Assembly: GCA_973895155.1 (NCBI GenBank)
Contig: OZ316894.1
Location: 20,218,451 to 20,282,450 of the forward strand
Source of the DNA: Marsupella aquatica
Taxonomy: Eukaryota; Plantae; Marchantiophyta
Direction of reading: 5' to 3'
DNA length: 64,000 nt
Shown here: positions 1-64,000 of the stretch, piece after piece
Layout of the letters: the number at the start of each line of letters is the position of its first letter
Position numbering within the stretch: the stretch's first letter is position 1
Made by a program: the position numbers and the translations under genes
The notes under the pieces: model-generated
What the model saw: the letters and a program-made list of their open reading frames with translations, nothing else
What the model was told of the DNA's origin: nothing
The model's database searches: none

Positions 1-3000
1 GGTGTGTGTGAATCTGTTGATCTTGGTCTGAGTTTGCTTTGCTGGGGATTATGGGTAGAGAGAGGTGTGCCTCGACTGTTATGGAAGGGTATATCTTATG
101 ATATTTCTGGCATTTTAGATGATCAGTCTGGGGGAATTACATGGCATTGTGAGCCAAGTTGTTGCTTGGATGTTTTCCATCCAAGTAGAGAGAGTGTTGT
201 GAGTATAGCAGGCTGTTTTAGACACAAGGATTGCTTGAGGTTATCACAGAATGGAGGAGGATTTGAAAATCTAACTTGTAGTGAATGTGATTCTATAACA
301 CTAGAAGATGATTTTCGTGGACGGGTGCACAGGGAAGCGGAAGCAGTAGTCCACAGAGGGAGCCGAACCACTGCTGGTGGTATACGTTTGGATTATTTGA
401 CCAACACAGAGTTAAGAGATCAAGTGCACAACCTGAACTCTGTGCGACGAAAAGAGCGTTGGTTGTTAGCTTTGCAGGCTCAGAAAGTATGTGCCTTGAG
501 CACCAGGAAACGAAAACTAGAGGAGTTGTTAGGAGTTGCAGCAGACAGGAAGGATTTGAGATTGTTTCTTAGGAGTATTTTGAATGGACACAGGAATGGT
601 GCATTTGGTGGTAAGGAGGGTTTGTGGGATTTCTTGAAGGATGTAGCTCGCAATTTAGGCAGGAAGCCAAAAGGTAATCGTTACAGTAATAGGACTCGAG
701 CTATTGCTCAGGCTATGTTCCAATTTGGGGGCCGTCAAGTTGCTCATTGTTTTGCACGAAACTTGACAGCCCCTAGCCTTGTGACCCTAAAACGTGATAG
801 AGCAAAACTCACACCTTTTCGAACCGGGTTACGGAAGGAAACCTTTCAGGAGATTGCTAGAGTGTTGTCTGCTGCAAAGCACTCATTGGGCATTGAGGGG
901 GATGTGCCTGTTATCTTTGCTGAGGATGAAACAAGGATCAAAGAACGCCCTAGGTAATTGGAACTGGACATTTTTCCAATTGTTTTTTTAATGACTTTAC
1001 AAGTAGCACTTGGCTGGAATTGCTGTGATATTGAAAAATTGCATGTCTGTGTTTCAGGTGGGAGGCAAAGTATGATACTCTCATTGGTTTCTGTGGACCT
1101 TCAGAGCAGCATGTATGCTCCTATGGTTTGGAAATTCTAGTTGGTGAAGGTGATGAGGGGTATGATAAAATTGTAAGTACATTTGAACAATGCCCCAAGT
1201 GCATGTATGCCCGAGTTGTGATTGTGAATCCTCTGCATGAGTCCTTACCTAAATTGGCTGTGTGTGCACTTCCAACTTGTAATAAGTTCACAGCTTCTTG
1301 GGTACGAGAGCATTGGGTCCAGTTAAAGGCTTTTTGGGATGAATATTGTAGAGCTATGGTAGGCCCTTTGCTTGGACATGCTAGTGATGGTGATGCACGT
1401 CGCCGAAAGCTGATGCTGGAAGATTACAGAGGGCAGAATGGATCATACCCAAGGTACGGAGTTGGGTGGGAAGGGTGGACATACTCTGTTTCAATTCTAC
1501 CAAATGGAGATTTGTATGGCTTTGGTGACCAAGACCAACCTCATAATGGGAAAAAGATGATAAACCCCTTAGACAGAGTGTCTTCTTTACTGGTGCTAGG
1601 AGATCAACATGCATCTTTATCTTATGTAGCTAATGTCTACAATCATTATCCAATTCATGAACATGGCATGGCTTGGGATGATGTGAATAGGACTGACCGG
1701 CAGAATTGGGCAGGTCCACAACGAATAGCAGCAAGAAGAGTGCAGCAATGTCTGAAAGATATGTATGAGAGGAGAGATGTACAACATGAACGAAGTTTAG
1801 GAACTCAGTTGTACTTGGAGATTTGTGCAGATTACTTAGATATTTTCTTTTCTCCAGTTCATGATTTGAGGTCCCGTATTGTGTTAGCATCCAAGGTTTC
1901 ATTCTTTCTACGTTTGTGGAGATTGTGGTTGAGGTTTGGTGACCATTCAGTGGGTGGGAACTTTGCAGCACACACTGAGAAAGACATGATGTCTATTCAG
2001 GCTTTTCATGATGTTAACATGTCATGTCATTTCATTGTGCTGTTAATTTGTGCCTTTCGAGATAAGTTCCCACATCTAGGTGTTCCCTTCCACTTGCTAG
2101 GTTCAGATTGTTGTGAGATTTTCTTCAGCAAGGTAGGAGGCATGAGTGGCCATGAGCGGAATTATGATTTTGGCTCTCTATTGGATAGTGCTGTTGGACT
2201 GAACCGGCTTGCTGCCCTAGAATATGGACCAGAAGGCTTGAAGATAGGTCGTTCACATAAGAAACAAGATCATGTATGGGGGAAGATTCATCCTATAGGG
2301 GAAGGGGAGGAAGCACCAAATCTACTTGACTATTCTCTCATTGAGACTAATGAATTAGTGGTTGCAGCCCTTAAAGAAGGTTTTGTTGCTGCTAAGGATC
2401 TTATGCATCAATTGCAGATGTCTCCACGAAGTTCCTTACCAGCAGCTAGAAAGAGATGGTGGACATGTCCTTTGGTTGTGGAAAGTGAGACCTGGCCACT
2501 AGAGGTGGTTCTGAAGGAAGCAATTGTTTGCAATGATTCTGAGGAGCAAGTAGAGCACCAACCACCAGACATAGGTCCTCGCCCAACTGGAGATTTTCAT
2601 GAATTGGAAGATCCTGAGGATGATCTGAATAGAATAGATGCATGGTTAACAGAACCAGATCCCATTGTTGTTCCTGAGATGCATTCAGATGATGTACACA
2701 GAGATGATATACAGTTTGATGTAGACCCCTCAGATGAGCTTGAGACATTAGGTCATGAAGTTCGGCATGTGTTTGGATCAGTTGTCCATGCTGTAACTAA
2801 TGTACAGAATCGTACCAAGGTAGTGCCTACTGTTACTTATGAAGGCAAGGTGATTTACAAATCCACTCTGGTAAGCCAGTTGGTAGGAAATCCGCATTTG
2901 TCAAAAGATAGGCTGACAAGGGTGAAACAAGTGCTATACTATAGTACTGGCAAGAGAAAAGTGCAAGAAGTCAATCCTAACTCATGTTTTGTTGATGTTG

Positions 3001-3449
3001 GCACTGATTGTGCAATTGCATTTGAGTCTGATGATAGTCCTGCTCCAAGTACTAGATCTGGAAAAAGAAAGGGAGGAAAGAATAAGGTTGTGGTGGAGGC
3101 AATCTCAGCAGGTAAGAAATATTTTTGGTTGGGTCGGATTGTCCAAATGAGACAGAAGTATGGCAGTAGGTGGGGCAATTGTCGGTCACCAATTGATTTG
3201 ATGGATAGGCCAACTCCACTTGCAGGGCAATCAGGTAACATTTGTGAACTGTTGTTAAATTGGTATAGTCCTATTGGTAAGAGCAAAAGTGAATTCAGAT
3301 ATGATACCACTGATTTGAAATGGATGGATATTGAAATGGTCATTGCTAGTGTTAGTTTAACCATGAAAGAAGGGGTTATGGATCGTATCTATGTGTTGGA
3401 TCCAATAGATAGACGTGCTTTGGATCAGTATCTTCAAACAATGGTATGA
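1..3449 (+). CDS. Spliced DDE transposase, P-element/THAP9-like (5' truncated by window; exons <1-953 and 1058-3449)
   Basis: A GT-AG intron at 954-1057 (CCTAG|gtaatt...tttcag|GTGG) joins ORFs 4-957 and 1128-3449 in frame (ERPRWEAKYDTLIGFCG...LEILVGEG). Motif order AEDETRI, GHASDG, DQPHNGKK, DRQN, GSDCCEIFFSK matches the D / D / DxxH / E catalytic pattern of P-type transposases. There is an N-terminal HxxC..CxxC. No internal stops. Confidence 0.7.
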
Positions 3450-3461
3450 ATATCATGTTAC

Positions 3462-3541
3462 TGTTTAGTTTTTGAGAGTCTGTATATATGTTTTATTTTG
3501 TTGTTTAGTTTTTGAGAGTCTGTATATATGTTTTATTTTGT
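3462..3541. repeat. Perfect 40-bp tandem duplication just after the transposase stop codon
   Basis: TGTTTAGTTTTTGAGAGTCTGTATATATGTTTTATTTTGT present twice. Confidence 0.9.
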
Positions 3542-3575
3542 TAATATTAGTGGGTGTAGTGGGATAGGATAGGGG

Positions 3576-3635
3576 GTGACGGATTGGCAACTTGAGATCC
3601 TTTCTCAATTAGGGGTTCAATTCCCCTCCGTCACA
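3576..3635 (+). ncRNA. tRNA-like 60-nt structure lacking a D-arm (not called as a functional tRNA)
   Basis: Acceptor stem GTGACGG/CCGTCAC plus A. Arm TTGAG-ATCCTTT-CTCAA. T-arm AGGGG-TTCAATT-CCCCT containing a B-box-like GGTTCAATTCC. Confidence 0.4.
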
Positions 3636-4096
3636 TGTTACATCTCTCAACATAAGTTTTAAATGGAGTATGGATGGAGCATGGGATTGGTGATCAATGG
3701 GTGGAATGGATTATTTATGTTGTGACCTTAAAGGCCATCCCACTTATGCACGTAAGGTTTATATTGGGATGACCTTTTAGGTACACAATATAAATGATGC
3801 ATTGAAATGATCAAAGTTTAAGGTCGACAAAGGTGCAAGAACTGTTGCAGGGCGTGCCATGTCTGACATACGACTTCACAAGGTACTGACATAGACTTAT
3901 CTTTTCTTTCTAGGCATTTTATATTGATATGTGACACTTTACTTCACAAATTATAGGGGCAATACAATTTGGATTTTAGACTCTTAGAAGAAAGAAAGAG
4001 GGAGGAAAAAAAATTTTCAACTTAATAAGTATGGGGGTCTAGGCATGAAAACGTCGCAGGTGATGGGGGGGTCCTCCATATAGTGAGACCCCCGAG

Positions 4097-4987
4097 TGTG
4101 AACACAAACTTCCGATCAAGAAACCATGGGGCACCGGCCAAAGCATAGTCCCTATGTTCAGGGTTCCTAAATGTGACCATATAAAAGCTTTTCCCCACAA
4201 ATTTCACCTGTGTCACAGGCCAATTCATTTCATTCACAAAAGTTTTATTCACCCAGAATTTGAAGGTAGGAAGCATGGGGGCCCTGTCAGTGAAATAACA
4301 CATCATCGTGCAATTGAAGAGTTATGTGACAGTCTCAGCCGCCTCTTCCAAGGACCACTTGATCTTTGTGTGAAGCTTCGATGGCCATTCTTGGATAGAA
4401 AGGTCTGAGATCCTTCTCAGAATAGGTATACAGGCTGCAATTTCTTTTTCTTTTGTGGCTCCAGCTACTCGCTGTGCATTCTCAGTCTCCCTCTGAGCAT
4501 ACCCCGTATGGCGGTTAGAGTCAGTGTGCCCCGGCTCAAGTATGCTACGATCACCAATATCGTCCTGGAAATGTTCCGAGGTAGTCCTCTCTACCCTGTC
4601 TTCCAGCTCATTCATCAAACAACTTTTGCGAGTTCTCTCAGAGTCCCAGCGTGTAAATCCATCTCTCTCAATTCCAGAAGGTCTAAGTCCATACCAACTC
4701 TGTACAGTGTCACCAGGGGCCGCTTGCCCAGTATTCTCACTAGTAGTAGGTCGAGTGCCAGATGCAGCTCGAACATCCTGACTAGGTACTACCTTCCTCG
4801 ACAGAGGTTCACCCGCAAGCGCATCAGAGTAGCTACTTCGTGTCAAAGCAATCTCCTCCGGCCGGCCACTCGAGTGAGACCAATGCTTATCGCCCCCTTC
4901 TTCATCGTGCCTCTCAGCTCCATATCGATTAGAAGCAGGGCCCCTGCCCCTGCCCTCAGGTCCAGTCCAATGTCGATTACGTGACAT
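4097..4987 (-). pseudogene. L1-type LINE ORF1 (DUF4283-like), N-terminal part, one in-frame stop, truncated by the P-like element
   Basis: ORFs 4322-4987 and 4022-4306 are in the same frame, separated by one stop. FYMVTFRNPEHRDYALAGAPWFLDRKFVF is typical of the plant L1 ORF1 RRM/DUF4283 region. Confidence 0.75.
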
Positions 4988-7449
4988 ACTGTACTGCTTA
5001 GGGCCAGCTCTCCAAGTTACGTTGCCCCCACTGCTTCCTCCTAATTCGATTTTACAGCAATCTTTTGCACTAATCTCTCAAGAATTAAGTATAAAGCTTA
5101 TTGAAAACACAGAGCAAAACCGTAAGTGCTCACCCGTATCTTCCCTTTGAAGAATAGGTCCTCGCTATCCGTCCACCATTCCGATGAGAGAGATCGATCT
5201 GTTACCTTCGCAAAGATTACACCACGATGTGTAATCAAGATTATACCCCCTAATCCACGTTACTTTGAGTGACTCGTAAATCCGCTTGTCTTTACCTAAT
5301 CATCATCTGCATCCTACCTCAAGTGCGTGCATCCAGCACACGCCCACAGCCGCTCTCGTGTGTAATCAACCCTAAAAGAGATCTCCCGTGTGTCAAACCT
5401 AAAGCTAAAAATGACGAGAAATCACTTTGGATCGTAGTAATCACACTCCTGGAGTAAACAGTTCAGCAATTTGTAATCATCATAAGATCAGGCAGGTCGA
5501 TGACTCTGCCGCATCCATCCCGCACCACTCCCAGACCAAGACCGAAGGGCTCACAGTTCGATGAGTTCAGCTCCGCCAGACCATTTTTCAGCTCCTTGCA
5601 GCTCCTCTCCTTCAATTCAATCTCAAATAACAGTATGTTGACCGACATAGTCACTGAAAATCCTGAACCTGAGACGTGTAAGAATTCTTTCTTAGAGAGT
5701 GAAATAGCAAGTTTATCAGGGTTGAGCACAGTTAGCAACTGAGGGGACTACTGAATATCTTCCAATTTCTGTCAACAAAACATTGCCAGACAAACTTACA
5801 CTGGAGTTGCTAGTTGTAAGATCTGCAACATTTGAAGAGTCATATTCTCTTTTACCCTCTTGTTGGGACCAGTGGGAAATAATGACAATAAACTGAGGTA
5901 CTTGTGTGCATTACCTTCACGTGCTTACAGCGTCTATTTGTACCTCTGAGTGCGTATTTGTGTCCTACATCAAGCCCTTTAGCATTTCTCTGCAAGAAAT
6001 ACACAGCACTGTGTATTGGCCACAGAACCGAGTGAACTAGTAGTGGTGGGATTCCAAAGCTAGTTCTTGTATTCCGGGGGAGGGTAGTTGAGAATAATTG
6101 TATGTCTGGGAGATTGAAATGCCAGAGCGAGTTCTTCAGAAATAATGTAATATTAGGGCTTCTCAGAACTCAGTTCCAGGACTGACTTGCGGGTTCAGGT
6201 CATTCCAATAAATCAGGTTATGTGACCGTTTTTGATCTAAAAAATCAAGGTAACTATGACAATTGGTGCAGCGCATAGATTGCACTCATGATGAGACTGG
6301 TGATGTTCAGATGATGTTTTTTCTGCCGTTGAAATCAATTTTAATAAAGATACAAAAAAACATAAGGCATACAGAAAGAGAGGCCCAAAGAAAGCAAGGC
6401 CTAAAGTGAGAAACCAGGGAGGCTGTTGCCAAGGACAATCCTGTGTAGGAGGGTGCTATCCAAACTGTACCTAGTGTAATACCAACAAGTAATCATTATA
6501 GTGGGGTCTCCAACCACACTGAAGAAAGCTATATACGTCATATGTACAGCCTTTAAGAGTGGGTCACAAGTGAATTAATTGTAGCCAAGTCATTCTTCTA
6601 ATAGATTAGAAGAGTACCTATCCTGTCATAGTGTCCCTCATGATCTCCGCCAACATGTCAGGTAAATATGACAGTTGGGGGCACCAATCACAAAAGCAAG
6701 CTATGTACATCACATGTACGGCCTTTGAGTGTTGGTCAAAACTGCATATTCCCCACTGTTTTCTGGAGAAAGTAAATTATTAATGAAGTTTTACACTAAG
6801 GCATTTCTTGCAAAAATGTACTGCAGGGTGATTATGACACCCCATTAAAGAAAATCAGCTTTTAAGTACAAGTAAAGATGTTTAAATTTATAATAAACTG
6901 TTCTTTTTGTATTAACAAAAAATACCACAGTTTTGGTATATAGTTCCTCGGTTACCTGGTTAAACTTGTCACCTATATATAAAAAGTGGCAATTGTACTG
7001 AAAAGTACTTAAAATTATAAAGAAAGTAACAATTCTTTTTCAACATTCCTCCTTAAAACATTCCTCCTTAAAACACATGACCATGATCTACGATGGTATT
7101 GTCTAAATATACAATGTAGGGAAACAAATCCAAGACAACATCTGCAATACGGGAAGTCGGGAACAAACAACATCTGCAAAATGGTAACAAATTATGCACC
7201 TACAACATGGCTCACAACACTTCTTTCACCCAAAACATTGTCCAAGACAGATTCAATGGGTATACGGTTGCATTATTTTATTTAATAACATACAAGCAGG
7301 AAAATTTAGCCTAGCAAATGCCATGTCCATCAAACACTGTAATAGACACAATATGTCACCTTTTGTCGCAATTCGTCCATTTGCAAAATAAAAGGTTAGT
7401 GGGAATCATCTGTGGCCATTAGATCGTTTCACCTTTTTATTTTATCTTT

Positions 7450-7794
7450 TGTTAGGATTTATTCTTAGGTCTAGAGTTACAACTGTACCGTAGTTAGGGC
7501 TAACCTTAGTCACAGACTAGGTTAGGTTAGTCATGTTGTGCACACTCTATATCCAAGCGGTGTTTGTTTGGAGAGTAGGAACTCAGGCTTATTGTTACAG
7601 AGCCAGTTGAGAGATAGGGAGAGCTTGTGCTATGGACGTTTGATATGGCTGGCCGGCCTAGAGTGCAGTAAAGCTCTTGTGTGTTTCCATGGACATAATC
7701 TCATGTGGAGTAGAACCATGTATCTCTCGATGTTGATACTTGTGCGTTGGATAGTTCATGGGCTTGTTGTTGCGATTGTCGTCTATGCTCAATA
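7450..7794 (+). mobile_element. Solo LTR of a Ty1/copia family related to the element at 40839
   Basis: 345 bp, TG...ATA (decayed ACA). The 3' ~215 bp aligns closely with LTR 40839-41184 (GTTGAGAGATAGGGAGAGCTTGTGCT...GTCGTCTATGCTCAA). Flanks TCTTT/CCTTT give a 4/5 TSD. Confidence 0.85.
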
Positions 7795-8458
7795 CCTTTG
7801 ACCATAGAAAGAGAGTGTGTAGCTACCCTGAATGGCCCTTGCCATGTGTGCCATGCGATGCCCTGCCAATGTGATTAGGGCTATAAGTCCCTTTTGACTT
7901 TTCATACCCACTGCCCAAAGTGTCTGCAGCAAAAACTGGTTAAATACTAAAAATGCTTCCATGGAGCAGGCTCTCACATAGTGGTAGCTCTTGCGAGTGG
8001 GGAAGCAGAGCTTTTGGGTTTGAATGCCCTATGCACCCAACTTGTAACACAAACCCCACTGAAAAGTGGTCTTCAGACTAAGCTTGTATGACACTTAGAA
8101 AAAATAATCAATTTTCACATTTTGCGAGCAAAGGTAGGTTATAGTATGTCCCCACCTCCCCCCCCCCTGGTTACCTCTATTTTATTCAAGAAACAATTTA
8201 CTCTCTCATACTGGATGGATTACTTTATTGACTATGTAATATTTACAATTAAACTCCAGTCATTATGTAGCACCTATATGCATGGATGATATAACATGGA
8301 TGATAGAGAGAGGAACATGCTATTACATGGATGGTGGAAGGAAGAGCCGTGCATGGTATAGCATGGATGGAAGTACAACGAAAGGAAAGAAAACAAAAAG
8401 AGGAAGCAACGTGCATTTACTGTATCATTCACATCAAATATAATTTACATAGCATGGA

Positions 8459-9746
8459 TCCCGGTTTGGACTTGTCCGACAAATAGAGGCCTTTGGACTC
8501 GACAACCGACAAGTTGTCACCCGGTCCACCCCGGTCCCCGGTCCCCGGTCCACCCCAGTCCCCGGACCGAACTCCCCGCCCCGGTCTGTACTCCCGGCCC
8601 GGTCCCTTGCCGGCCCGGCCCCTTCCCCTTCCCGGCCCGGCCCCTTCCTTTCCCGGCCCTGCCCCTTCCCAGCCCAGCCCCTCCCATTCCCGGCCTCTTC
8701 CCTTCCCGGCCCAGCCCCTCCCATTCCCAGCCCGGCCCCTTCCCGGCCCGGCCTCTCCCATTCCCGGCCCGGCCCCTTCCATTCCCGGCCCGGCCCCTTC
8801 CCTTCCCAGCCTCTTCCCTTCCCGGCCCGGCCTCTCCCATTCCCGGCCCGGCCCCTTCCCTTCCCAGCCTCTTCCCTTCCCGGCCCAGCCCCTCCCATTC
8901 CCGGCCCTGCCCCTTCCTGGCCCAGCCTCTCCCATTCCCTTCCCGGCCTCTTCCCTTCCCGGCCCAGCCCCTCCCATTCCCGGCCCGGCCCCTTCCTTTC
9001 CCAGCCCTTCCCCTTCCCTTCCCGGCCTCTTCCCTTCCCGGCCCAGCCCCTCCCATTCCCGGCCCGGCCCCTTCCCTTCCCGGCCTCTTCCCTTCCCGGC
9101 CTCTTCCCTTCCCGGCCCAGCCCCTCCCATTCCCGGCCCGGCCCCTTCCCTTCCCGGCCTCTTCCCTTCCCGGCCCAGCCCCTCCCATTCCCGGCCCGGC
9201 CCCTTCCCTTCCCGGCCTCTTCCCTTCCCGGCCCAGCCCCTCCCATTCCCGGCCCGGCCCCTTCCCTTCCCGGCCTCTTCCCTTCCCGGCCCGGCCTCTC
9301 CCATTCCCGGCCCAGCCCCTTCCCTTCCCGGCCTCTTCCTTTCCCGGCCCAGCCCCTCCCATTCCCGGCCCGGCCCCTTCCCTTCCCGGCCCTGCCCCGC
9401 CCCTTCCCGGCCCAGCCCCTCCCATTCCCGGCCCTGCCCCTTCCCGGCCCTGCCCCTCCCATTCCCGGCCCGGCCTCTCCCATTCCCGGCCCTGCCCCTT
9501 CCCGGCCCTGCCCCTCCCATTCCCGGCCGGGCCCCTTCCATTCCCGGCCCTGCCCCTTCCCGGCCGGGTCCCGCATCCCGCCCGGCCCTGCACTCGGCCC
9601 GCCCTCACCTAGTGTTTGTGAGGCCGGGCCGGGGCCGGACCGGGGCATAAGAGGGAATATGCGACAAATAGGGTCATTTTTGGGCGACAAATGACAAGTT
9701 GTCGTGTCCGACAACACGACAAGTTGTCCGACAGCTCAAACCGGGA
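8459..9746. mobile_element. Non-autonomous TIR element filled with C-rich minisatellite
   Basis: TIR TCCCGGTTTG/CAAACCGGGA. Exact flanking duplication CATGGA (or 8 bp with one mismatch). Subterminal TGTCCGACA and GACAAGTTGTC motifs occur at both ends. Confidence 0.75.
8520..9645. repeat. Degenerate GC-rich minisatellite (CCCTTCCCGGCC / CCCATTCCCGGCC units)
   Basis: About 1.1 kb almost devoid of A on the + strand. It produces spurious long ORFs in several frames. Confidence 0.95.
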
Positions 9747-10009
9747 CATGGATGGTAGAGGGAAAAATAAAGTACAATGAAAGGAAAAAAAAGAGGAATC
9801 AGCATGTATTTATTTTATCATTCACACCAAATATAATTCACTTGTTTTTAATTTCTTCCTTTTCTTGCAATTTATGATTTTTTACCCAACAATCCACTCC
9901 ACATTAGAATGACAAGCACTACATAAAATTCCAAAACATAGTCATAAATAATTTTTTATTATGACTATATACATTGAAAACTGAATTACTACCACAATAA
10001 ATGTTGCTC

Positions 10010-10285
10010 AACATGTTATTATAGTCTTAATAATATAACATGTTATCTTTAATTATACAGAGTACATGAGATGATTTTCATCACCTAAAATTAGAGTGTC
10101 TTTTCTTGTATTAACGGGGATGTTATTATAGTCTACTAAACATGAGATGATTCTCATAGCCATCACCTAAAATTGAAGTGTCTTTTTCTTGTATTAAAGT
10201 ACAAGTTATTATAGCCTATAGTACATGCGATGATTCTTATGTGAGGTCACCTCAAATGTGTCTTTCTATTCTATTAAAGTATACT
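10010..10285. repeat. Degenerate ~85-95-bp tandem repeat, about 3 copies
   Basis: Recurring GTTATTATAG..TACATG(A/C)GATGATT..TCACCT.AAAT..GTGTCTTT..TATTAA. Confidence 0.6.
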
Positions 10286-12199
10286 CATTGTAAAGAGAAT
10301 CTTTTGGGGCTTGATAAACTTTTTGAGACTTTCGAAGGAAGCAAAATGGGTTGATTTTGCTTTTTAACTAGCTCTTTTTTCCTTCTCTTTATCTAATTTT
10401 GCATTTTTTCCTATTTACTTAATGGTGCCAAAGATTAGAAAAAGGGGGAGGAATGGAGTTGCAAGGTAGTGAAGAAGTAGGAAAAAAGGGGACAGAAAAA
10501 ATTAAATTTCCCCTCCCAATAGCATTGTTTGACCACACCTTGACCTGGAAAGCCCAAAGGGGGGCCATCACCTCTCTTGCGCTCCTACTCACCCTCCCAC
10601 ATCCTTGCTCTCCTCAACAACATAGCTTCACAACAATAACAACACTTTTTCCAGAATATAATAAATATGCAAAAGTGAAGGCGACTGTGACATTTTATTT
10701 GTTTTAGCTTTTGTAGAAAAATGGTCCCAAATTTTGTTATTCCATCTAAACCTCCAACATTATTTTTAACAAACTTTTCAAAGAATTCTCCTTTAATGAA
10801 GGTCAATAAGATCAGGCTCCCAGCATTTTTCTCCACAAGAACCGCCTTGCTTGACATGCCCCGTCATCTCTATTAGTCACTTGTGCTCTTATTCTTCTCC
10901 CAATCGGGAGCCCAGCTCTTTGCCCCCATTTGCATCCTTTGTCCCCATTTTGTTCCATCTTTCGTATCAGCAACAATAAAATTTTCTTGCCTGACTCTTA
11001 TCCATGTATTTGCACTACCCATTTGAGCCCTATCCCATATTTTTGTGTTGACTTGAATTACATAAATTCATGTGCTATTTTGAACAAGATCTACTAACAC
11101 ATTGACAAAACTTTTCACATGAATGAGCAAGAACGAATTACGGCAGATCCAATGTTTTCAGTTTGAAGCACCTAAAAACCCCAGCCTTCAATTAATCAAC
11201 ACTCCTTTACCTTCACTCAATGTTTCTATGCAATGTTTTGGTATTGGGCTTGGCAACAACATGGCCGCAGTAACTGCATAGCCGCAAAACCCTCATGACT
11301 GGAAAAACCGCATTGTCAGAATGACAAAATTGCCGCAACAACATCTCAGATGTCTAAACAACTTTCTTGCCTCGCTTGCATTCTTTGTATTTTCTACATT
11401 TATTTGGCTCATGTGCATTTCTTTGCCTTGCCTCAACATTTTTGCCTCACCCCAATATGTTTGCCTCACTGCAACATCTAAAGTTGCCTTAACATTTTTG
11501 ATTTGCCACATTCAACATCTTTGCCTCATCTCAACATTTTTGCCTTGCCTTGACTGTATGCCTGCAACTACTACATGGTGGCAATGACACATAACATGCC
11601 TCAACGTCTACCTCACAAATTAAGCCTATATTTTCTTGCTTCACCTTGACATCCTTGTCTTTTCTCCCCTCAATCAATATCTTTGTCTTGCTTTGACATC
11701 TGTTTATTTCCTCAACATCTTTTTCTCACCTCAATATTTTTTTCTCTACTTGACATTTTTTTCTTGCCTCTACATATTTTTCTCACCTCAACATTTTCTA
11801 TGCAATGCACACGCATTGGGCTAGTTACATTATAATAAAGAATGTTTTCAACAGGTAATAGAGTTGTTTAACCACTATAGTAGAAGTTTGAAGAAACACT
11901 CTATGACTTGGAAAGACCTTATTCTTCCTTGTACTTTTGGCCATGGTGTGTCACACGGACTCTCACTTGGTCTTTCAAATTAGTAGACCAGGTGACACAC
12001 CATGACCAAGACCAAGTGACAGACCATGGCCAAAAGTATAAGTAAGGATAAGGGAAATCCTCATGGAAGTGCCAAATATGATGACCCAACTGACCACTCA
12101 TGTCCACTATGGCACTTCCACTCCTTCACAAGCCATGCATGGCTGAAAAGGGATGAAGCCCCAAAGCCTCACGCCTTGGAAAGGCAAAGTGATAGCATA

Positions 12200-12581
12200 T
12201 TATAGGGCACGAGCCCAACGCCAGTGCATTGCACTGTGCAAGGAGGGCTGGTCCCATAGGGAGAAAGCGCATGGAATGTAAGCGTGGGAAGGGAGGCGAG
12301 CGAGGCAGGCAGCCAGGAGGGCACGAAGCCCTATGCACGGAAGGGAGGCGTGGCGAGGCAGGGCCCGAAGCCCTATGCACGGAAGGGAGCAATTACGTGG
12401 GCCTGCGCCTGCCTGTGTGCGTCGTTCCTGGCATGTGTGTCTCGTTAAACGATCGGACGGATATGAAAAAAGAGATGCTTTAATCTGACGGTTCAGTTTC
12501 ATTCCCGCTGATATTCAAATTCATAACGGGACGACGGACGAAAGTGGCCAAATGGGCAGGATTGCCTATTATAGTGTTAGA
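12200..12581 (-). mobile_element. Possible small non-autonomous Helitron-like insertion
   Basis: It interrupts one copy of a local repeat between A and T with no TSD (uninterrupted copy near 12690-12800). The minus strand starts TCTAACACTATAATA. Palindromes CAGTGCATTGCACTG and GGGC-ACGA-GCCC lie near the other end, but there is no canonical CTAG. Confidence 0.35.
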
Positions 12582-15500
12582 TGGCCAAAAAGTAAAGGGA
12601 GTGAGGAAAAATATCATGCACATGATAGAAATTGCAGACCAACGACCATTGTCCAATATCACACTATTTCCTTTACAAGCTAGGCCTGGCTGAAAAGGGG
12701 ATGAAGCAGCAAGGCTTGACCGGCAGCTTGTGTCCCTGGAAAGGCCAAGTGACAGCCTACGGTGAAAGCTAGTAAAAGGGAGAAGTGAGGAAAAAACTTA
12801 CTCATCTAAGTGCCATGCTTGCAGGCGGACCACTCTTATCCACTATCAAAAGTCATGATAAAGTAAGCCTGACCTAAAGCTGCATCCAAATAACACCGTA
12901 GTAGATTATTAAAGCAGTCAGAAATATGGTGAATGGTTGTCCAGATGTTCAGTTTTTAAGCTTTTATAAGTAGTAAATTTGCCAATTGAAACAAGCTACA
13001 CTGTATATTTAGCCCTCTATATAAACAAGGTTTTGGTTTGGACTCAACCTTAGTTGACTTATATCAATAAAAGCAAAGCTTAAGGTGGCTTTGCATATCT
13101 ATAATATGAAGCGCAAACTCAGTTGTAAACTGCAAAGGGGCTACCAGGGGTTCTTGCCATTACCACTTCAAAACATTATTCTTGATCTAGTAAGGGTAGT
13201 AGAGACAAACAATACTCCTTCGTTCCTTACTTCAGTTTGTCTATCTGATTGTCCTTGGGGAAAATACTGCATAACTCAGAAAAAACAGAGGGTGCCCTTA
13301 TGATACAGTAACTATATCTTATCTTATATAGCATGATATAGCATGTTCCTCATCTTGGAACATGCTTCATTTTTTTTAATGATATACAGGTGATCTAGTT
13401 TTTTTGTGGAAAATATAAACGTGGCATATTGACTAGGAAAAGTACAAGTTTATGATATTGAAAAATTGTGCGCATAAAATACAAGAGTAAAAGTACACTT
13501 TGTAAAGAAAGTACTAATGACGAAGAAAAGTTCAAGTCTATAATATTGGGCTGTGCACATAATGTACATGAGTAGAGAATGTTTGGAATACATGATACTT
13601 AAAGTATTGCTATCTGACTATGCTTTCTACAAGTGAGTAAAGCGGCAAAATTTATATATTAGCTCAGCGAACATTTGGGTTTTTTCTTCCAATCTTCACT
13701 CATGATGTATAATTTTTTGGGGGTTTACGTGCAAATTTGCTTTCTTAGCAAAACATCAAAATAACTCGTACTCTGTTAATTCACGCACATACAGCCATCA
13801 GAGGCCCCCCCCAGCACAAGATAAGTCATGCAACAATTACTTATCAATAAAGTTAATAATTAATACACTCAAGTTGTATCTGATGAGTCCTTTAAAATAA
13901 TGGTTTCCAAACGATGTGTGACTTGTTAAGGAGAGTTAAGTTGTTAAAGTTGTGTTCTCCATGCAATAGACTAACTTCTTTTAATATTTGTAGGTTGCTC
14001 AGAGTGGCCACAACAGTCCACAGCAGTTCACCTAACTGGCTGCCCTGGCTGCTAGAATTTGGCAGCAAGTGCAGGGCTTGGCCTAGCGCTGCCTCCTCTA
14101 ACTCCTCCCCTTGCCCACAATCTAGCTCATTAAAGCAAACTAAATCTTTTCTGAATGTGCTTCCTACAAAATCACAATAAGTAACCAAGTTCCAGGATGA
14201 GCCCATGTATCACATATGCTATGGCACCATTTTTTTCAATGGGTCACCCTCTTCCGACCTGTTTGATAATGCTACTAAGTAGTTGGAATTGACCATGTAC
14301 TGTAGCTGCCCCTTCTACCATAGTGCTATTTGACTGCGAACAATTTAAAAAATAAAAAATAAAAAACGAATCTGATTGTAAACATTCTTGGAGATAGAAA
14401 TCAATTAACGGACTTAGAGCGAAAGCATGAAAACATCAACTTTTTTAATTGAAAGTACTGTAGTCAGATATGATTTTATTAAAGAGTGAATAGTAAACAA
14501 ATGAGAGGGCCCAATGAATGAAAACCCTCACTAAATGACATTTTAAGTTGAAAAAGTGAAAAGAATCTATAGAAAGTGAATAGGAAGGGCAATGAGTGCA
14601 AGCCTACATTAAATGACAAAAAAGAAAAGAATAGTCAAGGGGATCTGGACAGTTTGATTCGTAACTTAGAGTCAATATGCCTTAGCAAATCTGGGTCACT
14701 TGATTAGCAAAAGCCATAACAAACGCCAATCCAAGTTTTTGTTTTGGTTGGACAACACAACTTTAGCAACTCTGAACTATTTGCTCATTTATGCTAGCTG
14801 CTCTTCTCCTTGGGGGGGGGGGTGTTGTGTTCACTAAACCCAGAGTCATTTATCATTTGTGACAATTTGTTTTATTTATGACCCCCCTTAATCAATTTAA
14901 TTGAATTAACTTGTATGACACCGTACATAAATGATGCCACATATACATTCTCAACTAAAAACTCTACTTTTTCACTAAAATCTTAATTAATTAATTTCAA
15001 AATCATTAAAATCATCTTATACTTAAACCACCACTTGCCATTTGAAAGGAGAAGTGTCCAAAACTTCTCCCCTTTTCACATTCTTATCCTCTAGGGTGAG
15101 ACTTTGTTCCAAAATTTCAGGAAATAGATACTAAAAATGGTGAAACCTGTGGATCCAGGTTTTGTCATGGACTGGCGCACACATGGCTGTTGGGTAGCTC
15201 ACTTAGTAGGGAATCATATATCATGGGTTCAAATGTTGTATCTGGCTTTTGTTTCTTCCCTCTCTTTGGGGTTTCACTGATTTCCTCATAAAAATAATTA
15301 AATATTCAAAAAATGATTCTATACTTTGTCACACCTGATGTGCAACTTCCATGAAAGTCATCTCCCAATCTCTTCTCATCCTTGCTGTTGCTTGGTCCTC
15401 ACTAAATCCTTGCTGCTTGGTCCTCGTAGTGTGCTCTATGCCTCTTGCAGCTCTTTGTTCAGTGCTCAAGAAAAGACTTAACAAGACCCCTCTGGCAGCT

Positions 15501-17511
15501 CCTGAACTTAATTGTCCAACAGATGCCATCAAGACTTAACCAGACCCTTGTGACTCCACACTGTTGTCAGGTTCTTGTGAAGTGGTTATCAGAGCATGAT
15601 TCACTTTCATACAAGAACAGCATGTCACCAAGCAGTAAAACACAGTTGGGACCAGAGTAGAGGTGATTTATCAGAGGCTCTTGGAGAAGCGGTTTAGGCA
15701 ATCATGAACAACAAGCTACAGGCCAGGTGGCAGGGTCAGTTTCAAATAGTAGCATGAATGGGAGCATGAACAACAAATGTTGGGGAAGGGAGCAAGGAAA
15801 GGGAGTTTCAGCATAGGGAAAGCTGCTTCAATTTTCTTCACAATTCTGACCAATTACTCAAGGCACCATAGAATACAAAGGGCACCCTGATATTCAATTG
15901 TTGGCAATTCGCGTTCAACAGCAAAGCTTGCCTGCCACCGCACAAGAATGACAGCCCTTCCTGGCCTGTTAACTCCAAATTTTCCATACTTCTAAGTGGA
16001 CTATATTATCTCAATAACTTATAATGTACCTTAGAGCTAGGCAATCAGCTTCCGCTGTTCTGGATTTTCAGAATAGAGGAAGCGCCCTCTGAACAGTAAG
16101 TGTGTGACTTAGTGTGTGCACTCCTGGACCAACAAGAACCTGGGGCGACTATGTGCAATCATAGGGGTCCTGTTAAGTCTTCATGGCATCTTGCTGGACT
16201 GTTAAGTCCAGGAGATGCCAGAAGTCTTTTCTTGCAGCTCAGTGCTTGGGGGGTTGCTCACTGTCTGAGCTTGGTGCTTGGTGACTCAATGCTTGCAATG
16301 CCCTTGAATCTATTGTGACTATGTGCTCCACTTATTCCTGGCTCTTTTTGGCACCTTTTTTTTGGCTTATTTTGGTGCCTTGGCTGCTTGTTTTTGGCTC
16401 AGTTTTGGTGTTCATGCCTCGTTTCATGCTTGTTTTGGCCTTTGCCTCCACTTCTTGTTGGCTCTCATTGGCTTGTTTTGGTTGCACTTGTGCTTGGGTG
16501 TGTTTTGGCCTATCCTGCTCAATTTTGGTGCTTGGCTTTGTTTTGGTCTATGCTGCTCAATTTTGGTGCTAAGTTGTGCGCATGGGCGGCTCTCGTGCTT
16601 GTGCTCACTTCAGCATTAGCTACATTGTTTTTGGCTGTGCGCCTCAGCTGCTGAAGATCTTCTTGAATGGGGATCTTCTTCTTGTTGGCTTTTGTACCTT
16701 GGATGCTCTCATTCCTGTGTGTATTAACCAGAACTCACCAGAAAACCCGGCAAAAACACTTTGAAGGAAAGGAAAAAAATTCAGATCACTATGACATTAT
16801 CCAATGCCACTCAGGTCCATTGATATAATACATACTTAGTAGCGAGCTTAGTAGTGTAGCCATATGATTTGTTAGTTATTGGTATCAGTCTAGCCGTGTT
16901 GGTGAAGTGACATTAGCATACTAAAATACTACTTGCACTCTATTTAATATTTTCATTATACTGTTCTTAGTCCTGTTGGTGTTAGTGTCTTGCAATTTTT
17001 TTTGCAGCATTGCTCAGCTTTTCATACAAATGCAAGTTTTCATTCTGTTTAAAGGGGTTATTTTTCCGTTAATTGGGTATGGAACAAACCACGATGGTAC
17101 TTATTTGAGGAAAGACAACATAAAATGCCTGGAATGTTAAAGAAAACTCACAACTTACATATAAATGAAACAATATAACAATGTTGGAATGTCTTTGAAT
17201 AGGGTATGTGATAAAGGTATATGATATTAAACTACAGTGCTGGGATGTGAGGTTAGCAGAATACGAGCTCAGGTCTGAATACAAAGCATATGTAGTAAGC
17301 CACTGATAATGTTGGATGTGAGGGTTACTCCAGAGCATAATTATTTGGTAAATATAAAATTGCTGGATGTGATAGGCATGATGTTTGGATGTGAGAGTCA
17401 CTCCAGAGCATAATTATGTGGTAAACATGAAAAGAAATCAACATAGGGTCTCTTTTCACCCAGCTTTGATACAATGTCTAATATATTCTTAGTCACATAA
17501 CACCTTGTTTG

Positions 17512-17688
17512 TTTAAATTTTGAGTATTTAGGGTGCCAAAAGATGTTTGGTACTGCATGAGAGTGCTGACATGGCATATTACCTTACAGTTCATCCCAGT
17601 ATTAAAGTCTACCTGGAGCTCAACAATGCCAAATCCATGCTGCAGGGCCGTACCAAGCAACTATTTTCACCCAACTTAAAAAATAAAT

Positions 17689-17719
<31 letters not shown>

Positions 17720-17920
17720 AAATATATATATAGTGTGTGTGTTTCTAGTCGCATGCCTACGCCTTTTTGTTAAATTTTTGAGTGTTTAGGGTGTCAAAAG
17801 ATGTTTGGTACTGCATGAGAGTGCTGAGGTAGCACAGTACCTAATGGTTCATTCCCAGCATTAAATTAGACCTAGAGCTCAACCATGCCAAATCGTTGCT
17901 CCAGAGCCCTACCAAGCAAA
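17512..17920. repeat. Two diverged ~150-bp copies about 256 bp apart, separated by an (AAAT)n(AT)n microsatellite
   Basis: TAAATTTTTGAGT.TTTAGGGTG.CAAAAGATGTTTGGTACTGCATGAGAGTGCTGA at ~17514 and ~17770. Microsatellite at 17692-17732. Confidence 0.8.
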
Positions 17921-18428
17921 TCACTGTAATTGCCCTTCATTTGTCAGCCATTCATGCCAGACATACAGTAGATGGGAAGGTTCAAGGACAGGAAAGAAAG
18001 GGCAATTGCTCTTTGCGTACTGTTTACGAAAGCGCTCCACTTTGCATTCGACCTACTTAATAAGCTAAACCCAGCTAACAAAATCATTCGTGGTGTCGTG
18101 GTGATCGGAGTAGCAGCCAAAAAACTGTCCCCCACAAGTTTGCAACAGCATTTGACAAAACAGGTGTCAGTTGGTCAACAAAAATCTATCTATACTCCCG
18201 CTGTCTGACCCATTAAGACGCGGAAATGCGGTACAGTACTGTACTTCGAAGTGTCCCTTGGATCGGGGGAGCAAGCAATGACTGTTTTGAACTTTTTGTG
18301 GATCACACCTTCCCATTCCCTTCCCTCCCTCGCTACTACTCGTTCTCATCATAAAAGGTGAAGCCACTCACCACCTTTTGTGTGTTTTTTGGCCTTTTTC
18401 TCGTTCTCCCTTGATTGGGTTTTTGGAA

Positions 18429-18765
18429 TGTGTGATCATTGTCCCCCGATTGGGCTCAGGCCCATTTCTGGATTTGTGAACCGTAACCACTAGTTGTGTG
18501 ATCATGTCGCCCGATACTCAAGCCCATTTCTGAATTTGTGAACCGTAACCACTAGTTGTGTGATCATGTCGCCCGATACTCAAGCCCATTTCTGAATTTG
18601 TGAACCGTAACCAATAGCTCCTTATAGGGGCAATTGTGGTGTAATCAGCTGAACGCATGAACGCGAATCGCAGTCTTATTTTTGAATTTCTGAACCGTAA
18701 CGAGTAGCTCTTTCAGGGGCAATTGTGGTTTAATCAGCTGAACGCATGAACGCGAATCGCAGTCC
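18429..18765. repeat. Tandem repeats in the ABCB proximal upstream region (62-bp x3, then ~50-bp x2)
   Basis: TGTGTGATCATGTCGCCCGATACTCAAGCCCATTTCTGAATTTGTGAACCGTAACCACTAGT three times. GGGGCAATTGTGGT.TAATCAGCTGAACGCATGAACGCGAATCGCAGTC twice. Confidence 0.9.
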
Positions 18766-19066
18766 TGGAAATCATTCTGCTCTTCTTCTTGGATTTGATA
18801 AGCTTCCCAATTCACGTCCTCTAACGAGAAAGAGGAGGCTCTTCAGTTCTATATCTCGCGTTGGGAGGGGGGAAAAGTTTGCAGCAGGTTCACTTTCTTT
18901 GGAGAATCTAGTGACAACTCGCAGTGCTTCTTCACTCCAAGAGCTAGGAAGAGGAATTTGTGCATTTGTGCAGCTGTAGAAAGTGCAGACGATCTCTCAG
19001 GATACAGCATTTGTAGTCGTTTTGTGGGACGAAGCAATTTTATCGAGCTTGGTGGTGTCGCCCACC

Positions 19067-22000
19067 ATGGCAATCTTGGATGATTACAGTTCAGGGAACA
19101 GCGACGCTGTTCCTGAATCAGACAAACGGATTGGCGCAGAGCATAGTGATCCCGAAGTTATGAGACCGGATCTTGAAGGAGGAGGCGGTCCAGAAAATGG
19201 TGAAGAAAATGGTCGAGAGGATGGTCAATGTGTGGAGACGGGTGCCGCAGGAGCAGCAGCAGGGGACGGAAACGGGACTGCTGTTGAGAAGGTGCCCACC
19301 AAAGAGGAGGCTGATCTGAAGAAGGAAACGGTAGCGAAAAAGCAGCGGCAGTCCACAGTGCCGTTCATCAAATTGTTTTCGTTCGCCGACAAGTATGATT
19401 ACTTGCTGATGTTCGTCGGAAGTGTTGGCGCCGCTGTCCACGGTTGTGCGATTCCCATTTTTCTGCTGTTTTTCGGGAAGGTGCTGAATGGGCTTGGAGG
19501 GCAGCATGGGTCTTTGTCAACAAATACGATAAATACGGTACGTCATCTTGTCCCCGGAAACCTCCCTACCGTGCTTCGGAGCAAGGTCAAGCATCTTGCA
19601 AGCTGTTCGATTCAATCCTTCGGGTTCTACGTTGCCAATCAATTTATGCTCCGTGGCTCTTCCCTTCGCACATGGCATGGAAAGTATGTAAAGGGTACAT
19701 ATCGCAAAGCAGCAAATTACTTATGCAAATCTTTGGAACGGATGTATTGAAAGACAGCAATTACTTGTATTGCTCTGTTTGAACGGGATGTGGCTGGAGC
19801 ATTGGCAATTAGTTACGGAACGGTGCCCAGTTCCTCCGTTGCGGGAGGCCATCCTCTTCCTCGATTGAGTTTCTCTGCATCTCCTTGTGTGCTTCTTGTT
19901 TTTACCCATATATTACAATTTGGATGAATGTAACTGGAAAACTAGATCTCGTCATGATTGAGTCAAACAAAATGTATGTTAAATGCTGTGTCAGTATCCG
20001 GTCGCAATCAGGCTTTCTGTGGAGCCTTGCCCCTCGATTGATTTGTCATGTCTCAACAATCCTTCTTCCTTTTGGTGACAGACGTTTTGGCTTGAACTTA
20101 CTCCAAAACACCAAGAACAGCCATTCTCATCTTTGGCTATACATTTAACCTAGAATGCAGACCAATTAAACGTTACTCCGTTCGGAGCTTGAACGCCGGC
20201 TCAATCGATGCAATATTGCAATGCAATGCAGTCTGCGGTGGACCAGGGACAAAGTGACGGGTGTGCTGGGCGTTGATTGTATTATGGTCACCTAATGCGA
20301 ACGCTAACCACTCCCACGGGCGTTGTGCGCAGTATACATTGGACTTTGTGTGGCTGGGGCTTGTAACTTTTGCCGCATCATGGATAGGTAAAATCTCTCT
20401 CCGATTCGCATTGAAAGTTCCGTTGAATCTCTTCTGCTCCTTTGACAGTTCTCCTCAATTATTAGAGAGACTTGAGCGTTTCACTAAGCTTTCTACGACA
20501 GCACATGTTCTCTACATGCACGAGATTGCGTTGCATTTTGCCCCCGGCTTACGCTTTCTCGGGCTTCGGTACTTTCCGATGCAGAGGTGTCACTTTGGAT
20601 GCTGACTGGAGATAGGCAGTCAGCGAAACTGAGGACTAAGTACCTCGAGGCATTACTGCGACAGGATGTGGCGTTCTTTGATACTGATACCAACACAGGA
20701 GATTTTGTATCTAGCATTGCTTCCGAACCACTCATGGTGCAGGATGCAATCAGCGAAAAGGTACGCTCGAGATGATTTCTCGGGTCGGATATAATTACGT
20801 CCATGCTGAGCGCATTCCAATTCAGTCCCTGTATGTCTTTTGTTGGGCAGGGCAGGGCCTCACCGTTCTCTTTTGATTTCATTTGCAGATGGGTAATTTC
20901 ATCCACTTCATGTGCACGTTTGTTGCTGGGTTCGTCGTCGGATTTACCACCGAATGGCGCATTGCTCTAGTGACAATCGCCATCGTACCTCTCATTTCAG
21001 GAGCTGGGGGTACTTATGCATATACTTTGAGCCGTAGCACTGCTCGTGCTGCAGCTGCGTACGCCGAAGCTGGAACGCTTGCAGAACAGGTGTGTTAGCA
21101 TGCGTTTGTGTTTGTGTGAAATGTTGGTGCAAAGTACAGCCCTACTCTCCGGATTGATTTCTTTTATAAAAATAGTGATGATTGTACGGAGAATGTCTTG
21201 ATTCATCGTGTCCCATTTCCGCGCTGTTCGCCGTTACTTGGCACAAGATTTCAGAATTGCACAAAATAGCGCAGCACCCGTTGGCCCAATTAATTTACTT
21301 CGTAATTTTCAATCTTTCAGTGACTGCCGAGTATCGAATCAGATTGGAATGTCGCTTAGGTTTGGTGAATTTGCCATGGAATCCATCTTTTGCCAGCTTT
21401 TCAGGACATGAAACTCTTGACCGAATCTAAATGGTGTACTTCTCCGTCATTGTCAATGCAGGCTATATCTCAGGTGCGAACAGTGTATTCATTCGTGAGC
21501 GAATCAAAATTCATCAAGGCTTATTCTACGTCTTTAGAGAAGACAATGAAGCTGGGTGCAACTGCTGGACTCGCCAAGGGTATCGGAACGGGCTTCACTT
21601 ATGCAGTGATCTACCCCTCTTTTGCACTCCTCCTCTGGTATGGCGGTGTTCTTGTCCGCCAAGGCGCTATCAATGGTGGTCAGGCGCTGGCAAGTATTTT
21701 TGCAGTCGTGGTCGCGTCAACGTAAGTGAACATTCATCTCTCAATTATTCATCTTTAAGTATTTTAGAACAGAGGGTTGTCCTGTGCCACCACACTGTGA
21801 GCAATTGAGATAAAGAATGAGAGTTTAAATTCTCATTCTAAGGATTTTATCTTTGGTAACCCACTGACAAGGCAAGCTCTGGATCTGGATGTAGTGGAAT
21901 TCAAAAATTAGAAGAACAAAATTTCTAGATTGATAGGCGTTTGAATCTCTCGTGCTCCCCATTCAATCCTCCACTTTGGTTTTCCGTGGACTCTGAATCT

Positions 22001-25000
22001 CAATTTAATTCATTCAATTGAACCCATTGACTACAAATGCAGCGCTCTGGGCCAAGCAATGCCGAATCTCACCTTTTTCGCCAAAGGAAAGGCAGCAGGG
22101 TATAAAATTTTCAAAATGATCGATCATGAGTCCATTATCAATGCGGTTGACGAAAACGCCGAAACACTTGACGTGGTGGACGGTCATATCGAGCTCCGCA
22201 ACGTCGACTTTGCCTACCCCGCACGGCCAGATGTAATCGTCTTCAAAAACTTCTCCTTGGTCATCCCTTCGGGAAAGACAGTGGCCATCGTTGGAAGCAG
22301 CGGTTCTGGAAAAAGTACTGTTGTATCACTCATTGAAAGGTTCTACGATCCCGTTGCAGGTAATCATGAAAGACTCCTCCTGGTCGTTAGCTGTTTCGTA
22401 CGCTTACATCGGCGTTTGATTTTGATCCCTAGAGATTCAAACGGCTATCAATTCAGAAATTTTACTCTTTCAATTTTCCGCGAGACTGACTGACCGACCA
22501 TAATGGATTTGCAGGCGAGGTACTGCTAGATGGCTATGACATAAGAAAGCTAAACCTGAAGTGGCTCCGAGGGCGGCTTAGCTTGGTGAACCAGGAACCT
22601 GCATTGTTCGCGACGACTATTGCTGCGAACATTTTGTATGGGAAGGATAATGCCAGTCAGGAGGAGATTGAAGCTGCTGCGAAAGCTGCCAATGCTCATT
22701 CTTTCATAGAGAAACTCCCACAGGGCTATCAAACTCAGGTGAGTCTATCGTCCTCGCATTAATTTGAGATTGAGGCTGGAGGGATAGTGCCGACTCAGTT
22801 GTCAGCTACACTTTGAACGAAAGATTTAATTTGGCTATTTAGAGTATATCTACGTTTCCAGGGTTAGGCGGCATTTGTGCATATTTGGGAGAGATCTGGG
22901 TAAAGGATACATTTTAATATGGGTCAGTGATGGACGGTGTTAATGCAAGACGACTCTCACCGGTAAGGCATGGATACATTGAGCAAATGGAACGAAATGG
23001 AATTGAATGAAATGTCCACTAGGTAAGGAAACCATGCATTAGAAAATAGTCAAAACGGGGTCTTCTGAATTGTGGGCGATGAAATAACTGGTGGAAAGGC
23101 GGGAGTGCATCGAGAACAGGGTACCAGCGGATTATTCATTAAGGCGTTGGACAAATGTTTTTCTTACAAGGGGATCAACATCAGCTCAAAATGGTAAGGT
23201 AGATGGACTTGCTCCAATAATCCTGGCTGGTTGTGATGGACTGCTTCTGTTGGCATGACAGGTTGGAGAGAGGGGCATCCAGCTCTCAGGCGGTCAGAAA
23301 CAACGTGTAGCCATAGCTCGGGCCATGTTGAGGAATCCAGCAGTTCTATTGCTAGACGAGGCCACCAGTGCCTTGGACGCGGGGTCAGAGCAGATTGTGC
23401 AGGAAGCTCTGGATCGCCTGATGGTGGGAAGGACAACCATTGTGGTGGCACATCGGCTATCCACCATCCGAAATGCCGAGAGCATTGCAGTTGTGCAGCA
23501 AGGTCAAATAGTTGAAAAGGGTAGTCACCAAGAGCTCATATCCAGAGAGGACGGGGCATATTCTGCACTAGTCCGTCTGCAGGAACTGGCTGCAACGAAA
23601 AGTGGTAGCATGAGACGCAGCTCCTCTAGAATCGGCCAATCAGAAAGGTGAATTCTCGCTCATTGTTGTGTGGTTGGTTGTCTCCTGAATAGACGCTTCA
23701 AAAACTACTCTTGTCCTACTAGGCACCCAATTCATTGAATTCACGCATGTGTCAGTCTGTGTTCACTGGCAGGATAGTCTTCACCCTTCCGACATGCAGC
23801 AGGATGGTCACAGTGTTAATCTTGGTAGAAATTCTTTCTGATTGGAGATCCTTTCAAACCACTTTAACACTCGTGATAGCTTGCGGTAGTACATGACCGT
23901 GAATTTGAAGAGAATGGAACAAATGAAAGATCCTGCTTAGAGAAAGGAGAGGAAACATTTGCAATTGCCTTAACTGTTGATGGTGCTCAGAAAATTCTTC
24001 TTTGTGCAGGATTTCACAAGGGAGCCGCTCTGGTAAATCTTTCTCCTTTTCCATGATGCGTGGTGGATCTATTAAATCAGTAGAGGTGGGCGAAGCAAGT
24101 GAAAACCTCATCCAGGAGGAGTCGCAGGAAACTTCAAAAGGATCATTCACGCGGCTCATCGCAATGTGCAAGCCCGAGTGGAAATATGGCATAGGAGGGG
24201 TCATAGGATCAATGTTGGCTGGCTGTCAAAACCCTGCATTTTCTCTCATCATAGGGGAGGTGCTCACAGCGTACTACGAGCCCAACAACAAAATGAAGAG
24301 CGATATCAGCGTGTATGCGCTCATTCTAGTGGGTATTGGTGTATTGTCGCTGTTCATCTACGTCCTGCAACATTACAGTCTCGGAGTATTGGGGGAAAAC
24401 CTCGTCATGCGTGTACGAGAAAGAATGTTATGCAGTAAGTATCACTGCCGTCTTGCCCTTCGTCTTTCTTGCTAGGTCGTAATGTTACTGTGTATTACAT
24501 GCCCATATAAATGTCGTTCCTGTTATATCGACGTGTAATACATATGGATGTTGAAGACCCCACTTCACTGAGAGCATTGATCAACAAACTTGATCTCGCT
24601 TGTTTTAGGATAGATGTTTCTTTTCTTATGAAGTGAAGTGCCTGCATTTGAGAGTTGGGGATGCCGTGAAAAAAGGCAAGATAGCATATCAAAAGTAATA
24701 GGAAGATAAATTGCAAGAGAAAAGGCACAGAACATCAGCTGTTTGAAGTGGAATCGACTTGTACACCTTAACTTCAGTACTTCGCGACATTCCTGAAACC
24801 CATTGTTTTGCCTTATACCTCAAACCTTGTCATTCGAATAGTGGGTGATTCCCTCACCTACCAGGCCTAGCTTTAACGGTAAACGTGCTTGTGGCAGCAA
24901 TCCTTCGGAATGAGCTCGGATGGTTCGACCGAGATGAGAACAATAGCAGTCAGATACTAGCCCGTTTGAATTCCGATGCAACCAATGTGAGAGCAGCTAT

Positions 25001-26902
25001 TGGCGACAGGGCGGCCGTGATCTTGCAGAACACAATGCTTATATGTATTTCTTGGATAATCTCAATCGTTCTTCAATGGAAGTTGGCTCTCGTGATCATC
25101 TCTGTTAGTCCGTTGCTTGTGTTGTCAAATATGGCCCAGGTATGCGTCCTTTTCCCGTCCCTCTTCCAGCTTTGTCTCTACCCTTTCAATTACAACCACC
25201 TGTTACGCACGAGATCGAATTACTTAAACGTAGGAGAGCTATGGGAGGTCTAATACGCTCATGGTCCTGCCACAAGAGGCCGGACGTTAAACAAATTCAG
25301 AATCCTCTCGCTCAATCTCCTGTATTCCCCCACACATAGATACCCGTATTTGAATGCATCTTCGGTGGAAATGGGAGCAGCTTATTCATGTAAAAATTCT
25401 TTGTTCGGTCGGGTGATTCTAAAATAGGTAATCATGCTTTGAATTTTTCTAGAAGAATATAAAATTCTTTTTCTCTCCAAGTATGTAAGACTATAATGTT
25501 TCTTAAAGATAGATATTAGGGTTTTCTGCAAGTATTTAACGGACACAGGTTGGTACAGGTGGGTTTGGGGAGTGACGGTGATATTTATTTAAAAAGAAAA
25601 TAGACTCCTTGAGCGATGGTTGTATAGGAAAAAGCTTGATGAATTGGTTGATTGTTGCAGAAACTGTTTATAAAAGGCTTCTCCGGAGACCTCAGCAAGG
25701 CATACATACGCGCAACACAAGTTGCCGGCGAGGCAGTGACCAACATCCGGACAGTGGCAGCATTTCATGCTGAGGACAAGATCCAAGCTTTGTTTGCAAA
25801 AGAGCTGAAAGGTCCATCAGGCAGAAGTTTTCTTAGAGGACAGGTAGCTGGATTCGGGTTAGGACTTTCCCAATGCCTGATGTACTGCTCCTATGCATTG
25901 GGCATGTGGTACGCCGGCACGCTCATCAATGGCGATGGTGCCAAGTTCGGGAATGTGATCAAGGTCTTCTTAATCTTGATCATTTCTGCAACTTCTATGG
26001 CTGAGACCTTGGCCCTCACTCCTGATCTAGTCAAAGGAGGTCAAGCGGTGGAATCTGTATTCGAGGTGCTCGATCGAAAGACGACCATTGAACCTGAAGA
26101 TCCCGAGGGAGCGCAGGCAGATAAAATATCAGGAGAGATTCAACTTAAGAACGTTACATTTGCTTACCCTTCCAGACTCGACGTAGTCATCTTCAAGGAC
26201 CTGAACTTGAAGGTTCGGTCTGGTCACAGCCTTGCTCTTGTGGGAGCCAGTGGGTCAGGCAAGAGTTCAGTGATAGCTCTAATAGAGAGATTCTATGATC
26301 CTATTTCCGGGCAGGTTCTCATCGACGGGAAGGACATGAAGAAGTACAATTTGAAGTCAGTGCGTCGACACATTGCTCTCGTATCACAAGAACCGGCTCT
26401 CTTCTCATGCTCCATCTCCGAAAACATTCTCTATGGGAAAGATGGAGCCAGTGAGGCAGAGGTGATAGAGGCTGCGAAGGCTGCCAATGCCCACAAGTTC
26501 ATCAGCTCTCTTCCGGATGGATATGAGACTCAAGTAGGGGAAAGGGGCGTGCAACTGTCTGGTGGACAGAAGCAAAGGGTTGCCATTGCTCGTGCTGTGC
26601 TGAAGGACCCTGCAATCCTCCTACTGGATGAAGCCACGTCTGCATTGGATGCCGAGTCAGAGAAGATCGTGCAGGAAGCACTCGACCGGTTGATGAAGGG
26701 CAGAACTACGGTCATGATAGCCCACCGTCTCTCAACCATCCGAGGGGCTGACACCATTGCAGTTGTTCAAGACGGTACCATTCTTGAGGAAGGTTCCCAC
26801 GACGATCTCATTGCGAAAGGTGGCGGGTATGCCCGCCTCATCAACCTCCAAAACCGCCACCAGGAGCCGAGCCAGGAGTATGGTGAAATCTCGAGGGTTT
26901 GA
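19067..26902 (+). CDS. ABCB: Full-size ABC transporter B family (MDR/PGP, ABCB1/ABCB19-like), 11 exons, ~1332 aa
   Basis: Exons 19067-19537, 20333-20387, 20585-20760, 20889-21089, 21462-21721, 22043-22359, 22515-22738, 23262-23647, 24010-24434, 24898-25139, 25661-26902. All introns are GT-AG, phases are consistent, total 3999 nt. Start context CCACCATGG. Two Walker A ([16 protein letters not shown]), two LSGGQKQR signatures, two [23 protein letters not shown] layout. Confidence 0.96.
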
Positions 26903-29900
26903 GGGGAAATCTAGAGGGATTGAAGGAGATCCTTCTCGTTCTCGTGAAACCTACTGGAAATGAGGGAAAATTTTCTGGGTCTGCTGAAAGCTCCTGGGAT
27001 GGAAGGAGAATTGTGATGGGGAAAACTGTTTTTTCTCCTCTCTGTTCTTGCTCAACCAGATCGTCGTCGCGTCGCTGCCGTTGTTCTTCTGCATTGTTCA
27101 GACAGGGCTCACTAAAGCTCGCCTAAACTGTCTGATGTAGCTCAGATCTTAAGGGCAGATATTGGAGGCAGGCTATAGGGAGGACGTTTTTGCCTTTTGT
27201 GTAGTGACGCGCCTGTGCGAGCGCCTGAGGAGCAATTTTGAATTCATATTTCTTTCGGGACAACTCTTCACAAACCAACATTCGGATTTCCTCCCAACCT
27301 CGAGAATGATCAGGCATGGGGTAAATCCTACGACTGATGCCTATTCTACTTCAACTATACCGGTGGCCGACTTTTTCATGAGATAATTTGGACTCTTCGT
27401 CAAGGGGGGCGGGCTTGTGTGGGTGTAGTTGGTGAGCTTCTGGGGAACTGTGAGTCCCACATTTGCTCCGCATCGCTTGTTCATTCGTTGAGTCTTCTCT
27501 CTGGACGTGCCTGAATTCAGCACGTCTGCCTCTTTGGCTCTCAGAGATTTAGGATCCTGTCTTTGCTCCGCGGCCGGTCGGTCTCTGGCGATTTACCTCG
27601 TGTATATCTATCCTTTTGAGTCATTCAAGCATTGTCACTGGGAAGAAAAGTTGCCAAGATTCGGGAAATGTATCCGTGAAACATTTCACGTGTGCCTGTC
27701 CCCCACCACCCTGGTTACAATGAACTACAGTAGCCCATAGCTGAGCATCAAGTTGACAAATTTAGGATTGCGTGGCCAGTATAGCATGATTGAGGCAAAG
27801 GTGAGATTTTAGAGCCCAAGAGATCTACAGTCGACCTCTGGGCTTCGTGCAACAAGTGCAGCATAGATAGGCTTGTAAACAATCGTGTTCCCAACAAGAA
27901 TTCCCTTGAAGGTAGGGAAGGAGATGATTTGCTAGAGCACCCCACCCTCTAGAGCGACGATCTACAACTTAGAGTTCTTGATTAGATTTGGGCAATGTCG
28001 TCTGAGGAAATGATTAGATATGGGCAATGTCGTCTGAGAAAATACATAGTTGGTAAGACCTCGATAACCTGGCCCTCCAAGAAGAACCAAGGAGAGAAAA
28101 TCGGTTTTCGTTTCCAATCATCTATAGGTCAAGCTGCATCTGAAGCCGAGACTTGTCACACCTTTGTGTCTAGTCGGATTTCAATCCAACCCAATTATGG
28201 AAAGAAATGGAGATATGAAGAAAATAGAGACACATACAAGTTTGTCTTCAATTGGCGTTATTTTGGAAAATATTAAGTGACAAATTTCATAACACGGGGG
28301 ATGCCTTTTTCTTTGTGTCGAGACGGAGTCACTCTCTGTAATAGCTGACCACAAGATAGTCGGTTCATTCTTCAAACGAAACATTGGTCTTGCCGAGTAT
28401 CAAGAGTGTCTCTGCCTTTTGCTGGAAGATATCGAGGAGCAAACCAAAATTGCTGTTTGCTTGAGACTCCCAGAGTACAACAAGTTTGACCAAGCGGGGA
28501 TTGACGTGGAGTTGGAAAAGACAGAGAAGTAGAGAGATTTCACTTCCCACCGACTACTCAATGAAGACATCCGTTTCCCAATAACACCAGAAGTAGTTTC
28601 TAGAGATACTCTTACCTTCTACTTCACGAGTATTTTTGAGTGGAGTAAGGAAGATTTTGTTTGAGACTTCATCGTAGGGAGAAAAGGGGAGATCCGTCCG
28701 GGAAATCTGCCAGAGGAAGTTAACGACAAGAACGAAAAGGAAATGTTCAGTAATCTTCTGAATGAATATAAATCAGTGACTTTGTTTGAAAGAAAATCCT
28801 TTGAGCTGGCAACACTTCGATGTAAATTAGGACCTGATGACTACAAATGCCGAGTCTTTGATCGGAAATACTGTGAAGTTCTGAAGGGCTCAATGATGGG
28901 TCATTCTTCCCTCGCACTCGAGTAGACTCGAGTCTACCTCGTTCCAGTCGAGTGGGATGTAGGCAAAGCTGAGAACGATCCATTCTACAATGGAACTCCC
29001 TTCAAGTCTTGACCAACACTTGAAGATGTGAAGAACTGCTACTTCTGGATAATTGGAGGACAACATACAATTGAGGCTTACAAATTGCTGATTGCCGATC
29101 CGAAATTTGATTCGAAAAAAAGAGAGGAACTCCTCATGGTTACAGCCACTCTCTTCTGGACACCGTTCAATCTCGTTGAGAATACGAAGATTATGGGCCT
29201 CTCACAAGCTTTGAACAACATGAACAAGGCAACAATGCCAGAAAGTCAGTGCCTTCTGATGGCAAAGCAAGTCAGGAAAATCTGGGTGTCGGCCGAGAGA
29301 CCACCATCATTGAGCGGACAAAAAGCAAAGTCAATGTGGAAAGTATATTAAGTTGTCTTTGACTTGGGTCATTTGATAAATAATTGCAAGAGCTCGAGCC
29401 GCGGAACAGTGTTCCATGGGATCCTGAGATCTTCATTATTCTTATCTTTCTCACTCTGCTTTCTACATTTGCAGCCATTTTGTGTCGCGGCCCATATTGC
29501 GTACCCAACAGCTGTCATGGTCAATGGAAACATGAGATTCATCGAGATGGCACCGTTTTTGTTTGAGATGAAGGACAACACGTTTGAGCTCTGGATGGAA
29601 GTTCAACGTCTCTCAGAAGATGGTCTGCTCGTCCACTCAAATAAAGTTCTCCAGCACATAGCAAAGCCATATCAGGATAGAACAACGTGGCATCTCCGGA
29701 GAAGGTTTTTCCGGCATATGCAAGGTCTTGAAGATCGAGATCTGAAAAAGCTGGCAAAGTATTTGATTTTGAGAGAGAAGGTGTCGCTCTTCCCGAATAG
29801 GACGAATGACAAGAATTACGACCCTGTTCAAATGGAAGGGTGGAGGTCACTTGAGGAGTTTTGCCTCGAAAAAAGAATAAGCATATTTTTGAATGCATAT

Positions 29901-31259
29901 TTTTGTTGGAGTTCACTAAGAGAAGCAAAATCAACGAATTCCGCATTTTGAGCAAAGATGAAAGGAAGGAGAAGGTTGCTGACGTTCGCAGCTTTTCCAT
30001 ATTGATGGGCAGCGGATGCATATGCTAAGGGAGTTGCTACCTCCTGGCCTATATCAATCTGGAAGGCTCAACAACATGAATTGGGCAGAATCGATCGATC
30101 TTATTCCGGCTTCTTTCAAAGGTTTGGTCGACTCAATTTCAAGATCTGTCGACCGGAACGGAAATTTGCTTGTGGTGAAAAAAAATGATCTGTTTCATTT
30201 GCAATCAATTGAAGGGTTTGGAGGAAGGAACTTTTTTGATGGTTTGTCCCAAACCTATGAGAATACACCGGTGGACCTTTTCTATTTTGATTCGACGAGG
30301 ACATCTGAGTATGGTCTATACGACCATCATTTCTATCGTCGGTTTTTCCAAGCAACTTCTACTATTGGAGGTGCGCGACATAAAGTTGTGTTGATAGTCA
30401 ACCCTTTGGAGATTATCGACGTCATGCGAGGCATCACTCCAACAAAGAAATACATATGTCTCCCCGCCCAACTCACTTTTTGGAGCTCCAAAAAAACAAA
30501 AATGACATCTTGTTAGAAGTAGAAGGCCGAAGAACACAGTATGTCTTGTATTCCTTTTTTGATGAAGCGTTTGTGACTTCGACGCTTCCCGAAGAAAAGG
30601 AGTCATCTTTGAGAGACTCCTTGAGGGGGAAGCTTGCAAATTATGACGAAGTCGACGTTGCGGAGAGTCTCAACGACGAGAAAACTGCCACATATTTTTC
30701 ATATCTTGTGAAACTATTTCTATCCTCTGGTGATTCCGTTGTTTGTTTTGGTGACAATCGTCGTCTCATTGAATGGTAAGTGTGATTTCTGAATTTATTT
30801 AAATTTACATGTTTCTCGCAAGTTTAAACTCAATTCGATGACTAATGAACACAATTGATTCTCTCACATAGGGGAATTCTATATTTGTGACAAGTTTCTG
30901 CCCTGTCGAGAGCCACGACCTCTTGTCTGACTACTTCAACGCATTGTATCCGTCGTTCGAAGAGCCAAAATGTCCGAAGCGTGAGACATTTGAAAACCTC
31001 CTCTGGAGAAAGATTTTGAAGAAGAAGTCAAATTTTGAAGTGAGGGACGATATCCTCGACATACTCAACGAGAGCTATCAACTCACGTATCATCAAATAG
31101 AGCATGTCATCAAGGAGTATGGGTTACAAGAGCAGCCTGATAACAATGATGATTGCCTTCTCTACTCCCTTCCTCAGATCCTTCCATCAGGACCTCTTGG
31201 CGGTACGTGTTTTTAAAGTTAAAGTTGATTTTTTGTTTATGTGATCATGCCATTGGAGT

Positions 31260-32100
31260 TAGAGATTTGCCGATGGAACTATGTTCTACGGGGCTACCCT
31301 AAATTTGTGGACGGAACAGTGTTTCGCGGGGTTCTTCTTAAGTCTTTGCTGATGGAACGGGTTTTCCGCGTGCTTAGTCGGATTTGCCCACAAAACGCTG
31401 TTCCGCGGGGTTCTTCGTAAGTCTTTGCCGACGGAACGGTGTTCCACGCGCTAAGCCGGATTTTCAAACGGAAAGCTGTTGCACGCGCTGAGCTTGGGGG
31501 TTTCACTTCCACAAAAATGGCATATCACGTGCGACGAAGGATAGGGTCATTTTATTGGTTGTAAGGGAAGACTTAAGAATTTTTGTAGAAGAACTATAGG
31601 GTCTTTTAAATTCAATTTTGAGACTTATAAGAACATTAGGGCCTTTTTAATCCAAATTTTGGAATATTCCAAGAATATTCCAACTTTATAGGGGTTAAAA
31701 AGTAATTTTTTTTCTTACATTTTAGGGGGTCCAAGGCCTAAAAACGTCGCAGGTGATGAGGAGGTCCCCATGTAGTGAGACCCCCGAGGCGCCGAGTAGG
31801 ATTTGTGGACGGACTGGTCTCCCGCACACTTAGTTGGATTTGCGGACAGAACGGTGTTCCGTGCGCTTAGTTGGATTTGCGGATGGAACGGTGTTCCGCG
31901 CGCTTAGTTGGATTTGCGGATGGAACGATGTTCCACGCGCTTAGTCGGATTTGCAAACAAAATGGTGTTCCGCGCGCTTAGTCAGAATTTTGGACAGAAT
32001 GGTGTTTTGCGCGCCTCTTTGGATTTGCGAATGGAACGGTGTTCCGCGCGCTTAGTCGGATTTGCAGACGGAACGGTGTTCCGCGCGCTTAGTAGGACTT
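31260..32100. repeat. 37-bp CpG-rich tandem repeat array in an intron, split by a MITE
   Basis: Unit TTAGTTGGATTTGCGGATGGAACGGTGTTCCGCGCGC (TAGTTGG at 31831, 31868, 31905). Internal inverted repeat GGAAC-GGT-GTTCC. Confidence 0.9.
31493..31788 (+). mobile_element. 296-bp MITE of the P-like family
   Basis: TIRs CTTGGGGGTTTCACT / AGTGAGACCCCCGAG (13/15). TSD GCGCTGAG (31485-31492) / GCGCCGAG (31789-31796). The right end is homologous to 4033-4096. Confidence 0.85.
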
Positions 32101-33759
32101 GCTGGTTTTGTTAATTAAAACAATTTGGAACTTACCTACAAATGGATTTGGGTGATATTAGGTGTTGACCCTCAGACGCATTCAAGCAAGAGATTACCTA
32201 GTCCATTGAAGAGACTCGATTACCACAATGAGGAATTGGAGTCGGGTGACAAGAAAGACCAAGATAAGGAGAATGAGAAATCTGAACGCGAGGAGGAGGC
32301 AGATGATGATGATGACGGGGATGATGACAAGAACGACGATGAGGACGATAATGACTCGCAAAGGGGCGAACAACGTTCCAAATCCAGATGTGATCGTGAA
32401 GGAAGCAATTTACATTCTGATGGGGATTCCGAGAGCGAATCAGCGAATGCAGATTTTGGGAATGAGGGTTGGTCACCAGGTGGGGAGAGTGAAAAGTCAG
32501 TAGGAGATTCAGAGGATTCTGAAAGTCGGGAAAGAGAAGCCAAAGTGTTGAGGAAAAGAAGGCGGAGTTAGAGAAAGAGCTTGAGTTCGCAGCAAAAAAA
32601 CTCAAATTTGACTTGAAGTCTGCCTCAGAATCAAAAAAGAATGCTAATGAGGACGAAACCTTAGGGAAAAAAGAAAAAAAAGTATACGTGTCAAAAAAGA
32701 AAAACAAAAGAAAACTGAAGAGTTGGAGAGGAAGGAGCGACAGAAAAAGGAACGGCAGGAGAAAGTGGAGAAGAAGAGCAAAAGCAGAGAGAGGAAAGGG
32801 AGAGGAAGGAAAGGGAGGAGAAAGATAAGGAGGAGGAAGAAGAGAGAAAGGATCGAGAGGAGAAGGAGAGGGAAGAGGGTGAACGGAAGCAAAAGAAAGA
32901 TGACGAAGAACAAGAGGAGGAAGAGCATGAGGGGGATGAAGACAACGAAGATGATGAGAAGGAAGAGGAAGAAGGGAAGAGGAAGAAAAAGAAAGATGAC
33001 AAAGATCAAGATGAAGGGAAACAAGAGGAGGAAGAGCACAAGAAGGAGGAAGACGAGGGGAAGGAGGACGATGGAAAGGAAGACAAGGGAAAGGAGGAAG
33101 ACAAGGTAAAAGAGGAACATGAAGAGAGGGAGAGGAAAGAAGCCGAAGAGAGAAAAGAGAGATTTATTTTATACATACATAGATGTATCACGTCCAGAGA
33201 TATTTCAGGTCGTATTGCCACTTAAGCGCTGTGCATTGATTCATAGTTCATCATAAACATAGCATCCACTGTTTTGTTTCATACATTCAGGATACATGTG
33301 CGCCATATGCATGTTAGAGACAGCTCTATTCAGTAGAAACCAAATGCTACTATTTACCATATATCAATATATTTCTCATCCAAGTTGATCACGACGACTC
33401 CTGTTCGACTCTGTTTTTATTAAGTATAGAACCTATAGACAGGTTTTATATTACCACGCAGCATTGCTTAGCGCCATACTGGGTGTATGCTGGGTGACGG
33501 TGTTACTTCAATGCTGTGTCCACAGCATCAAGCATAGGCCGTAATCTATTCCCGGGAATGGACGGACTATATCCATTCACTTATCCAGTGTCTTCATTCA
33601 GCCCCCACCACTGGATCGACATTAGTCTTAGGAAACATAATGTCTGGTCCCATGTTTCTGCAGCATTGTCTAGACGGCTGCGGGGAGACATGGGCCAGAG
33701 ATAGAGTAGTCACATCAGCTTTATTCCAACATTACATTCTTCAGCTTTCAACCGGGCTT

Positions 33760-35900
33760 TCAACATTGCCTGTAATAACATGAATAGACGGAAACAGAAA
33801 TATCAGGAACAGTGTGTGTACCTGACTGAGTGGAGACCTGGTAACAAGAGTAGTGTCTCCTCTCATCATCACTGTCCACCTCCGGCAAATTTTCAGCGTG
33901 AGTCCACTCATGACTTGAGGACCGTGTGTGCTCAACAACTTTTGAAGTGACAACGACCACCAAAGGTGCCTCCACAACTGGAGATACTACAATTATGACT
34001 GATGGTACTAACTCCTCCTTGATGGTGACCAGCCTCTGCTTGGGAACGTCCACTACGGGCTCTTCCCGTTTGGTGACCAACTCCTTTGCAGGGGTGAACT
34101 CAAGCGGGTCAACCGCTTCCGTGGCGAGAAAGTTGACGTTAGCTTCTTTGAGTGGGGGTGGTGGCCCCTTCTTCTCTGGTGCTCCGGCTTGTTGAGCCTT
34201 GATTGCTTCCAAGGTTGGACAGTGTGGTGCAAGATGTCCCTCCCCCTTGCACAATTGACACAACCGGGCAAAATCTCCGTTCCCTTGACGTGTGGGCTCC
34301 GGGCACACGTTAGTGTAGTGGCCAGCCACTCTACAATTGTAACAAATAGGGATCTTTCTTACCCCCGGATACGGTGGCCTATTCCCAGGAGTAGCGTTGG
34401 AGTAGTTGGCATATGGGGGTGCTCCAGCGTTAGTTGAGATCCCATGAATGCTCCTTGGTCCCGGGTTGAGCGGCTGCACACTATACACATTGGCCTCCGG
34501 TGGCTCCTCCATGAAGTACTCGACTAGCCCCTCCGCTGCATAGGAAGAGGTTGAGTAGCTGGCTCCTTCAACGTCCTCCTCTCGTACTTGGAAAACCTTG
34601 GCTGGTTCTCCCGCTGGACACTCCTTCGGGGCATGACCAAACTTCATGCACTTGGTGCACCACACGTTGGCTCTCTCCACTGGAACCTTTCTCCTCTCTG
34701 GCTTGAGACCTGCAAAGTGCACCTTCAACGCTTTCATTTGCTCTGTCAACTCATCATACCTGGCCTCTTGCTCCTTGAGACGTCTTGCCGTAGACAATGG
34801 GGTAACGGCCACCGTGGGTAGCACAACTTCTCGATGAGTCAACTTCTTGGCCTTCTTGGACAACTTCTTCTTCCTCTTCTTTCGCTTCTCAGCTTCTGAC
34901 TTCGTAGTGTCTGACTCCATAGTGCTCTCAGAGTCCTCGGATTCATCACTACCATCCGACTTGGATTCACTTGATTCCTCACTAGAGGAACTGTCCACAG
35001 GCTTCAACTTCTTTCTTCGACAGCGCTTGCTCGTGGCATCGGTGGCAGTGTATGACTCCGCTGCTGCAATAGCCTCAGCCAATGTGGTTGGCTTGGCCTG
35101 TCGTACAAAGAACCCCATCTTGCTTGGTAGGGCAGCTACAAACCACGCTTGTCGCATAGCATCATCCGTACGGGCTTGTATCCGCCGTACTAGCTTCTGA
35201 AATCTTTGCAAGAACCTCCGTAGCGACTCTTTCTTCTTCATTCTAAGTTGACCCACCTTCAACAGGGATGTGGCTTCCACTCCAATAGATTGGAACTCCT
35301 TCAAGAATGCTTGCTTGAACAAAGCCCAATCAGCTTTCACGTTGGGTAGCAACGAGATGAACCAGGGGCCTGCCTCCCCCCTCATCATTCCAGGAATGAT
35401 AGTGAGCTTGTGGGCAGATTCTCCATTGGCTTTAGCAATCCTTCAACGTCTTATTCGTCTGGGTCATCTTTTGGTCTTCCCTTGAAGGGTATGTACTGAA
35501 CATGGGTATGTTGAGCAGCTGCCATTGGTGCAGCTGGTCCCTGTATCAACACAGGCGGTAATGGCGTATGTTGGGCCACTGGTAAGGGCAATGCTGATAG
35601 GTGTGAGATGATTTGTGGCAATGCAGTGAGCTCTGGGATCAGATTTGGCCGTAACTCAGACTGCACCAACACAAAGGGCTCCCCTTCTTCTAGCACATGA
35701 TCTACGTCTGGCTCTTCGTCTGGACGTATGGCCTCATTGTGTTGAGACCCTTCTTGTGGCACACCAACTTGTTCTTCTAGCTCCCGTGGCAACCTTCTCT
35801 CTTCTGCAAGCCGTAATCGTCCTTCGGCAGCAACCCAAGAGGGCACTCAGTCTAGCTCAGGCGTACGTGAGTGTTGGGGGCTTGCTCTTCCTCCCCTTCT
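33760..35900 (-). pseudogene. gag: Ty3/gypsy gag (capsid plus three CCHC zinc knuckles), frameshift/stop near 35450, no pol downstream
   Basis: Retrotrans_gag-like MRGEAGPWF...WALFKQAFLKEF...KESLRRFLQRF. Knuckles CTKCMKFGHAPKEC, CYNCRVAGHYTNVC, CQLCKGEGHLAPHC. No protease, RT or integrase motifs follow. Confidence 0.85.
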
Positions 35901-36129
35901 TCCTCTCGGCATCCCATTGAGACCTGCATGCCAAGCTCACACAAAAATATCACCAAAAAATCTTCTCAAACATCAACCGTCGCAAGTTGCGTTGTGGTTG
36001 ACGTACAATAACAGAGTAACCAAAAACACTTCTCACGTATCAACCGTCGCAAGTTGCGTTGTGGTTGATACGCTTGAAATCCAAATAGACGTAGCTCCCC
36101 TCCTCCTGCAACCAAACAAGGAGAAGGTT

Positions 36130-36147
36130 TCCCCGGCAGCGGCGCCA
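36130..36147 (-). promoter_or_regulatory. Primer-binding site, tRNA-Asp type (Athila/Tat-like)
   Basis: Minus strand TGGCGCCGCTGCCGGGGA, one mismatch to the canonical TGGCGCCGTTGCCGGGGA, about 19 nt from the LTR end. Confidence 0.85.
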
Positions 36148-36166
36148 AAAACAAGGACCACACTTA

Positions 36167-38719
36167 TGTCACCTGCTTATCAAATGATTTACACAACAAA
36201 TACGTGTTTCCTCCTACTAAAATCGTTTGTTATCGTATGACGGGAACGTGGAGGGACACTATTAGGATTCTATTGCATGTAGGATGAGTATGTTTGATTC
36301 CGCTCCCGGAAGTGTAATTTTTGATCAAGTCTACCGACTAGCCCCTCTATTTTTGATCAAGTCCCATGGACTACGCCACACACACACTCCTACTGGTCGT
36401 TGGTGGAGTGCTGTCACCACCCCCTCTACTCACACGGTCGACCAATCCGTGCAAGTATTCCTTAGACACTTCTTGGGAAAGAACCAAAACTTGAGGAATC
36501 AAACCAAAACCATATCTTTTGGCAAAAAGTGGTAACACATTGCAAGGACAACCCGGCCTCTTGCCGTCTGCCCAACTCTTGCCTCACTAGGGCAAGCGCT
36601 ACACCTCTACCTCACTACTCTGGCTCTAATTTCCCTTCTGGCTATGAGCTAACTTCCCTAACACCAACACTAGACTGAGTTCCCCCCCCTCACTACTACG
36701 GGGCTCTCCCCCTAAATACTCAAAACAACACACCAAAGCACCCCTCACGGGATCACCATGGTGGCGGCCACCCTAGCGGCGCCGCTAAAATCCTGCATAA
36801 ACTTTCACACAAGAAAATCCCTAATCCTAAAGCATGCGGCACACACATGCTCCTAAAACCCTAATCTAACAATGGGACCGACGGTGCCTTCGATAGTACC
36901 CCAACATTGCTTTGTGAACCGCAAAAAATGCAAGGGACCCCACAATTGCCGAAACTAGGTGCCACTCTGATTGCACCTCTGAGCTCACCCCTGGGTAGCC
37001 CTACTCCCCCTGACCATGAATCACAAAACCGCTCTCGAAACGGACGCCAAACGACCAAGTTATGGCCGGTTCAGTATCACTTACTTACCAACTTCGTCGG
37101 GCCCTAACTTACTCATCCTGGCTCCGTTTGAAGAGCGCCGCCTCTTGTTGGAATCAGCTCCGCGAGCTCTTTCCAACAAGCCCGTGAGTGTACTCTTCCA
37201 AAAAGTTTCAAAATCCAGAGGTCGTAAGATAGGCCCGTACGGCTACCCTAGTCCTCCTCCTCATCACTCAGGTGCCCTGACTTGAGCCCCGTGAGTTGGT
37301 CTCCTCATCAGTCCTCCTCCTCACTCACGGTGCCTTGGCTTGAGCCCCGATCCTCCTGTTCGCCACCACCGGTTCGTTGTAAAAGGAGGGGGCCCCTATA
37401 ATTGTCGAAACTAAAATTTTCTCAGAATTCATTTTCTGAAAACATATCTGAGGAGCCCTCCTCTTCTTGATCACGGCTCCATAAATGGTGCACCAAACGG
37501 AGGTCAAACGGCCAAGATATGATCGTTTAAGTTTTTACGGGGCACCGTCTCCCTTCGTTTCGTCCGTACAATACGTTTCCCCCGGCTTTGCAAAACACGG
37601 ATCACGGTTTCCCCGTATGTGCTACTACCTCCTCCTTCCCTTGCAAAGCCGGGACCTCCTTCCATACGGACGTCCGTACGGCCTCAAAACCCTCGTATTC
37701 TCAAAAAATGCGATTTGTCGTATCTCCCCTGTCTTAGCTCCGTTTTGGCCGTGTGACACATCGTTGGATTCAGCTCGGCGAGCTCTTTCCAACAAGCCCA
37801 TAGACTGATTTTGAGATGGTAAAAAATCTGATGTTTGTACAACCAGGGTCCGTACACACGTTCAAAGCAAGCACAAGAGGGAAAGGGTTTAGGTATGGGT
37901 ATGGGTGGAAACCCCACAAGTGAGAATAGAGAAAGAAGGGAATGAAGAAAATATGAGGGCCCCTTCTACGGATGTGTTCTTCTACAGAGTGCCCCTCTAC
38001 GGAGTGGGGAAAAGAAAGAGAACAAAAACCATGTGAGGACCACACAAAGGGTGAAGGGGAACAGAAGTGTAAGAACCCCTTCCTTCTAAGGGCCCTCCCA
38101 CCATGACTACTCCAAGATTGCCTAGTTTGTCGTTTTACGGGCATTGAGGTCCCTCGAGATGTCACTGTTTGATATAGACCTAAAATCAACTAGAGAACCT
38201 CAGTTTCACATGGGGCTCATTGAGGGCTTCAAAATGAATCCAAACATGATCATGTTTGGAACAGTACTAGCACAACAATGTCTATTTTAAATTTTAATGT
38301 TTTCTATATTTTGGTCATTCTTCCCGTTTTTCGTCTTATGTGGAGCCTCCTACCAGCCCCCACCCCTCCAAGATGCCCACACCTTGGCTCCAAGTCCTTG
38401 GGTTGCCTTGTGGCCTCCTTGTACCCCCTCAATGGTTCCCTGTCATACATCACCGTCCGACACCCCTCTCAACTCCGGTCTTCGGTTGTCGTATCCATTT
38501 ATTGATATTAACAAAAATAAAAAATTTGAAAATCCAAATACTTTTATTATATTTATTTGTCTTTCTATTTATATATGCAATTATAAATCATCACTAAGTT
38601 ATTACTCGATTTGGGACCTTGCACAATTTATAATTAAATTAAATTAAATTAAATATTAATATAATATATAAATATAATATATAAATGTATTTGTGAATTT
38701 TTGGAAATGAAACATTACA
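36167..38719 (-). mobile_element. 5' LTR (~2.55 kb) of the Ty3/gypsy element; partner LTR not found in window
   Basis: The minus strand runs TGTAATG...GTGACA adjacent to the PBS. Internal duplicated motif CAGCTC.GCGAGCTCTTTCCAACAAGCCC at ~37155 and ~37770. The outer boundary is inferred from the TG..CA ends only. Confidence 0.65.
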
Positions 38720-40838
38720 CTATTGTTTAAATTAGTGTTCTAACTTTAAAAAGGTTTCCCAAGTCAATGAATTTTAACTCTTGTCAAACCGTTAAACGTT
38801 CATTGGCCATAGGTTCGGGGAGAACAACGAGTGGAATGGTGGACTTTTTAGAATCCACTCGGTTTTTGTATGGGGGCCACTGGAGCTTTTAAGATCGTGA
38901 AAGCCGAGGATGTATTCAACTCTTCCCTTAGGCTGGAACCTCACTAATAAATAACGCGCAAAAAGCCAGATGCGGTAGGTTCATCTGTGCGACGAGCAGC
39001 TTCCAGCTCACCCTCACCTCCCTTTGACTCTAATCGACACTACGAAATAATTCTCTTTTACTGTACATCACCTTGCCTCGTGCTCTAGATCTGAATCCCA
39101 GCCCTCCATGAAAGCTTATCGTTTCTGGAGCACAACCCCGAGTGGTTGTGGTTCATGTTCTCTTCCATCACTTTACGGTCATTTCAGGCATGGCAATGCA
39201 TTTTTTCCTTCACCAATCTGTTATAGAATCGAATCCCCCGGAGTGACCTCAGCTGTACGAACGTGGGCATGTCTTGGAAACTCTTTCCTTCGCCTATAAG
39301 TCTACACTCTCGTTCTCTTCTCCCACTGTCAGGCTGACGTGGAGCTAAGGGAAAACGTAGAGGTCCCGCAATTTAGGGCCTAGCAGGCGGCGTTCTACTA
39401 CTGTAAGGAGCCAGTGCTCTCCCAGCATGCAATTGCCACGCTGTCGCTGGACCAGGATTTCAGGAATGCTGAGCAACACTGTTATTGAGGCCCACCTTGG
39501 ATACGCGCTAAAGTTTACTGTAGCTTGTGGTTGAGAATTCCTCTTTGGTTTGATTCTCAGTCGATCTGCTACTCTCAGCTCTCGCTCGAGCTCTTGCGGT
39601 CGAGAATTGTGGAATGATTGTTGATGATTGTGGAACGGATTTCCTGATCAGGAGGACACAAATAGACTGGATGAGCGTTCAAGAGCATGACTAGCTTCCC
39701 CTTCGTTCAACAAAACAAATCTTAACACGATATTGCTCCTGTAGATCCAACGCCCACAAGCCCTATCCAAGACATGAGACCAAAGATTCGATGATGTTGT
39801 TGAGATGGGGACAATAAATTAAGTAAGCAAACTAATTGATGGGAGGATTACATTCTTGCGATGGAGAAACTGAGACCGCGGATGAGCCTCCCTATCAAAT
39901 CGGCACAGGGTGGTCATCGGCAGAGAGCTACTGTATTTGGGAGTCTCAAAGCTTCGCATGATTTACTTTTTCACGGGGTTATGTGAAAGCTTTCTTCAAT
40001 TGTTTTCTAATACTTAGTGTCATGGCACATGACCAATGTTTATGGTTGCTCTTCAAGTTTGAAGCTCTGAGAAAACCTATTATTGCATGTCAAAATAGCG
40101 TCATAACAGAGATATGGCGACATAAGGATGGCCAGGATTACCTAAATATAAGCCCCATAAAACTCTTACGTCTAAAAAGTTTCACCGGTAAGACTTTGCT
40201 TACAGCAATAGTTTGACATGCCCTATTGTCACCTTTAGTACAGAATATATGGAAGCACCATGCCGTTGATGATGGTCTTCTGGGTCTCGTTCCCTTAGGA
40301 AGTGGACCACTCCGTTAATTACCCTCCTTTGCTACGAACTGGGATTACCACATTGTCATATTTTTGCAAAGATCTACACACAAGCCAACAACAAATCTGC
40401 CAGTAGTAGTGGCACGGCAGTGCCAAGCATCAAGCATTTAGGGTAATTTGCACCATCTTGGAAGTTTGTTTGCAACTTCTTTCTTTCCTTGAAGTCTGAT
40501 TTTCTTTTCCTTGACATCAAAAGCTGCTTATCCAACAGATAATAGACAACCAACTCCGAAGCATGCACCTCTTTAGTTTCTTGAAGTCAATTGAGTAAAG
40601 CAGCTGTCTGTCTACAGATCCCATGCACAAACAAACTATCGCCGTGCCAAAGCTCAGAACGGGCATTTTTGGTTACCCTAGGAGATGCCTATAGTGGATG
40701 GATTACCTTGGGTTACAAAAAGGTGTACAGAGATATGTATTCAATTTCCTAGAAAAACTAAAAGTTTAAGGCCCCCCCACACTTTAGCCATTTCAAAGAG
40801 TAATTTTTTTTTCTTTCACTTTGCCCCAAAGCATTTGG

Positions 40839-43800
40839 TGTTAGATATTGCTCTAGTCTTGTGACTCATGAGCTAACCACAGTTAGTCTAACTCGGGTTA
40901 GGATTTAGCTAATGTTAGCGGTAGTGCTGTTGTGCATATAGCCAGGGCTGATGCTAGACCCTGGTGGAACTTAGGCTCATTGTTACAGAGCTAGTTGAGA
41001 GATAGGGAGAGCTTGTGCTGTGGATGCTTGGTATGGCCGATCGGCCTAGAGTGCAGTAAAACTCTTGTGTGTGTTCCCTTGGACGTAGCCTCATGTGGAG
41101 GTGAACCACGTATCTCTCTGTGTCGACTATTGTGCGTTGGATGGTTCATGGGCTTGCCCTTGCAAATGTCGTCTATGCTCAACAAGTGGTATCAGAGCAT
41201 GCCTGGGAGGTGACGAGGTTTTTTCCAGCGTTCGTTGTCGGTGGCACATTCAGAGTTTCATCGTCACAAGCTATGGAGCTTGTTCACAACTGAACCGGGT
41301 TTATCTTCGTGACGTCCGACCCGGTGAAAGAAACGCGAAGTGCTACGGCTCAACGGTTTGATCGTGGCGAGGCGGTCATTTTGAGTCCGGGATTGGCACT
41401 TGACGCGGAGTGAAGGCGTTGCGACAAAAAGTTTTACTCTGCTGGGAGTAGCAGACTGTACCATCGCAATTCATCAACTTTACCCATCGGCGGTGGTCAC
41501 TTTCCTCAAGCAAACGGCAAGGCAAGAGTGTCAATTTTTGCTTTGAGTGGAATTTTGAATTATTTTTAGGTTACTATAAGGTGATTTTTTCGTGTGCCCC
41601 GACCCTTTAGTCACCTCGCACAGTTCGCGGTTGCGAAGCAACCGCCCTGATTTTTCGCCCCACCTTTTCTTGCTGTGCGACGCCGGTCGTCGCTACTCCT
41701 CCTCGGCCCCGGTTTGTTTTTTTACACGTACGCGGCAGCGTACGCCCTTGTCCTCGCGAGTTACTACTACTCCTGGCCCCGTATGCGCGACCCCGGCCAT
41801 ATACATGGCGTATTTTTGGCTTTAAGCGACTTAAGGGCCCCCTTTTGGCCTATTTTTAACCTTTTTTGCTTCCTCTTGGTTTTCCTCTTATGCCGGGACC
41901 TGCCGCCCTCCATTTTAACCGCTCCGACAGGGGGAACGGCCCCCTGTGAGACCTATTGGACTGTGCAGGAATATTCCCCAAAAACAGAGAGCTGTTTTTT
42001 GGCCGTCCAACAAAGATTCCGTCCGCCGAACGATAACTTTTTTGGTTCTTTTTTGGTGAGGACATTGCCACTGGAGTTAGCAACGCGGCACACCAATCAC
42101 ATCACGATTCCGACGATGGGTTGTACTTGGTATTTCGGTTATTCTCCGAGGTGGTCAAAACGGGGGAGTTTCCCAAGGTTTTACCCATCCGGACCGAAAT
42201 TTAAATAACTTTTCCGTCAAATTTTGATTTTGATTTCGGCTTTCAATATTGGACTCCTAGCTTCGTGGGCTATGCGGTGGTGTTGAGTTTTGAGTTTTAT
42301 GAGAAGTTTTGAAAAAAAGACGTTTTTTTGTGATTGTTTCATATGAGTGACTCGAAGGATACTGGAAGAATTGGCGTCGGTGGAGCTTCAGGATCGCGAC
42401 GATCAAACGGAGAGTCTGAGGAGGAGCTGCTACCATTTGAGGAGGAACAAGTAACACCGGTACGATCACCGGTGCGGCGTGCAGTGGAGGAAGCTGTACT
42501 ACTACCAGAGCTGTTGGTAGTTGGGAAGAAGAGGGAGATGGCTAGATTCGGAGGAGTAAAGTTTGAGGTTGAGAAGTACGATGGTGGTACTGATTACTTG
42601 TTGTGGGAGAAGCAAGTGAAGGGTGTTCTTCGGGCCATGGGCTTAGCTCATCTGCTCTCTTCGCGAGAGCAGTATGATGGAGAGGAGGAGATCTCAGAAA
42701 AGCAATGGAGACAGGAGCAGGTGATTGCTGTTAATACAGTGATGCTTTATCTGAAGCCGCACATCATCAAGCAGCTGGATGATTATGCGGATTGCGTATC
42801 ACTGTTCAAGGCTCTAAGAGAGAAGTACTACCGGGAAGATGCGTCAGATCGGCTGTACAAGAAGTCTCTCTTGATGAGCCTCAGGCTCAAGGAAGGGAGC
42901 AAGATGCAAGATCACCTGGATGAGTTTGACAGTCTAGCGGTGGATCTGTCAAACCTGGGAAAAGGAGTTGAAGATGAGGATAAGGCCTTGCTTCTGCTAA
43001 GCTCCTTACCGCCGTCATATCAGGGCTTGAAACAGGTGCTCTTGTATAGAGATCTAAAGTCCATTTCGTATAATGAGGTGGTGAGCTCTTTACTATCTGA
43101 TGATGCTTAGAAGAAGTTGGGTCAATCACAGACAGCATCTTCTTCTGGCACTGCGCTCAATGTGAACAAGGAAAGAGTAGCGCAGCGCACGAATGGGCAG
43201 AACAGGTTTAGATCTACATCACGGGGGAGATCTAAATCCAGAGAGAAATCGCAAGAGAGGAAGCTTCTTGCATGTTGGAATTATGGCAAGCCTGGCCACA
43301 TGAAAAGGGATTGTCGAGTAAAGGTCCCTACTGCATCTGCTAACGCGGCATCGAGCTCGCATGAGGTAGATTTACTCGATGATGATGACATATTGTGATG
43401 TCAAGGTTATGCTCTCAACGTAGTGTCAAATCTAGGGAGTGATGACTGGATTCTAGATAGTGCATGTACTTTTCACATTTGCTCTAGGAGAGATTTTTTC
43501 AGTTCTTACACGGATTCCAACGGGTCAGTGTTGATGGGAAATGGAATCCCATGTCAAGTTGTTGGACTTGGATCTGTAAGATTTCAGATGTTTGACGGTG
43601 CTATGAGAACGGTGAGGAATGTGAGACATATTCCCAGCATGATGAAAAATCTCATTTCACTTGGAGTTTTAGAAGCAAATGGCCATCAGTGGAGTTCTGC
43701 TAATGGTGTCCTTCAGGTTTCAACTAGTACTAAAGTTGTATTGAAGGGAAAGAGACATTGCAATCTATACATTTTGGAGGGCAGTGTAGTCTATGATGAA

Positions 43801-46800
43801 GCCAATGTAATTAACCTTATCTCATGAGGAGATGGCCCGGCTGTGGCACTTTCGTTTGGGTCACATGAGTGAAAAAGGTTTGGTTATTCTTCAGAAGAAA
43901 GGATTACTTTCTAATTTGCAATCTTGTAAGTTGGAATTTTGTGAGCACTGTGTGCTTGGGAAGCAGCACAGGAAACCCTTCGGAGTTGGAACTCACACCA
44001 GCAAGGAGGTACTTGAGTATGTACATAGTGATGTGTGGGGTCCAGCCCCTACTCCCTCACATTCTGGACGGTTATACTATGTCACGTTCATAGACGATTA
44101 CTCAAGGTATGTGTGGATATACTTTCTACACAATAAGTCTGATGTTTTTGCCACTTTTAAGGAGTGGAAAGCCCAAGTTGAGAATCAGACTGGTAATAAG
44201 GTGAGATATCTTCGATCGGATAATGGCGGTGAATACGGTTCCCGAGAATTTGGAACGTATTGTAAGGAGCAGGGGATTACCCGCCATCTCACAACAAGTT
44301 ATACTCCTCAGCAGAATGGTGTTTCTGAGAGACTCAACCGAACACTATTGGACCGCTCAAGGAGTATGTTGAGTCATTCATGCTTACCACATGAGTTTTG
44401 GGCTGAAGCTGTCAACACTGCAGCTTATTTGGTAAATTTTTCTCCATCAAGTTCTATTGGATTCAAGACGCCATTTGAAATGAAATACGGGCGTCCAGCA
44501 GATTACTCACATCTGAGGATTTTTGCATGTGATGCTTATGTGCTTACACCTTCCCAGCTTCGATCCAAGCTGGAGTCCAAGTCGAAGAAGTGCATTTTCC
44601 TTGGCTATCAGAAAGGTGTGAAGGGTTATAGGTTATGGGATCCAGTAACCTGTAAGTTAATTGTCAGTAGAGATGTGTCCTTTAATGAATCCAGATCATC
44701 AAAGGAGGGGGAGAGTTCTCAGGACTCCCATACTGACAAGGGGAAATCTCCCATCCCGGACCGGGTTGAGGGGGAGATTAGTCATGATGCAGTTCATAAC
44801 AGGAGAGATGGAGAAGCTCCGGGCTTGGAGCTGGTTCCTGTGATGGAACAAGAGGAGCAGATTGTTGTTGGGGTACCTCAAATTCAGCCAGCAGCAGCAA
44901 CAGATCAGCCTGAGTCATCTACTAGAAGAACTTCCAGTCGTTCTACTAGAGCTCCTACCAGGTATGGTCAATGGGCAGACTCATCTAAGCTAGATGATAT
45001 TGACATTGCACCTGATGATGATGACATGGCTTTGATCTTGGAAGAAGGAGAGTCTTCTTCGTACAGTGAGGCTTGTGCTTCAGAGCATAAGCATGAGTGG
45101 AATGCAGCAATGCAAAGGGAGTTGCAATCTTTGAGTGACAACAAGACATGGGAGCTGGTGGAGCTTCCAAGAGGTCAGCAAGTGGTGGACAGCAAGTGGA
45201 TTTACAAGTTGAAGGACAGTCCTTCAGAGGGTGGAGATAAGATCTACAAGGCAAGGCTTGTTGCCAAGGGGTTCACTCAGGAGAAAGGAGTGGACTACAA
45301 TGAGGTCTTTTCACCGGTGGCTAAGTATTCCACAATTCGGATCTTGTGTCAGCTTGTTGTGTTTTTTGGTCTGGTGATGGATCAGATGGATGTTGTTACT
45401 GCTTTTCTCTATGGCAATTTGGAAGAGTTGATCTTCATGAGACAGCCACTAGGCTTTATAAAGAAAGGCCAAGAGAACTTAGTTTGCAGATTGCTCAAGT
45501 CCTTGTATGGATTGAAGCAGTCTCCCAGACAGTGGAACAAGCGGTTTGATGATTTCATGCTTGCTCAAGGTTTTACAAGGATGGTGTATGATCCTTGTGT
45601 GTATACGAAATCAGTCAAGAATGATGTGTTTGGTTTCATCATTCTAGTGATCTATGTGGATGACATGCTGATTGTGGCTAAAGATCAATCTGAGGTTGAC
45701 AGTCTCAAGGCAAAATTGAGTGCTGAATTCAGGATGAAGGATCTTGGTAAGGCCAAGAGGATCTTAGGGATGGAGATTTTTAGGAACTCTGATACTGGAC
45801 AGTTGTGCTTGAGTCAAGGCCAGTATGCGAGGAAAGTACTTGCACAATTCAACATGGAAAACTGTAAACCAGTGTGTATTCCTTTAGCTTCACATTTCAA
45901 GTTATCATCGGCTTTCTCTCCTACGGATGCTATGGAGAAAAGGTTTGATGGCTAAGATTCCTTATGAGAAGGCAATAGGCAGTCTGATGTATTTGATGAC
46001 TTGTACTAGGCCTGACTTGGCCCTAGCAATGGGCAAGGTTAGCAGATTCATGTCAAATCCAGGGAAGGTACACTGGGAAGCTGTGAAGTCGATTCTCAGG
46101 TATGTGAGGGAAACACAGGACTATAGATTACTATTTGATAACAGATCAGATAGAATGTTAGTTGGCTATGTAGATTCTGACTATGGAGGCTGTTTGGATA
46201 CAAAGAGGTCTACAACTGGGTTTGTATACACTCTTGGAGGAGGATGTATCAGTTGGAAATCTACCTTGCAGAAGTGCATTTCTCAGTCTACTACAAAAGC
46301 AGAGTATGTTGCAGCAGCAGAAGCAGCAAAGGAAGCAATTTGGTTGGATAAGTTGATTGCGGAGATGGGTTTAGAGCATGGAAAAATGACTCTAAACTGT
46401 GATAGTCAGAGTGCTCTTCACTTGGCTGCTAACCAGGTGATGGATAGCAGGGTGAAGCACATTGATATCAGGTACCATTTTATCAGGCAAGCAGTGTCTG
46501 ATAAAACTTTTGAGCTAGTCAAGATTGATGGAAAGCTCAATCCCGCTGATGTCTTTACCAAAGTGATTCCTTTGGAGAGTTTCTCAAGACACCGTGCTAC
46601 TTTGCAGGTTTTGCAGTTGTAGTGCAAGTAGAGTTATTTAGCAATGTGTGACTATTTGTATATGGATTACTCATTCCTGTTAGGCTACGGCTTAGTTCTA
46701 GTTAACCCTTAGTTAACCCTTGTGGATTTTAGGGGGAGACCTGGTTTGGTGATTGTCTAGAACTTCCCGCTGAGGATTCCATATGATAGCATTTAGTCCA

Positions 46801-46914
46801 GTCCCCAAGACAAGAGTCAAGGGGGAGTTTGTTAGATATTGCTCTAGTCTTGTGACTCATGAGCTAACCACAGTTAGTCTAACTCGGGTTAGGACTTAGC
46901 TAATGTTAGCGGTA
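40839..46914 (+). mobile_element. Ty1/copia LTR retrotransposon (Tnt1/Tork-like), 3' LTR interrupted after 85 bp
   Basis: 5' LTR 40839-41184 (TG...CA). PBS TGGTATCAGAGC at 41187-41198 (tRNA-iMet). PPT AAGGGGGAG at 46819-46827. The 3' LTR at 46830-46914 matches the 5' LTR with one mismatch. Confidence 0.95.
42345..46622 (+). pseudogene. Copia gag-pol polyprotein with stops and frameshifts
   Basis: Gag (KFEVEKYDG, LLLSSLPPSY, mutated knuckle CWNYGKPGHMKRDC), protease WILDSACTFH, integrase (WHFRLGH, VHSDVWGP, RSDNGGEY, KGYRLWD), RT (KARLVAKGFTQ, YVDDMLI), RNase H (YVDSDY, CDSQSA, NPADVFTK). Stops at 43108 and 43396, frameshifts near 43825 and 45940. Confidence 0.95.
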
Positions 46915-47903
46915 AACACGATTTCGGACCGAACGAGAACTATTTCCTCTAAACGAGAAGTGTATTTTCATTTTCTGCCGAATCTCACAAAATCGGCACT
47001 TTTTTTCATCAAAAACACGTTTTTGGGGAAATAATGTAATTCGTATTGGAGTTCGGATTGAAACAACAAATTTAATAATGATCAAAACCAATGAAATTCA
47101 TGCTAACAAACATTCATATTATCAAGGAACAATTAGATCCGAAAAACTTTCTCCTCAACCTCATATTCACGCTCTCTGAAGATATATGAAAGGTCTTATC
47201 TATAAATCCATATCCACATTTCGGGCCAAGTGCAATAACTGTATCGGACTCCAAATTTGAGCCACGAAAGCTCCGACCCAATCTCATTTTTCTCAATTTT
47301 TGGATATTTACCAAAAATATTTTACATCACAGTCGATAAGAATTACTGCACGGTTCGTCAAACTTACCTTGCAGTTACCTCCGCAATTGACCAGTTACCT
47401 CTGCAAGTGACCATAGTCAACATGCCATTCTTTCAACAGCAATGCGCAGTCCGATAAAATTATCGCGAAAACTACGGGCGACAAAAATACTAGTCGACAA
47501 TACTAAGATCCTTCGGTTCATCGGTTAAATTTCAAAATTCCTATCCATATGAAGAAAACTCTTCGCAATACCAACATCAGATAAATTTATCGCTTCAATT
47601 TCAAAATTGCAACTTCCATATGAAGGAACCACTTTTGCAATACCAACATCAGATAAATTTATCGCTTCAATTTCAAAATTGCAACTTCCATATGAAGGAA
47701 CCACTTTTGCAATACCAACATCAGATAAATTTATCGCTTCAATTTCAAAATTGCAACTTCCATATGAAGGAACCACTTTTGCAATACCAACATCAGATAA
47801 ATTTATCGCTTCAATTTCAAATTGCAACTTCCATATGAAGGAACCACTTTTGCAATACCAACATCAGATAAATACACTCTGAACCACACAACCCGAAGTC
47901 AGG
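46915..47903. mobile_element. Unclassified non-coding insertion interrupting the copia 3' LTR (one end only)
   Basis: LTR identity is lost abruptly at 46915. AT-rich, carries a 72-bp array, and is cut at 47904 by the CACTA terminus. Confidence 0.55.
47528..47872. repeat. 72-bp near-perfect tandem repeat, ~4.7 copies
   Basis: Unit starts at 47597, 47669 and 47741. Each unit contains the palindrome GATAAATTTATC. Confidence 0.95.
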
Positions 47904-48987
47904 CACTAGTAGAAAACAATGTATTTTATGACCGAAACAATGACTATTAATCAGGTCTTTTTAACAAAACAATGACGCAATTGTTCTCGTCTTTCCAGAC
48001 ACGTCACAACGGACATTTTGGTCACGGTCCTTTTGGACAAATGACGCTAAAAACATGTGGTCATTTCATACTATCCTAAATGACCATTTTTATGATATGG
48101 TCATAAATGTTGAACGGTCCAAAATGATGACACAAATCACCATCGACGGTCAATTGCCGTTGACCGTCGATGGTCCCCGTACCCAATCACACAACGACAC
48201 GTGGCAATAAAAAAACAAATAACATTGGTCATTTTGGACTTGTCCAAAATGACGTACATTATATAACAAATCAAATAGTGACACGTGGTTCAAAGAGGAT
48301 TCACCATTTGGCAATATATTTGGGTCATTTTGGACGTGTCCAAAATGACTATAGTATAAACAAGTCATATTGAGACACGTGGTTCAATTGGGAGAAGACA
48401 CGTAAAGATATACATTAGTCATTAATGACATGTCTTGAATGACATAAAGTGAGTCATAGTGGACTTGTTTATAATGACCATGAGAAAGGTCATTGTATAT
48501 GTCATTCTTTGAATCATTTAGTCTATGTCTTTAATGACCAGAGTTGAGTCATATTGGTCACAAAGATAGTTGTGAATAATGACCATTACATCAGTCATTC
48601 TAGCCAGTCATTTAGTCATTCAAGCCAGTCATTCAGACGAAGTATTCAATGATTTGGAGAAATTCAAATTTAAGTGATCATGATAGATAAAACTTGATGT
48701 CAATCAAAAATCATATATTACAAAGCCATTCAATAGAGTTGCTAAATGAAAACTTAAAGAAACATTCGATATATATCACAAATCCAATTGATATTCATAC
48801 AAGATACCTTCATAAGTCTCACGGTAAATATTGAACTCAATGCAAATTTATGAAACAAAATTACATTGACATCAATAATATTAGATTGTCAATTGTTACA
48901 ACCTGACATACCAATCACTCTGCATGTTTATAGAAAAACAGAGTTGTCATTCTATCATGTCTATTGTTTCTTGATAGAGTGCTATTT

Positions 48988-51824
48988 CTATTGCTTCTTA
49001 AGCAATCTAGAGTTCCATAGGGCATTCATCCCTTTCACATCAGATAATTTAGACTGGTTCTCCCCTGAATTGGCAAATGGCAATGCCACATCTACAAACA
49101 CTTCAATCACACGCACTCGCAAGAAAGGGCTTTCAAAATCTGCACAATGAAACTTATCTTCTCCTGGCAGCCCTGTCACCTCACCTTCTGCCACTATCAT
49201 GGAATTGTCCACAACGCTCTTCATCTTCACCAAATCTCCTCTTGCAAACTATGAACAACACATTTTGTTAAAAATGCAATAAACAGAAATTGAAAGATAG
49301 AAGAACACTCAAATCAAACACACATTTACCTTTGCAACGGGGTTAGGAGACTGCATTGGTTTCTTCTGTGCAGGTGATGCATTTGCTGAGGATCCTTTCT
49401 TCCTTTTCTTCTTTCCCTTTCTAGTTGATGGAGTGTCATCCTGTTCACTTGGAATGGGAGTTTCTTTTGGCAACTCAGATGATTCTGGGGTTACATCTGG
49501 TGTCAACTGAGTCGACTTATCCTCTGGCAACTGAAAGGCATCTGAAATGGCTTCTTTGGGCAACTTAGATGGCAAAAGGTTCACTTCCAATTCAGTTTGC
49601 TTTAGAGTATTGTTAGCTATGTCAGTTGGTCTTCCCTGCGACACAGGAGGCTCCCCTAAAGATGCTGTCATAAAACACACACAAAAGAAATGCATAAACA
49701 AACATGTATACACCAGCAACATATAATCACACTAAAAACATGCAAGAACATTATAAACATGCAATGACATATACACATCACAATAATTACATTGAATGGA
49801 CAGTGTATACATGATAGAGAATTTTACCTTCATTATCGCCTGAAAAAGTAAGAGATCGCTTTCTACTACCTTGTTTGGTAGTTGTAGTCAACTTACTGTG
49901 ACTAGGCACAACTGTTGGAACTTGTGCATTACTGGGGTGATGTGCCATCCACGTAGTCATCATGTTTGTCAACTCCCTCACAGTGCCTTTCAACTCAGCG
50001 ACATCCAATTTCACAGCCCCAATGGCAGTGATCTCTTCTTTTGAATGTGGGGTCTGTAAATGAACCACAAACCAACACAACAGTCTCACTGTCAAACTTA
50101 CAAACGACACAACACTGGCTCTGTCAAATGGAGAATGATGTACAAATCAAATTGGTATGACAATACTCACAGCTGATCCATGTCTGTTTCCTTGCCCCAG
50201 TAAGCTAGCACTTTTACCCTCCCCACTTGCCAATGATGGGCTCACCTTTGCTCCCACAAAACTACCAGTCTGACCTTCTGCACTTGCCAATGATGGGCTC
50301 ATTGTCACCTTTGGCAATGAACCCTGACTACCATGGTTTTCTTTCAGGTCAGATATACCTGGGCTTGATCCTCTCTTCTGCTTCTGTTCAAACCCACAAT
50401 GAATGAGAAATCACAGAGTTTGTTTTCATCAAGATTCACAAACAAGACAGAATTGATAGTGAAAATGATAGACAATTTACCATTCTCTTTGCTGCTGCAG
50501 CATGCCCTCCCCTTCCAAAGTGAGAGGTATCTTGCACTCGTGCTCTTTTATCAGTCATCTATTTACTCAAAGATATCAATGCTGGACTGGTAAAATGAGA
50601 TACCAAAGCTGCCCATTTCTTTGGATCAACACCAGATGGCCCAGGTTTGGTTGGATCCTCATTGCAAACTTTCTTCCAATAAACATGCATTTTATGGCGC
50701 TCTCTCTTCAATATGCCACGACAATGACTCTGGAATTTGGTGTTAATAAATTCCCCACCCACATACTCCCACTCAGCTGCCATGTTATTCCACACTGTGG
50801 TTGTATGAACTTGTGGATGATCAATCCATTTTGGCTTTGATACATCAAAGACTCTGAGTACGTTGCCACGAAGTTCCTCCAGCCAGTATTGTTTGTTGCC
50901 ATCAGAATCATCAATATCATTGTCATAAATCTGCATTTCACAGACAATGTCAGATCATAACTCTGGAATTTATGCAGAGTCCAGGTTTTATACACACAAC
51001 AACAGAGAGGATCAGATTTGTCTAAATCTACAAACAAGTACAATACTCACTTTAATGTGTTTGGGCATCTCTCCGCAATCCCTTCGTTGTTTGGCAGTAT
51101 TATCAAACTGCTTCTTAGCATGCCTTCGTTCCCTGCGCATCTCAGAGGCCCCTCCTGCAATGCACACACATGCATTCAATCAAAAAATATGTACATGATT
51201 GAAAAGTTGAGCAAATGTACTTGCATATGCATGACGAGCATATTGTGTATTACCTGAAGATCCTCTGGAATGTAGTACATCAGATTGACCTGATCTGCCT
51301 TTAGATGCTGATGGAACCACTAAACAAACACACAACACCAAAGCACTTCAATTAATTTCATTTCCAAGTAGAATATCAACTTCCAAACACACCTGAAAAG
51401 TAGAACAGTACAATCCACTCACTTTCATATAAGAGTCCAGTGTCTGGGTCTTTCCAACATCTCACTAGCCCACCTCCACCAGGCCCAGTCTTCTTAGGAC
51501 CACAATTTTGTTTCTGTACCTACATCATGGACAACGTAAGCATATCAACATATAATTTGAAAAAGGGACAAGGATCCCTTCCTATTAGGATGATGAAGTT
51601 CAAGCATTACCTGTTGTGCACTCTCTGGTTCTGACCCTCCAATGTCAGAATCCTCAGTGTCATACTCAGAAGGAGAACCATAGCCATCATCACCAAACTC
51701 TGCCATGTTCACCTTGGTAACTTCTGATAGTCTAGAGCTCCTCCTCTTTGGCAATGTTTCAGTTGAAGTACCTTTCACCAAAGCAGGCTTTCCTCTCTCT
51801 CGTTGTACATGTGTGGTTGGGCCT
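48988..51824 (-). CDS. Multi-exon CACTA second gene, TnpA/Ptta-like (exon boundaries only partly resolved)
   Basis: A series of short minus-strand ORF segments bounded by AG/GT (e.g. 51824-51611, ~50931-50481, ~50053-49828, ~49665-49330, 49248-48988). ILKRERHKMHVYW...PSGVDPKKWAALVSHF resembles the TnpA core. It lies downstream of TnpD. Confidence 0.6.
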
Positions 51825-52253
51825 CTAAGGAACAAAGCAATCATCAACATACACCAATGCAGATCAAACATACATGCAAAATGAATCTACAACACCGTAA
51901 CACTAGTACTTATGTACAGGATCCATACTAGTATGAGACCAATCTGGAATATGAAAACAGAACATGAACCTGACAACTCCATCTACTGAATCAAATTTGC
52001 AATAGACATATCAACACACACATCAGCTTGCAGTCTGGCCCCAGTCCTAGATCACGCATAATTCTGACATTATGCTCTATGTTCCGATTTCGGGCCTCCT
52101 CATAAGGATTCACAGAATGTGACAACCCTTGCAATCTTCCTTTCACAGGCTGCATTCACCAACTGCACAAATGGGTAAACCATTAGTCTGATTTCATAAA
52201 TAGTCCATACATGTAGTCCATCTATGGACTTCACACACCTAGCTAAAACCTAT

Positions 52254-55200
52254 TCACTGCTTAGGCCTGCCCTTTCTTGCAGATCCCTCTGCATCTCTGC
52301 CTCGTTTGGGACCAGTACTTGGTCCTGGATTTTCTCTGGACCTACAGGCCTTAGCCAATTCGATGTGTAATTTGGCATTGTTTTCCATTGTAGCATGGAA
52401 ATCAACGTCTGTGTAATCACCTAACACCCTTGTGGACCTGGATTCTTTGTGGAGGATTGTTCTCCATGCTATCCCCTTCTCATTGGGGTGGAAGAAAACC
52501 TGCTCCACTTGCTTTGGGAAAACGTAATCCATTTTCTTGGACACACCCAGTTCTCTATGGAAATTCACCTGCCAAAGACCAGACTTGGTATACCTCATAC
52601 TGGCTGAGGATTTAGGAGTCCATGATGGATCTGCCCATTTCCCTTTGAAAAGAATCACCTCTTTCCTCAAGCTGCCATAATTCAGTACCAAGATATCTGT
52701 CAAGGCCCCTACATACTGTACAGATTCTTCTATGGTTGCACCAGACCTGTCCACTCGCTTCTCAGTGAATGTAGAAGCCATCCCAAAATCAAAAGTGCTG
52801 AAAGCACCAGAATCACAATCACTCAAACACCCCAAGGATGGAATAGTCCTCCAATGGTGCCCATAGGCTCTACATGCCCTATACAGTCGTGCCTTCAAAC
52901 TAGGTGGTGTGGAGTATGCAGATAGTAATGACCGCTCAGACTCTTTCTCAAAATTATGGGTATTGACTAATGTTTGAAACCATTCCCTGAAAGGTGGCAA
53001 TTCTTGGCAGTCTACGGGAAATTCCACTGGTTTTCTTCGATTGGCAGGCTTCCTCATCCACTCCTTCCGGAAATCCACTCTTCGTTTGGTAACAGTCTCA
53101 TTGGTAGCATCATATATCCTGCATGGCAACAACAACACTGAAGACATTAGTGCACGATCCACCATGAATATACAAACACAATGGGGCAACATAATTATGA
53201 TCCATATGCCTAAGGATAGGAGAGTTTCTAGGGTTTATGTACCTGTACCATGGAGCCACTGTCTCTTCATTCTCTAATATATAATGATGCATGGCCATCA
53301 TTTCAGACCAATCCAAAGTTATCGCCTTTGCAGCCCCTTCCAAAACAATGCCTGCAACGCCAGCATCCTCCTCCAACTCCCAGGTTTGTTTTCCCTCTCC
53401 CTTTGCATCAATCATGTATTCAGAAAGAAATCCCAAAGACTCATCTAATACATAGCCTTCAGCCATAGAAGCCTCTGGACGTGCCTTGTTTCGTACATAA
53501 CCCTTCAATACCTTCAGGTTCCTCTCTATTGGGTACATCCATCTGCCTGTAACTGGGCCACACAAGTCTAATTCCTCCACTAGGTGAATCATTAAATGGG
53601 TCATGACATCAAAGAAGCTTGGTGGAAAATGGATTTCCAAAATGCAGAGAGTGAATGCAACATCCATCATCAAATTCTCATACATTGAAGGGTCCCACAC
53701 CTTCGTACAGATCTGGCGATAGATATTGCTCACCCCAGCTATGGCCAAGCGAACCCCTTCATCAAGTAATCCCATTGTTGCCAGAGGGAGAATCTGTTGC
53801 ATGAGTTGGTGGAAATCATGTGATTTCAACCCAGAGAGTTTCTTGGATTTTGTAACACACTTTGCCAAAGAACTTGAAAAACCAGTGGGCCCTTTCAAGG
53901 TCAATAAAACCTCCAAGAACCTTGTTCTTTCCTTCTTGCTCAGGCAATATGGGGCTGGGGGCATCAACAATTTGTCATCCTTACGCTTGGGAGCTGGATT
54001 GGGTACAAGCCATAGGTGTTGGCGCACCTGTAAGAGCTTCATGTCTTCTCTCACAGAAGGAGTGTCCTTGGTCCCAATGATAGTGTGCACAATGTTGTGT
54101 GCAAGATTCTTCTCACAGTGCATGGGATCTAGACAATGGTTAATGAGTAGTTTCTGCAGTGGACACACAATTCAGAAATTAGGGCATTGAATACAACTTT
54201 TGGCATCACTGGGCAGTAGTTTGTGCAGTGGACACAATTCAGAAATTAGTGCATTGAATACAACAATTACAAAATCTAGGCTACAGGAAGTATATGAAGA
54301 GAATATATTTCAAAGTCATATGAAGAGATTGAAGAAATTCATTGTAGTAGTATGGAGTCTTACATTCAATAGGGCAACTTGTACAGACCAGTAGCCCTCT
54401 TCACTCCATGCACCTTTATGGGGCATTTCTCATCCTCAACCTTGGTTCCTCCCTTCTTCAAATATTCTGTTGTCTCGTCTCCCCACTTCTTTCTATCAGA
54501 GCTTGTCATTCTACACGGTGCAGGTCGACTCTCAATTGCACCATCAAAGTATTGTGCACTATCTGGTCTACGAAAAAGATGCCTTGCTGCTAACCATCGA
54601 CGGTGGCCACTGTACTCTAATTTCTGCAAGTGCTTAGAACCACGTGCCACACATTCTGGCCCACAGATGACACATCCTTTGTATCCAGAGTGTTGTTGTC
54701 CAGATATTAAACCATATGCAGGGTAATCATTGATTGTCCACAATAGCACAGCCCTAAGGTTGAAGTGTTGAGACAATCCTGGGCGTGGCAATTTGTCAAA
54801 GCAGGGCACTCCTTTCTTCCACAACAGCTCCAACTCCTCATAGAATGGGCCCAATATTATGTCTAGCTGTTCCTCTGTTACTGAATCAGGTCCTGGAATC
54901 AGCATAGCTAGCATGACAAAGAACTTCTTGGTGGTAAGCCAAGGAGGTAAATTGTAATTCAACAACAGTATTGGCCAGGTAGACCAAGCTGTGGAATTAT
55001 TCCCAAAGGGATTCACCCCATCAAGTGCCAACCCAAATCGCACATTCCTTGGTTCAGCTGCAAATTCCCGATCAATATTTGTATCCACATGCTTCCAAGC
55101 CTTTGAATCTGCTGCGTGCCGAACCATGTTGTCTGTGCTTCTATTCTCATGATGCCAAGTCATGAGTTTAGATGTACCAGCAGTGGCATACAATCTCTTC

Positions 55201-56222
55201 AACCTAGGAATTATAGGGAAATACCGCACTACCTTCCTTGCCTGTAATGAATTCCCCACTCTCTTCATCTTGGGCTGCTGACACACTGAACAGTTTTCTA
55301 ACTTGGCATTCTCACCCCTAAAGAGCATACAACCTTTCTCACAGACAGGGATTCTCTCATAATCCAAGCCAAGCTTTCTCAATAGCTGCTTTGCAGCATA
55401 TAAGTTCTTGGGCAGATTATGCTCTGTAGGCATACCATGCTCCCCCATCAAAGACAACAATGCATTCACTCCTTTGTTTGAGAATCCATGGCCATGACAG
55501 ATGTTCAGCAGAAGCAACATGAATGACACAACATCTATTTTGCTGCCTGGGAACAAAGGTTGCATTGCTGCATCTAAAGATAACTGTGCAAGATCAGTCT
55601 CCACAGGAGTTTTGGAGGTTTCAAGGGGGTTTACAGGATGGGCACCTCCTTCACTCTCATCATCCCCAAGTACAAAATCCAAGTCAAAACGGTCCTGATC
55701 ATCTAGCTCATGCTCAGGGGATTCTTCACTGGTTCTCAGCAACGTTTCTTCCAGTAGAGCCCTGATATGTTCTTCGACATCTATAGTTGGATGTTCTTGA
55801 ACATCCACAGTTGGATACTCTGGAACATCTACAAATAAATGTTCTTCAACATCTACAGTTGGCTGTTGTGCACAGGTTGCCTGCTGAAGGTTTGCTACCC
55901 TCAATGCCTCAGGGCCATGTTGTGACATGTAGTCAGCACCCCACTCTTCATCAGAAGAGTCCTGTCCCTCTCCCACCCACACTCGACATGCAGGGTACCG
56001 ACCATGATTAATAAGGTGCAGTCTAGCAGTATTCCGATTAGTCCTATAATTCCCTTTGCAGTTCACACAAGGGCAGTACATCTTATGGTCCCCACTCTTG
56101 TGGCAGGCCTTCTGTTCTCGAACCCACAAAGCATCATCACGATGTTGTACTCTAGCTGGATGGAAGAGCAGCAACTTTGGAGTTCTACCCACACCTAACA
56201 TATTCTGTGGCAATTGTGCCAT
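52254..56222 (-). CDS. CACTA TnpD transposase (Transposase_21 + DUF4218 + DUF4216-like), 3 exons, one lesion at the end of exon 1
   Basis: Exons 56222-54364, 54153-53243, 53118-52254. Motifs RYFPIIPRLKRLY, PRNVRFGLALDGVNPF, LLWTINDYPAYG, DPMHCEKN, LSGLKSHDFH, FPPSFFDVMTHL, RWMYPIER. The conserved LPYW reads LPY* (TAT TGA AT|gt), consistent with a 1-nt deletion. Confidence 0.93.
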
Positions 56223-56822
56223 GCTAGCTTGATTGAAATTGTATTCAAACTATGATTTTCAAACTGAATCAGAGTGACATGCATACAAAATTGGGCCTAC
56301 CGTCACAGTTGTACAACCGATGCCAACCACAGTCCAATTGCTCAAACCCACAGAGCCCAGTTTCTCAAATCCACTGAAGTAGGGCACCTTCTCCTTCTTG
56401 CATACAAATAGAGCATCACATACAGTGTCATCAGAATGATACTATGAACGTAAATCTCTGTGCCTTCATCATTTCCAGTATTTGTTTGCCTATTAGGAAT
56501 GTGAGCAGACAGGTCTGGAATAAGTAACGTTTGTGACACCAGTGACAAATTTACAAGTGAAGTTTAGACATCAATATGGAGGAAAGTCACACTCAAAGCA
56601 CATGCTTGAAAATCGGAATCCTACCCTGGAAAAGATAATAAAGTTGATTTCTCAAAATTAATTGCCTCAATCCGCAATGCACTGTCGTAGAGTGTGTATA
56701 CATGAGGAGTTCATCAAACTGCATATAAATAGTCCACATGTTTTAGCACTCTGAAAATTGTTTAACTCCACGTGAAACCATCAAAAAGCTCTATCTCAAG
56801 TTTGTGTTCCATCCAGCCTCAA

Positions 56823-57482
56823 TCAAATCCAAGATACGTGGCTCCTAGCCGGAGTGCCTAGTGTAGGGTCAATGTCATGGTCAGGACAGTAAAACATCCC
56901 CTTCTTGGGCTGCCCATGCGCTGAGTGATCCCAAATTGTTCGATCATGGGCAAATCCCCTCTGTTGGATAAACAGCAGGCAGTCCTTGTGCCATGCCTTA
57001 GGACACCTCATGCACTGAACCAAAAAGCCATTAGCCCCATCATTGGGCCCCTGTCCACAAGTAAGACAAATATGGAGTCCACATGATGCTGTGCCAGGAA
57101 CCAAACACTGCCGACAGTAAAACCGGGCACAGAGAGAGTCTGGACATTTTCTTACCTCTTCACCAATTTTTCCAGACACATGGCACTTAAAGCAAGAATG
57201 TTCCTCATTCTTGCAATCAACACAAAGCCATTCTCCAACATGGCCATCAGCGAGGGATATAGTTGGGCATAGCCATTGTTGACCCAAAGGACAGGAAACA
57301 TTCTTATGGAAATGTCGGTGGCAAGGCCCATCACAAACAATGAGATCCCCTCCCTCATCACAAATCGCACATACATGTGGACTATTCTGGTTAATCTCAA
57401 TGTCTGAATATAAGGACAATTGAGGTGCTTGAGAGGATTCACCTCTGCAACGATTCATGGCCTTCTGCTTATTGCGAGCCAT
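56823..57482 (-). CDS. EDM2/NSD-type composite PHD-finger protein (219 aa) carried inside the CACTA element
   Basis: Intact ORF from ATG 57482, preceded by the acceptor TGCAG|GACC. VCAICDEGGDLIVCDGPCHRHFH...CVDCKNEEHSCFKC...CARFYC...LHICLTC...CMRCPKAWHKDCL...IWD...FYCPDHDIDPTLGTPARSHV follows the cysteine spacing and C-terminal YCxxHxID...TPxRxH motif recalled for EDM2. Confidence 0.8.
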   Translation of the reverse strand: MARNKQKAMNRCRGESSQAPQLSLYSDIEINQNSPHVCAICDEGGDLIVCDGPCHRHFHKNVSCPLGQQWLCPTISLADGHVGEWLCVDCKNEEHSCFKCHVSGKIGEEVRKCPDSLCARFYCRQCLVPGTASCGLHICLTCGQGPNDGANGFLVQCMRCPKAWHKDCLLFIQQRGFAHDRTIWDHSAHGQPKKGMFYCPDHDIDPTLGTPARSHVSWI

Positions 57483-60239
57483 GGTCCTGCACACTCAGAC
57501 CCTACATCAGATTGTGAAACAAGAAGGAATAACAGGGTGCAGCATGACACAAAAGAATGAGGGTGCAGCATAAAATATGACATGTAACCACAAGGGTGCA
57601 GCATAAACCAATGCTTTATAGATGGCAAAGCATTTAGGACTGAGCAGCGCAAATAACCTTGGCCTATGATTGGAAGCAATCACAAATATTGCAACCTGTA
57701 TGCCTTCGCTTGCTGTACAGCAGTGCTCACTCACCCTGCCTTTTTAAAATCTGTAAGGGCAACACAGAACAAATAGCAATTGAGTTTCAGCAAAGCATTC
57801 ATTTGGCTCTCAAGTTTTAAAATGGACAAAGCAAACACAACAATGTGCACAACAAAGCACAGAGAGCAACAAAACTCCAGCAAACTGGGACTCAGGCAAG
57901 AGATACGAATTTTAGCAGCGAAATCAAATCAAGATTCGGACCTGTGAGTTCAACATGCAGTGCTCACTCACCCTGCCCTTTTTTAAATCTGTAAAAATCA
58001 AGTTTTATTGTGTGCCTTCTACATCTTAAGCTACTGCACACATCTGTTACAAAACCATAAGTTGCTTTACTCTCAACAAGCTGCTGGTCCACCCACTTTT
58101 TCAAAAGCTGCACCGTACTCTATCTTTGTGCACAAATGACTATACCGGGCTGCTGTCAGAGACCCTTACGAAGAATTTAAAATTGACCAAGCTGAGTTTA
58201 GTTTAGTTTCGTCCAGTTTGCAGACCAAAGGAAATCATGTGGCTGTATTCATGGAGTTGTATTCATTGCTGTGTATGGATGTTGTGTGAACATCAGACAA
58301 TTAGCTGTAAATTACCATAGTTGAAGAGCAAGGCTTGTACAAAAGCCACTAAGGAATTCTCTGAAGTGGCACAGTAGTTGGCAAACCACACACAAAACTC
58401 TGAAACTTTTTGGCGACAAAATTCTACAGAGTCGCTGCTGGAATCAAGTGAGGATTCACCATACATGCCTGCACTTCTCTTCAGTAAAAAAAAGAGAAAA
58501 GAAAAGGCTATGATACAGAGGGATGTCAAAAGAAGAGTAAGGAAACCAAATTTTCATTGAGGAACATAGACAGACTAAGGAAAACATCATACAATGGAAA
58601 ACTAAGGACTACATTGTAATAATAAGAGATCAAGCTCACCTTGCACCACAAAGATTGTCACGACTCACCTCGCAGTTCCTCGCAGCTTAGGTCCAGGATG
58701 ACATTTCAATATGGAGGAAAGGAGTTTACTCATTTAAAACAGAGAAGGAGTGGCATCTACAGGGACTTTGGCAGCACACTGAAAAGGTTGGCAATACATC
58801 AGGTTATCTTTCTAGGTTGACACTGCCAATAGAATTTTGAACACAACAAACACAACAAACACTGCCAGATATAGAATTTTGAACACAAGGGTATGGCATC
58901 CTGATTTGCCTAACTCAATCAACTTAATAGCATATTTTTATGTTCAATTAGGCAGCACTAAATAGAACAGCCTTTCACGCAGTCAGAATAATTGGCAATA
59001 ATTGCCAGACGACAACAAGACAACAAACTGAACTGAACATAGCAGACAAATCCAACAAGTAGCAATCAGAAATCAACAGCAGACAGACAGAGGACAACTC
59101 GGTCAGAACTCGGGCACTTGATTTAGTTGTGGTAAATAGCCGTTCAAGTTCTGGACAAGCAAGAGCAATACGTGAGCAGACTCCAGAAAAATCATCTCTT
59201 GAGATTGAGGAGAAAGGCATTCCCCAGCCAGCTTACCTATGTCTTGAAAAATGTATCGGACATCGTGGATGCTGCCTCAGCTGCTGGCCGCAAGGGAAGA
59301 TTTTGCCAAAACAAACAATAAAGCTCGAAGATAGTTAAATTTCTTAGGTCATTCTAAATGGGGACTGAATTAGCAATTAGAACCAGTAAACCCTGATCTT
59401 GGGCAAGCAGAGAGAGAAGACTCTGCGCCTAATACTTATGTCTACCCGAATTTTACTGGGACATATGAGCATTGGGATGGCATTGCAAAGCAGAATTTTG
59501 TAGCAGTGGAAGGAATCAACATAGATAGCAGTGGAAGGCCGCAGTGGAGCTAGCATGGGACAGGGAAGGAAATGCAGGCACTTGTGATGCAAAGGCTATA
59601 GAGGGCGAGAAGGTGGACAACCAAACTCAACAAACTCAAAGAACATGTAGCAAATGGCAATAGAATTGAAGATCAGAGAACCTGAGTGGGCAAAAAATTG
59701 ATATAGATTGTAATGGGCAATAAAGAAGCTCAACCGGGAGACTAGCAGTAGTGGAGACAGTTCCGTCTTAAATGGAAAAGGAGAGATATATACAATAAAG
59801 AGAGACGTCCTTTAAAGTAGAAATTGTCTGAAAAGTAAGTGCAGATAAGTGCATGCAACAGGAGCGGTCACATACAAATTGAGCAATCCTCTCAAGGCTA
59901 CAGAGGGCGAGAAGGTGGACAACCAAACTCAGCAAACTCAAAGAACAAGTAGTAAATGGCAATAGAATAGAAGATCACAGAACATGTAGCGAATGGAGAG
60001 GGATAGATAGAGAAAAAACATAAGCAGAGAGCTCTGACACACAGCAACACAGGTCCCAACACAACACATTGCAGGTCCCAGGCTGGGGTGGAGCCGGAAG
60101 TGGAGAGCACAGAGCAACCAGGCAAATCACAGCATGGGCGCCAATGGGAATAAGGTCAATACCTTTGAGGCGGAAGCTAGCAGGCCTCAACTTGCAGGTA
60201 GCAGCTTGTGCTCTGCTGCCTTCTGCAAGTAGCTTGCAC

Positions 60240-60725
60240 TCTCAGCTTCCGCAATGAGTCGCCCTCTCCCCTTTCGCAAGCAGCTGCTCGACCTCTCCCC
60301 TTCCGCAAGCAACTTGCCTTCTCCCCGTCCGCAATCAGGTCACCTCTCCCCTTCCGCAAGCAGCTCGCACCCACTTAAAGAAACAAATGTTGAGACCAAA
60401 CAAACAACCGGCTCCCTTCCGCAAACTCCACAACCTCTTCAAGAAGCTATCGTCGACCTTCCGCAGCAAGAATCATTTCCTCCCTGCTTTCACTGCCTCC
60501 ACGAGCTTCCATAGCAATCGCCTTCCATGATGATCGGGGCCCCAGTGCGCAAATGCCTTCCGCATCCACCTTGCGCAGCTTGTTGCCGATCGTAGCTCCT
60601 CACCCACAGCTCGTGACCCGCAGCTTGTCGCTCGACTGTTTCTGATTGTGTCCGGCTCTTCCTTCTGCAGCTCTTCCCTTCCGCACCTCCAACCTCACGC
60701 AACTCCTCCCCTCCCGCAACTCCAC
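60240..60725. promoter_or_regulatory. CpG-rich region with repeated CTTCCGCA motif; candidate CACTA promoter/leader
   Basis: CTTCCGCA occurs near 60246, 60300, 60351, 60416, 60458, 60557 and 60678, upstream of all three minus-strand genes. Function is inferred. Confidence 0.4.
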
Positions 60726-61039
60726 CCTGTGCTAGTCTAGCAAATGTGCTCGGAAGAGTGTCGAAGCTTGGTGGAGGCAATGCACAACGCTGCGCAACCC
60801 TAAGCCCTTGCAATGTGCACACAAGGCATGCCAAGAAAAGAGCACATCGAGCATTGCCCTCTCCGTCGATGTTTTTTCAGGAAAAAGGGCTCCTGTTGGT
60901 ACGCGAGAACACTTGAGGAGGAAAAACCTAAAGCTGGATGCCTAAACCCCGTAAAAGTAAGGTATTTCTCCAGATGGGGATGGTGGATATTGTACGTGGG
61001 TCATGAATTAGGTTCTATTCTGACAATCTCTCATATGTC

Positions 61040-61235
61040 TGGACCCCCCATAAGGCCCTAGGGAAGTTGAGACTAGGTTAATAACAATGTAAACCACCCC
61101 CCCTCGCCCCCATAAGGCCCTAGGGAAATACCGACTATATAGGGTAATAACAAGGTCCGGACGCCCCCATAAGGTCCTAAGTAGGGAAGGCAAGGTTAAT
61201 AACTTATAATGTCGCAACCCCCCCATAAGGTCATG
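61040..61235. repeat. ~58-bp degenerate tandem repeat, 4 copies
   Basis: CCCCATAAGG(C/T)C core near 61047, 61108, 61165 and 61221. Confidence 0.75.
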
Positions 61236-61479
61236 GCTGTTTGTGTAGGTGCCAACAAGAATGTTAAGGACCAATGTTATATATAAAAAATCATGCCCGC
61301 GATATAAAAGGTCTTTTTGGACCAAGGGAAGACTACATATGAGGCTATGTTGTCTAAGAGTTTTTGAGAGCATTACACCAAAGCATTAACAAGTGAGCCT
61401 TCCCATGACTATATGACCTCCAATATGCCAACATTAATGGCTTCCAATATGACAGCGTGAGTGACCCCACGTTTAGTCC

Positions 61480-64000
61480 TCAGATTGAAGCACCATTTAA
61501 TTCACAAATGATCCAATGAACTCCCTTGTACCTCCAAAGAGAACCCCCCAATAGCCTTTGTAAAGACCACATTTCTGGAGTGCCCCTTTACAATTCCTTT
61601 GGAATTTAATAGAATATATCCAAAATCCAAATATCGGCACAAACATGACATAGTTATATAGAAGGACATAGTCTTCCACTAGTATTGCACTATATACCTC
61701 TTGGAGAGACAAAAACAATTTTTGTATGCATGCCTTAGGATGGTATGCATGCATGGTGACACTTTTGGCAAATCACTCCAAAGTTGTATGACTTGGGAGT
61801 GATTTCCCCAAGGTTGCATCATCCCTTAAGTAATTGCAAAAACATGGCTCCAAAGTGCTCATGGTGCAACTAGTGGTTGGAGAATAGTGGGTATAGTACC
61901 CCGCACCTTGTGGAGAGGTTGCCACCTTCATGTAGAGCCCCATGGCACACTAGGGCCACCTTAAGCTCCTAGACCCAAAAGGGTCATTTCTGATGGTCCG
62001 TAATGACACCATGAGGGACCTCTATAATGACCCCATATGGAGTCATTTGGCACAAATGACTTCCAAAAGGACTGCCAAAATGACCCTTACTACAGTCTTT
62101 GGCATTAATGACACACTATTCCTCCAAAATGACCCAATGAAGATTACAACACCTACTCACAATGCCCCGACACTATTCATATGCAAAATGGAGTATTCCC
62201 CATCCAAACACCGGCACAAACATGACACAATTACATCACAAGATGACAACCTTCCATTGGTGTTGCGCTACTTCTTGGAGAGACAAAAAATGGCTCCATT
62301 TGCGCTTGGATACGGTGGTATGCATCCATGGTGACACTTTTGGCAAATCACTCCAAAGTTGTATGACTTGGGAGTGATTTCCCCAAGGTGCATCATGCCT
62401 TAAGTAAATGCAAAAACATGTGTCCAAAGTGTTCATGGCACAACTAGTGGTTGGACGATGATGAGTATAGTGTCCCGCACCTAGTGGAGGGGGTTCTCAC
62501 CTCTATGTGGGGCCCCATGGCACTCTAGGGCCCACCTCCAGCCCCCAGCCCCAAACTGGTCATTTGACTTATGTGACAGCCCATATGACAGATTTAATGA
62601 CCCTACTTGTAGTCATTGGTATTTATGACACCAATTTTTTCAGAAATGACTCAATGAAGATTACACTACCTTCTTGAGTGCCCCATCACTATTCATTTAA
62701 TAGAATATTCCCCATCCAAACACCGGCACAAACATGACACAATTACATGGAAGGACAACAGCCTTGCACTACTTCTTGCAGAGACAAACAAAATGGCTTC
62801 ATTTCCTTTAGATAGGATGGTATGCATCAATGGTGACACTTTTGGCAAATCACTCCAAAATCGTACGACTTGGGAGTGATTTCCCCAAGATTATATCATC
62901 CCTTAAGTAAACACAAAAACATGGCTCCAAACTGCTAATGGTGCAACTAGTGGTTGGAGAATAGTAATTATAGTATTTGACACCTAGTGAAGGGGTTGCG
63001 AGCTCTATGTGGTGCCACATGGCACTCTAGGGCCCACCTCCAGCCCTTAGCTCCAAATTGGTCATTCATGTTTGTCTTCAATGACTGCACTAGAGACCCC
63101 TCAAATGACAACAAGTCCAGTCATTTGAATTATATGACATCCCATATGACCAATTCAATGACCCTACTTGTGGTCATTGGCACTTATGACATGACTTTGT
63201 TAAAAAATGACCCAAAGAAGGTCCTAGTACCGCTAGAGAGAGCCCGCTCTACATTCCTTGCAAAAATGGAATAATCGTATACCTTTAAACACCAGACACA
63301 TCATAGAGGGAAGCACCACTGCCACACCCATTCCATTGGTGTTGCGCTACCTCTTGGAGAGACAAAAAAGGGCTTCATTTGCGTTTGGAACAGTGGTATG
63401 CATCCATGGTGACACTTTTGGCAAATCACTCCAAAGTCATACGACTTGGGAGTGATTTCCCCAAAGGTGCATCATGCCTTAAGTAAATGCAAAAACATGT
63501 GTCCAAGGTGTTTATGTCGCAACTAGTGGTTGGACAATGATGAGTATAGTGTCCCGCACGTAGTGGAGGGGTTCTCACCTCTATGTGGGGCCACATGGCA
63601 CTCTAGGGCCCACCTCCAGCCCCTAGCCCCAAACTGGTCATTTGTGCTTTTCCTTAATGACTGCATAAGGGACCCCTCAAATGACCACAAATCCAGTCAT
63701 TAGACTGATATGACTCTCCATATGACAGTTTTAATGACCTTGCTTTTAGTCATTGATATTTATGACGGTCCATTGCTCACATATGACCCAATAAAGGCCC
63801 TAGTACCTCCAAAGAGAGCCCGCTTTAGATTCCTTGCAAGGTTGGAATATTCCTCTTCCCTAAGCCCACACCCACACCATACAGGGAAGCACGACTCCCC
63901 TGCCCATTCCATTGGTGCAACACCACCTCTTGGAGAACCCAAAAACAACTTTTATTTGCCTTTGTATGTGATGGTGTGCATGCATGGCAACACTTTTGGC
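61480..64000. repeat. ~575-bp tandem repeat (at least 4.5 units) with alternating A/B subtypes
   Basis: Anchor TGGTGACACTTTTGGC at 61754, 62329, 62831, 63407 and (variant) 63985. Spacings are 575, 502, 576 and 578 bp. Confidence 0.9.

Follow-up and report, generated by a model that had tools for sequence, protein, structure and literature searches.

A transposon right end, a MITE and a host gene

The window, a 64,000-nucleotide stretch of the Marsupella aquatica genome, opens inside a transposon: positions 1–4096 are the right-hand part of a multi-copy element. Its features are:

1–953, plus strand: 5'-open transposase exon, with a Cys/His-rich region, a predicted helical/HTH region and the first catalytic Asp, D309 (925–927)
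954–1057, plus strand: 104-bp GT..AG transposase intron, phase 2, at the same position in the related locus L036
1058–3449, plus strand: last transposase exon, with the RNase H core (D428, E671), P-type helical insertion (DxxH at 1533–1544, D668), acidic linker, C-terminal domain and stop
2979–3413, plus strand: C-terminal beta-barrel, conserved across the family, weakly resembling BAH domains
3462–3542, no strand: 40-bp tandem duplication in the 3' non-coding part of the element
4055–4064, minus strand: sub-terminal motif ATCAC(C/G)TGCG, 33–42 bp in from the element end and common to several family ends
4082–4096, minus strand: 15-bp right terminal inverted repeat (TIR), reading inward CTCGGGGGTCTCACT, placed by its match to the MITE end and the read-depth drop
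4097–4104, plus strand: predicted right 8-bp target-site duplication (TSD), TGTGAACA, deduced from the TSDs of the relative L003 and the MITE; its partner lies outside the window
4097–5077, minus strand: decayed L1-ORF1-like frame (weak DUF4283 match), cut at the element end; the insertion target
18980–26902, plus strand: host ABCB transporter gene (context), closest to Calypogeia
31485–31492, plus strand: left TSD of the MITE, GCGCTGAG; right copy at 31789–31796, GCGCCGAG
31493–31788, plus strand: 296-bp MITE, a non-autonomous derivative with both TIRs, from a high-copy family sharing its ends with the element

Joining 1–953 to 1058–3449 gave 1114 amino acids with no stop save the terminal one, as expected from the spliced frame of more than 1100 residues in the initial annotation; the start lies beyond the window edge, as do this copy's left TIR and left TSD. 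The intron call is independently supported, since L036 carries a GT..AG intron within the same Arg codon and the junction is uninterrupted in 60 of the 69 loci matched there. The ABCB gene places the host among the liverworts, confirming the land-plant context.

Catalytic motifs were located at D309 (EDET, nt 925–927), D428 (SDG, 1386–1388), D477-x-x-H480 (1533–1544) and D668 with E671 (2106–2117). Among 108 aligned family members, H480 and E671 are kept in all, D477 in 105, D309 in 104, D428 in 103 and D668 in 93. The proposed series DE...SDG...DxPHxxK...SDxxExFF therefore stands in its catalytic residues, which are near-invariant, but not in the Pro of DxPH, kept in only 8 of the 108. At residue 790 the window copy has Leu where all four read runs have Trp, so its transposase may be impaired.

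Predicted fold and domains of the transposase

A Pfam search with the 1114-residue protein returned 0 matches. The fold was taken from the AlphaFold model of a homologue, P0011 (pLDDT 87.6), which is 47–50% identical to the window transposase. Foldseek matched this model to the Drosophila P transposase (6p5a) with E 3.3e-10, compared with 8.6e-4 for RAG1 and 0.11 for Hermes. In the VIA comparison the match to 6p5a reached Z 24.2 over 415 residues (rmsd 3.6), while the next fold reached Z 8.8; hAT (Hermes, Z 7.9) and Transib/RAG1, which likewise combine an RNase H DDE core and a helical insertion, gave only Z 7–8 with rmsd 5–8. Residues 51–557 of the model aligned to 128–566 of the 6p5a chain (415 of 442 residues), and the alignment therefore takes in the helical GTP-binding-type insertion that splits RNase H. 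The best structural match might have been another superfamily. On the homologue's model it is P, far above RAG/Transib, hAT and other DDE folds, which bears out the call of a P-element-like transposase.

Kolobok elements have a 4-bp TTAA TSD; this superfamily was rejected, the TSDs here being 8 bp and differing between sites. The fold-match lists contain no Kolobok entry. Pfam lacks a Kolobok profile, according to the portion of PMC5751038 consulted.

Sequence likeness to P is low. Identity to fly P (6p5a) is 12%, and PDB phmmer and profile searches gave no P transposase match at E<=10. Among 54 relatives scanned with Pfam, one exceeded a P-family cut-off (Nymphon P0061, PF21787) and two, P0035 and P0218, had sub-threshold matches; hAT profiles matched neither the window transposase nor the relatives scanned. 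An Atlas feature search with the Riccia homologue P0004 gave a best match of 0.93, to a cluster with PF21787 on 13% of its members, and all ten best family-bearing matches fell in one family or clan with that cluster. Basidiomycota-rich clusters also lie near the family (0.92).

Among transposases, only the fly enzyme is known to use GTP; it requires GTP and cleaves element ends with a 17-nt stagger (PMC7776569). GTP is contacted there by D528, K385, K400, V401, S409, F443, D444 and N447, and the spacing of D528 to the catalytic E531 (PMC7776569) was used to assign its equivalent here, the residue at E-3, which is Asp in 93 and Asn in 12 of the 108 family members.

The closest known system is the Drosophila P transposase (6p5a/6pe2), from the superfamily that also includes 1360, Galileo and THAP9/Pdre. 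Like Drosophila P, the family has a predicted HTH and a predicted RNase H core interrupted by the same kind of helical insertion, a DDE triad with an Asp at E-3, and a short TIR with a 3'-terminal G and an 8-bp TSD. It differs in the length of full-length relatives (about 1500 residues versus 751), the spacing from first to second Asp (119 versus 73), the extra C-terminal beta-barrel where the C-terminal domain (CTD) of P is all-helical (PMC7776569), the 15-bp G-rich TIR starting CT, CC or CA, and the land-plant host.

The N-terminus differs as well. No THAP domain was detected in the full-length relatives P0068 and P0088 (E<=1) or P0103 (E<=0.05), which instead carry two predicted C2H2 fingers and a Cys/His-rich region. 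THAP domains are restricted to animals, so their absence excludes only the animal P/THAP9 type. The finger call rests on a CxxC...H pattern, because the N-terminal 530 residues of P0103 gave no usable Atlas match and the N-terminal parts of family proteins no Pfam match.

For the C-terminal barrel, structure comparison peaked at Z 6.5, below the tool's caution level of 8, and the best Foldseek E was 0.052. Twenty-one rows scored Z>=5; BAH appears in the title of 9, and 8 more are BAH-bearing proteins. Neither the Pfam BAH profile nor a PDB sequence and profile search matched this domain. In plant members of the family, the aromatics of the W/Y-x-G-R-I/V and x-W-Y/F patterns are frequent.

Ends, target sites and copies

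The last 64 bp of the element (4033–4096) are 88% identical to 31725–31788 at the MITE end (E 6e-15), and each of the four runs shows a drop in read depth from the 4001–4200 to the 4201–4400 bin, which is 20- to 28-fold for three of them. The element thus ends at 4096, and the defined terminus of the initial annotation is confirmed. Its interruption of an L1 ORF1 holds in that a minus-strand frame is interrupted, but likeness to L1 is weak (DUF4283, E 0.076).

The P-superfamily TIR consensus starts with CA. The window element departs from it, starting with CT as had been noted, but this start is not fixed: family ends follow C[T/C/A]NGGGG..CACT, with CT, CC and, less surely, CA (decayed loci, loose pattern) among relatives. 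The first base C, equivalent to a 3'-terminal G, is kept in every family end seen; zebrafish Pdre2 starts CAT. In P transposase this terminal G is the base contacted by GTP (PMC7776569). The sub-terminal motif ATCAC(C/G)TGCG is, we infer, a candidate transposase-binding site.

A family member with an 8-bp TSD had been reported, and two were found. The MITE flanks, GCGCTGAG and GCGCCGAG, are identical at 7 of 8 positions, with a chance of about 4e-4 at window composition. The MITE sits within a 37-bp tandem array, and array periodicity was rejected as the origin of the TSD, the duplicated 8 bp being additional to the array's register. The relative L003 is complete at 6096 bp, with a single 1520-codon frame, ends that form a 26-bp inverted repeat and a perfect TSD, GTTTTCAT (8/8). 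Both agree with the 7–8 bp given for the P superfamily in the part of PMC3698922 consulted, where associated MITEs, as in BuT5, are a further likeness. The TIR/TSD scan covered 41 of 80 loci and the motif-pair scan all 80; L003 alone (1/80) had both TIRs and a TSD, and L001 had both TIRs without one. L011–L013 share 99.4–99.9% identity, which breaks off exactly at the right end; their left ends were looked for and not found.

In run X1, four contigs that span some 2.5 kb of the element show 2 differences and have depth 454–526, against 13–24 for flank contigs, although contig depth does not equal copy number. For the MITE, 43 contigs of the same run diverge before 31493 and 27 after 31788, and their flanks are unlike one another (agreement 0.35–0.39); none of the joints listed was an empty allele joining across the site. 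Near-identical copies are numerous in the reads, and the MITE occupies dozens of insertion sites, so the element was likely active recently, as the initial annotation had considered possible.

Descent and interpretation

Very probably, this is an autonomous cut-and-paste transposon, likely still active, from a divergent P-like lineage in a liverwort that lacks the THAP domain; its transposase has a predicted P fold and likely mobilises both the element and a high-copy MITE, with 8-bp TSDs. This sustains the idea of an under-described P-like lineage, supported by the P fold match, the land-plant host and a relative with both TIRs and an 8-bp TSD. As predicted from the homologue's model, the RNase H DDE core (D309, D428, E671) would be split by the P-type helical insertion. 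By analogy with the fly enzyme, the transposase would pair both ends, excise the element and join its ends to the target with a stagger of 8 bp between the strands, with GTP likely held beside the terminal G during the reaction. The N-terminal C2H2 fingers may stand in for THAP in binding the sub-terminal motif, and the C-terminal barrel could, more speculatively, act as a chromatin reader.

It is unlikely that the family is instead a separate superfamily sister to P, with the catalytic fold in common but distinct DNA-binding and C-terminal domains, distinct ends and perhaps no GTP requirement. The 12% identity to 6p5a with no profile link, the missing THAP in full-length relatives, the beta-barrel in place of an all-helical CTD (PMC7776569) and the size of the group (950 clusters at E<=1e-30) would fit such a split. 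On the other side, one member exceeds the PF21787 cut-off, the nearest named Atlas clusters are P-type, the 8-bp TSD, DxxH and Asp at E-3 are as in P, and THAP is animal-restricted anyway.

Recent horizontal entry into liverworts from an animal, fungus or alga is very unlikely. Named members are patchily distributed (Riccia, Calypogeia, Adiantum and a sea spider; no seed plant is named), and the element is nearer Riccia copies (58–63% identity) than the one Calypogeia copy (50.5%) while the host gene is nearest Calypogeia. GingerRoot, found in Selaginella and aquatic animals, offers a precedent in the part of PMC6839031 consulted; it too is a group of DNA transposons that went unnoticed in seed-free plants and has aquatic relatives, although its transposase is integrase-like and the group unrelated. 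The trees, which comprise this transposase family only, speak against a recent transfer: all named plant members that entered them, from liverworts and ferns, group in a single clade with SH-aLRT/UFBoot 100/100 on a stem of 0.43. Branches within it are deep, and ferns lie separate from liverworts. The closest sequence outside this clade is 37% identical. The single plant clade and this identity fit an old plant lineage and not a recent horizontal gain; recent transfer between kingdoms was rejected on these grounds, and the suggested horizontal acquisition is to that extent unsupported. A transfer long ago into early land plants may have occurred, as may transfer among liverworts.

A domesticated, immobile host gene like THAP9, its frame kept intact by selection for a host function, is highly improbable: the intact frame and conserved intron would suit it, but it was rejected on the sharp TIR end within a decayed L1-like frame, the high read depth, the MITE family with the same ends and the relative's TSD. 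A hAT element, whose 8-bp TSDs are common in plants, can practically be dismissed, being refuted by the fold comparison (Hermes Z 7.9, E 0.11; P Z 24.2, E 3.3e-10) and lacking any hAT Pfam match.

A P-like liverwort lineage would add one superfamily to land plants. That P is not usually listed among their transposons agrees with Table 1 of PMC9033089 and the introduction of PMC6839031, which both list land-plant DNA transposon superfamilies without P; the parts of PMC9985172 and PMC10952607 consulted hold nothing on P. Our literature search, with Repbase, Dfam and liverwort and moss TE libraries outside its scope, found no description of P elements in land plants. Non-animal P elements on record, in the portions of PMC9977147, PMC5751038 and PMC3698922 consulted, come from Chlamydomonas (P-2_cRei), Pucciniales, Allomyces and Trichomonas; these Repbase elements, compared by description only, likewise lie outside animals, and none is cited there from a land plant. 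In one liverwort genome annotation, the row that includes P counts 0 elements, and 26% of the sequence is unclassified (PMC12130436). This Pfam-missed family of about 950 protein clusters, with its high-copy MITE, would fill part of the unclassified liverwort fraction.

A broader scenario is possible, if doubtful: an ancient, undescribed branch of P (or sister superfamily) has survived in seed-free land plants from a time before the fern/liverwort split and still jumps, C2H2 fingers having replaced THAP and a BAH-like chromatin reader directing new insertions to silent DNA rich in repeats, as with the L1 relic and the tandem array in the window. Our literature search listed no paper that brings together BAH domain, transposase, DNA transposon and P element. 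With an intact, THAP-less relative at 12% identity, GTP use as an ancestral property of the fold becomes testable, and a native active element is a possible gene-tagging tool in liverworts.

Distribution and origin of the family

Liverworts and ferns carry relatives of this element, and the evidence argues that seed-free land plants harbour a real P-like lineage that is divergent and likely active. Among the first 64 matches, 29 were species-named (27 Riccia, 1 Adiantum and 1 Nymphon), and a profile search (best 120 of 133) added Calypogeia and more Adiantum. No seed plant occurs among the species-named matches listed, a weak absence given annotation masking and the capped number of candidates. 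A profile search at E<=1e-30 gave 950 clusters, none species-named. The lists of land-plant DNA transposon superfamilies in the accessible text of PMC9033089 and PMC6839031 omit P, and our literature search turned up no account of P elements from a land plant; Repbase, Dfam and supplements, beyond that search, may already include the family.

From 325 proteins we took those that span the core and removed 7 same-cluster duplicates; with 6 partial relatives and the window protein included, the alignment has 108 rows and 441 columns. An IQ-TREE phylogeny of 51 of these rows, which covers family members only, with no known P element, and is poorly supported at deeper nodes, grouped the window protein with Riccia, Calypogeia and Adiantum sequences and 22 unnamed ones in a single clade (100/100, stem 0.43). 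Inside this clade, the group that includes the liverworts (97.9/99) has as its sister a group of unnamed sequences (99.9/99), and the ferns branch outside both. Compared with the window protein over the core, Riccia sequences are 58-63% identical, Calypogeia 50.5% and Adiantum 43-44%; no sequence beyond the clade exceeds 37%. These sequence relationships fit an old plant lineage and disfavour a recent import; horizontal acquisition had initially been raised as a possibility.

The host is a liverwort, probably a leafy one: the last long frame of its ABCB gene shares 86-88% identity with two proteins of Calypogeia fissa, against 74-77% for the best Riccia/Marchantia matches and about 70% or less for moss, fern and seed plant. 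The element, in contrast, is nearer the Riccia copies than the Calypogeia copy, a mismatch that either transfer between liverworts or paralogous lineages of long standing could explain. This gene and other features of the window are:

8592-9591, GC-rich satellite of 58 bp (21+16+21), ~16 copies, all six frames open
15521-16191, inverted-repeat pair, 40-bp arms
18980-26902, host ABCB gene, intron-containing
21904-22477, inverted-repeat pair, 54-bp arms, flanking an ABCB exon
33760-35442, minus strand, Gypsy gag relic
43811-46622, plus strand, Copia pol relic
52254-56249, minus strand, CACTA/EnSpm transposase (Transposase_21, DUF4218, DUF4216)
56823-57494, minus strand, ORF with NSD-type PHD fingers, adjoining the CACTA/EnSpm transposase

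Reading frame and predicted fold of the transposase

The window starts within a long transposase reading frame. Joining frame +1 (1-957) to frame +3 (1035-3449) gives 1114 aa with one terminal stop, across:

954-1057, GT..AG intron of 104 bp, splitting the transposase ORF

The exon junction restores R-W-E-A-K-Y-D, and 60 of the 69 related loci matching there continue without interruption; one metagenome locus (L036) has a GT..AG intron within the same Arg codon and another (L004) a matching acceptor. Full-length relatives reach ~1480-1530 aa, so ~400 codons of the window transposase lie upstream of the window. The motifs named in the initial annotation were recovered as D309, D428, D477xxH480, D668 and E671, which among the 108 aligned relatives are conserved in 104, 103, 105/108 (D477/H480), 93 and 108. 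The Asp and His of the proposed DxPH motif are kept, but its Pro in only 8 of 108.

Neither window transposase exon matched Pfam, and PDB searches by sequence and by profile returned no P transposase. Because the intron splits the catalytic core, the structure was modelled on P0011, a homologue that lacks the intron and shares 47-50% identity with the window protein (38-row alignment; pLDDT 87.6, pTM 0.85). Foldseek put the strand-transfer complex of Drosophila P at the top (E 3.3e-10, target TM 0.74), with RAG1 (8.6e-4), Transib (3.3e-3) and Hermes (0.11) lower. VIA-align against 48,161 chains gave the Drosophila P structure 6p5a Z 24.2 (rmsd 3.6, 415/442 residues aligned), the following row reaching only Z 8.8. 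An Atlas feature search with the Riccia homologue P0004 gives leads that agree with P: in the best-scoring cluster (0.93), 13% of members carry PF21787, and clusters with P-type Pfam families score 0.86-0.89. Among the relatives scanned, one Nymphon gene model scores above the PF21787 cut-off. Judged on the homologue model, the window transposase is predicted to have a P-type fold. Of the P hallmarks, the fold and the insertion domain (both on that model) and the TSD are present; THAP (in full-length relatives), a CA start (in the window element) and scores above Pfam cut-offs (in the window protein) are not.

Animal P elements carry THAP, whereas scanning the full-length relatives gave no THAP match; by pattern, they have two CxxC...H motifs resembling C2H2 fingers. 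THAP is restricted to animals, and the accessible text of PMC9977147, PMC5751038 and PMC3698922 records P elements from Chlamydomonas, fungi and Trichomonas, so the lack of THAP does not by itself make a P element new. The C-terminal 212 aa, conserved family-wide, fold confidently as a beta-barrel (pLDDT 82.8). Its closest structures are BAH domains, named in 9 of 21 rows at Z>=5, the others including chromo and Tudor barrels; with low scores (best Z 6.5, best Foldseek E 0.052), the barrel is tentatively BAH-like. The distant members P0202, P0204 and P0064 bear extra SAP, C1 and weak OTU-like domains.

The intact ORF, the TIRs, the 8-bp TSDs and the many copies are direct observations. By analogy, the element probably works like a P element: as in the fly enzyme, the transposase would pair the ends, excise the element and transfer strands to sites 8 bp apart. 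In the fly transposase, the terminal G is touched by GTP, and D528 precedes catalytic E531 by three positions (accessible text of PMC7776569); as the terminal G and an Asp at E-3 are both kept here, GTP use is likely. The predicted fingers might bind the sub-terminal motif in place of THAP and, more speculatively, the barrel might read chromatin.

Element ends and a MITE derivative

The last 64 bp up to 4096 recur at 31725-31788 (88%, E 6e-15) as the right end of a non-autonomous derivative:

31493-31788, MITE, 296 bp, inverted ends, flanks GCGCTGAG / GCGCCGAG

Beyond 4096, a decayed minus-strand frame, weakly DUF4283-like (E 0.076), is cut off at the element end. Among 80 metagenome loci surveyed for family ends, only one (L003) had both ends and a TSD: a complete 6096-bp element with one 1520-codon frame, a 26-bp inverted repeat starting CTCGGGGGGGTCACT and a perfect TSD, GTTTTCAT, in agreement with the 8-bp TSD reported earlier for a family member. 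Both ends were also found in L001, with flanks not matching. Its 8758-bp stretch (308-9065), with both TIRs and no TSD, continues past the transposase for an additional 3.3 kb, with a 174-codon frame that has no Pfam match; this is either captured sequence or a chimeric assembly.

Right ends downstream of the transposase start with CT in the window, L003, L006 and L010, with CC in L001 and L011-L013, and with CA in L035, L045, L046, L047 and L052, which are decayed copies chosen by a loose pattern. The CT terminus originally described thus holds for the window but not as a family rule; C is the first base at every family end seen. At 33-42 bp from the terminus, most right ends carry a motif resembling CAC(G/C)TGCG.

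An imperfect 100-bp palindrome (3705-3803) occupies the element's 3' non-coding part, and contig variants of the element carry deletions ending near 3704, beside it. At 61573-64000, tandem units of ~500-580 bp each contain a ~60-bp palindrome whose arm, CTTGGGGAAATCACT, resembles the family's TIR at 12/15 positions, by chance or as a tiny derivative. Across 29352-30516 (plus strand), 31264-32102 and 32270-33160, two ORFs without Pfam match precede a 37/41-bp tandem array, which is the MITE target, and an acidic/basic low-complexity stretch; together these are possibly another decayed element.

Copies and probable activity

Much of the element is present in public contigs of runs labelled as three organisms (shares 0.42-0.90). 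In run X1, ~2.5 kb of it lies in four contigs with 2 differences at depth 454-526, against 13-24 for flank contigs, ~20-40 fold higher, although contig depth is not a copy number. In the same run 2225 contigs align to the MITE, where summed depth is 4e4-1.3e5 versus at most 80 outside, and 43 contigs depart exactly at 31493 and 27 at 31788 into unlike sequence. L011-L013 share 99.4-99.9% identity, and each of the three has a right flank of its own. The many near-identical copies, the MITE edges and these differing flanks make the suggested recent activity of the lineage likely. Counting against activity of the window copy itself, it has Leu790 where all four runs have Trp.

A 949-bp X1 contig follows the flank from 4735 down to precisely 4097 and then runs on for 310 letters without a match; in run X3, a contig begins at 4097 and leaves 13 letters unmatched. 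Both may represent alleles with an empty site, or else further copies of the L1-like target that are uninterrupted.

Follow-up and report, generated by a model that had tools for sequence, protein, structure and literature searches.

In a 64,000-nucleotide stretch of the liverwort Marsupella aquatica (the window, numbered from its first letter), we characterized a broken, 5′-cut member of a multi-copy family of spliced genes. Its intact relatives would combine a probable ParB-like domain with a beta-class methylase fold devoid of catalytic motifs. The gene is likely carried in antisense by the gag-only LTR retroelement next to it, and its product is likely a DNA-binding regulator of this element; taken as a whole, we give this reading about an even chance. 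The product itself would be a DNA-binding protein that is borne by a transposon and joins ParB to a pseudo-methyltransferase, with a probable regulatory or anti-silencing role.

A decayed spliced gene and its relatives

The gene lies on the plus strand at positions 28293-33225 and comprises four exons (Table 1). A sequence-only reading had proposed a decayed but spliceable gene converging on gag, which agrees with its three GT-AG introns, 4 stops and ~6 frame breaks; it also had the gene's place right (28293..33160) but not its end, which is at 33225. Every motif quoted there is present on the plus strand: CRVFDRKYCEVLKGSM at 28848-28895, VYLVP at 28932, WIIGGQHTIEA at 29046-29078, which contains the G-Q-H-T motif of the ParB/Srx-like domain (~28800-29300), VDLFYFDS at 30271-30294 and EK..YFSYLVKLFLSSGDSVV from 30678. 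The 5′ end is cut near 28200-28300. Exon 1 is interrupted by stops at 28530, 28662, 28923 and 29010, exon 2 displays three internal frame changes relative to an intact homologue and one break at its end, and two frame breaks affect the acidic tail. This copy is dead.

Intron 1 is supported by diverged copies that differ at the joint (29346-29464), and is also read across by the spliced Calypogeia models P0052, P0019, P0018, P0021 and P0023. Similarly, diverged copies carry other letters at the joint of intron 2 (30774-30859). Exon 3 has no family match in profile searches. The putative intron 3 contains 37-41 bp tandem repeats at 31310-31445 and 31795-32102, and the putative exon 4 is composed of 33-46% D+E in two of its three pieces. 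The MITE-like insertion is bordered by an 8-bp target duplication (7/8 alike), and its right end is 88% like window positions 4033-4096.

Table 1. Features of the decayed gene and of the neighbouring gag element in the window
Feature	Position	Strand	Description
Exon 1, 5′-truncated	28293..29342	+	N-terminal alpha/beta region, then ParB/Srx-like domain; 4 in-frame stops
Intron 1	29343..29474	+	GT-AG, 132 nt, phase 0
Exon 2	29475..30775	+	Helical middle region, then predicted beta-class amino-methyltransferase fold (~30180-30775)
Intron 2	30776..30871	+	GTAAGT..AG
Exon 3	30872..31202	+	110 codons; covered by diverged contigs
Putative intron 3	31203..32161	+	GT-AG; window sequence only
MITE-like insertion	31493..31788		Lies within the repeats; imperfect 15-bp inverted ends
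Putative exon 4	32162..33225	+	Acidic/basic low-complexity tail; stop 33223-33225; sequence only
Ty3/gypsy-type gag	33760..35850	-	Zinc knuckles; broken once near 35445
PBS-like site	36130..36147	-	TGGCGCCGCTGCCGGGGA
LTR-like stretch	36167..38719	-	TG..CA ends, internal short repeats, adjoins PBS-like site

The gene was suspected to be multi-copy, and this is borne out by the 112-161 contigs per run that matched it, together with homologues in the liverwort Calypogeia fissa; the read depth of these contigs is not to be taken for a number of copies. Copies are many and dispersed with graded divergence, many of them near-identical or fragmentary, and C>T and G>A are the commonest changes. The 28 exonic differences shown among ~685 listed (12 at third, 9 at first and 7 at second codon positions) are uninformative. 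Stop-free homologues exist, among which P0003 and P0004 match exon 1 at 61-62%, and Calypogeia fissa has five gene models, partial and scattered (CAM6103508, CAM6093214, CAM6112859, CAM6113017 and CAM6097985). Across the family, reading frames are kept open down to ~28-35% identity.

The ParB-like and methylase-like parts

The beta-class amino-methyltransferase fold is supported in an intact homologue by its predicted structure (a single AF2 model built on 10 alignment rows, pLDDT ~50-86 in the domain). This is a permuted Rossmann-like fold in which motif IV is N-terminal and motif I C-terminal; all its top matches in the structure search belong to a single class of methylases, other SAM-binding folds following at a distance, and motif order and spacing agree with those of beta-class methylases. 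Sequence profiles, on the other hand, do not detect a methylase: hhalign gave E 0.076-0.086 against 0.051-0.096 for controls, the top 50 included 1 methylase where ~3 were expected, and neither PF01555 nor a set of 32 bacterial N6A/N4C methylases was matched by profile. Consequently, the methylase claim already made by the sequence-only reading is supported for the fold but finds no echo in sequence profiles, and rests on one AF2 model.

None of the six sequences compared retains DPPY or, more broadly, the motif IV signature (D/S/N)PP(Y/F/W), which is replaced by FDGT, FDST, LDCS, LDST, FYAS and, in the window, FDST; the motif-IV aspartate is present in 5/6. Likewise, the SAM-binding FxGxG is kept in 0/5 (FGEG three times, FSEG and, in the window, FGDN), F-G/S-E-G being found in all four intact homologues. 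The catalytic motifs had been described as eroded: they are indeed lost, but not by erosion of this copy, since the intact homologues equally lack them. From the sequences aligned, both active-site signatures are replaced family-wide, in every stop-free homologue too, so that the family is best viewed as a conserved pseudo-enzyme.

ParB/Srx ancestry of the N-terminal domain is moderately supported. In hhalign comparisons the domain aligned in register with ParB/Srx (E 4.6e-4 to 3.3e-3) and scored above 30 shuffles and 13 control families, with a probability of only 10-33%, and Pfam provided no match to it. The arginine of the ParB CTPase GxxR motif is found in 0/13 rows, all 13 reading G-Q-H-S/T; the proposed kinship with ParB has its moderate support in profile-profile likeness, not in this residue. 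The structure model of exon 1 has a pLDDT of 31.5, and a fold search from such low confidence is uninformative.

Neither the gene nor its homologues had a meaningful match in Pfam, NCBIfam, PHROGs or PDB sequences. In protein searches by indexed words, exon 1 had no counterpart among longer proteins and the middle of exon 2 none at all. No related locus emerged from scans of metagenome and viral contigs, phage tblastn gave nothing below E 1, and 0/30 bacterial genomes were matched by the family alignment. Literature searches over openly readable texts revealed no description of the family.

Retroelement context and competing explanations

A gag-only retroelement antisense to the gene, as first proposed, is confirmed by the minus-strand match of the gag ORF to Retrotrans_gag (PF03732, E 1.4e-9) and by the absence of protease, RT and integrase after it. 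As this copy has no pol, an OTA lineage is not assignable. The two genes converge, ~530 bp separating their stops, and neither this spacer nor both flanks gave a Pfam match in six frames. The PBS-like site presumably resembles the 3′ end of tRNA-Asp. It reads TGGCGCC... from 36147 on the minus strand and is 19 nt from the proposed LTR end, a distance that is usually shorter. The stretch taken for an LTR has the expected TG..CA ends and a PBS-like neighbour, but no second copy within the 64-kb window, hence it is not a verified LTR; the window also has no polypurine tract or target duplication for this element. The layout of this window suggests that the gene is carried by the adjacent gag-LTR family.

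Alternatively, the gene could come from some other mobile element, be it a DNA transposon, a Helitron or a second retroelement, nested insertions and deletions alone having brought it next to the gag-LTR fragment. The missing second LTR, the density of nested TEs in the window, a gene-to-LTR linkage presumed from one layout, and introns that suit a DNA transposon equally well are all compatible with this scenario, as are the CpG o/e and GC values of 0.51 and 0.52 in gag versus 0.82 and 0.43 in the gene (a comparison from one window). Yet a single truncation would not do and two are required, the sequence between or beside the genes reveals neither inverted ends nor a transposase or helicase, the CpG profile of the gene is unlike that of the window's DNA transposons, and the layout matches that of OTA elements. 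We consider this origin doubtful, though still a serious competitor. A domesticated host gene family of liverworts, encoding an accessory factor of chromatin or methylation and rich in pseudogenised copies, next to which the retroelement is incidental, would agree with three introns, annotated models in Calypogeia and a gene CpG that is not depleted, like host sequence; it is quite improbable given the many near-identical, fragmentary dispersed copies with their C>T and G>A changes, the partial and scattered Calypogeia models and the 5′ truncation of the window copy.

With regard to the protein, an active enzyme with rewired motifs seems unlikely. It would hold SAM via F-G-E-G and the motif-IV aspartate and methylate or bind modified DNA or RNA, or else turn over a nucleotide at the G-Q-H-S/T site. 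The retained predicted fold and the recurrence of these three motifs would fit, and active 5mC methylases occur in retrotransposons. The PP-aromatic part of motif IV, which positions and stacks the flipped base, is however missing in 6/6 and freely variable (GT, ST, CS, AS), and METTL14 and the DIRS1 methylase provide inactive precedents. Least probable of all, and very much so, is that both folds are mis-assigned and that the TE encodes some unrelated accessory protein of alpha/beta type: the lack of sequence-library matches, the negative methylase profile test and the low ParB probability would suit it, but not top structural matches that all belong to one methylase class set apart from other SAM-binding folds, nor the agreement in motif order and spacing.

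In our preferred reading, a prokaryotic or phage ParB-methylase fusion would have entered a bryophyte mobile element and then gained introns, which may survive retrotransposition because the genomic RNA is of the opposite sense. Throughout the family the two active-site signatures gave way to other residues while the frames stayed open. With its ParB-like, helical and methylase-fold parts the protein could bind DNA, perhaps at the tandem repeats or the LTR of the element itself, and with its acidic tail it could engage chromatin; host methylation would thereby be kept off the element or transcription of the element boosted. A bolder and rather unlikely version has a phage-type ParB-methylase fusion captured by liverwort Ty3/gypsy elements, which inactivated its two active sites and retained it as an antisense gene with introns. 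The protein would act as decoy or reader against DNA methylation by the host, also that of the liverwort 4mC system, which relies on an enzyme of this beta-class fold; this would be a retrotransposon-encoded anti-methylation factor derived from a bacterial methylase.

Relation to known systems

These data suggest that liverworts acquired a prokaryote-type amino-methyltransferase fold a second time, apparently separately; here it is on mobile DNA, joined to a probable ParB-like domain, and has been retained as a pseudo-enzyme. For most antisense extra ORFs in plant gypsy elements neither origin nor fold is known; as the one described here has a traceable fold, functions of such ORFs (DNA binding, SAM binding, an effect on element methylation) become testable.

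The beta-class amino-methyltransferases (CcrM 6pbd, M.MboIIA 1g60, M.BceJIV 8urk, M.RsrI 1eg2, M.PvuII 1boo, rotifer N4CMT 8s9n and Marchantia DN4MT1) share with the plant family the predicted fold and the position of motif IV before motif I. The plant family differs by lacking (D/S/N)PP(Y/F/W) and FxGxG, by 8-12% identity, by fusion behind a ParB-like domain, and by its acidic tail and multi-copy state, whereas DN4MT1 keeps TSPPY and is a two-gene host locus. Prokaryotic ParB-N + N6_N4_Mtase fusions (the bacterial frame G008:C4; ParB-terminase loci, PMC4738411) likewise present a ParB-like domain, a helical linker and beta-class methylase order. The bacterial example keeps GHHR, DPPY and FAGT, unlike the plant gene, which contains introns and extends further at both its N- and C-terminal ends; the likeness seen is one of domain order.

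The antisense eORF-3′R of OTA elements (Retand TRP28, Ogre plant mobile domain, Athila ORF1) resemble the window gene in orientation, position 3′ of gag, tandem repeats and a possibly non-autonomous element. The window gene matches none of their Pfam domains, and as cargo it would be a prokaryote-type two-domain pseudo-enzyme with three introns. Methylase folds are also borne by retrotransposons such as DIRS1 (N6A-methylase, copies likely inactive) and those of Symbiodinium and Klebsormidium (active DNMTs); they are PCIF1-like or C5 enzymes encoded by intronless sense-strand ORFs without ParB, unlike the window gene, and PMC6338049 reports the loss of transposon methylases from tracheophytes. 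METTL14 and MTA9 offer a functional analogy only, that of a dead beta-class fold serving as scaffold, the plant family being known without an active partner. VANC anti-silencing proteins are TE-encoded and are reported to bind their own element against silencing, an analogy of function with no homology claimed; if the liverwort protein counters host methylation, it would be their retrotransposon counterpart in a plant lineage with known 4mC.

The window copy and its family

The sequence-only reading had proposed a decayed yet spliceable gene, which six-frame reading and splice checks bear out as four exons on the plus strand. The window copy is dead, with stops in exon 1, frame breaks in exon 2 and two more in its acidic tail. 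Two stop-free exon-1 homologues, P0003 and P0004 (61-62% identity), stop at the same donor as the window exon 1, and in contig comparison diverged copies differ from the window at introns 1 and 2. Intron 3 also contains 37-41 bp tandem repeats. In the X2 sequencing data, one contig with zero differences covers the left flank and stops at 28325; diverged contigs begin at 28299 and extend up to 3.5 kb upstream. Together with the additional N-terminal residues of P0003 (about 70), this shows that the window gene is 5′-truncated, at a point left approximate by a weak tblastn extension to 28203.

Features of the window
Feature	Position	Strand	Remarks
Transposase-like long ORF	1035-3449	+	804 codons
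ABCB transporter gene	18980-26902		multi-exon, intron-rich, apparently intact; sole clear host gene seen
Exon 1	28293-29342	+	4 stops
Exon 2	29475-30775	+	3 frame changes vs intact homologue; further break at exon end
Exon 3	30872-31202	+	
MITE-like insert	31493-31788		inside intron 3; 8-bp target duplication
Exon 4	32162-33225	+	
PBS-like site	36147		upstream of gag
Ty1/copia element	40839-46914		gag, integrase, RT
CACTA element	49300-57500	-	Transposase_21, DUF4218, DUF4216

The gene represents a real, multi-copy family. Four sequencing runs from two studies, one of which may be the window's own sample, contain 0.43-0.58 of its sequence words, and contigs aligned to 27300-31260 (112, 144, 122 and 161 per run) form an identity gradient from 99+ to below 90%. 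The family is live. Among 1.84 billion representative sequences, 39 matched at E<=1e-3; the 20 whose names were looked up comprise four Calypogeia models, two 'hypothetical protein' and 14 without name, and a fifth Calypogeia model is a cluster member of a match. Among these and their cluster members, the named relatives are from the liverwort Calypogeia fissa only, which points to a liverwort as the host. The distant members P0037, P0038, P0039, P0041 and P0043 (28-35% identity) have in common a G-Q-H-S/T ParB-like core and the W-K-V intron-like position at which they stop; their N-terminal regions are unlike.

ParB-like domain and replaced methylase motifs

Aligned by hhalign to 48 bacterial ParB domains, the family gave E 4.6e-4 (probability 33%, 94 columns in register; best of 30 shuffles, 0.14), and a second alignment gave E 0.002-0.003 (probability 10-13%; best of 13 control families, 0.039), with eight ParB ORFs among the top 50 of 2184. 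These E-values are better than those of shuffles and control families, with low probabilities. The ParB arginine is absent from all 13 rows covering the motif, which read G-Q-H-S/T. ParB/Srx ancestry of the N-terminal domain appears fairly probable. P0052 covers exons 1-2 and overlaps P0019, which extends into the C-terminal domain, so that both domains form one protein and are fused in the family. Its folds are predicted, and its motifs are replaced throughout.

The bacterial frame L144 (G008:C4:51000-53600; 730 codons) carries ParB_N, a helical linker and N6_N4_Mtase in a like order, with motifs intact; the likeness is one of domain order.

Relation to the gag/LTR-like element

The gene content of the window is plant-like by ORF reading and Pfam search. 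The transposase-like ORF gave no Pfam match and presumably resembles a P-element/THAP9-type transposase; the putative right end of its element (4033-4096) and the end of the MITE-like insert are 88% alike. The copia element has two terminal 85-nt copies 99% alike, with a full LTR only at its left end, and 7578-7792 is a related LTR piece. CACTA has an upstream ORF with NSD-like PHD fingers (56823-57494) and more ORFs at 49300-51900. At 8430-9730 lies a GC-rich array built from 21/21/16-nt units, whose six reading frames are all open, and a diverged tandem array (units of about 500-577 bp) occupies 61500-64000.

The gypsy gag (minus strand; PF03732, E 1.4e-9) ends at 33760; neither pol after it nor a second copy of the LTR-like stretch that lies upstream of it was found in the window. 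That the gene is antisense cargo of this element is favoured by its position, which agrees with that of antisense ORFs and tandem arrays in Retand/OTA elements in the available parts of PMC11963269 and PMC6317226, by one deletion that would account for the truncated gene as well as the missing 3′ LTR, by the lack of transposase or inverted ends around the gene in the window, and by CpG kept in gene and LTR-like part (o/e 0.82 and 0.72; 0.21-0.39 in the CACTA, P-like and copia parts). Against it stand the single copy covered, a gap of 19 nt between the PBS-like site and the proposed LTR end, and the different composition of gag (CpG 0.51, GC 0.52). On balance, we lean towards cargo.

Proposed role and known systems

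Methylases carried by retrotransposons are already known (PMC5890265, PMC6338049, PMC12344493, in part), as are antisense ORFs, which go unmentioned in the available part of PMC13468544. In the literature searched, no description was found of ParB with a beta-class pseudo-methylase in plants, and the protein family is apparently undescribed. Its protein would be a DNA-binding scaffold that regulates or shields its own element; the CpG retention is a weak hint of this. More boldly, it might be a decoy against liverwort 4mC. Marchantia DN4MT1 is described as retaining TSPPY (bioRxiv 2021.02.12.428880, in part). A scaffold role would be comparable in principle to METTL14 and the inactive DIRS1 methylase (PMC4738411, in part), and by analogy of function to VANC proteins, which regulate or shield their own element (PMC5735166, in part).

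What the first reader, a model, noticed from the sequence alone, without database searches (positions are those of the whole stretch)
56823..57482. CACTA transposon carries an intact EDM2-like heterochromatin-reader PHD module
Seen: a stop-free, intronless 219-aa ORF made almost entirely of tandem PHD-like fingers, directly upstream of TnpD on the same strand. Known: Arabidopsis EDM2 uses such a composite PHD to read H3K9me2-containing marks, and with ASI1/AIPP1 it permits full-length transcription through heterochromatin. Inference: the TE captured only the reader module, without EDM2's other domains, and may use it as an anti-silencing factor, a dominant-negative decoy or an integration-targeting factor. 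This would parallel the function of VANC proteins in VANDAL elements using a different protein family.
Basis: partly seen in the sequence, partly recalled or inferred. Interest (0 to 1): 0.9.

Follow-up and report, generated by a model that had tools for sequence, protein, structure and literature searches.

The report
Liverwort transposon's own remodelled chromatin reader
A many-copy jumping gene of what is likely a leafy liverwort carries its own small, intact gene for a zinc-finger module related to the plant chromatin protein EDM2, plus a tip that resembles the histone H3 tail; the gene is under selection and likely helps the element resist host silencing, a role that is untested.

Summary
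57482-56823 is an intact, intronless 219-aa ORF of three EDM2/NSD-type PHD fingers plus the EDM2-like C-terminal extension, 600 nt upstream of TnpD. It lies inside a CACTA element: a textbook left terminus at 47904 and shared subterminal motifs on both sides; the right terminus is beyond the window. The element is multi-copy, and variants in the ORF are 22 synonymous to 15 non-synonymous (pN/pS 0.18-0.29). The host is likely a leafy liverwort. Standalone relatives at 37-84% identity form one clade on a long stem, so the capture is old. The cassette is remodelled: the acidic stretch before PHD1 is missing in 15 of 15 family rows but present in 132 of 135 host proteins. Many members begin with an H3-tail-like M-A-R-x-K. 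H3K9me2 reading, expression and function are not shown, and transposon context is shown only for this family. Best reading: an accessory anti-silencing adaptor or decoy (0.4); rival: insertion targeting (0.25).

The parts
56823..57482 (-). Standalone EDM2/NSD-type triple-PHD ORF, 219 aa, intact
57453..57482 (-). Basic N-terminal tip, residues 1-10; fits the H3 N-terminal mimic motif M-small-R-x-K; 5 of 9 identities to H3 1-9
   Evidence: not docked in AlphaFold2
57213..57371 (-). PHD finger 1 (C38-C90); keeps GG-D-L and the C-D motif; His instead of an acidic stretch before C38
57072..57194 (-). PHD finger 2 (C97-H137); fifth ligand Cys where hosts have His
56826..57068 (-). PHD finger 3 (C139-H202) and EDM2-like C-terminal extension
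54366..56249 (-). TnpD first large exon (ATG 56222; Transpos_assoc, Transposase_21); ends early at a one-base deletion found in this copy and not in the majority contigs
   Evidence: (table 4)
53110..54171 (-). TnpD exon with DUF4218
52254..53234 (-). TnpD exon with DUF4216 (below curated cut-off)
48988..52155 (-). Series of short exon-like frames in the position of a TnpA/ORF2 gene; identity inferred from position only, no family hit
47904..48700 (.). CACTA terminus (first 13 nt identical to Chenopodium Jozin TIRs) and subterminal repeats, ATGAC motif 33.9 per kb
60200..60900 (-). GC- and CpG-rich stretch (CpG o/e 0.75) with short tandem repeats; likely promoter/first exon (inferred)
61400..64000 (.). 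About 576-bp repeats with the same ATGAC motif (17.3 per kb): the other subterminal region; the terminus lies beyond the window

Best explanation
This is an intact, selected accessory gene inside a multi-copy CACTA transposon, encoding a remodelled EDM2-type triple-PHD cassette with an H3-like tip, and it likely acts as an anti-silencing adaptor or decoy for the element's own copies. Shown: the ORF, its domains, its place between the element's subterminal repeats, multi-copy state, excess of synonymous variants, family-wide residue changes. Inferred: an ancestor of this element took the cassette from an EDM2-family gene long ago, probably through an mRNA. The ORF would be made from the element's 5' promoter by alternative splicing. 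The protein, which has no recognised DNA-binding domain, would reach element copies through the element's own TnpA-like or TnpD protein. There the cassette would engage or displace host EDM2-pathway partners, and the H3-like tip would occupy host enzymes or readers that act on H3K4/K9, so that the long element is transcribed despite silent marks. The accessory-gene part is about 0.9 likely; the confidence given is for the anti-silencing mechanism.
For: Inside the element: subterminal motif 33.9 and 17.3 per kb at the two ends against 2.4 inside and 2.2 outside; ORF CpG o/e 0.30 and GC3 0.42 match TnpD (0.19-0.24; 0.43), not the neighbouring host ABCB exon (0.65; 0.54). Multi-copy: one 1204-nt contig of depth 701 spans the ORF without a gap in run X1, next to TnpD contigs of depth 771-888; 393 contigs lie on the 701-nt ORF stretch in X3. 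Selection: 22 synonymous and 15 non-synonymous of 37 listed variants, pN/pS 0.18, p 4e-7; 0.29, p 1.5e-4 with strong transition weighting. Old family with 34 invariant columns among 9 rows at 38-84% identity. Donor family's role: EDM2 binds H3K9me2 and affects over 2,000 TEs (PMC7529245, passages) and acts with ASI1/AIPP1 on polyadenylation in intronic heterochromatin (PMC9292364, passages). In Arabidopsis, H3K9me stays on Spm elements activated by TnpA (bioRxiv 10.64898/2026.08.24.746577, abstract and passages), which leaves room for a second factor. Loss of the pre-PHD1 acidic stretch and the H3-like tip (7 of 17 rows fit the strict motif; 48 of 20,996 human proteins do, PMC8166343) fit interference better than plain nucleosome docking.
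Against: No direct functional evidence of any kind. Transposon context is shown only for this element family; the distant standalone relatives lie on short contigs, and L001 and L002 do not reach a transposase. The M-A-R start also occurs in 18 of 158 host EDM2/NSD-like proteins and may be only a basic localisation signal; at least 3 family rows lack the motif at any register. AlphaFold2 leaves the tip at pLDDT 54-58 with no strand, so self-docking has no support. Known TE anti-silencers (VANC, TnpA) are described as sequence-specific or element-encoded demethylation factors, not readers. Edm2 mutants change TE silencing in both directions (PMC3632883, passages). Purifying selection fits any useful function equally.
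Confidence: 0.4

Rival explanations
1. Insertion-targeting subunit: the cassette reads a histone state and tethers the TnpD transposition complex there, as RAG2 does for RAG1 (recalled), steering new copies into TE-rich chromatin.
For: Same strand and 600 nt from TnpD. PHD1 keeps the GG-D-L strand and an invariant D51 and resembles H3-binding fingers (AIRE, TRIM33, CHD4). PHD fingers occur in transposases such as Rehavkus (PMC6446971, passages). This copy sits among other repeats, next to a cut Copia LTR.
Against: The acidic stretch before PHD1 is lost in 15 of 15 rows. No aromatic cage residue is seen at the usual PHD1 positions (my reading against recalled PHD anatomy), so H3K4me3 targeting is unlikely. 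One insertion site in a TE-rich window says little. The H3-like tip is not explained.
Confidence: 0.25
2. Free, genome-wide decoy: the protein titrates host EDM2-like partners or H3-tail writers without element specificity.
For: Reader-only architecture, remodelled pocket and H3-like tip. Viral histone mimics work this way (PMC8166343, passages).
Against: Global anti-silencing is argued to be costly and rare in TEs (PMC10398659, passages). A shared benefit would select weakly on this family's copies, yet the gene is selected.
Confidence: 0.12
3. Passenger or camouflage: a captured host fragment carried along with no protein-level use to the element, or kept because it resembles a host gene.
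For: CACTA elements often carry gene fragments and extra domains, and camouflage has been proposed (PMC8978399; PMC13317346; passages). Decayed copies exist: L001 and L002 have premature stops, and single low-depth contigs carry frameshifts.
Against: pN/pS 0.18-0.29; Zn ligands invariant across 38-84% identity; start and stop conserved; only 36-39% protein identity to the nearest host groups, too low for DNA-level camouflage.
Confidence: 0.08
4. The standalone family is mostly a host gene family, and only this lineage was picked up by a CACTA, recently, with selection predating the capture.
For: Context is unknown for the distant members. Short PHD-only EDM2-like proteins also occur in the seed-plant EDM2 clade (P0025, P0039, P0092, P0118).
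Against: None of the 14 family proteins looked up is held by NCBI or UniRef, while annotated liverwort genomes supply the other groups. Both fetched loci are intronless and decayed, as TE copies are. Base composition matches the transposase. The synonymous excess is among copies of this element.
Confidence: 0.1

Closest known systems
EDM2 / EDM2-like proteins (Arabidopsis EDM2; Selaginella XP_002976689.2; Marchantia MPTK1_2g00350, MPTK1_1g03210, MPTK1_4g03050; Physcomitrium LOC112285981)
   Same: Triple atypical PHD cassette with the same ligand spacing and the C-terminal extension; 33-39% identity over the cassette. Several non-seed-plant members also start M-A-R.
   Different: Only the cassette: no RFD, acidic, ELP methyltransferase-like or proline-rich parts. 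Acidic stretch before PHD1 lost, PHD2 His ligand replaced by Cys. Separate clade on a long stem. Encoded inside a transposon.
NSD1/2/3 internal PHD cluster
   Same: Best solved-structure sequence match, E 2e-10; best fold match is the NSD2 PHDvC5HCH pair, Z 5.4, rmsd 2.5 over 74 residues, which is only middling.
   Different: No SET or PWWP domain; the match ends at residue 167 and lacks the plant C-terminal extension.
CACTA/En-Spm elements with accessory domains (ULP1-type Peptidase_C48, Transposase_24, captured fragments; Chenopodium Jozin)
   Same: Same terminus, subterminal repeats and TnpD domain order; extra coding cargo.
   Different: Cargo is a separate, complete, selected ORF upstream of TnpD and is a chromatin-reader cassette; 'PHD' does not occur in the main text of that survey.
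VANC of VANDAL elements and TnpA of Spm (TE-encoded anti-silencers)
   Same: Separate TE-encoded ORF with a likely role in chromatin conflict.
   Different: VANC binds specific non-coding repeats and TnpA derives from a transposase. This protein is host-derived, has no recognised DNA-binding domain, and its anti-silencing role is untested.
H3 N-terminal mimicry proteins (H3TMs; PMC8166343)
   Same: N-terminus fits iM-small-R-x-K.
   Different: Described for human proteins; here it sits on a TE protein that also carries PHD fingers; methylation and reader binding untested.

Membership tests
CACTA (En/Spm) transposon | Terminus beginning CACTA with subterminal repeats | tested here: met
   47904, 13 nt identical to Jozin TIRs; motif 33.9 per kb
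CACTA (En/Spm) transposon | Matching second TIR and 3-bp target duplication | tested here: inconclusive
   No matching end within the window; right-hand repeats run off the end; no genome held
CACTA (En/Spm) transposon | TnpD transposase (Transposase_21, DUF4218, DUF4216) | tested here: met
   this copy has a one-base deletion at 54366
CACTA (En/Spm) transposon | TnpA/ORF2 | tested here: inconclusive
   Exon-like frames at 48988-52155 without a family hit
CACTA (En/Spm) transposon | Dispersed multiple copies | tested here: inconclusive
   Multi-copy state shown; dispersal to separate sites not shown
EDM2 family | Atypical PHD repeat cassette | tested here: met
EDM2 family | RFD, acidic regions and ELP methyltransferase-like domain | tested here: not met
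   219-aa ORF ends after the cassette; stop conserved in relatives. Not an EDM2 orthologue, only EDM2-derived or EDM2-related
EDM2 family | Nests inside land-plant EDM2 in a tree | tested here: inconclusive
   Free tree places it outside on a long stem; grouping with liverwort paralogs not rejected, p-AU 0.35
EDM2 family | Binds H3K9me2-containing histone tails | not testable with these tools
   Needs peptide arrays; residue changes caution against assuming it
VANC-type anti-silencer | Sequence-specific binding to the element's repeats and loss of silent marks | not testable with these tools
   No DNA-binding family hit; function needs experiments
H3 N-terminal mimic (H3TM) | Starts iM-small-R-x-K | tested here: met
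   Window protein and 6 other rows of 17; start codon not confirmed by RNA
H3 N-terminal mimic (H3TM) | Tip is methylated or bound by H3 readers | not testable with these tools

The most novel reading that the evidence does not exclude
Liverwort CACTA elements encode a histone-mimic anti-silencer built from a host chromatin reader: an H3-like tip that baits H3K4/K9 writers and readers, joined to an EDM2-derived PHD cassette rewired from histone binding to partner binding. It would be a viral-style histone-mimicry strategy in a plant DNA transposon and a third route to anti-silencing beside VANC and TnpA.
Probability: 0.2. Interest if true: 0.88.

Novelty: new variant of a known kind. Interest (0 to 1): 0.63.

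Why it matters
TE-encoded anti-silencers are known from few flowering-plant families and act through DNA sequence. A CACTA that keeps a host-derived chromatin-reader cassette as its own selected gene points to another way of handling host silencing, in a plant lineage where TEs carry a different mix of marks. It is also a natural minimal version of the EDM2 cassette with two family-wide changes, useful for working out what that poorly understood module binds. The protein is small and Marchantia is transformable, so the question can be tested directly.

Tried and rejected
No genome is held for this window, so copies, both termini and target duplications could not be counted. No RNA holder was listed; this is no evidence on expression. 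Related-locus scans: viral contigs 0 of 61 stretches, prokaryote genomes 0 of 47, metagenomes 3 of 123, of which L003 matches only 23 residues and was not followed. An apparent upstream DNA likeness between L001 and the window, seen by eye, was not recovered by blastn and is dropped. W164 looked diagnostic for the liverwort paralogs but is shared with moss proteins and most non-seed EDM2, so no donor is named. Self-docking of the tip: no support in two AlphaFold2 models. ESM Atlas gave only NSD/EDM2-type PHD clusters (top score 0.90, Streptophyta) and nothing usable for the last exon. Foldseek and VIA matches were weak and add only 'tandem PHD'. Earlier-findings look-ups by sequence, place and one word set found nothing. 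The Lei et al. 2014 EDM2 paper was not held; the 'composite PHD' binding data are recalled only. Trees used subsets that I chose: 72 and 54 of 148 extracted modules; 8 of 156 proteins gave no long module.

Full report
OBSERVATION. The finding gives no strand; the + strand has stops, and the ORF is on the minus strand, ATG 57482 to TGA 56823, 219 aa. Pfam finds PHD_NSD and PHDvar_NSD above their cut-offs and PHD-1st_NSD below. The best PDB sequence match is the internal PHD cluster of NSD3, E 2e-10. A search among longer proteins gave 1 hit of 1323 candidates, an EDM2-like protein of Chenopodium quinoa, which aligns at 29% over residues 26-216, including the extension after the third finger that NSD proteins do not match. 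AlphaFold2 on a 98-row alignment gives pLDDT 88.6, low only for about the first 25 residues. The domain claim is well beyond chance.

THE ELEMENT. TnpD begins 600 nt downstream on the same strand and carries Transposase_21, DUF4218 and DUF4216 in three large exons. Further downstream are short frames where a TnpA-like gene is expected; none hit a family. At 47904 lies a CACTA terminus whose first 13 bases equal TIRs printed for Chenopodium Jozin elements. The motif ATGAC occurs at 33.9 per kb in 47904-48700 and 17.3 per kb in 61400-64000, against 2.4 between them and 2.2 in the rest of the window. The ORF therefore lies between the two subterminal regions. The second TIR is beyond the window, so the target duplication is untested. 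The ORF has the element's composition (CpG o/e 0.30, GC3 0.42; TnpD 0.19-0.24 and 0.43) and not that of the host ABCB exon (0.65, 0.54). A CpG-rich stretch at 60.2-60.9 kb and an AG with pyrimidine tract just before the ATG suggest expression from the element's promoter by splicing; this is inference. This copy's TnpD has a one-base deletion at 54366 relative to the majority contigs of runs X1-X3, so this copy is probably not autonomous, or the base is an assembly error.

HOST. The last exon of the ABCB gene at 25652-26902 has its best matches in Calypogeia fissa, 86-87%, so the host is likely a leafy liverwort. In Marchantia a large fraction of TEs is covered by H3K27me3, and in the hornwort most TEs carry H3K9me1 with H3K27me1 (bioRxiv 10.1101/2022.10.24.513474, passages). 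The Arabidopsis H3K9me2 frame may not transfer.

COPIES AND SELECTION. Seven of 9 listed runs, under four organism codes, hold the stretch. In X1 one 1204-nt contig of depth 701 covers 56382-57585 with 8 differences and no gap, beside TnpD contigs of depth 771-888, so most copies appear to carry the ORF. Summed depth is not a copy number, and no single-copy baseline was laid. On the ORF alone, 37 variants were listed from four runs: 22 synonymous, 15 non-synonymous, against an expected synonymous share of 0.21; pN/pS 0.18, p 4e-7, and 0.29, p 1.5e-4 at a transition weight of 8. The 17 variants I classed as high-depth give 10 to 7, p 0.0008-0.011. These rows pool copies and organisms and are not independent branches. 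Decay is also seen: one low-depth contig changes ligand C90, two carry indels, and L001 and L002 have premature stops.

FAMILY. The near search gave 3 relatives of 7 candidates, 52-82% identical and of the same length. The profile search gave 509 proteins at E up to 0.001; of the 150 listed I assigned 14 to this short family, and five of them rank above every long EDM2. Thirteen of 13 family rows form one side of a branch in a 72-row tree, and 9 of 9 at 100/100 in a 54-row tree, on a stem of 1.05 changes per column and outside the land-plant EDM2 group. That position may be a long-branch effect: joining them to the liverwort paralogs that end at the cassette is not rejected (p-AU 0.35). Identity to liverwort, moss and non-seed EDM2 groups is equal, 36-39%. 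The donor is thus some EDM2-family gene, unresolved. The 14 family proteins looked up come only from Logan, JGI/IMG or ENA. Their context could not be seen, apart from L001 and L002, which are 1.9 and 1.5 kb and do not reach a transposase. That the whole family is CACTA-borne is an inference.

REMODELLING. In the six residues before the first cysteine of PHD1, 0 of 15 family rows have an Asp or Glu, against 132 of 135 host EDM2/NSD-like proteins that could be parsed. The fifth ligand of PHD2 is Cys in 12 of 12 parsed family rows (6 not parsed) and His in 126 of 128 parsed host rows. In PHD fingers that bind unmethylated H3K4 an acid at this place contacts the lysine (recalled), so the histone preference of EDM2 cannot be assumed. 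Even within the NSD family, homologous fingers differ, some binding no histone peptide (PMC8398374, passages).

H3-LIKE TIP. The protein starts M-A-R-N-K-Q-K-A, 5 of 9 identities to H3 1-9 as printed in PMC8166343; P0001 has 7 of 9. Seven of 17 rows fit the strict iM-small-R-x-K motif at their called start; two of the 17 are cluster mates of a third, and 3 rows without an N-terminus plus one near-copy were left out. In 11 rows anchored on the motif, the unanchored position 7 is Ala in 7, as in H3, while from position 10 on no residue exceeds 4 of 11. Against over-reading: family rows are related, starts are machine-called, the tip may be a plain localisation signal, M-A-R also starts 18 of 158 host proteins, and AlphaFold2 does not dock it.

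MECHANISM. The gene is useful to the element (about 0.9). What it does is inferred. I favour an element-directed anti-silencing adaptor or decoy (0.4): the donor family supports transcription through TE heterochromatin, TnpA activation in Arabidopsis leaves H3K9me in place, and both the altered pocket and the tip fit interference. Specificity would have to come from TnpA-like or TnpD partners, since global anti-silencing is thought costly. Insertion targeting is the main rival (0.25), followed by a free decoy, a recently captured host family, and a passenger.

KNOWN AND NOT FOUND. It is a CACTA element and an EDM2-related cassette; it is not an EDM2 orthologue and not a VANC. PHD fingers in transposons are known (Rehavkus), and this scan's unchecked notes list several in other genomes, none for a CACTA or an EDM2 cassette. 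I found no description of this arrangement in searches (listings only). 'PHD' does not occur in the main texts of PMC8978399, PMC13547354, PMC13317346 or bioRxiv 10.64898/2026.08.24.746577. Of all papers cited I saw passages, plus the abstract for the last; also passages of PMC11982613, which does not mention EDM2. No supplements were read, and Repbase and subscription journals were not searchable, so a prior annotation may exist.

VERDICT. Real, selected, transposon-borne, and apparently undescribed as an arrangement; function open. New variant of a known kind, interest 0.63.

Noticed in passing
window 46915-47903: The 3' LTR of the Copia element (5' LTR from 40839; 84 of 85 bases identical) breaks off at 46914 and is followed by about 1 kb of unexplained repeat with a 72-bp minisatellite. 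Its contig depth is close to that of the adjoining CACTA end in all four runs, so it may travel with the CACTA or be a separate repeat into which it inserted.
   Followed up: partly
window 54366: One-base deletion in this copy's TnpD relative to majority contigs, causing an early stop just before a likely splice donor.
   Followed up: yes
proteins P0012-P0016, P0021, P0033, P0065, P0079: EDM2-like proteins of liverworts, Selaginella and other unnamed non-seed lineages start M-A-R, whereas most seed-plant EDM2 start with an acidic stretch; an ancestral H3-like tip on EDM2 is possible.
   Followed up: partly
proteins P0092, P0096, P0118, P0130 and P0025, P0039, P0069: Short (270-386 aa) PHD-only proteins nested in the seed-plant EDM2 clade; three start M-A-R-x-K. 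They look like independent reductions to the same cassette; whether they are TE-borne is unknown.
   Followed up: no
proteins P0012, P0013, P0015, P0020, P0022, P0038: Liverwort and moss EDM2-like paralogs that end soon after the PHD cassette and lack the methyltransferase-like region.
   Followed up: partly
window 1-3449 (+): Two long frames (318 and 804 aa); the longer has no Pfam hit and may belong to another transposon.
   Followed up: partly
window 8362-9735: GC-rich, strongly skewed low-complexity repeat with long frames open on both strands.
   Followed up: no
window 18980-26902 (+): Host ABCB-type transporter gene, best matches in Calypogeia fissa.
   Followed up: yes
window 33760-35442 (-): Gag of a Ty3/Gypsy-type element (Retrotrans_gag, zinc knuckles).
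   Followed up: partly
window 7578-7792: A further LTR fragment 85% alike to the Copia 5' LTR.
   Followed up: no
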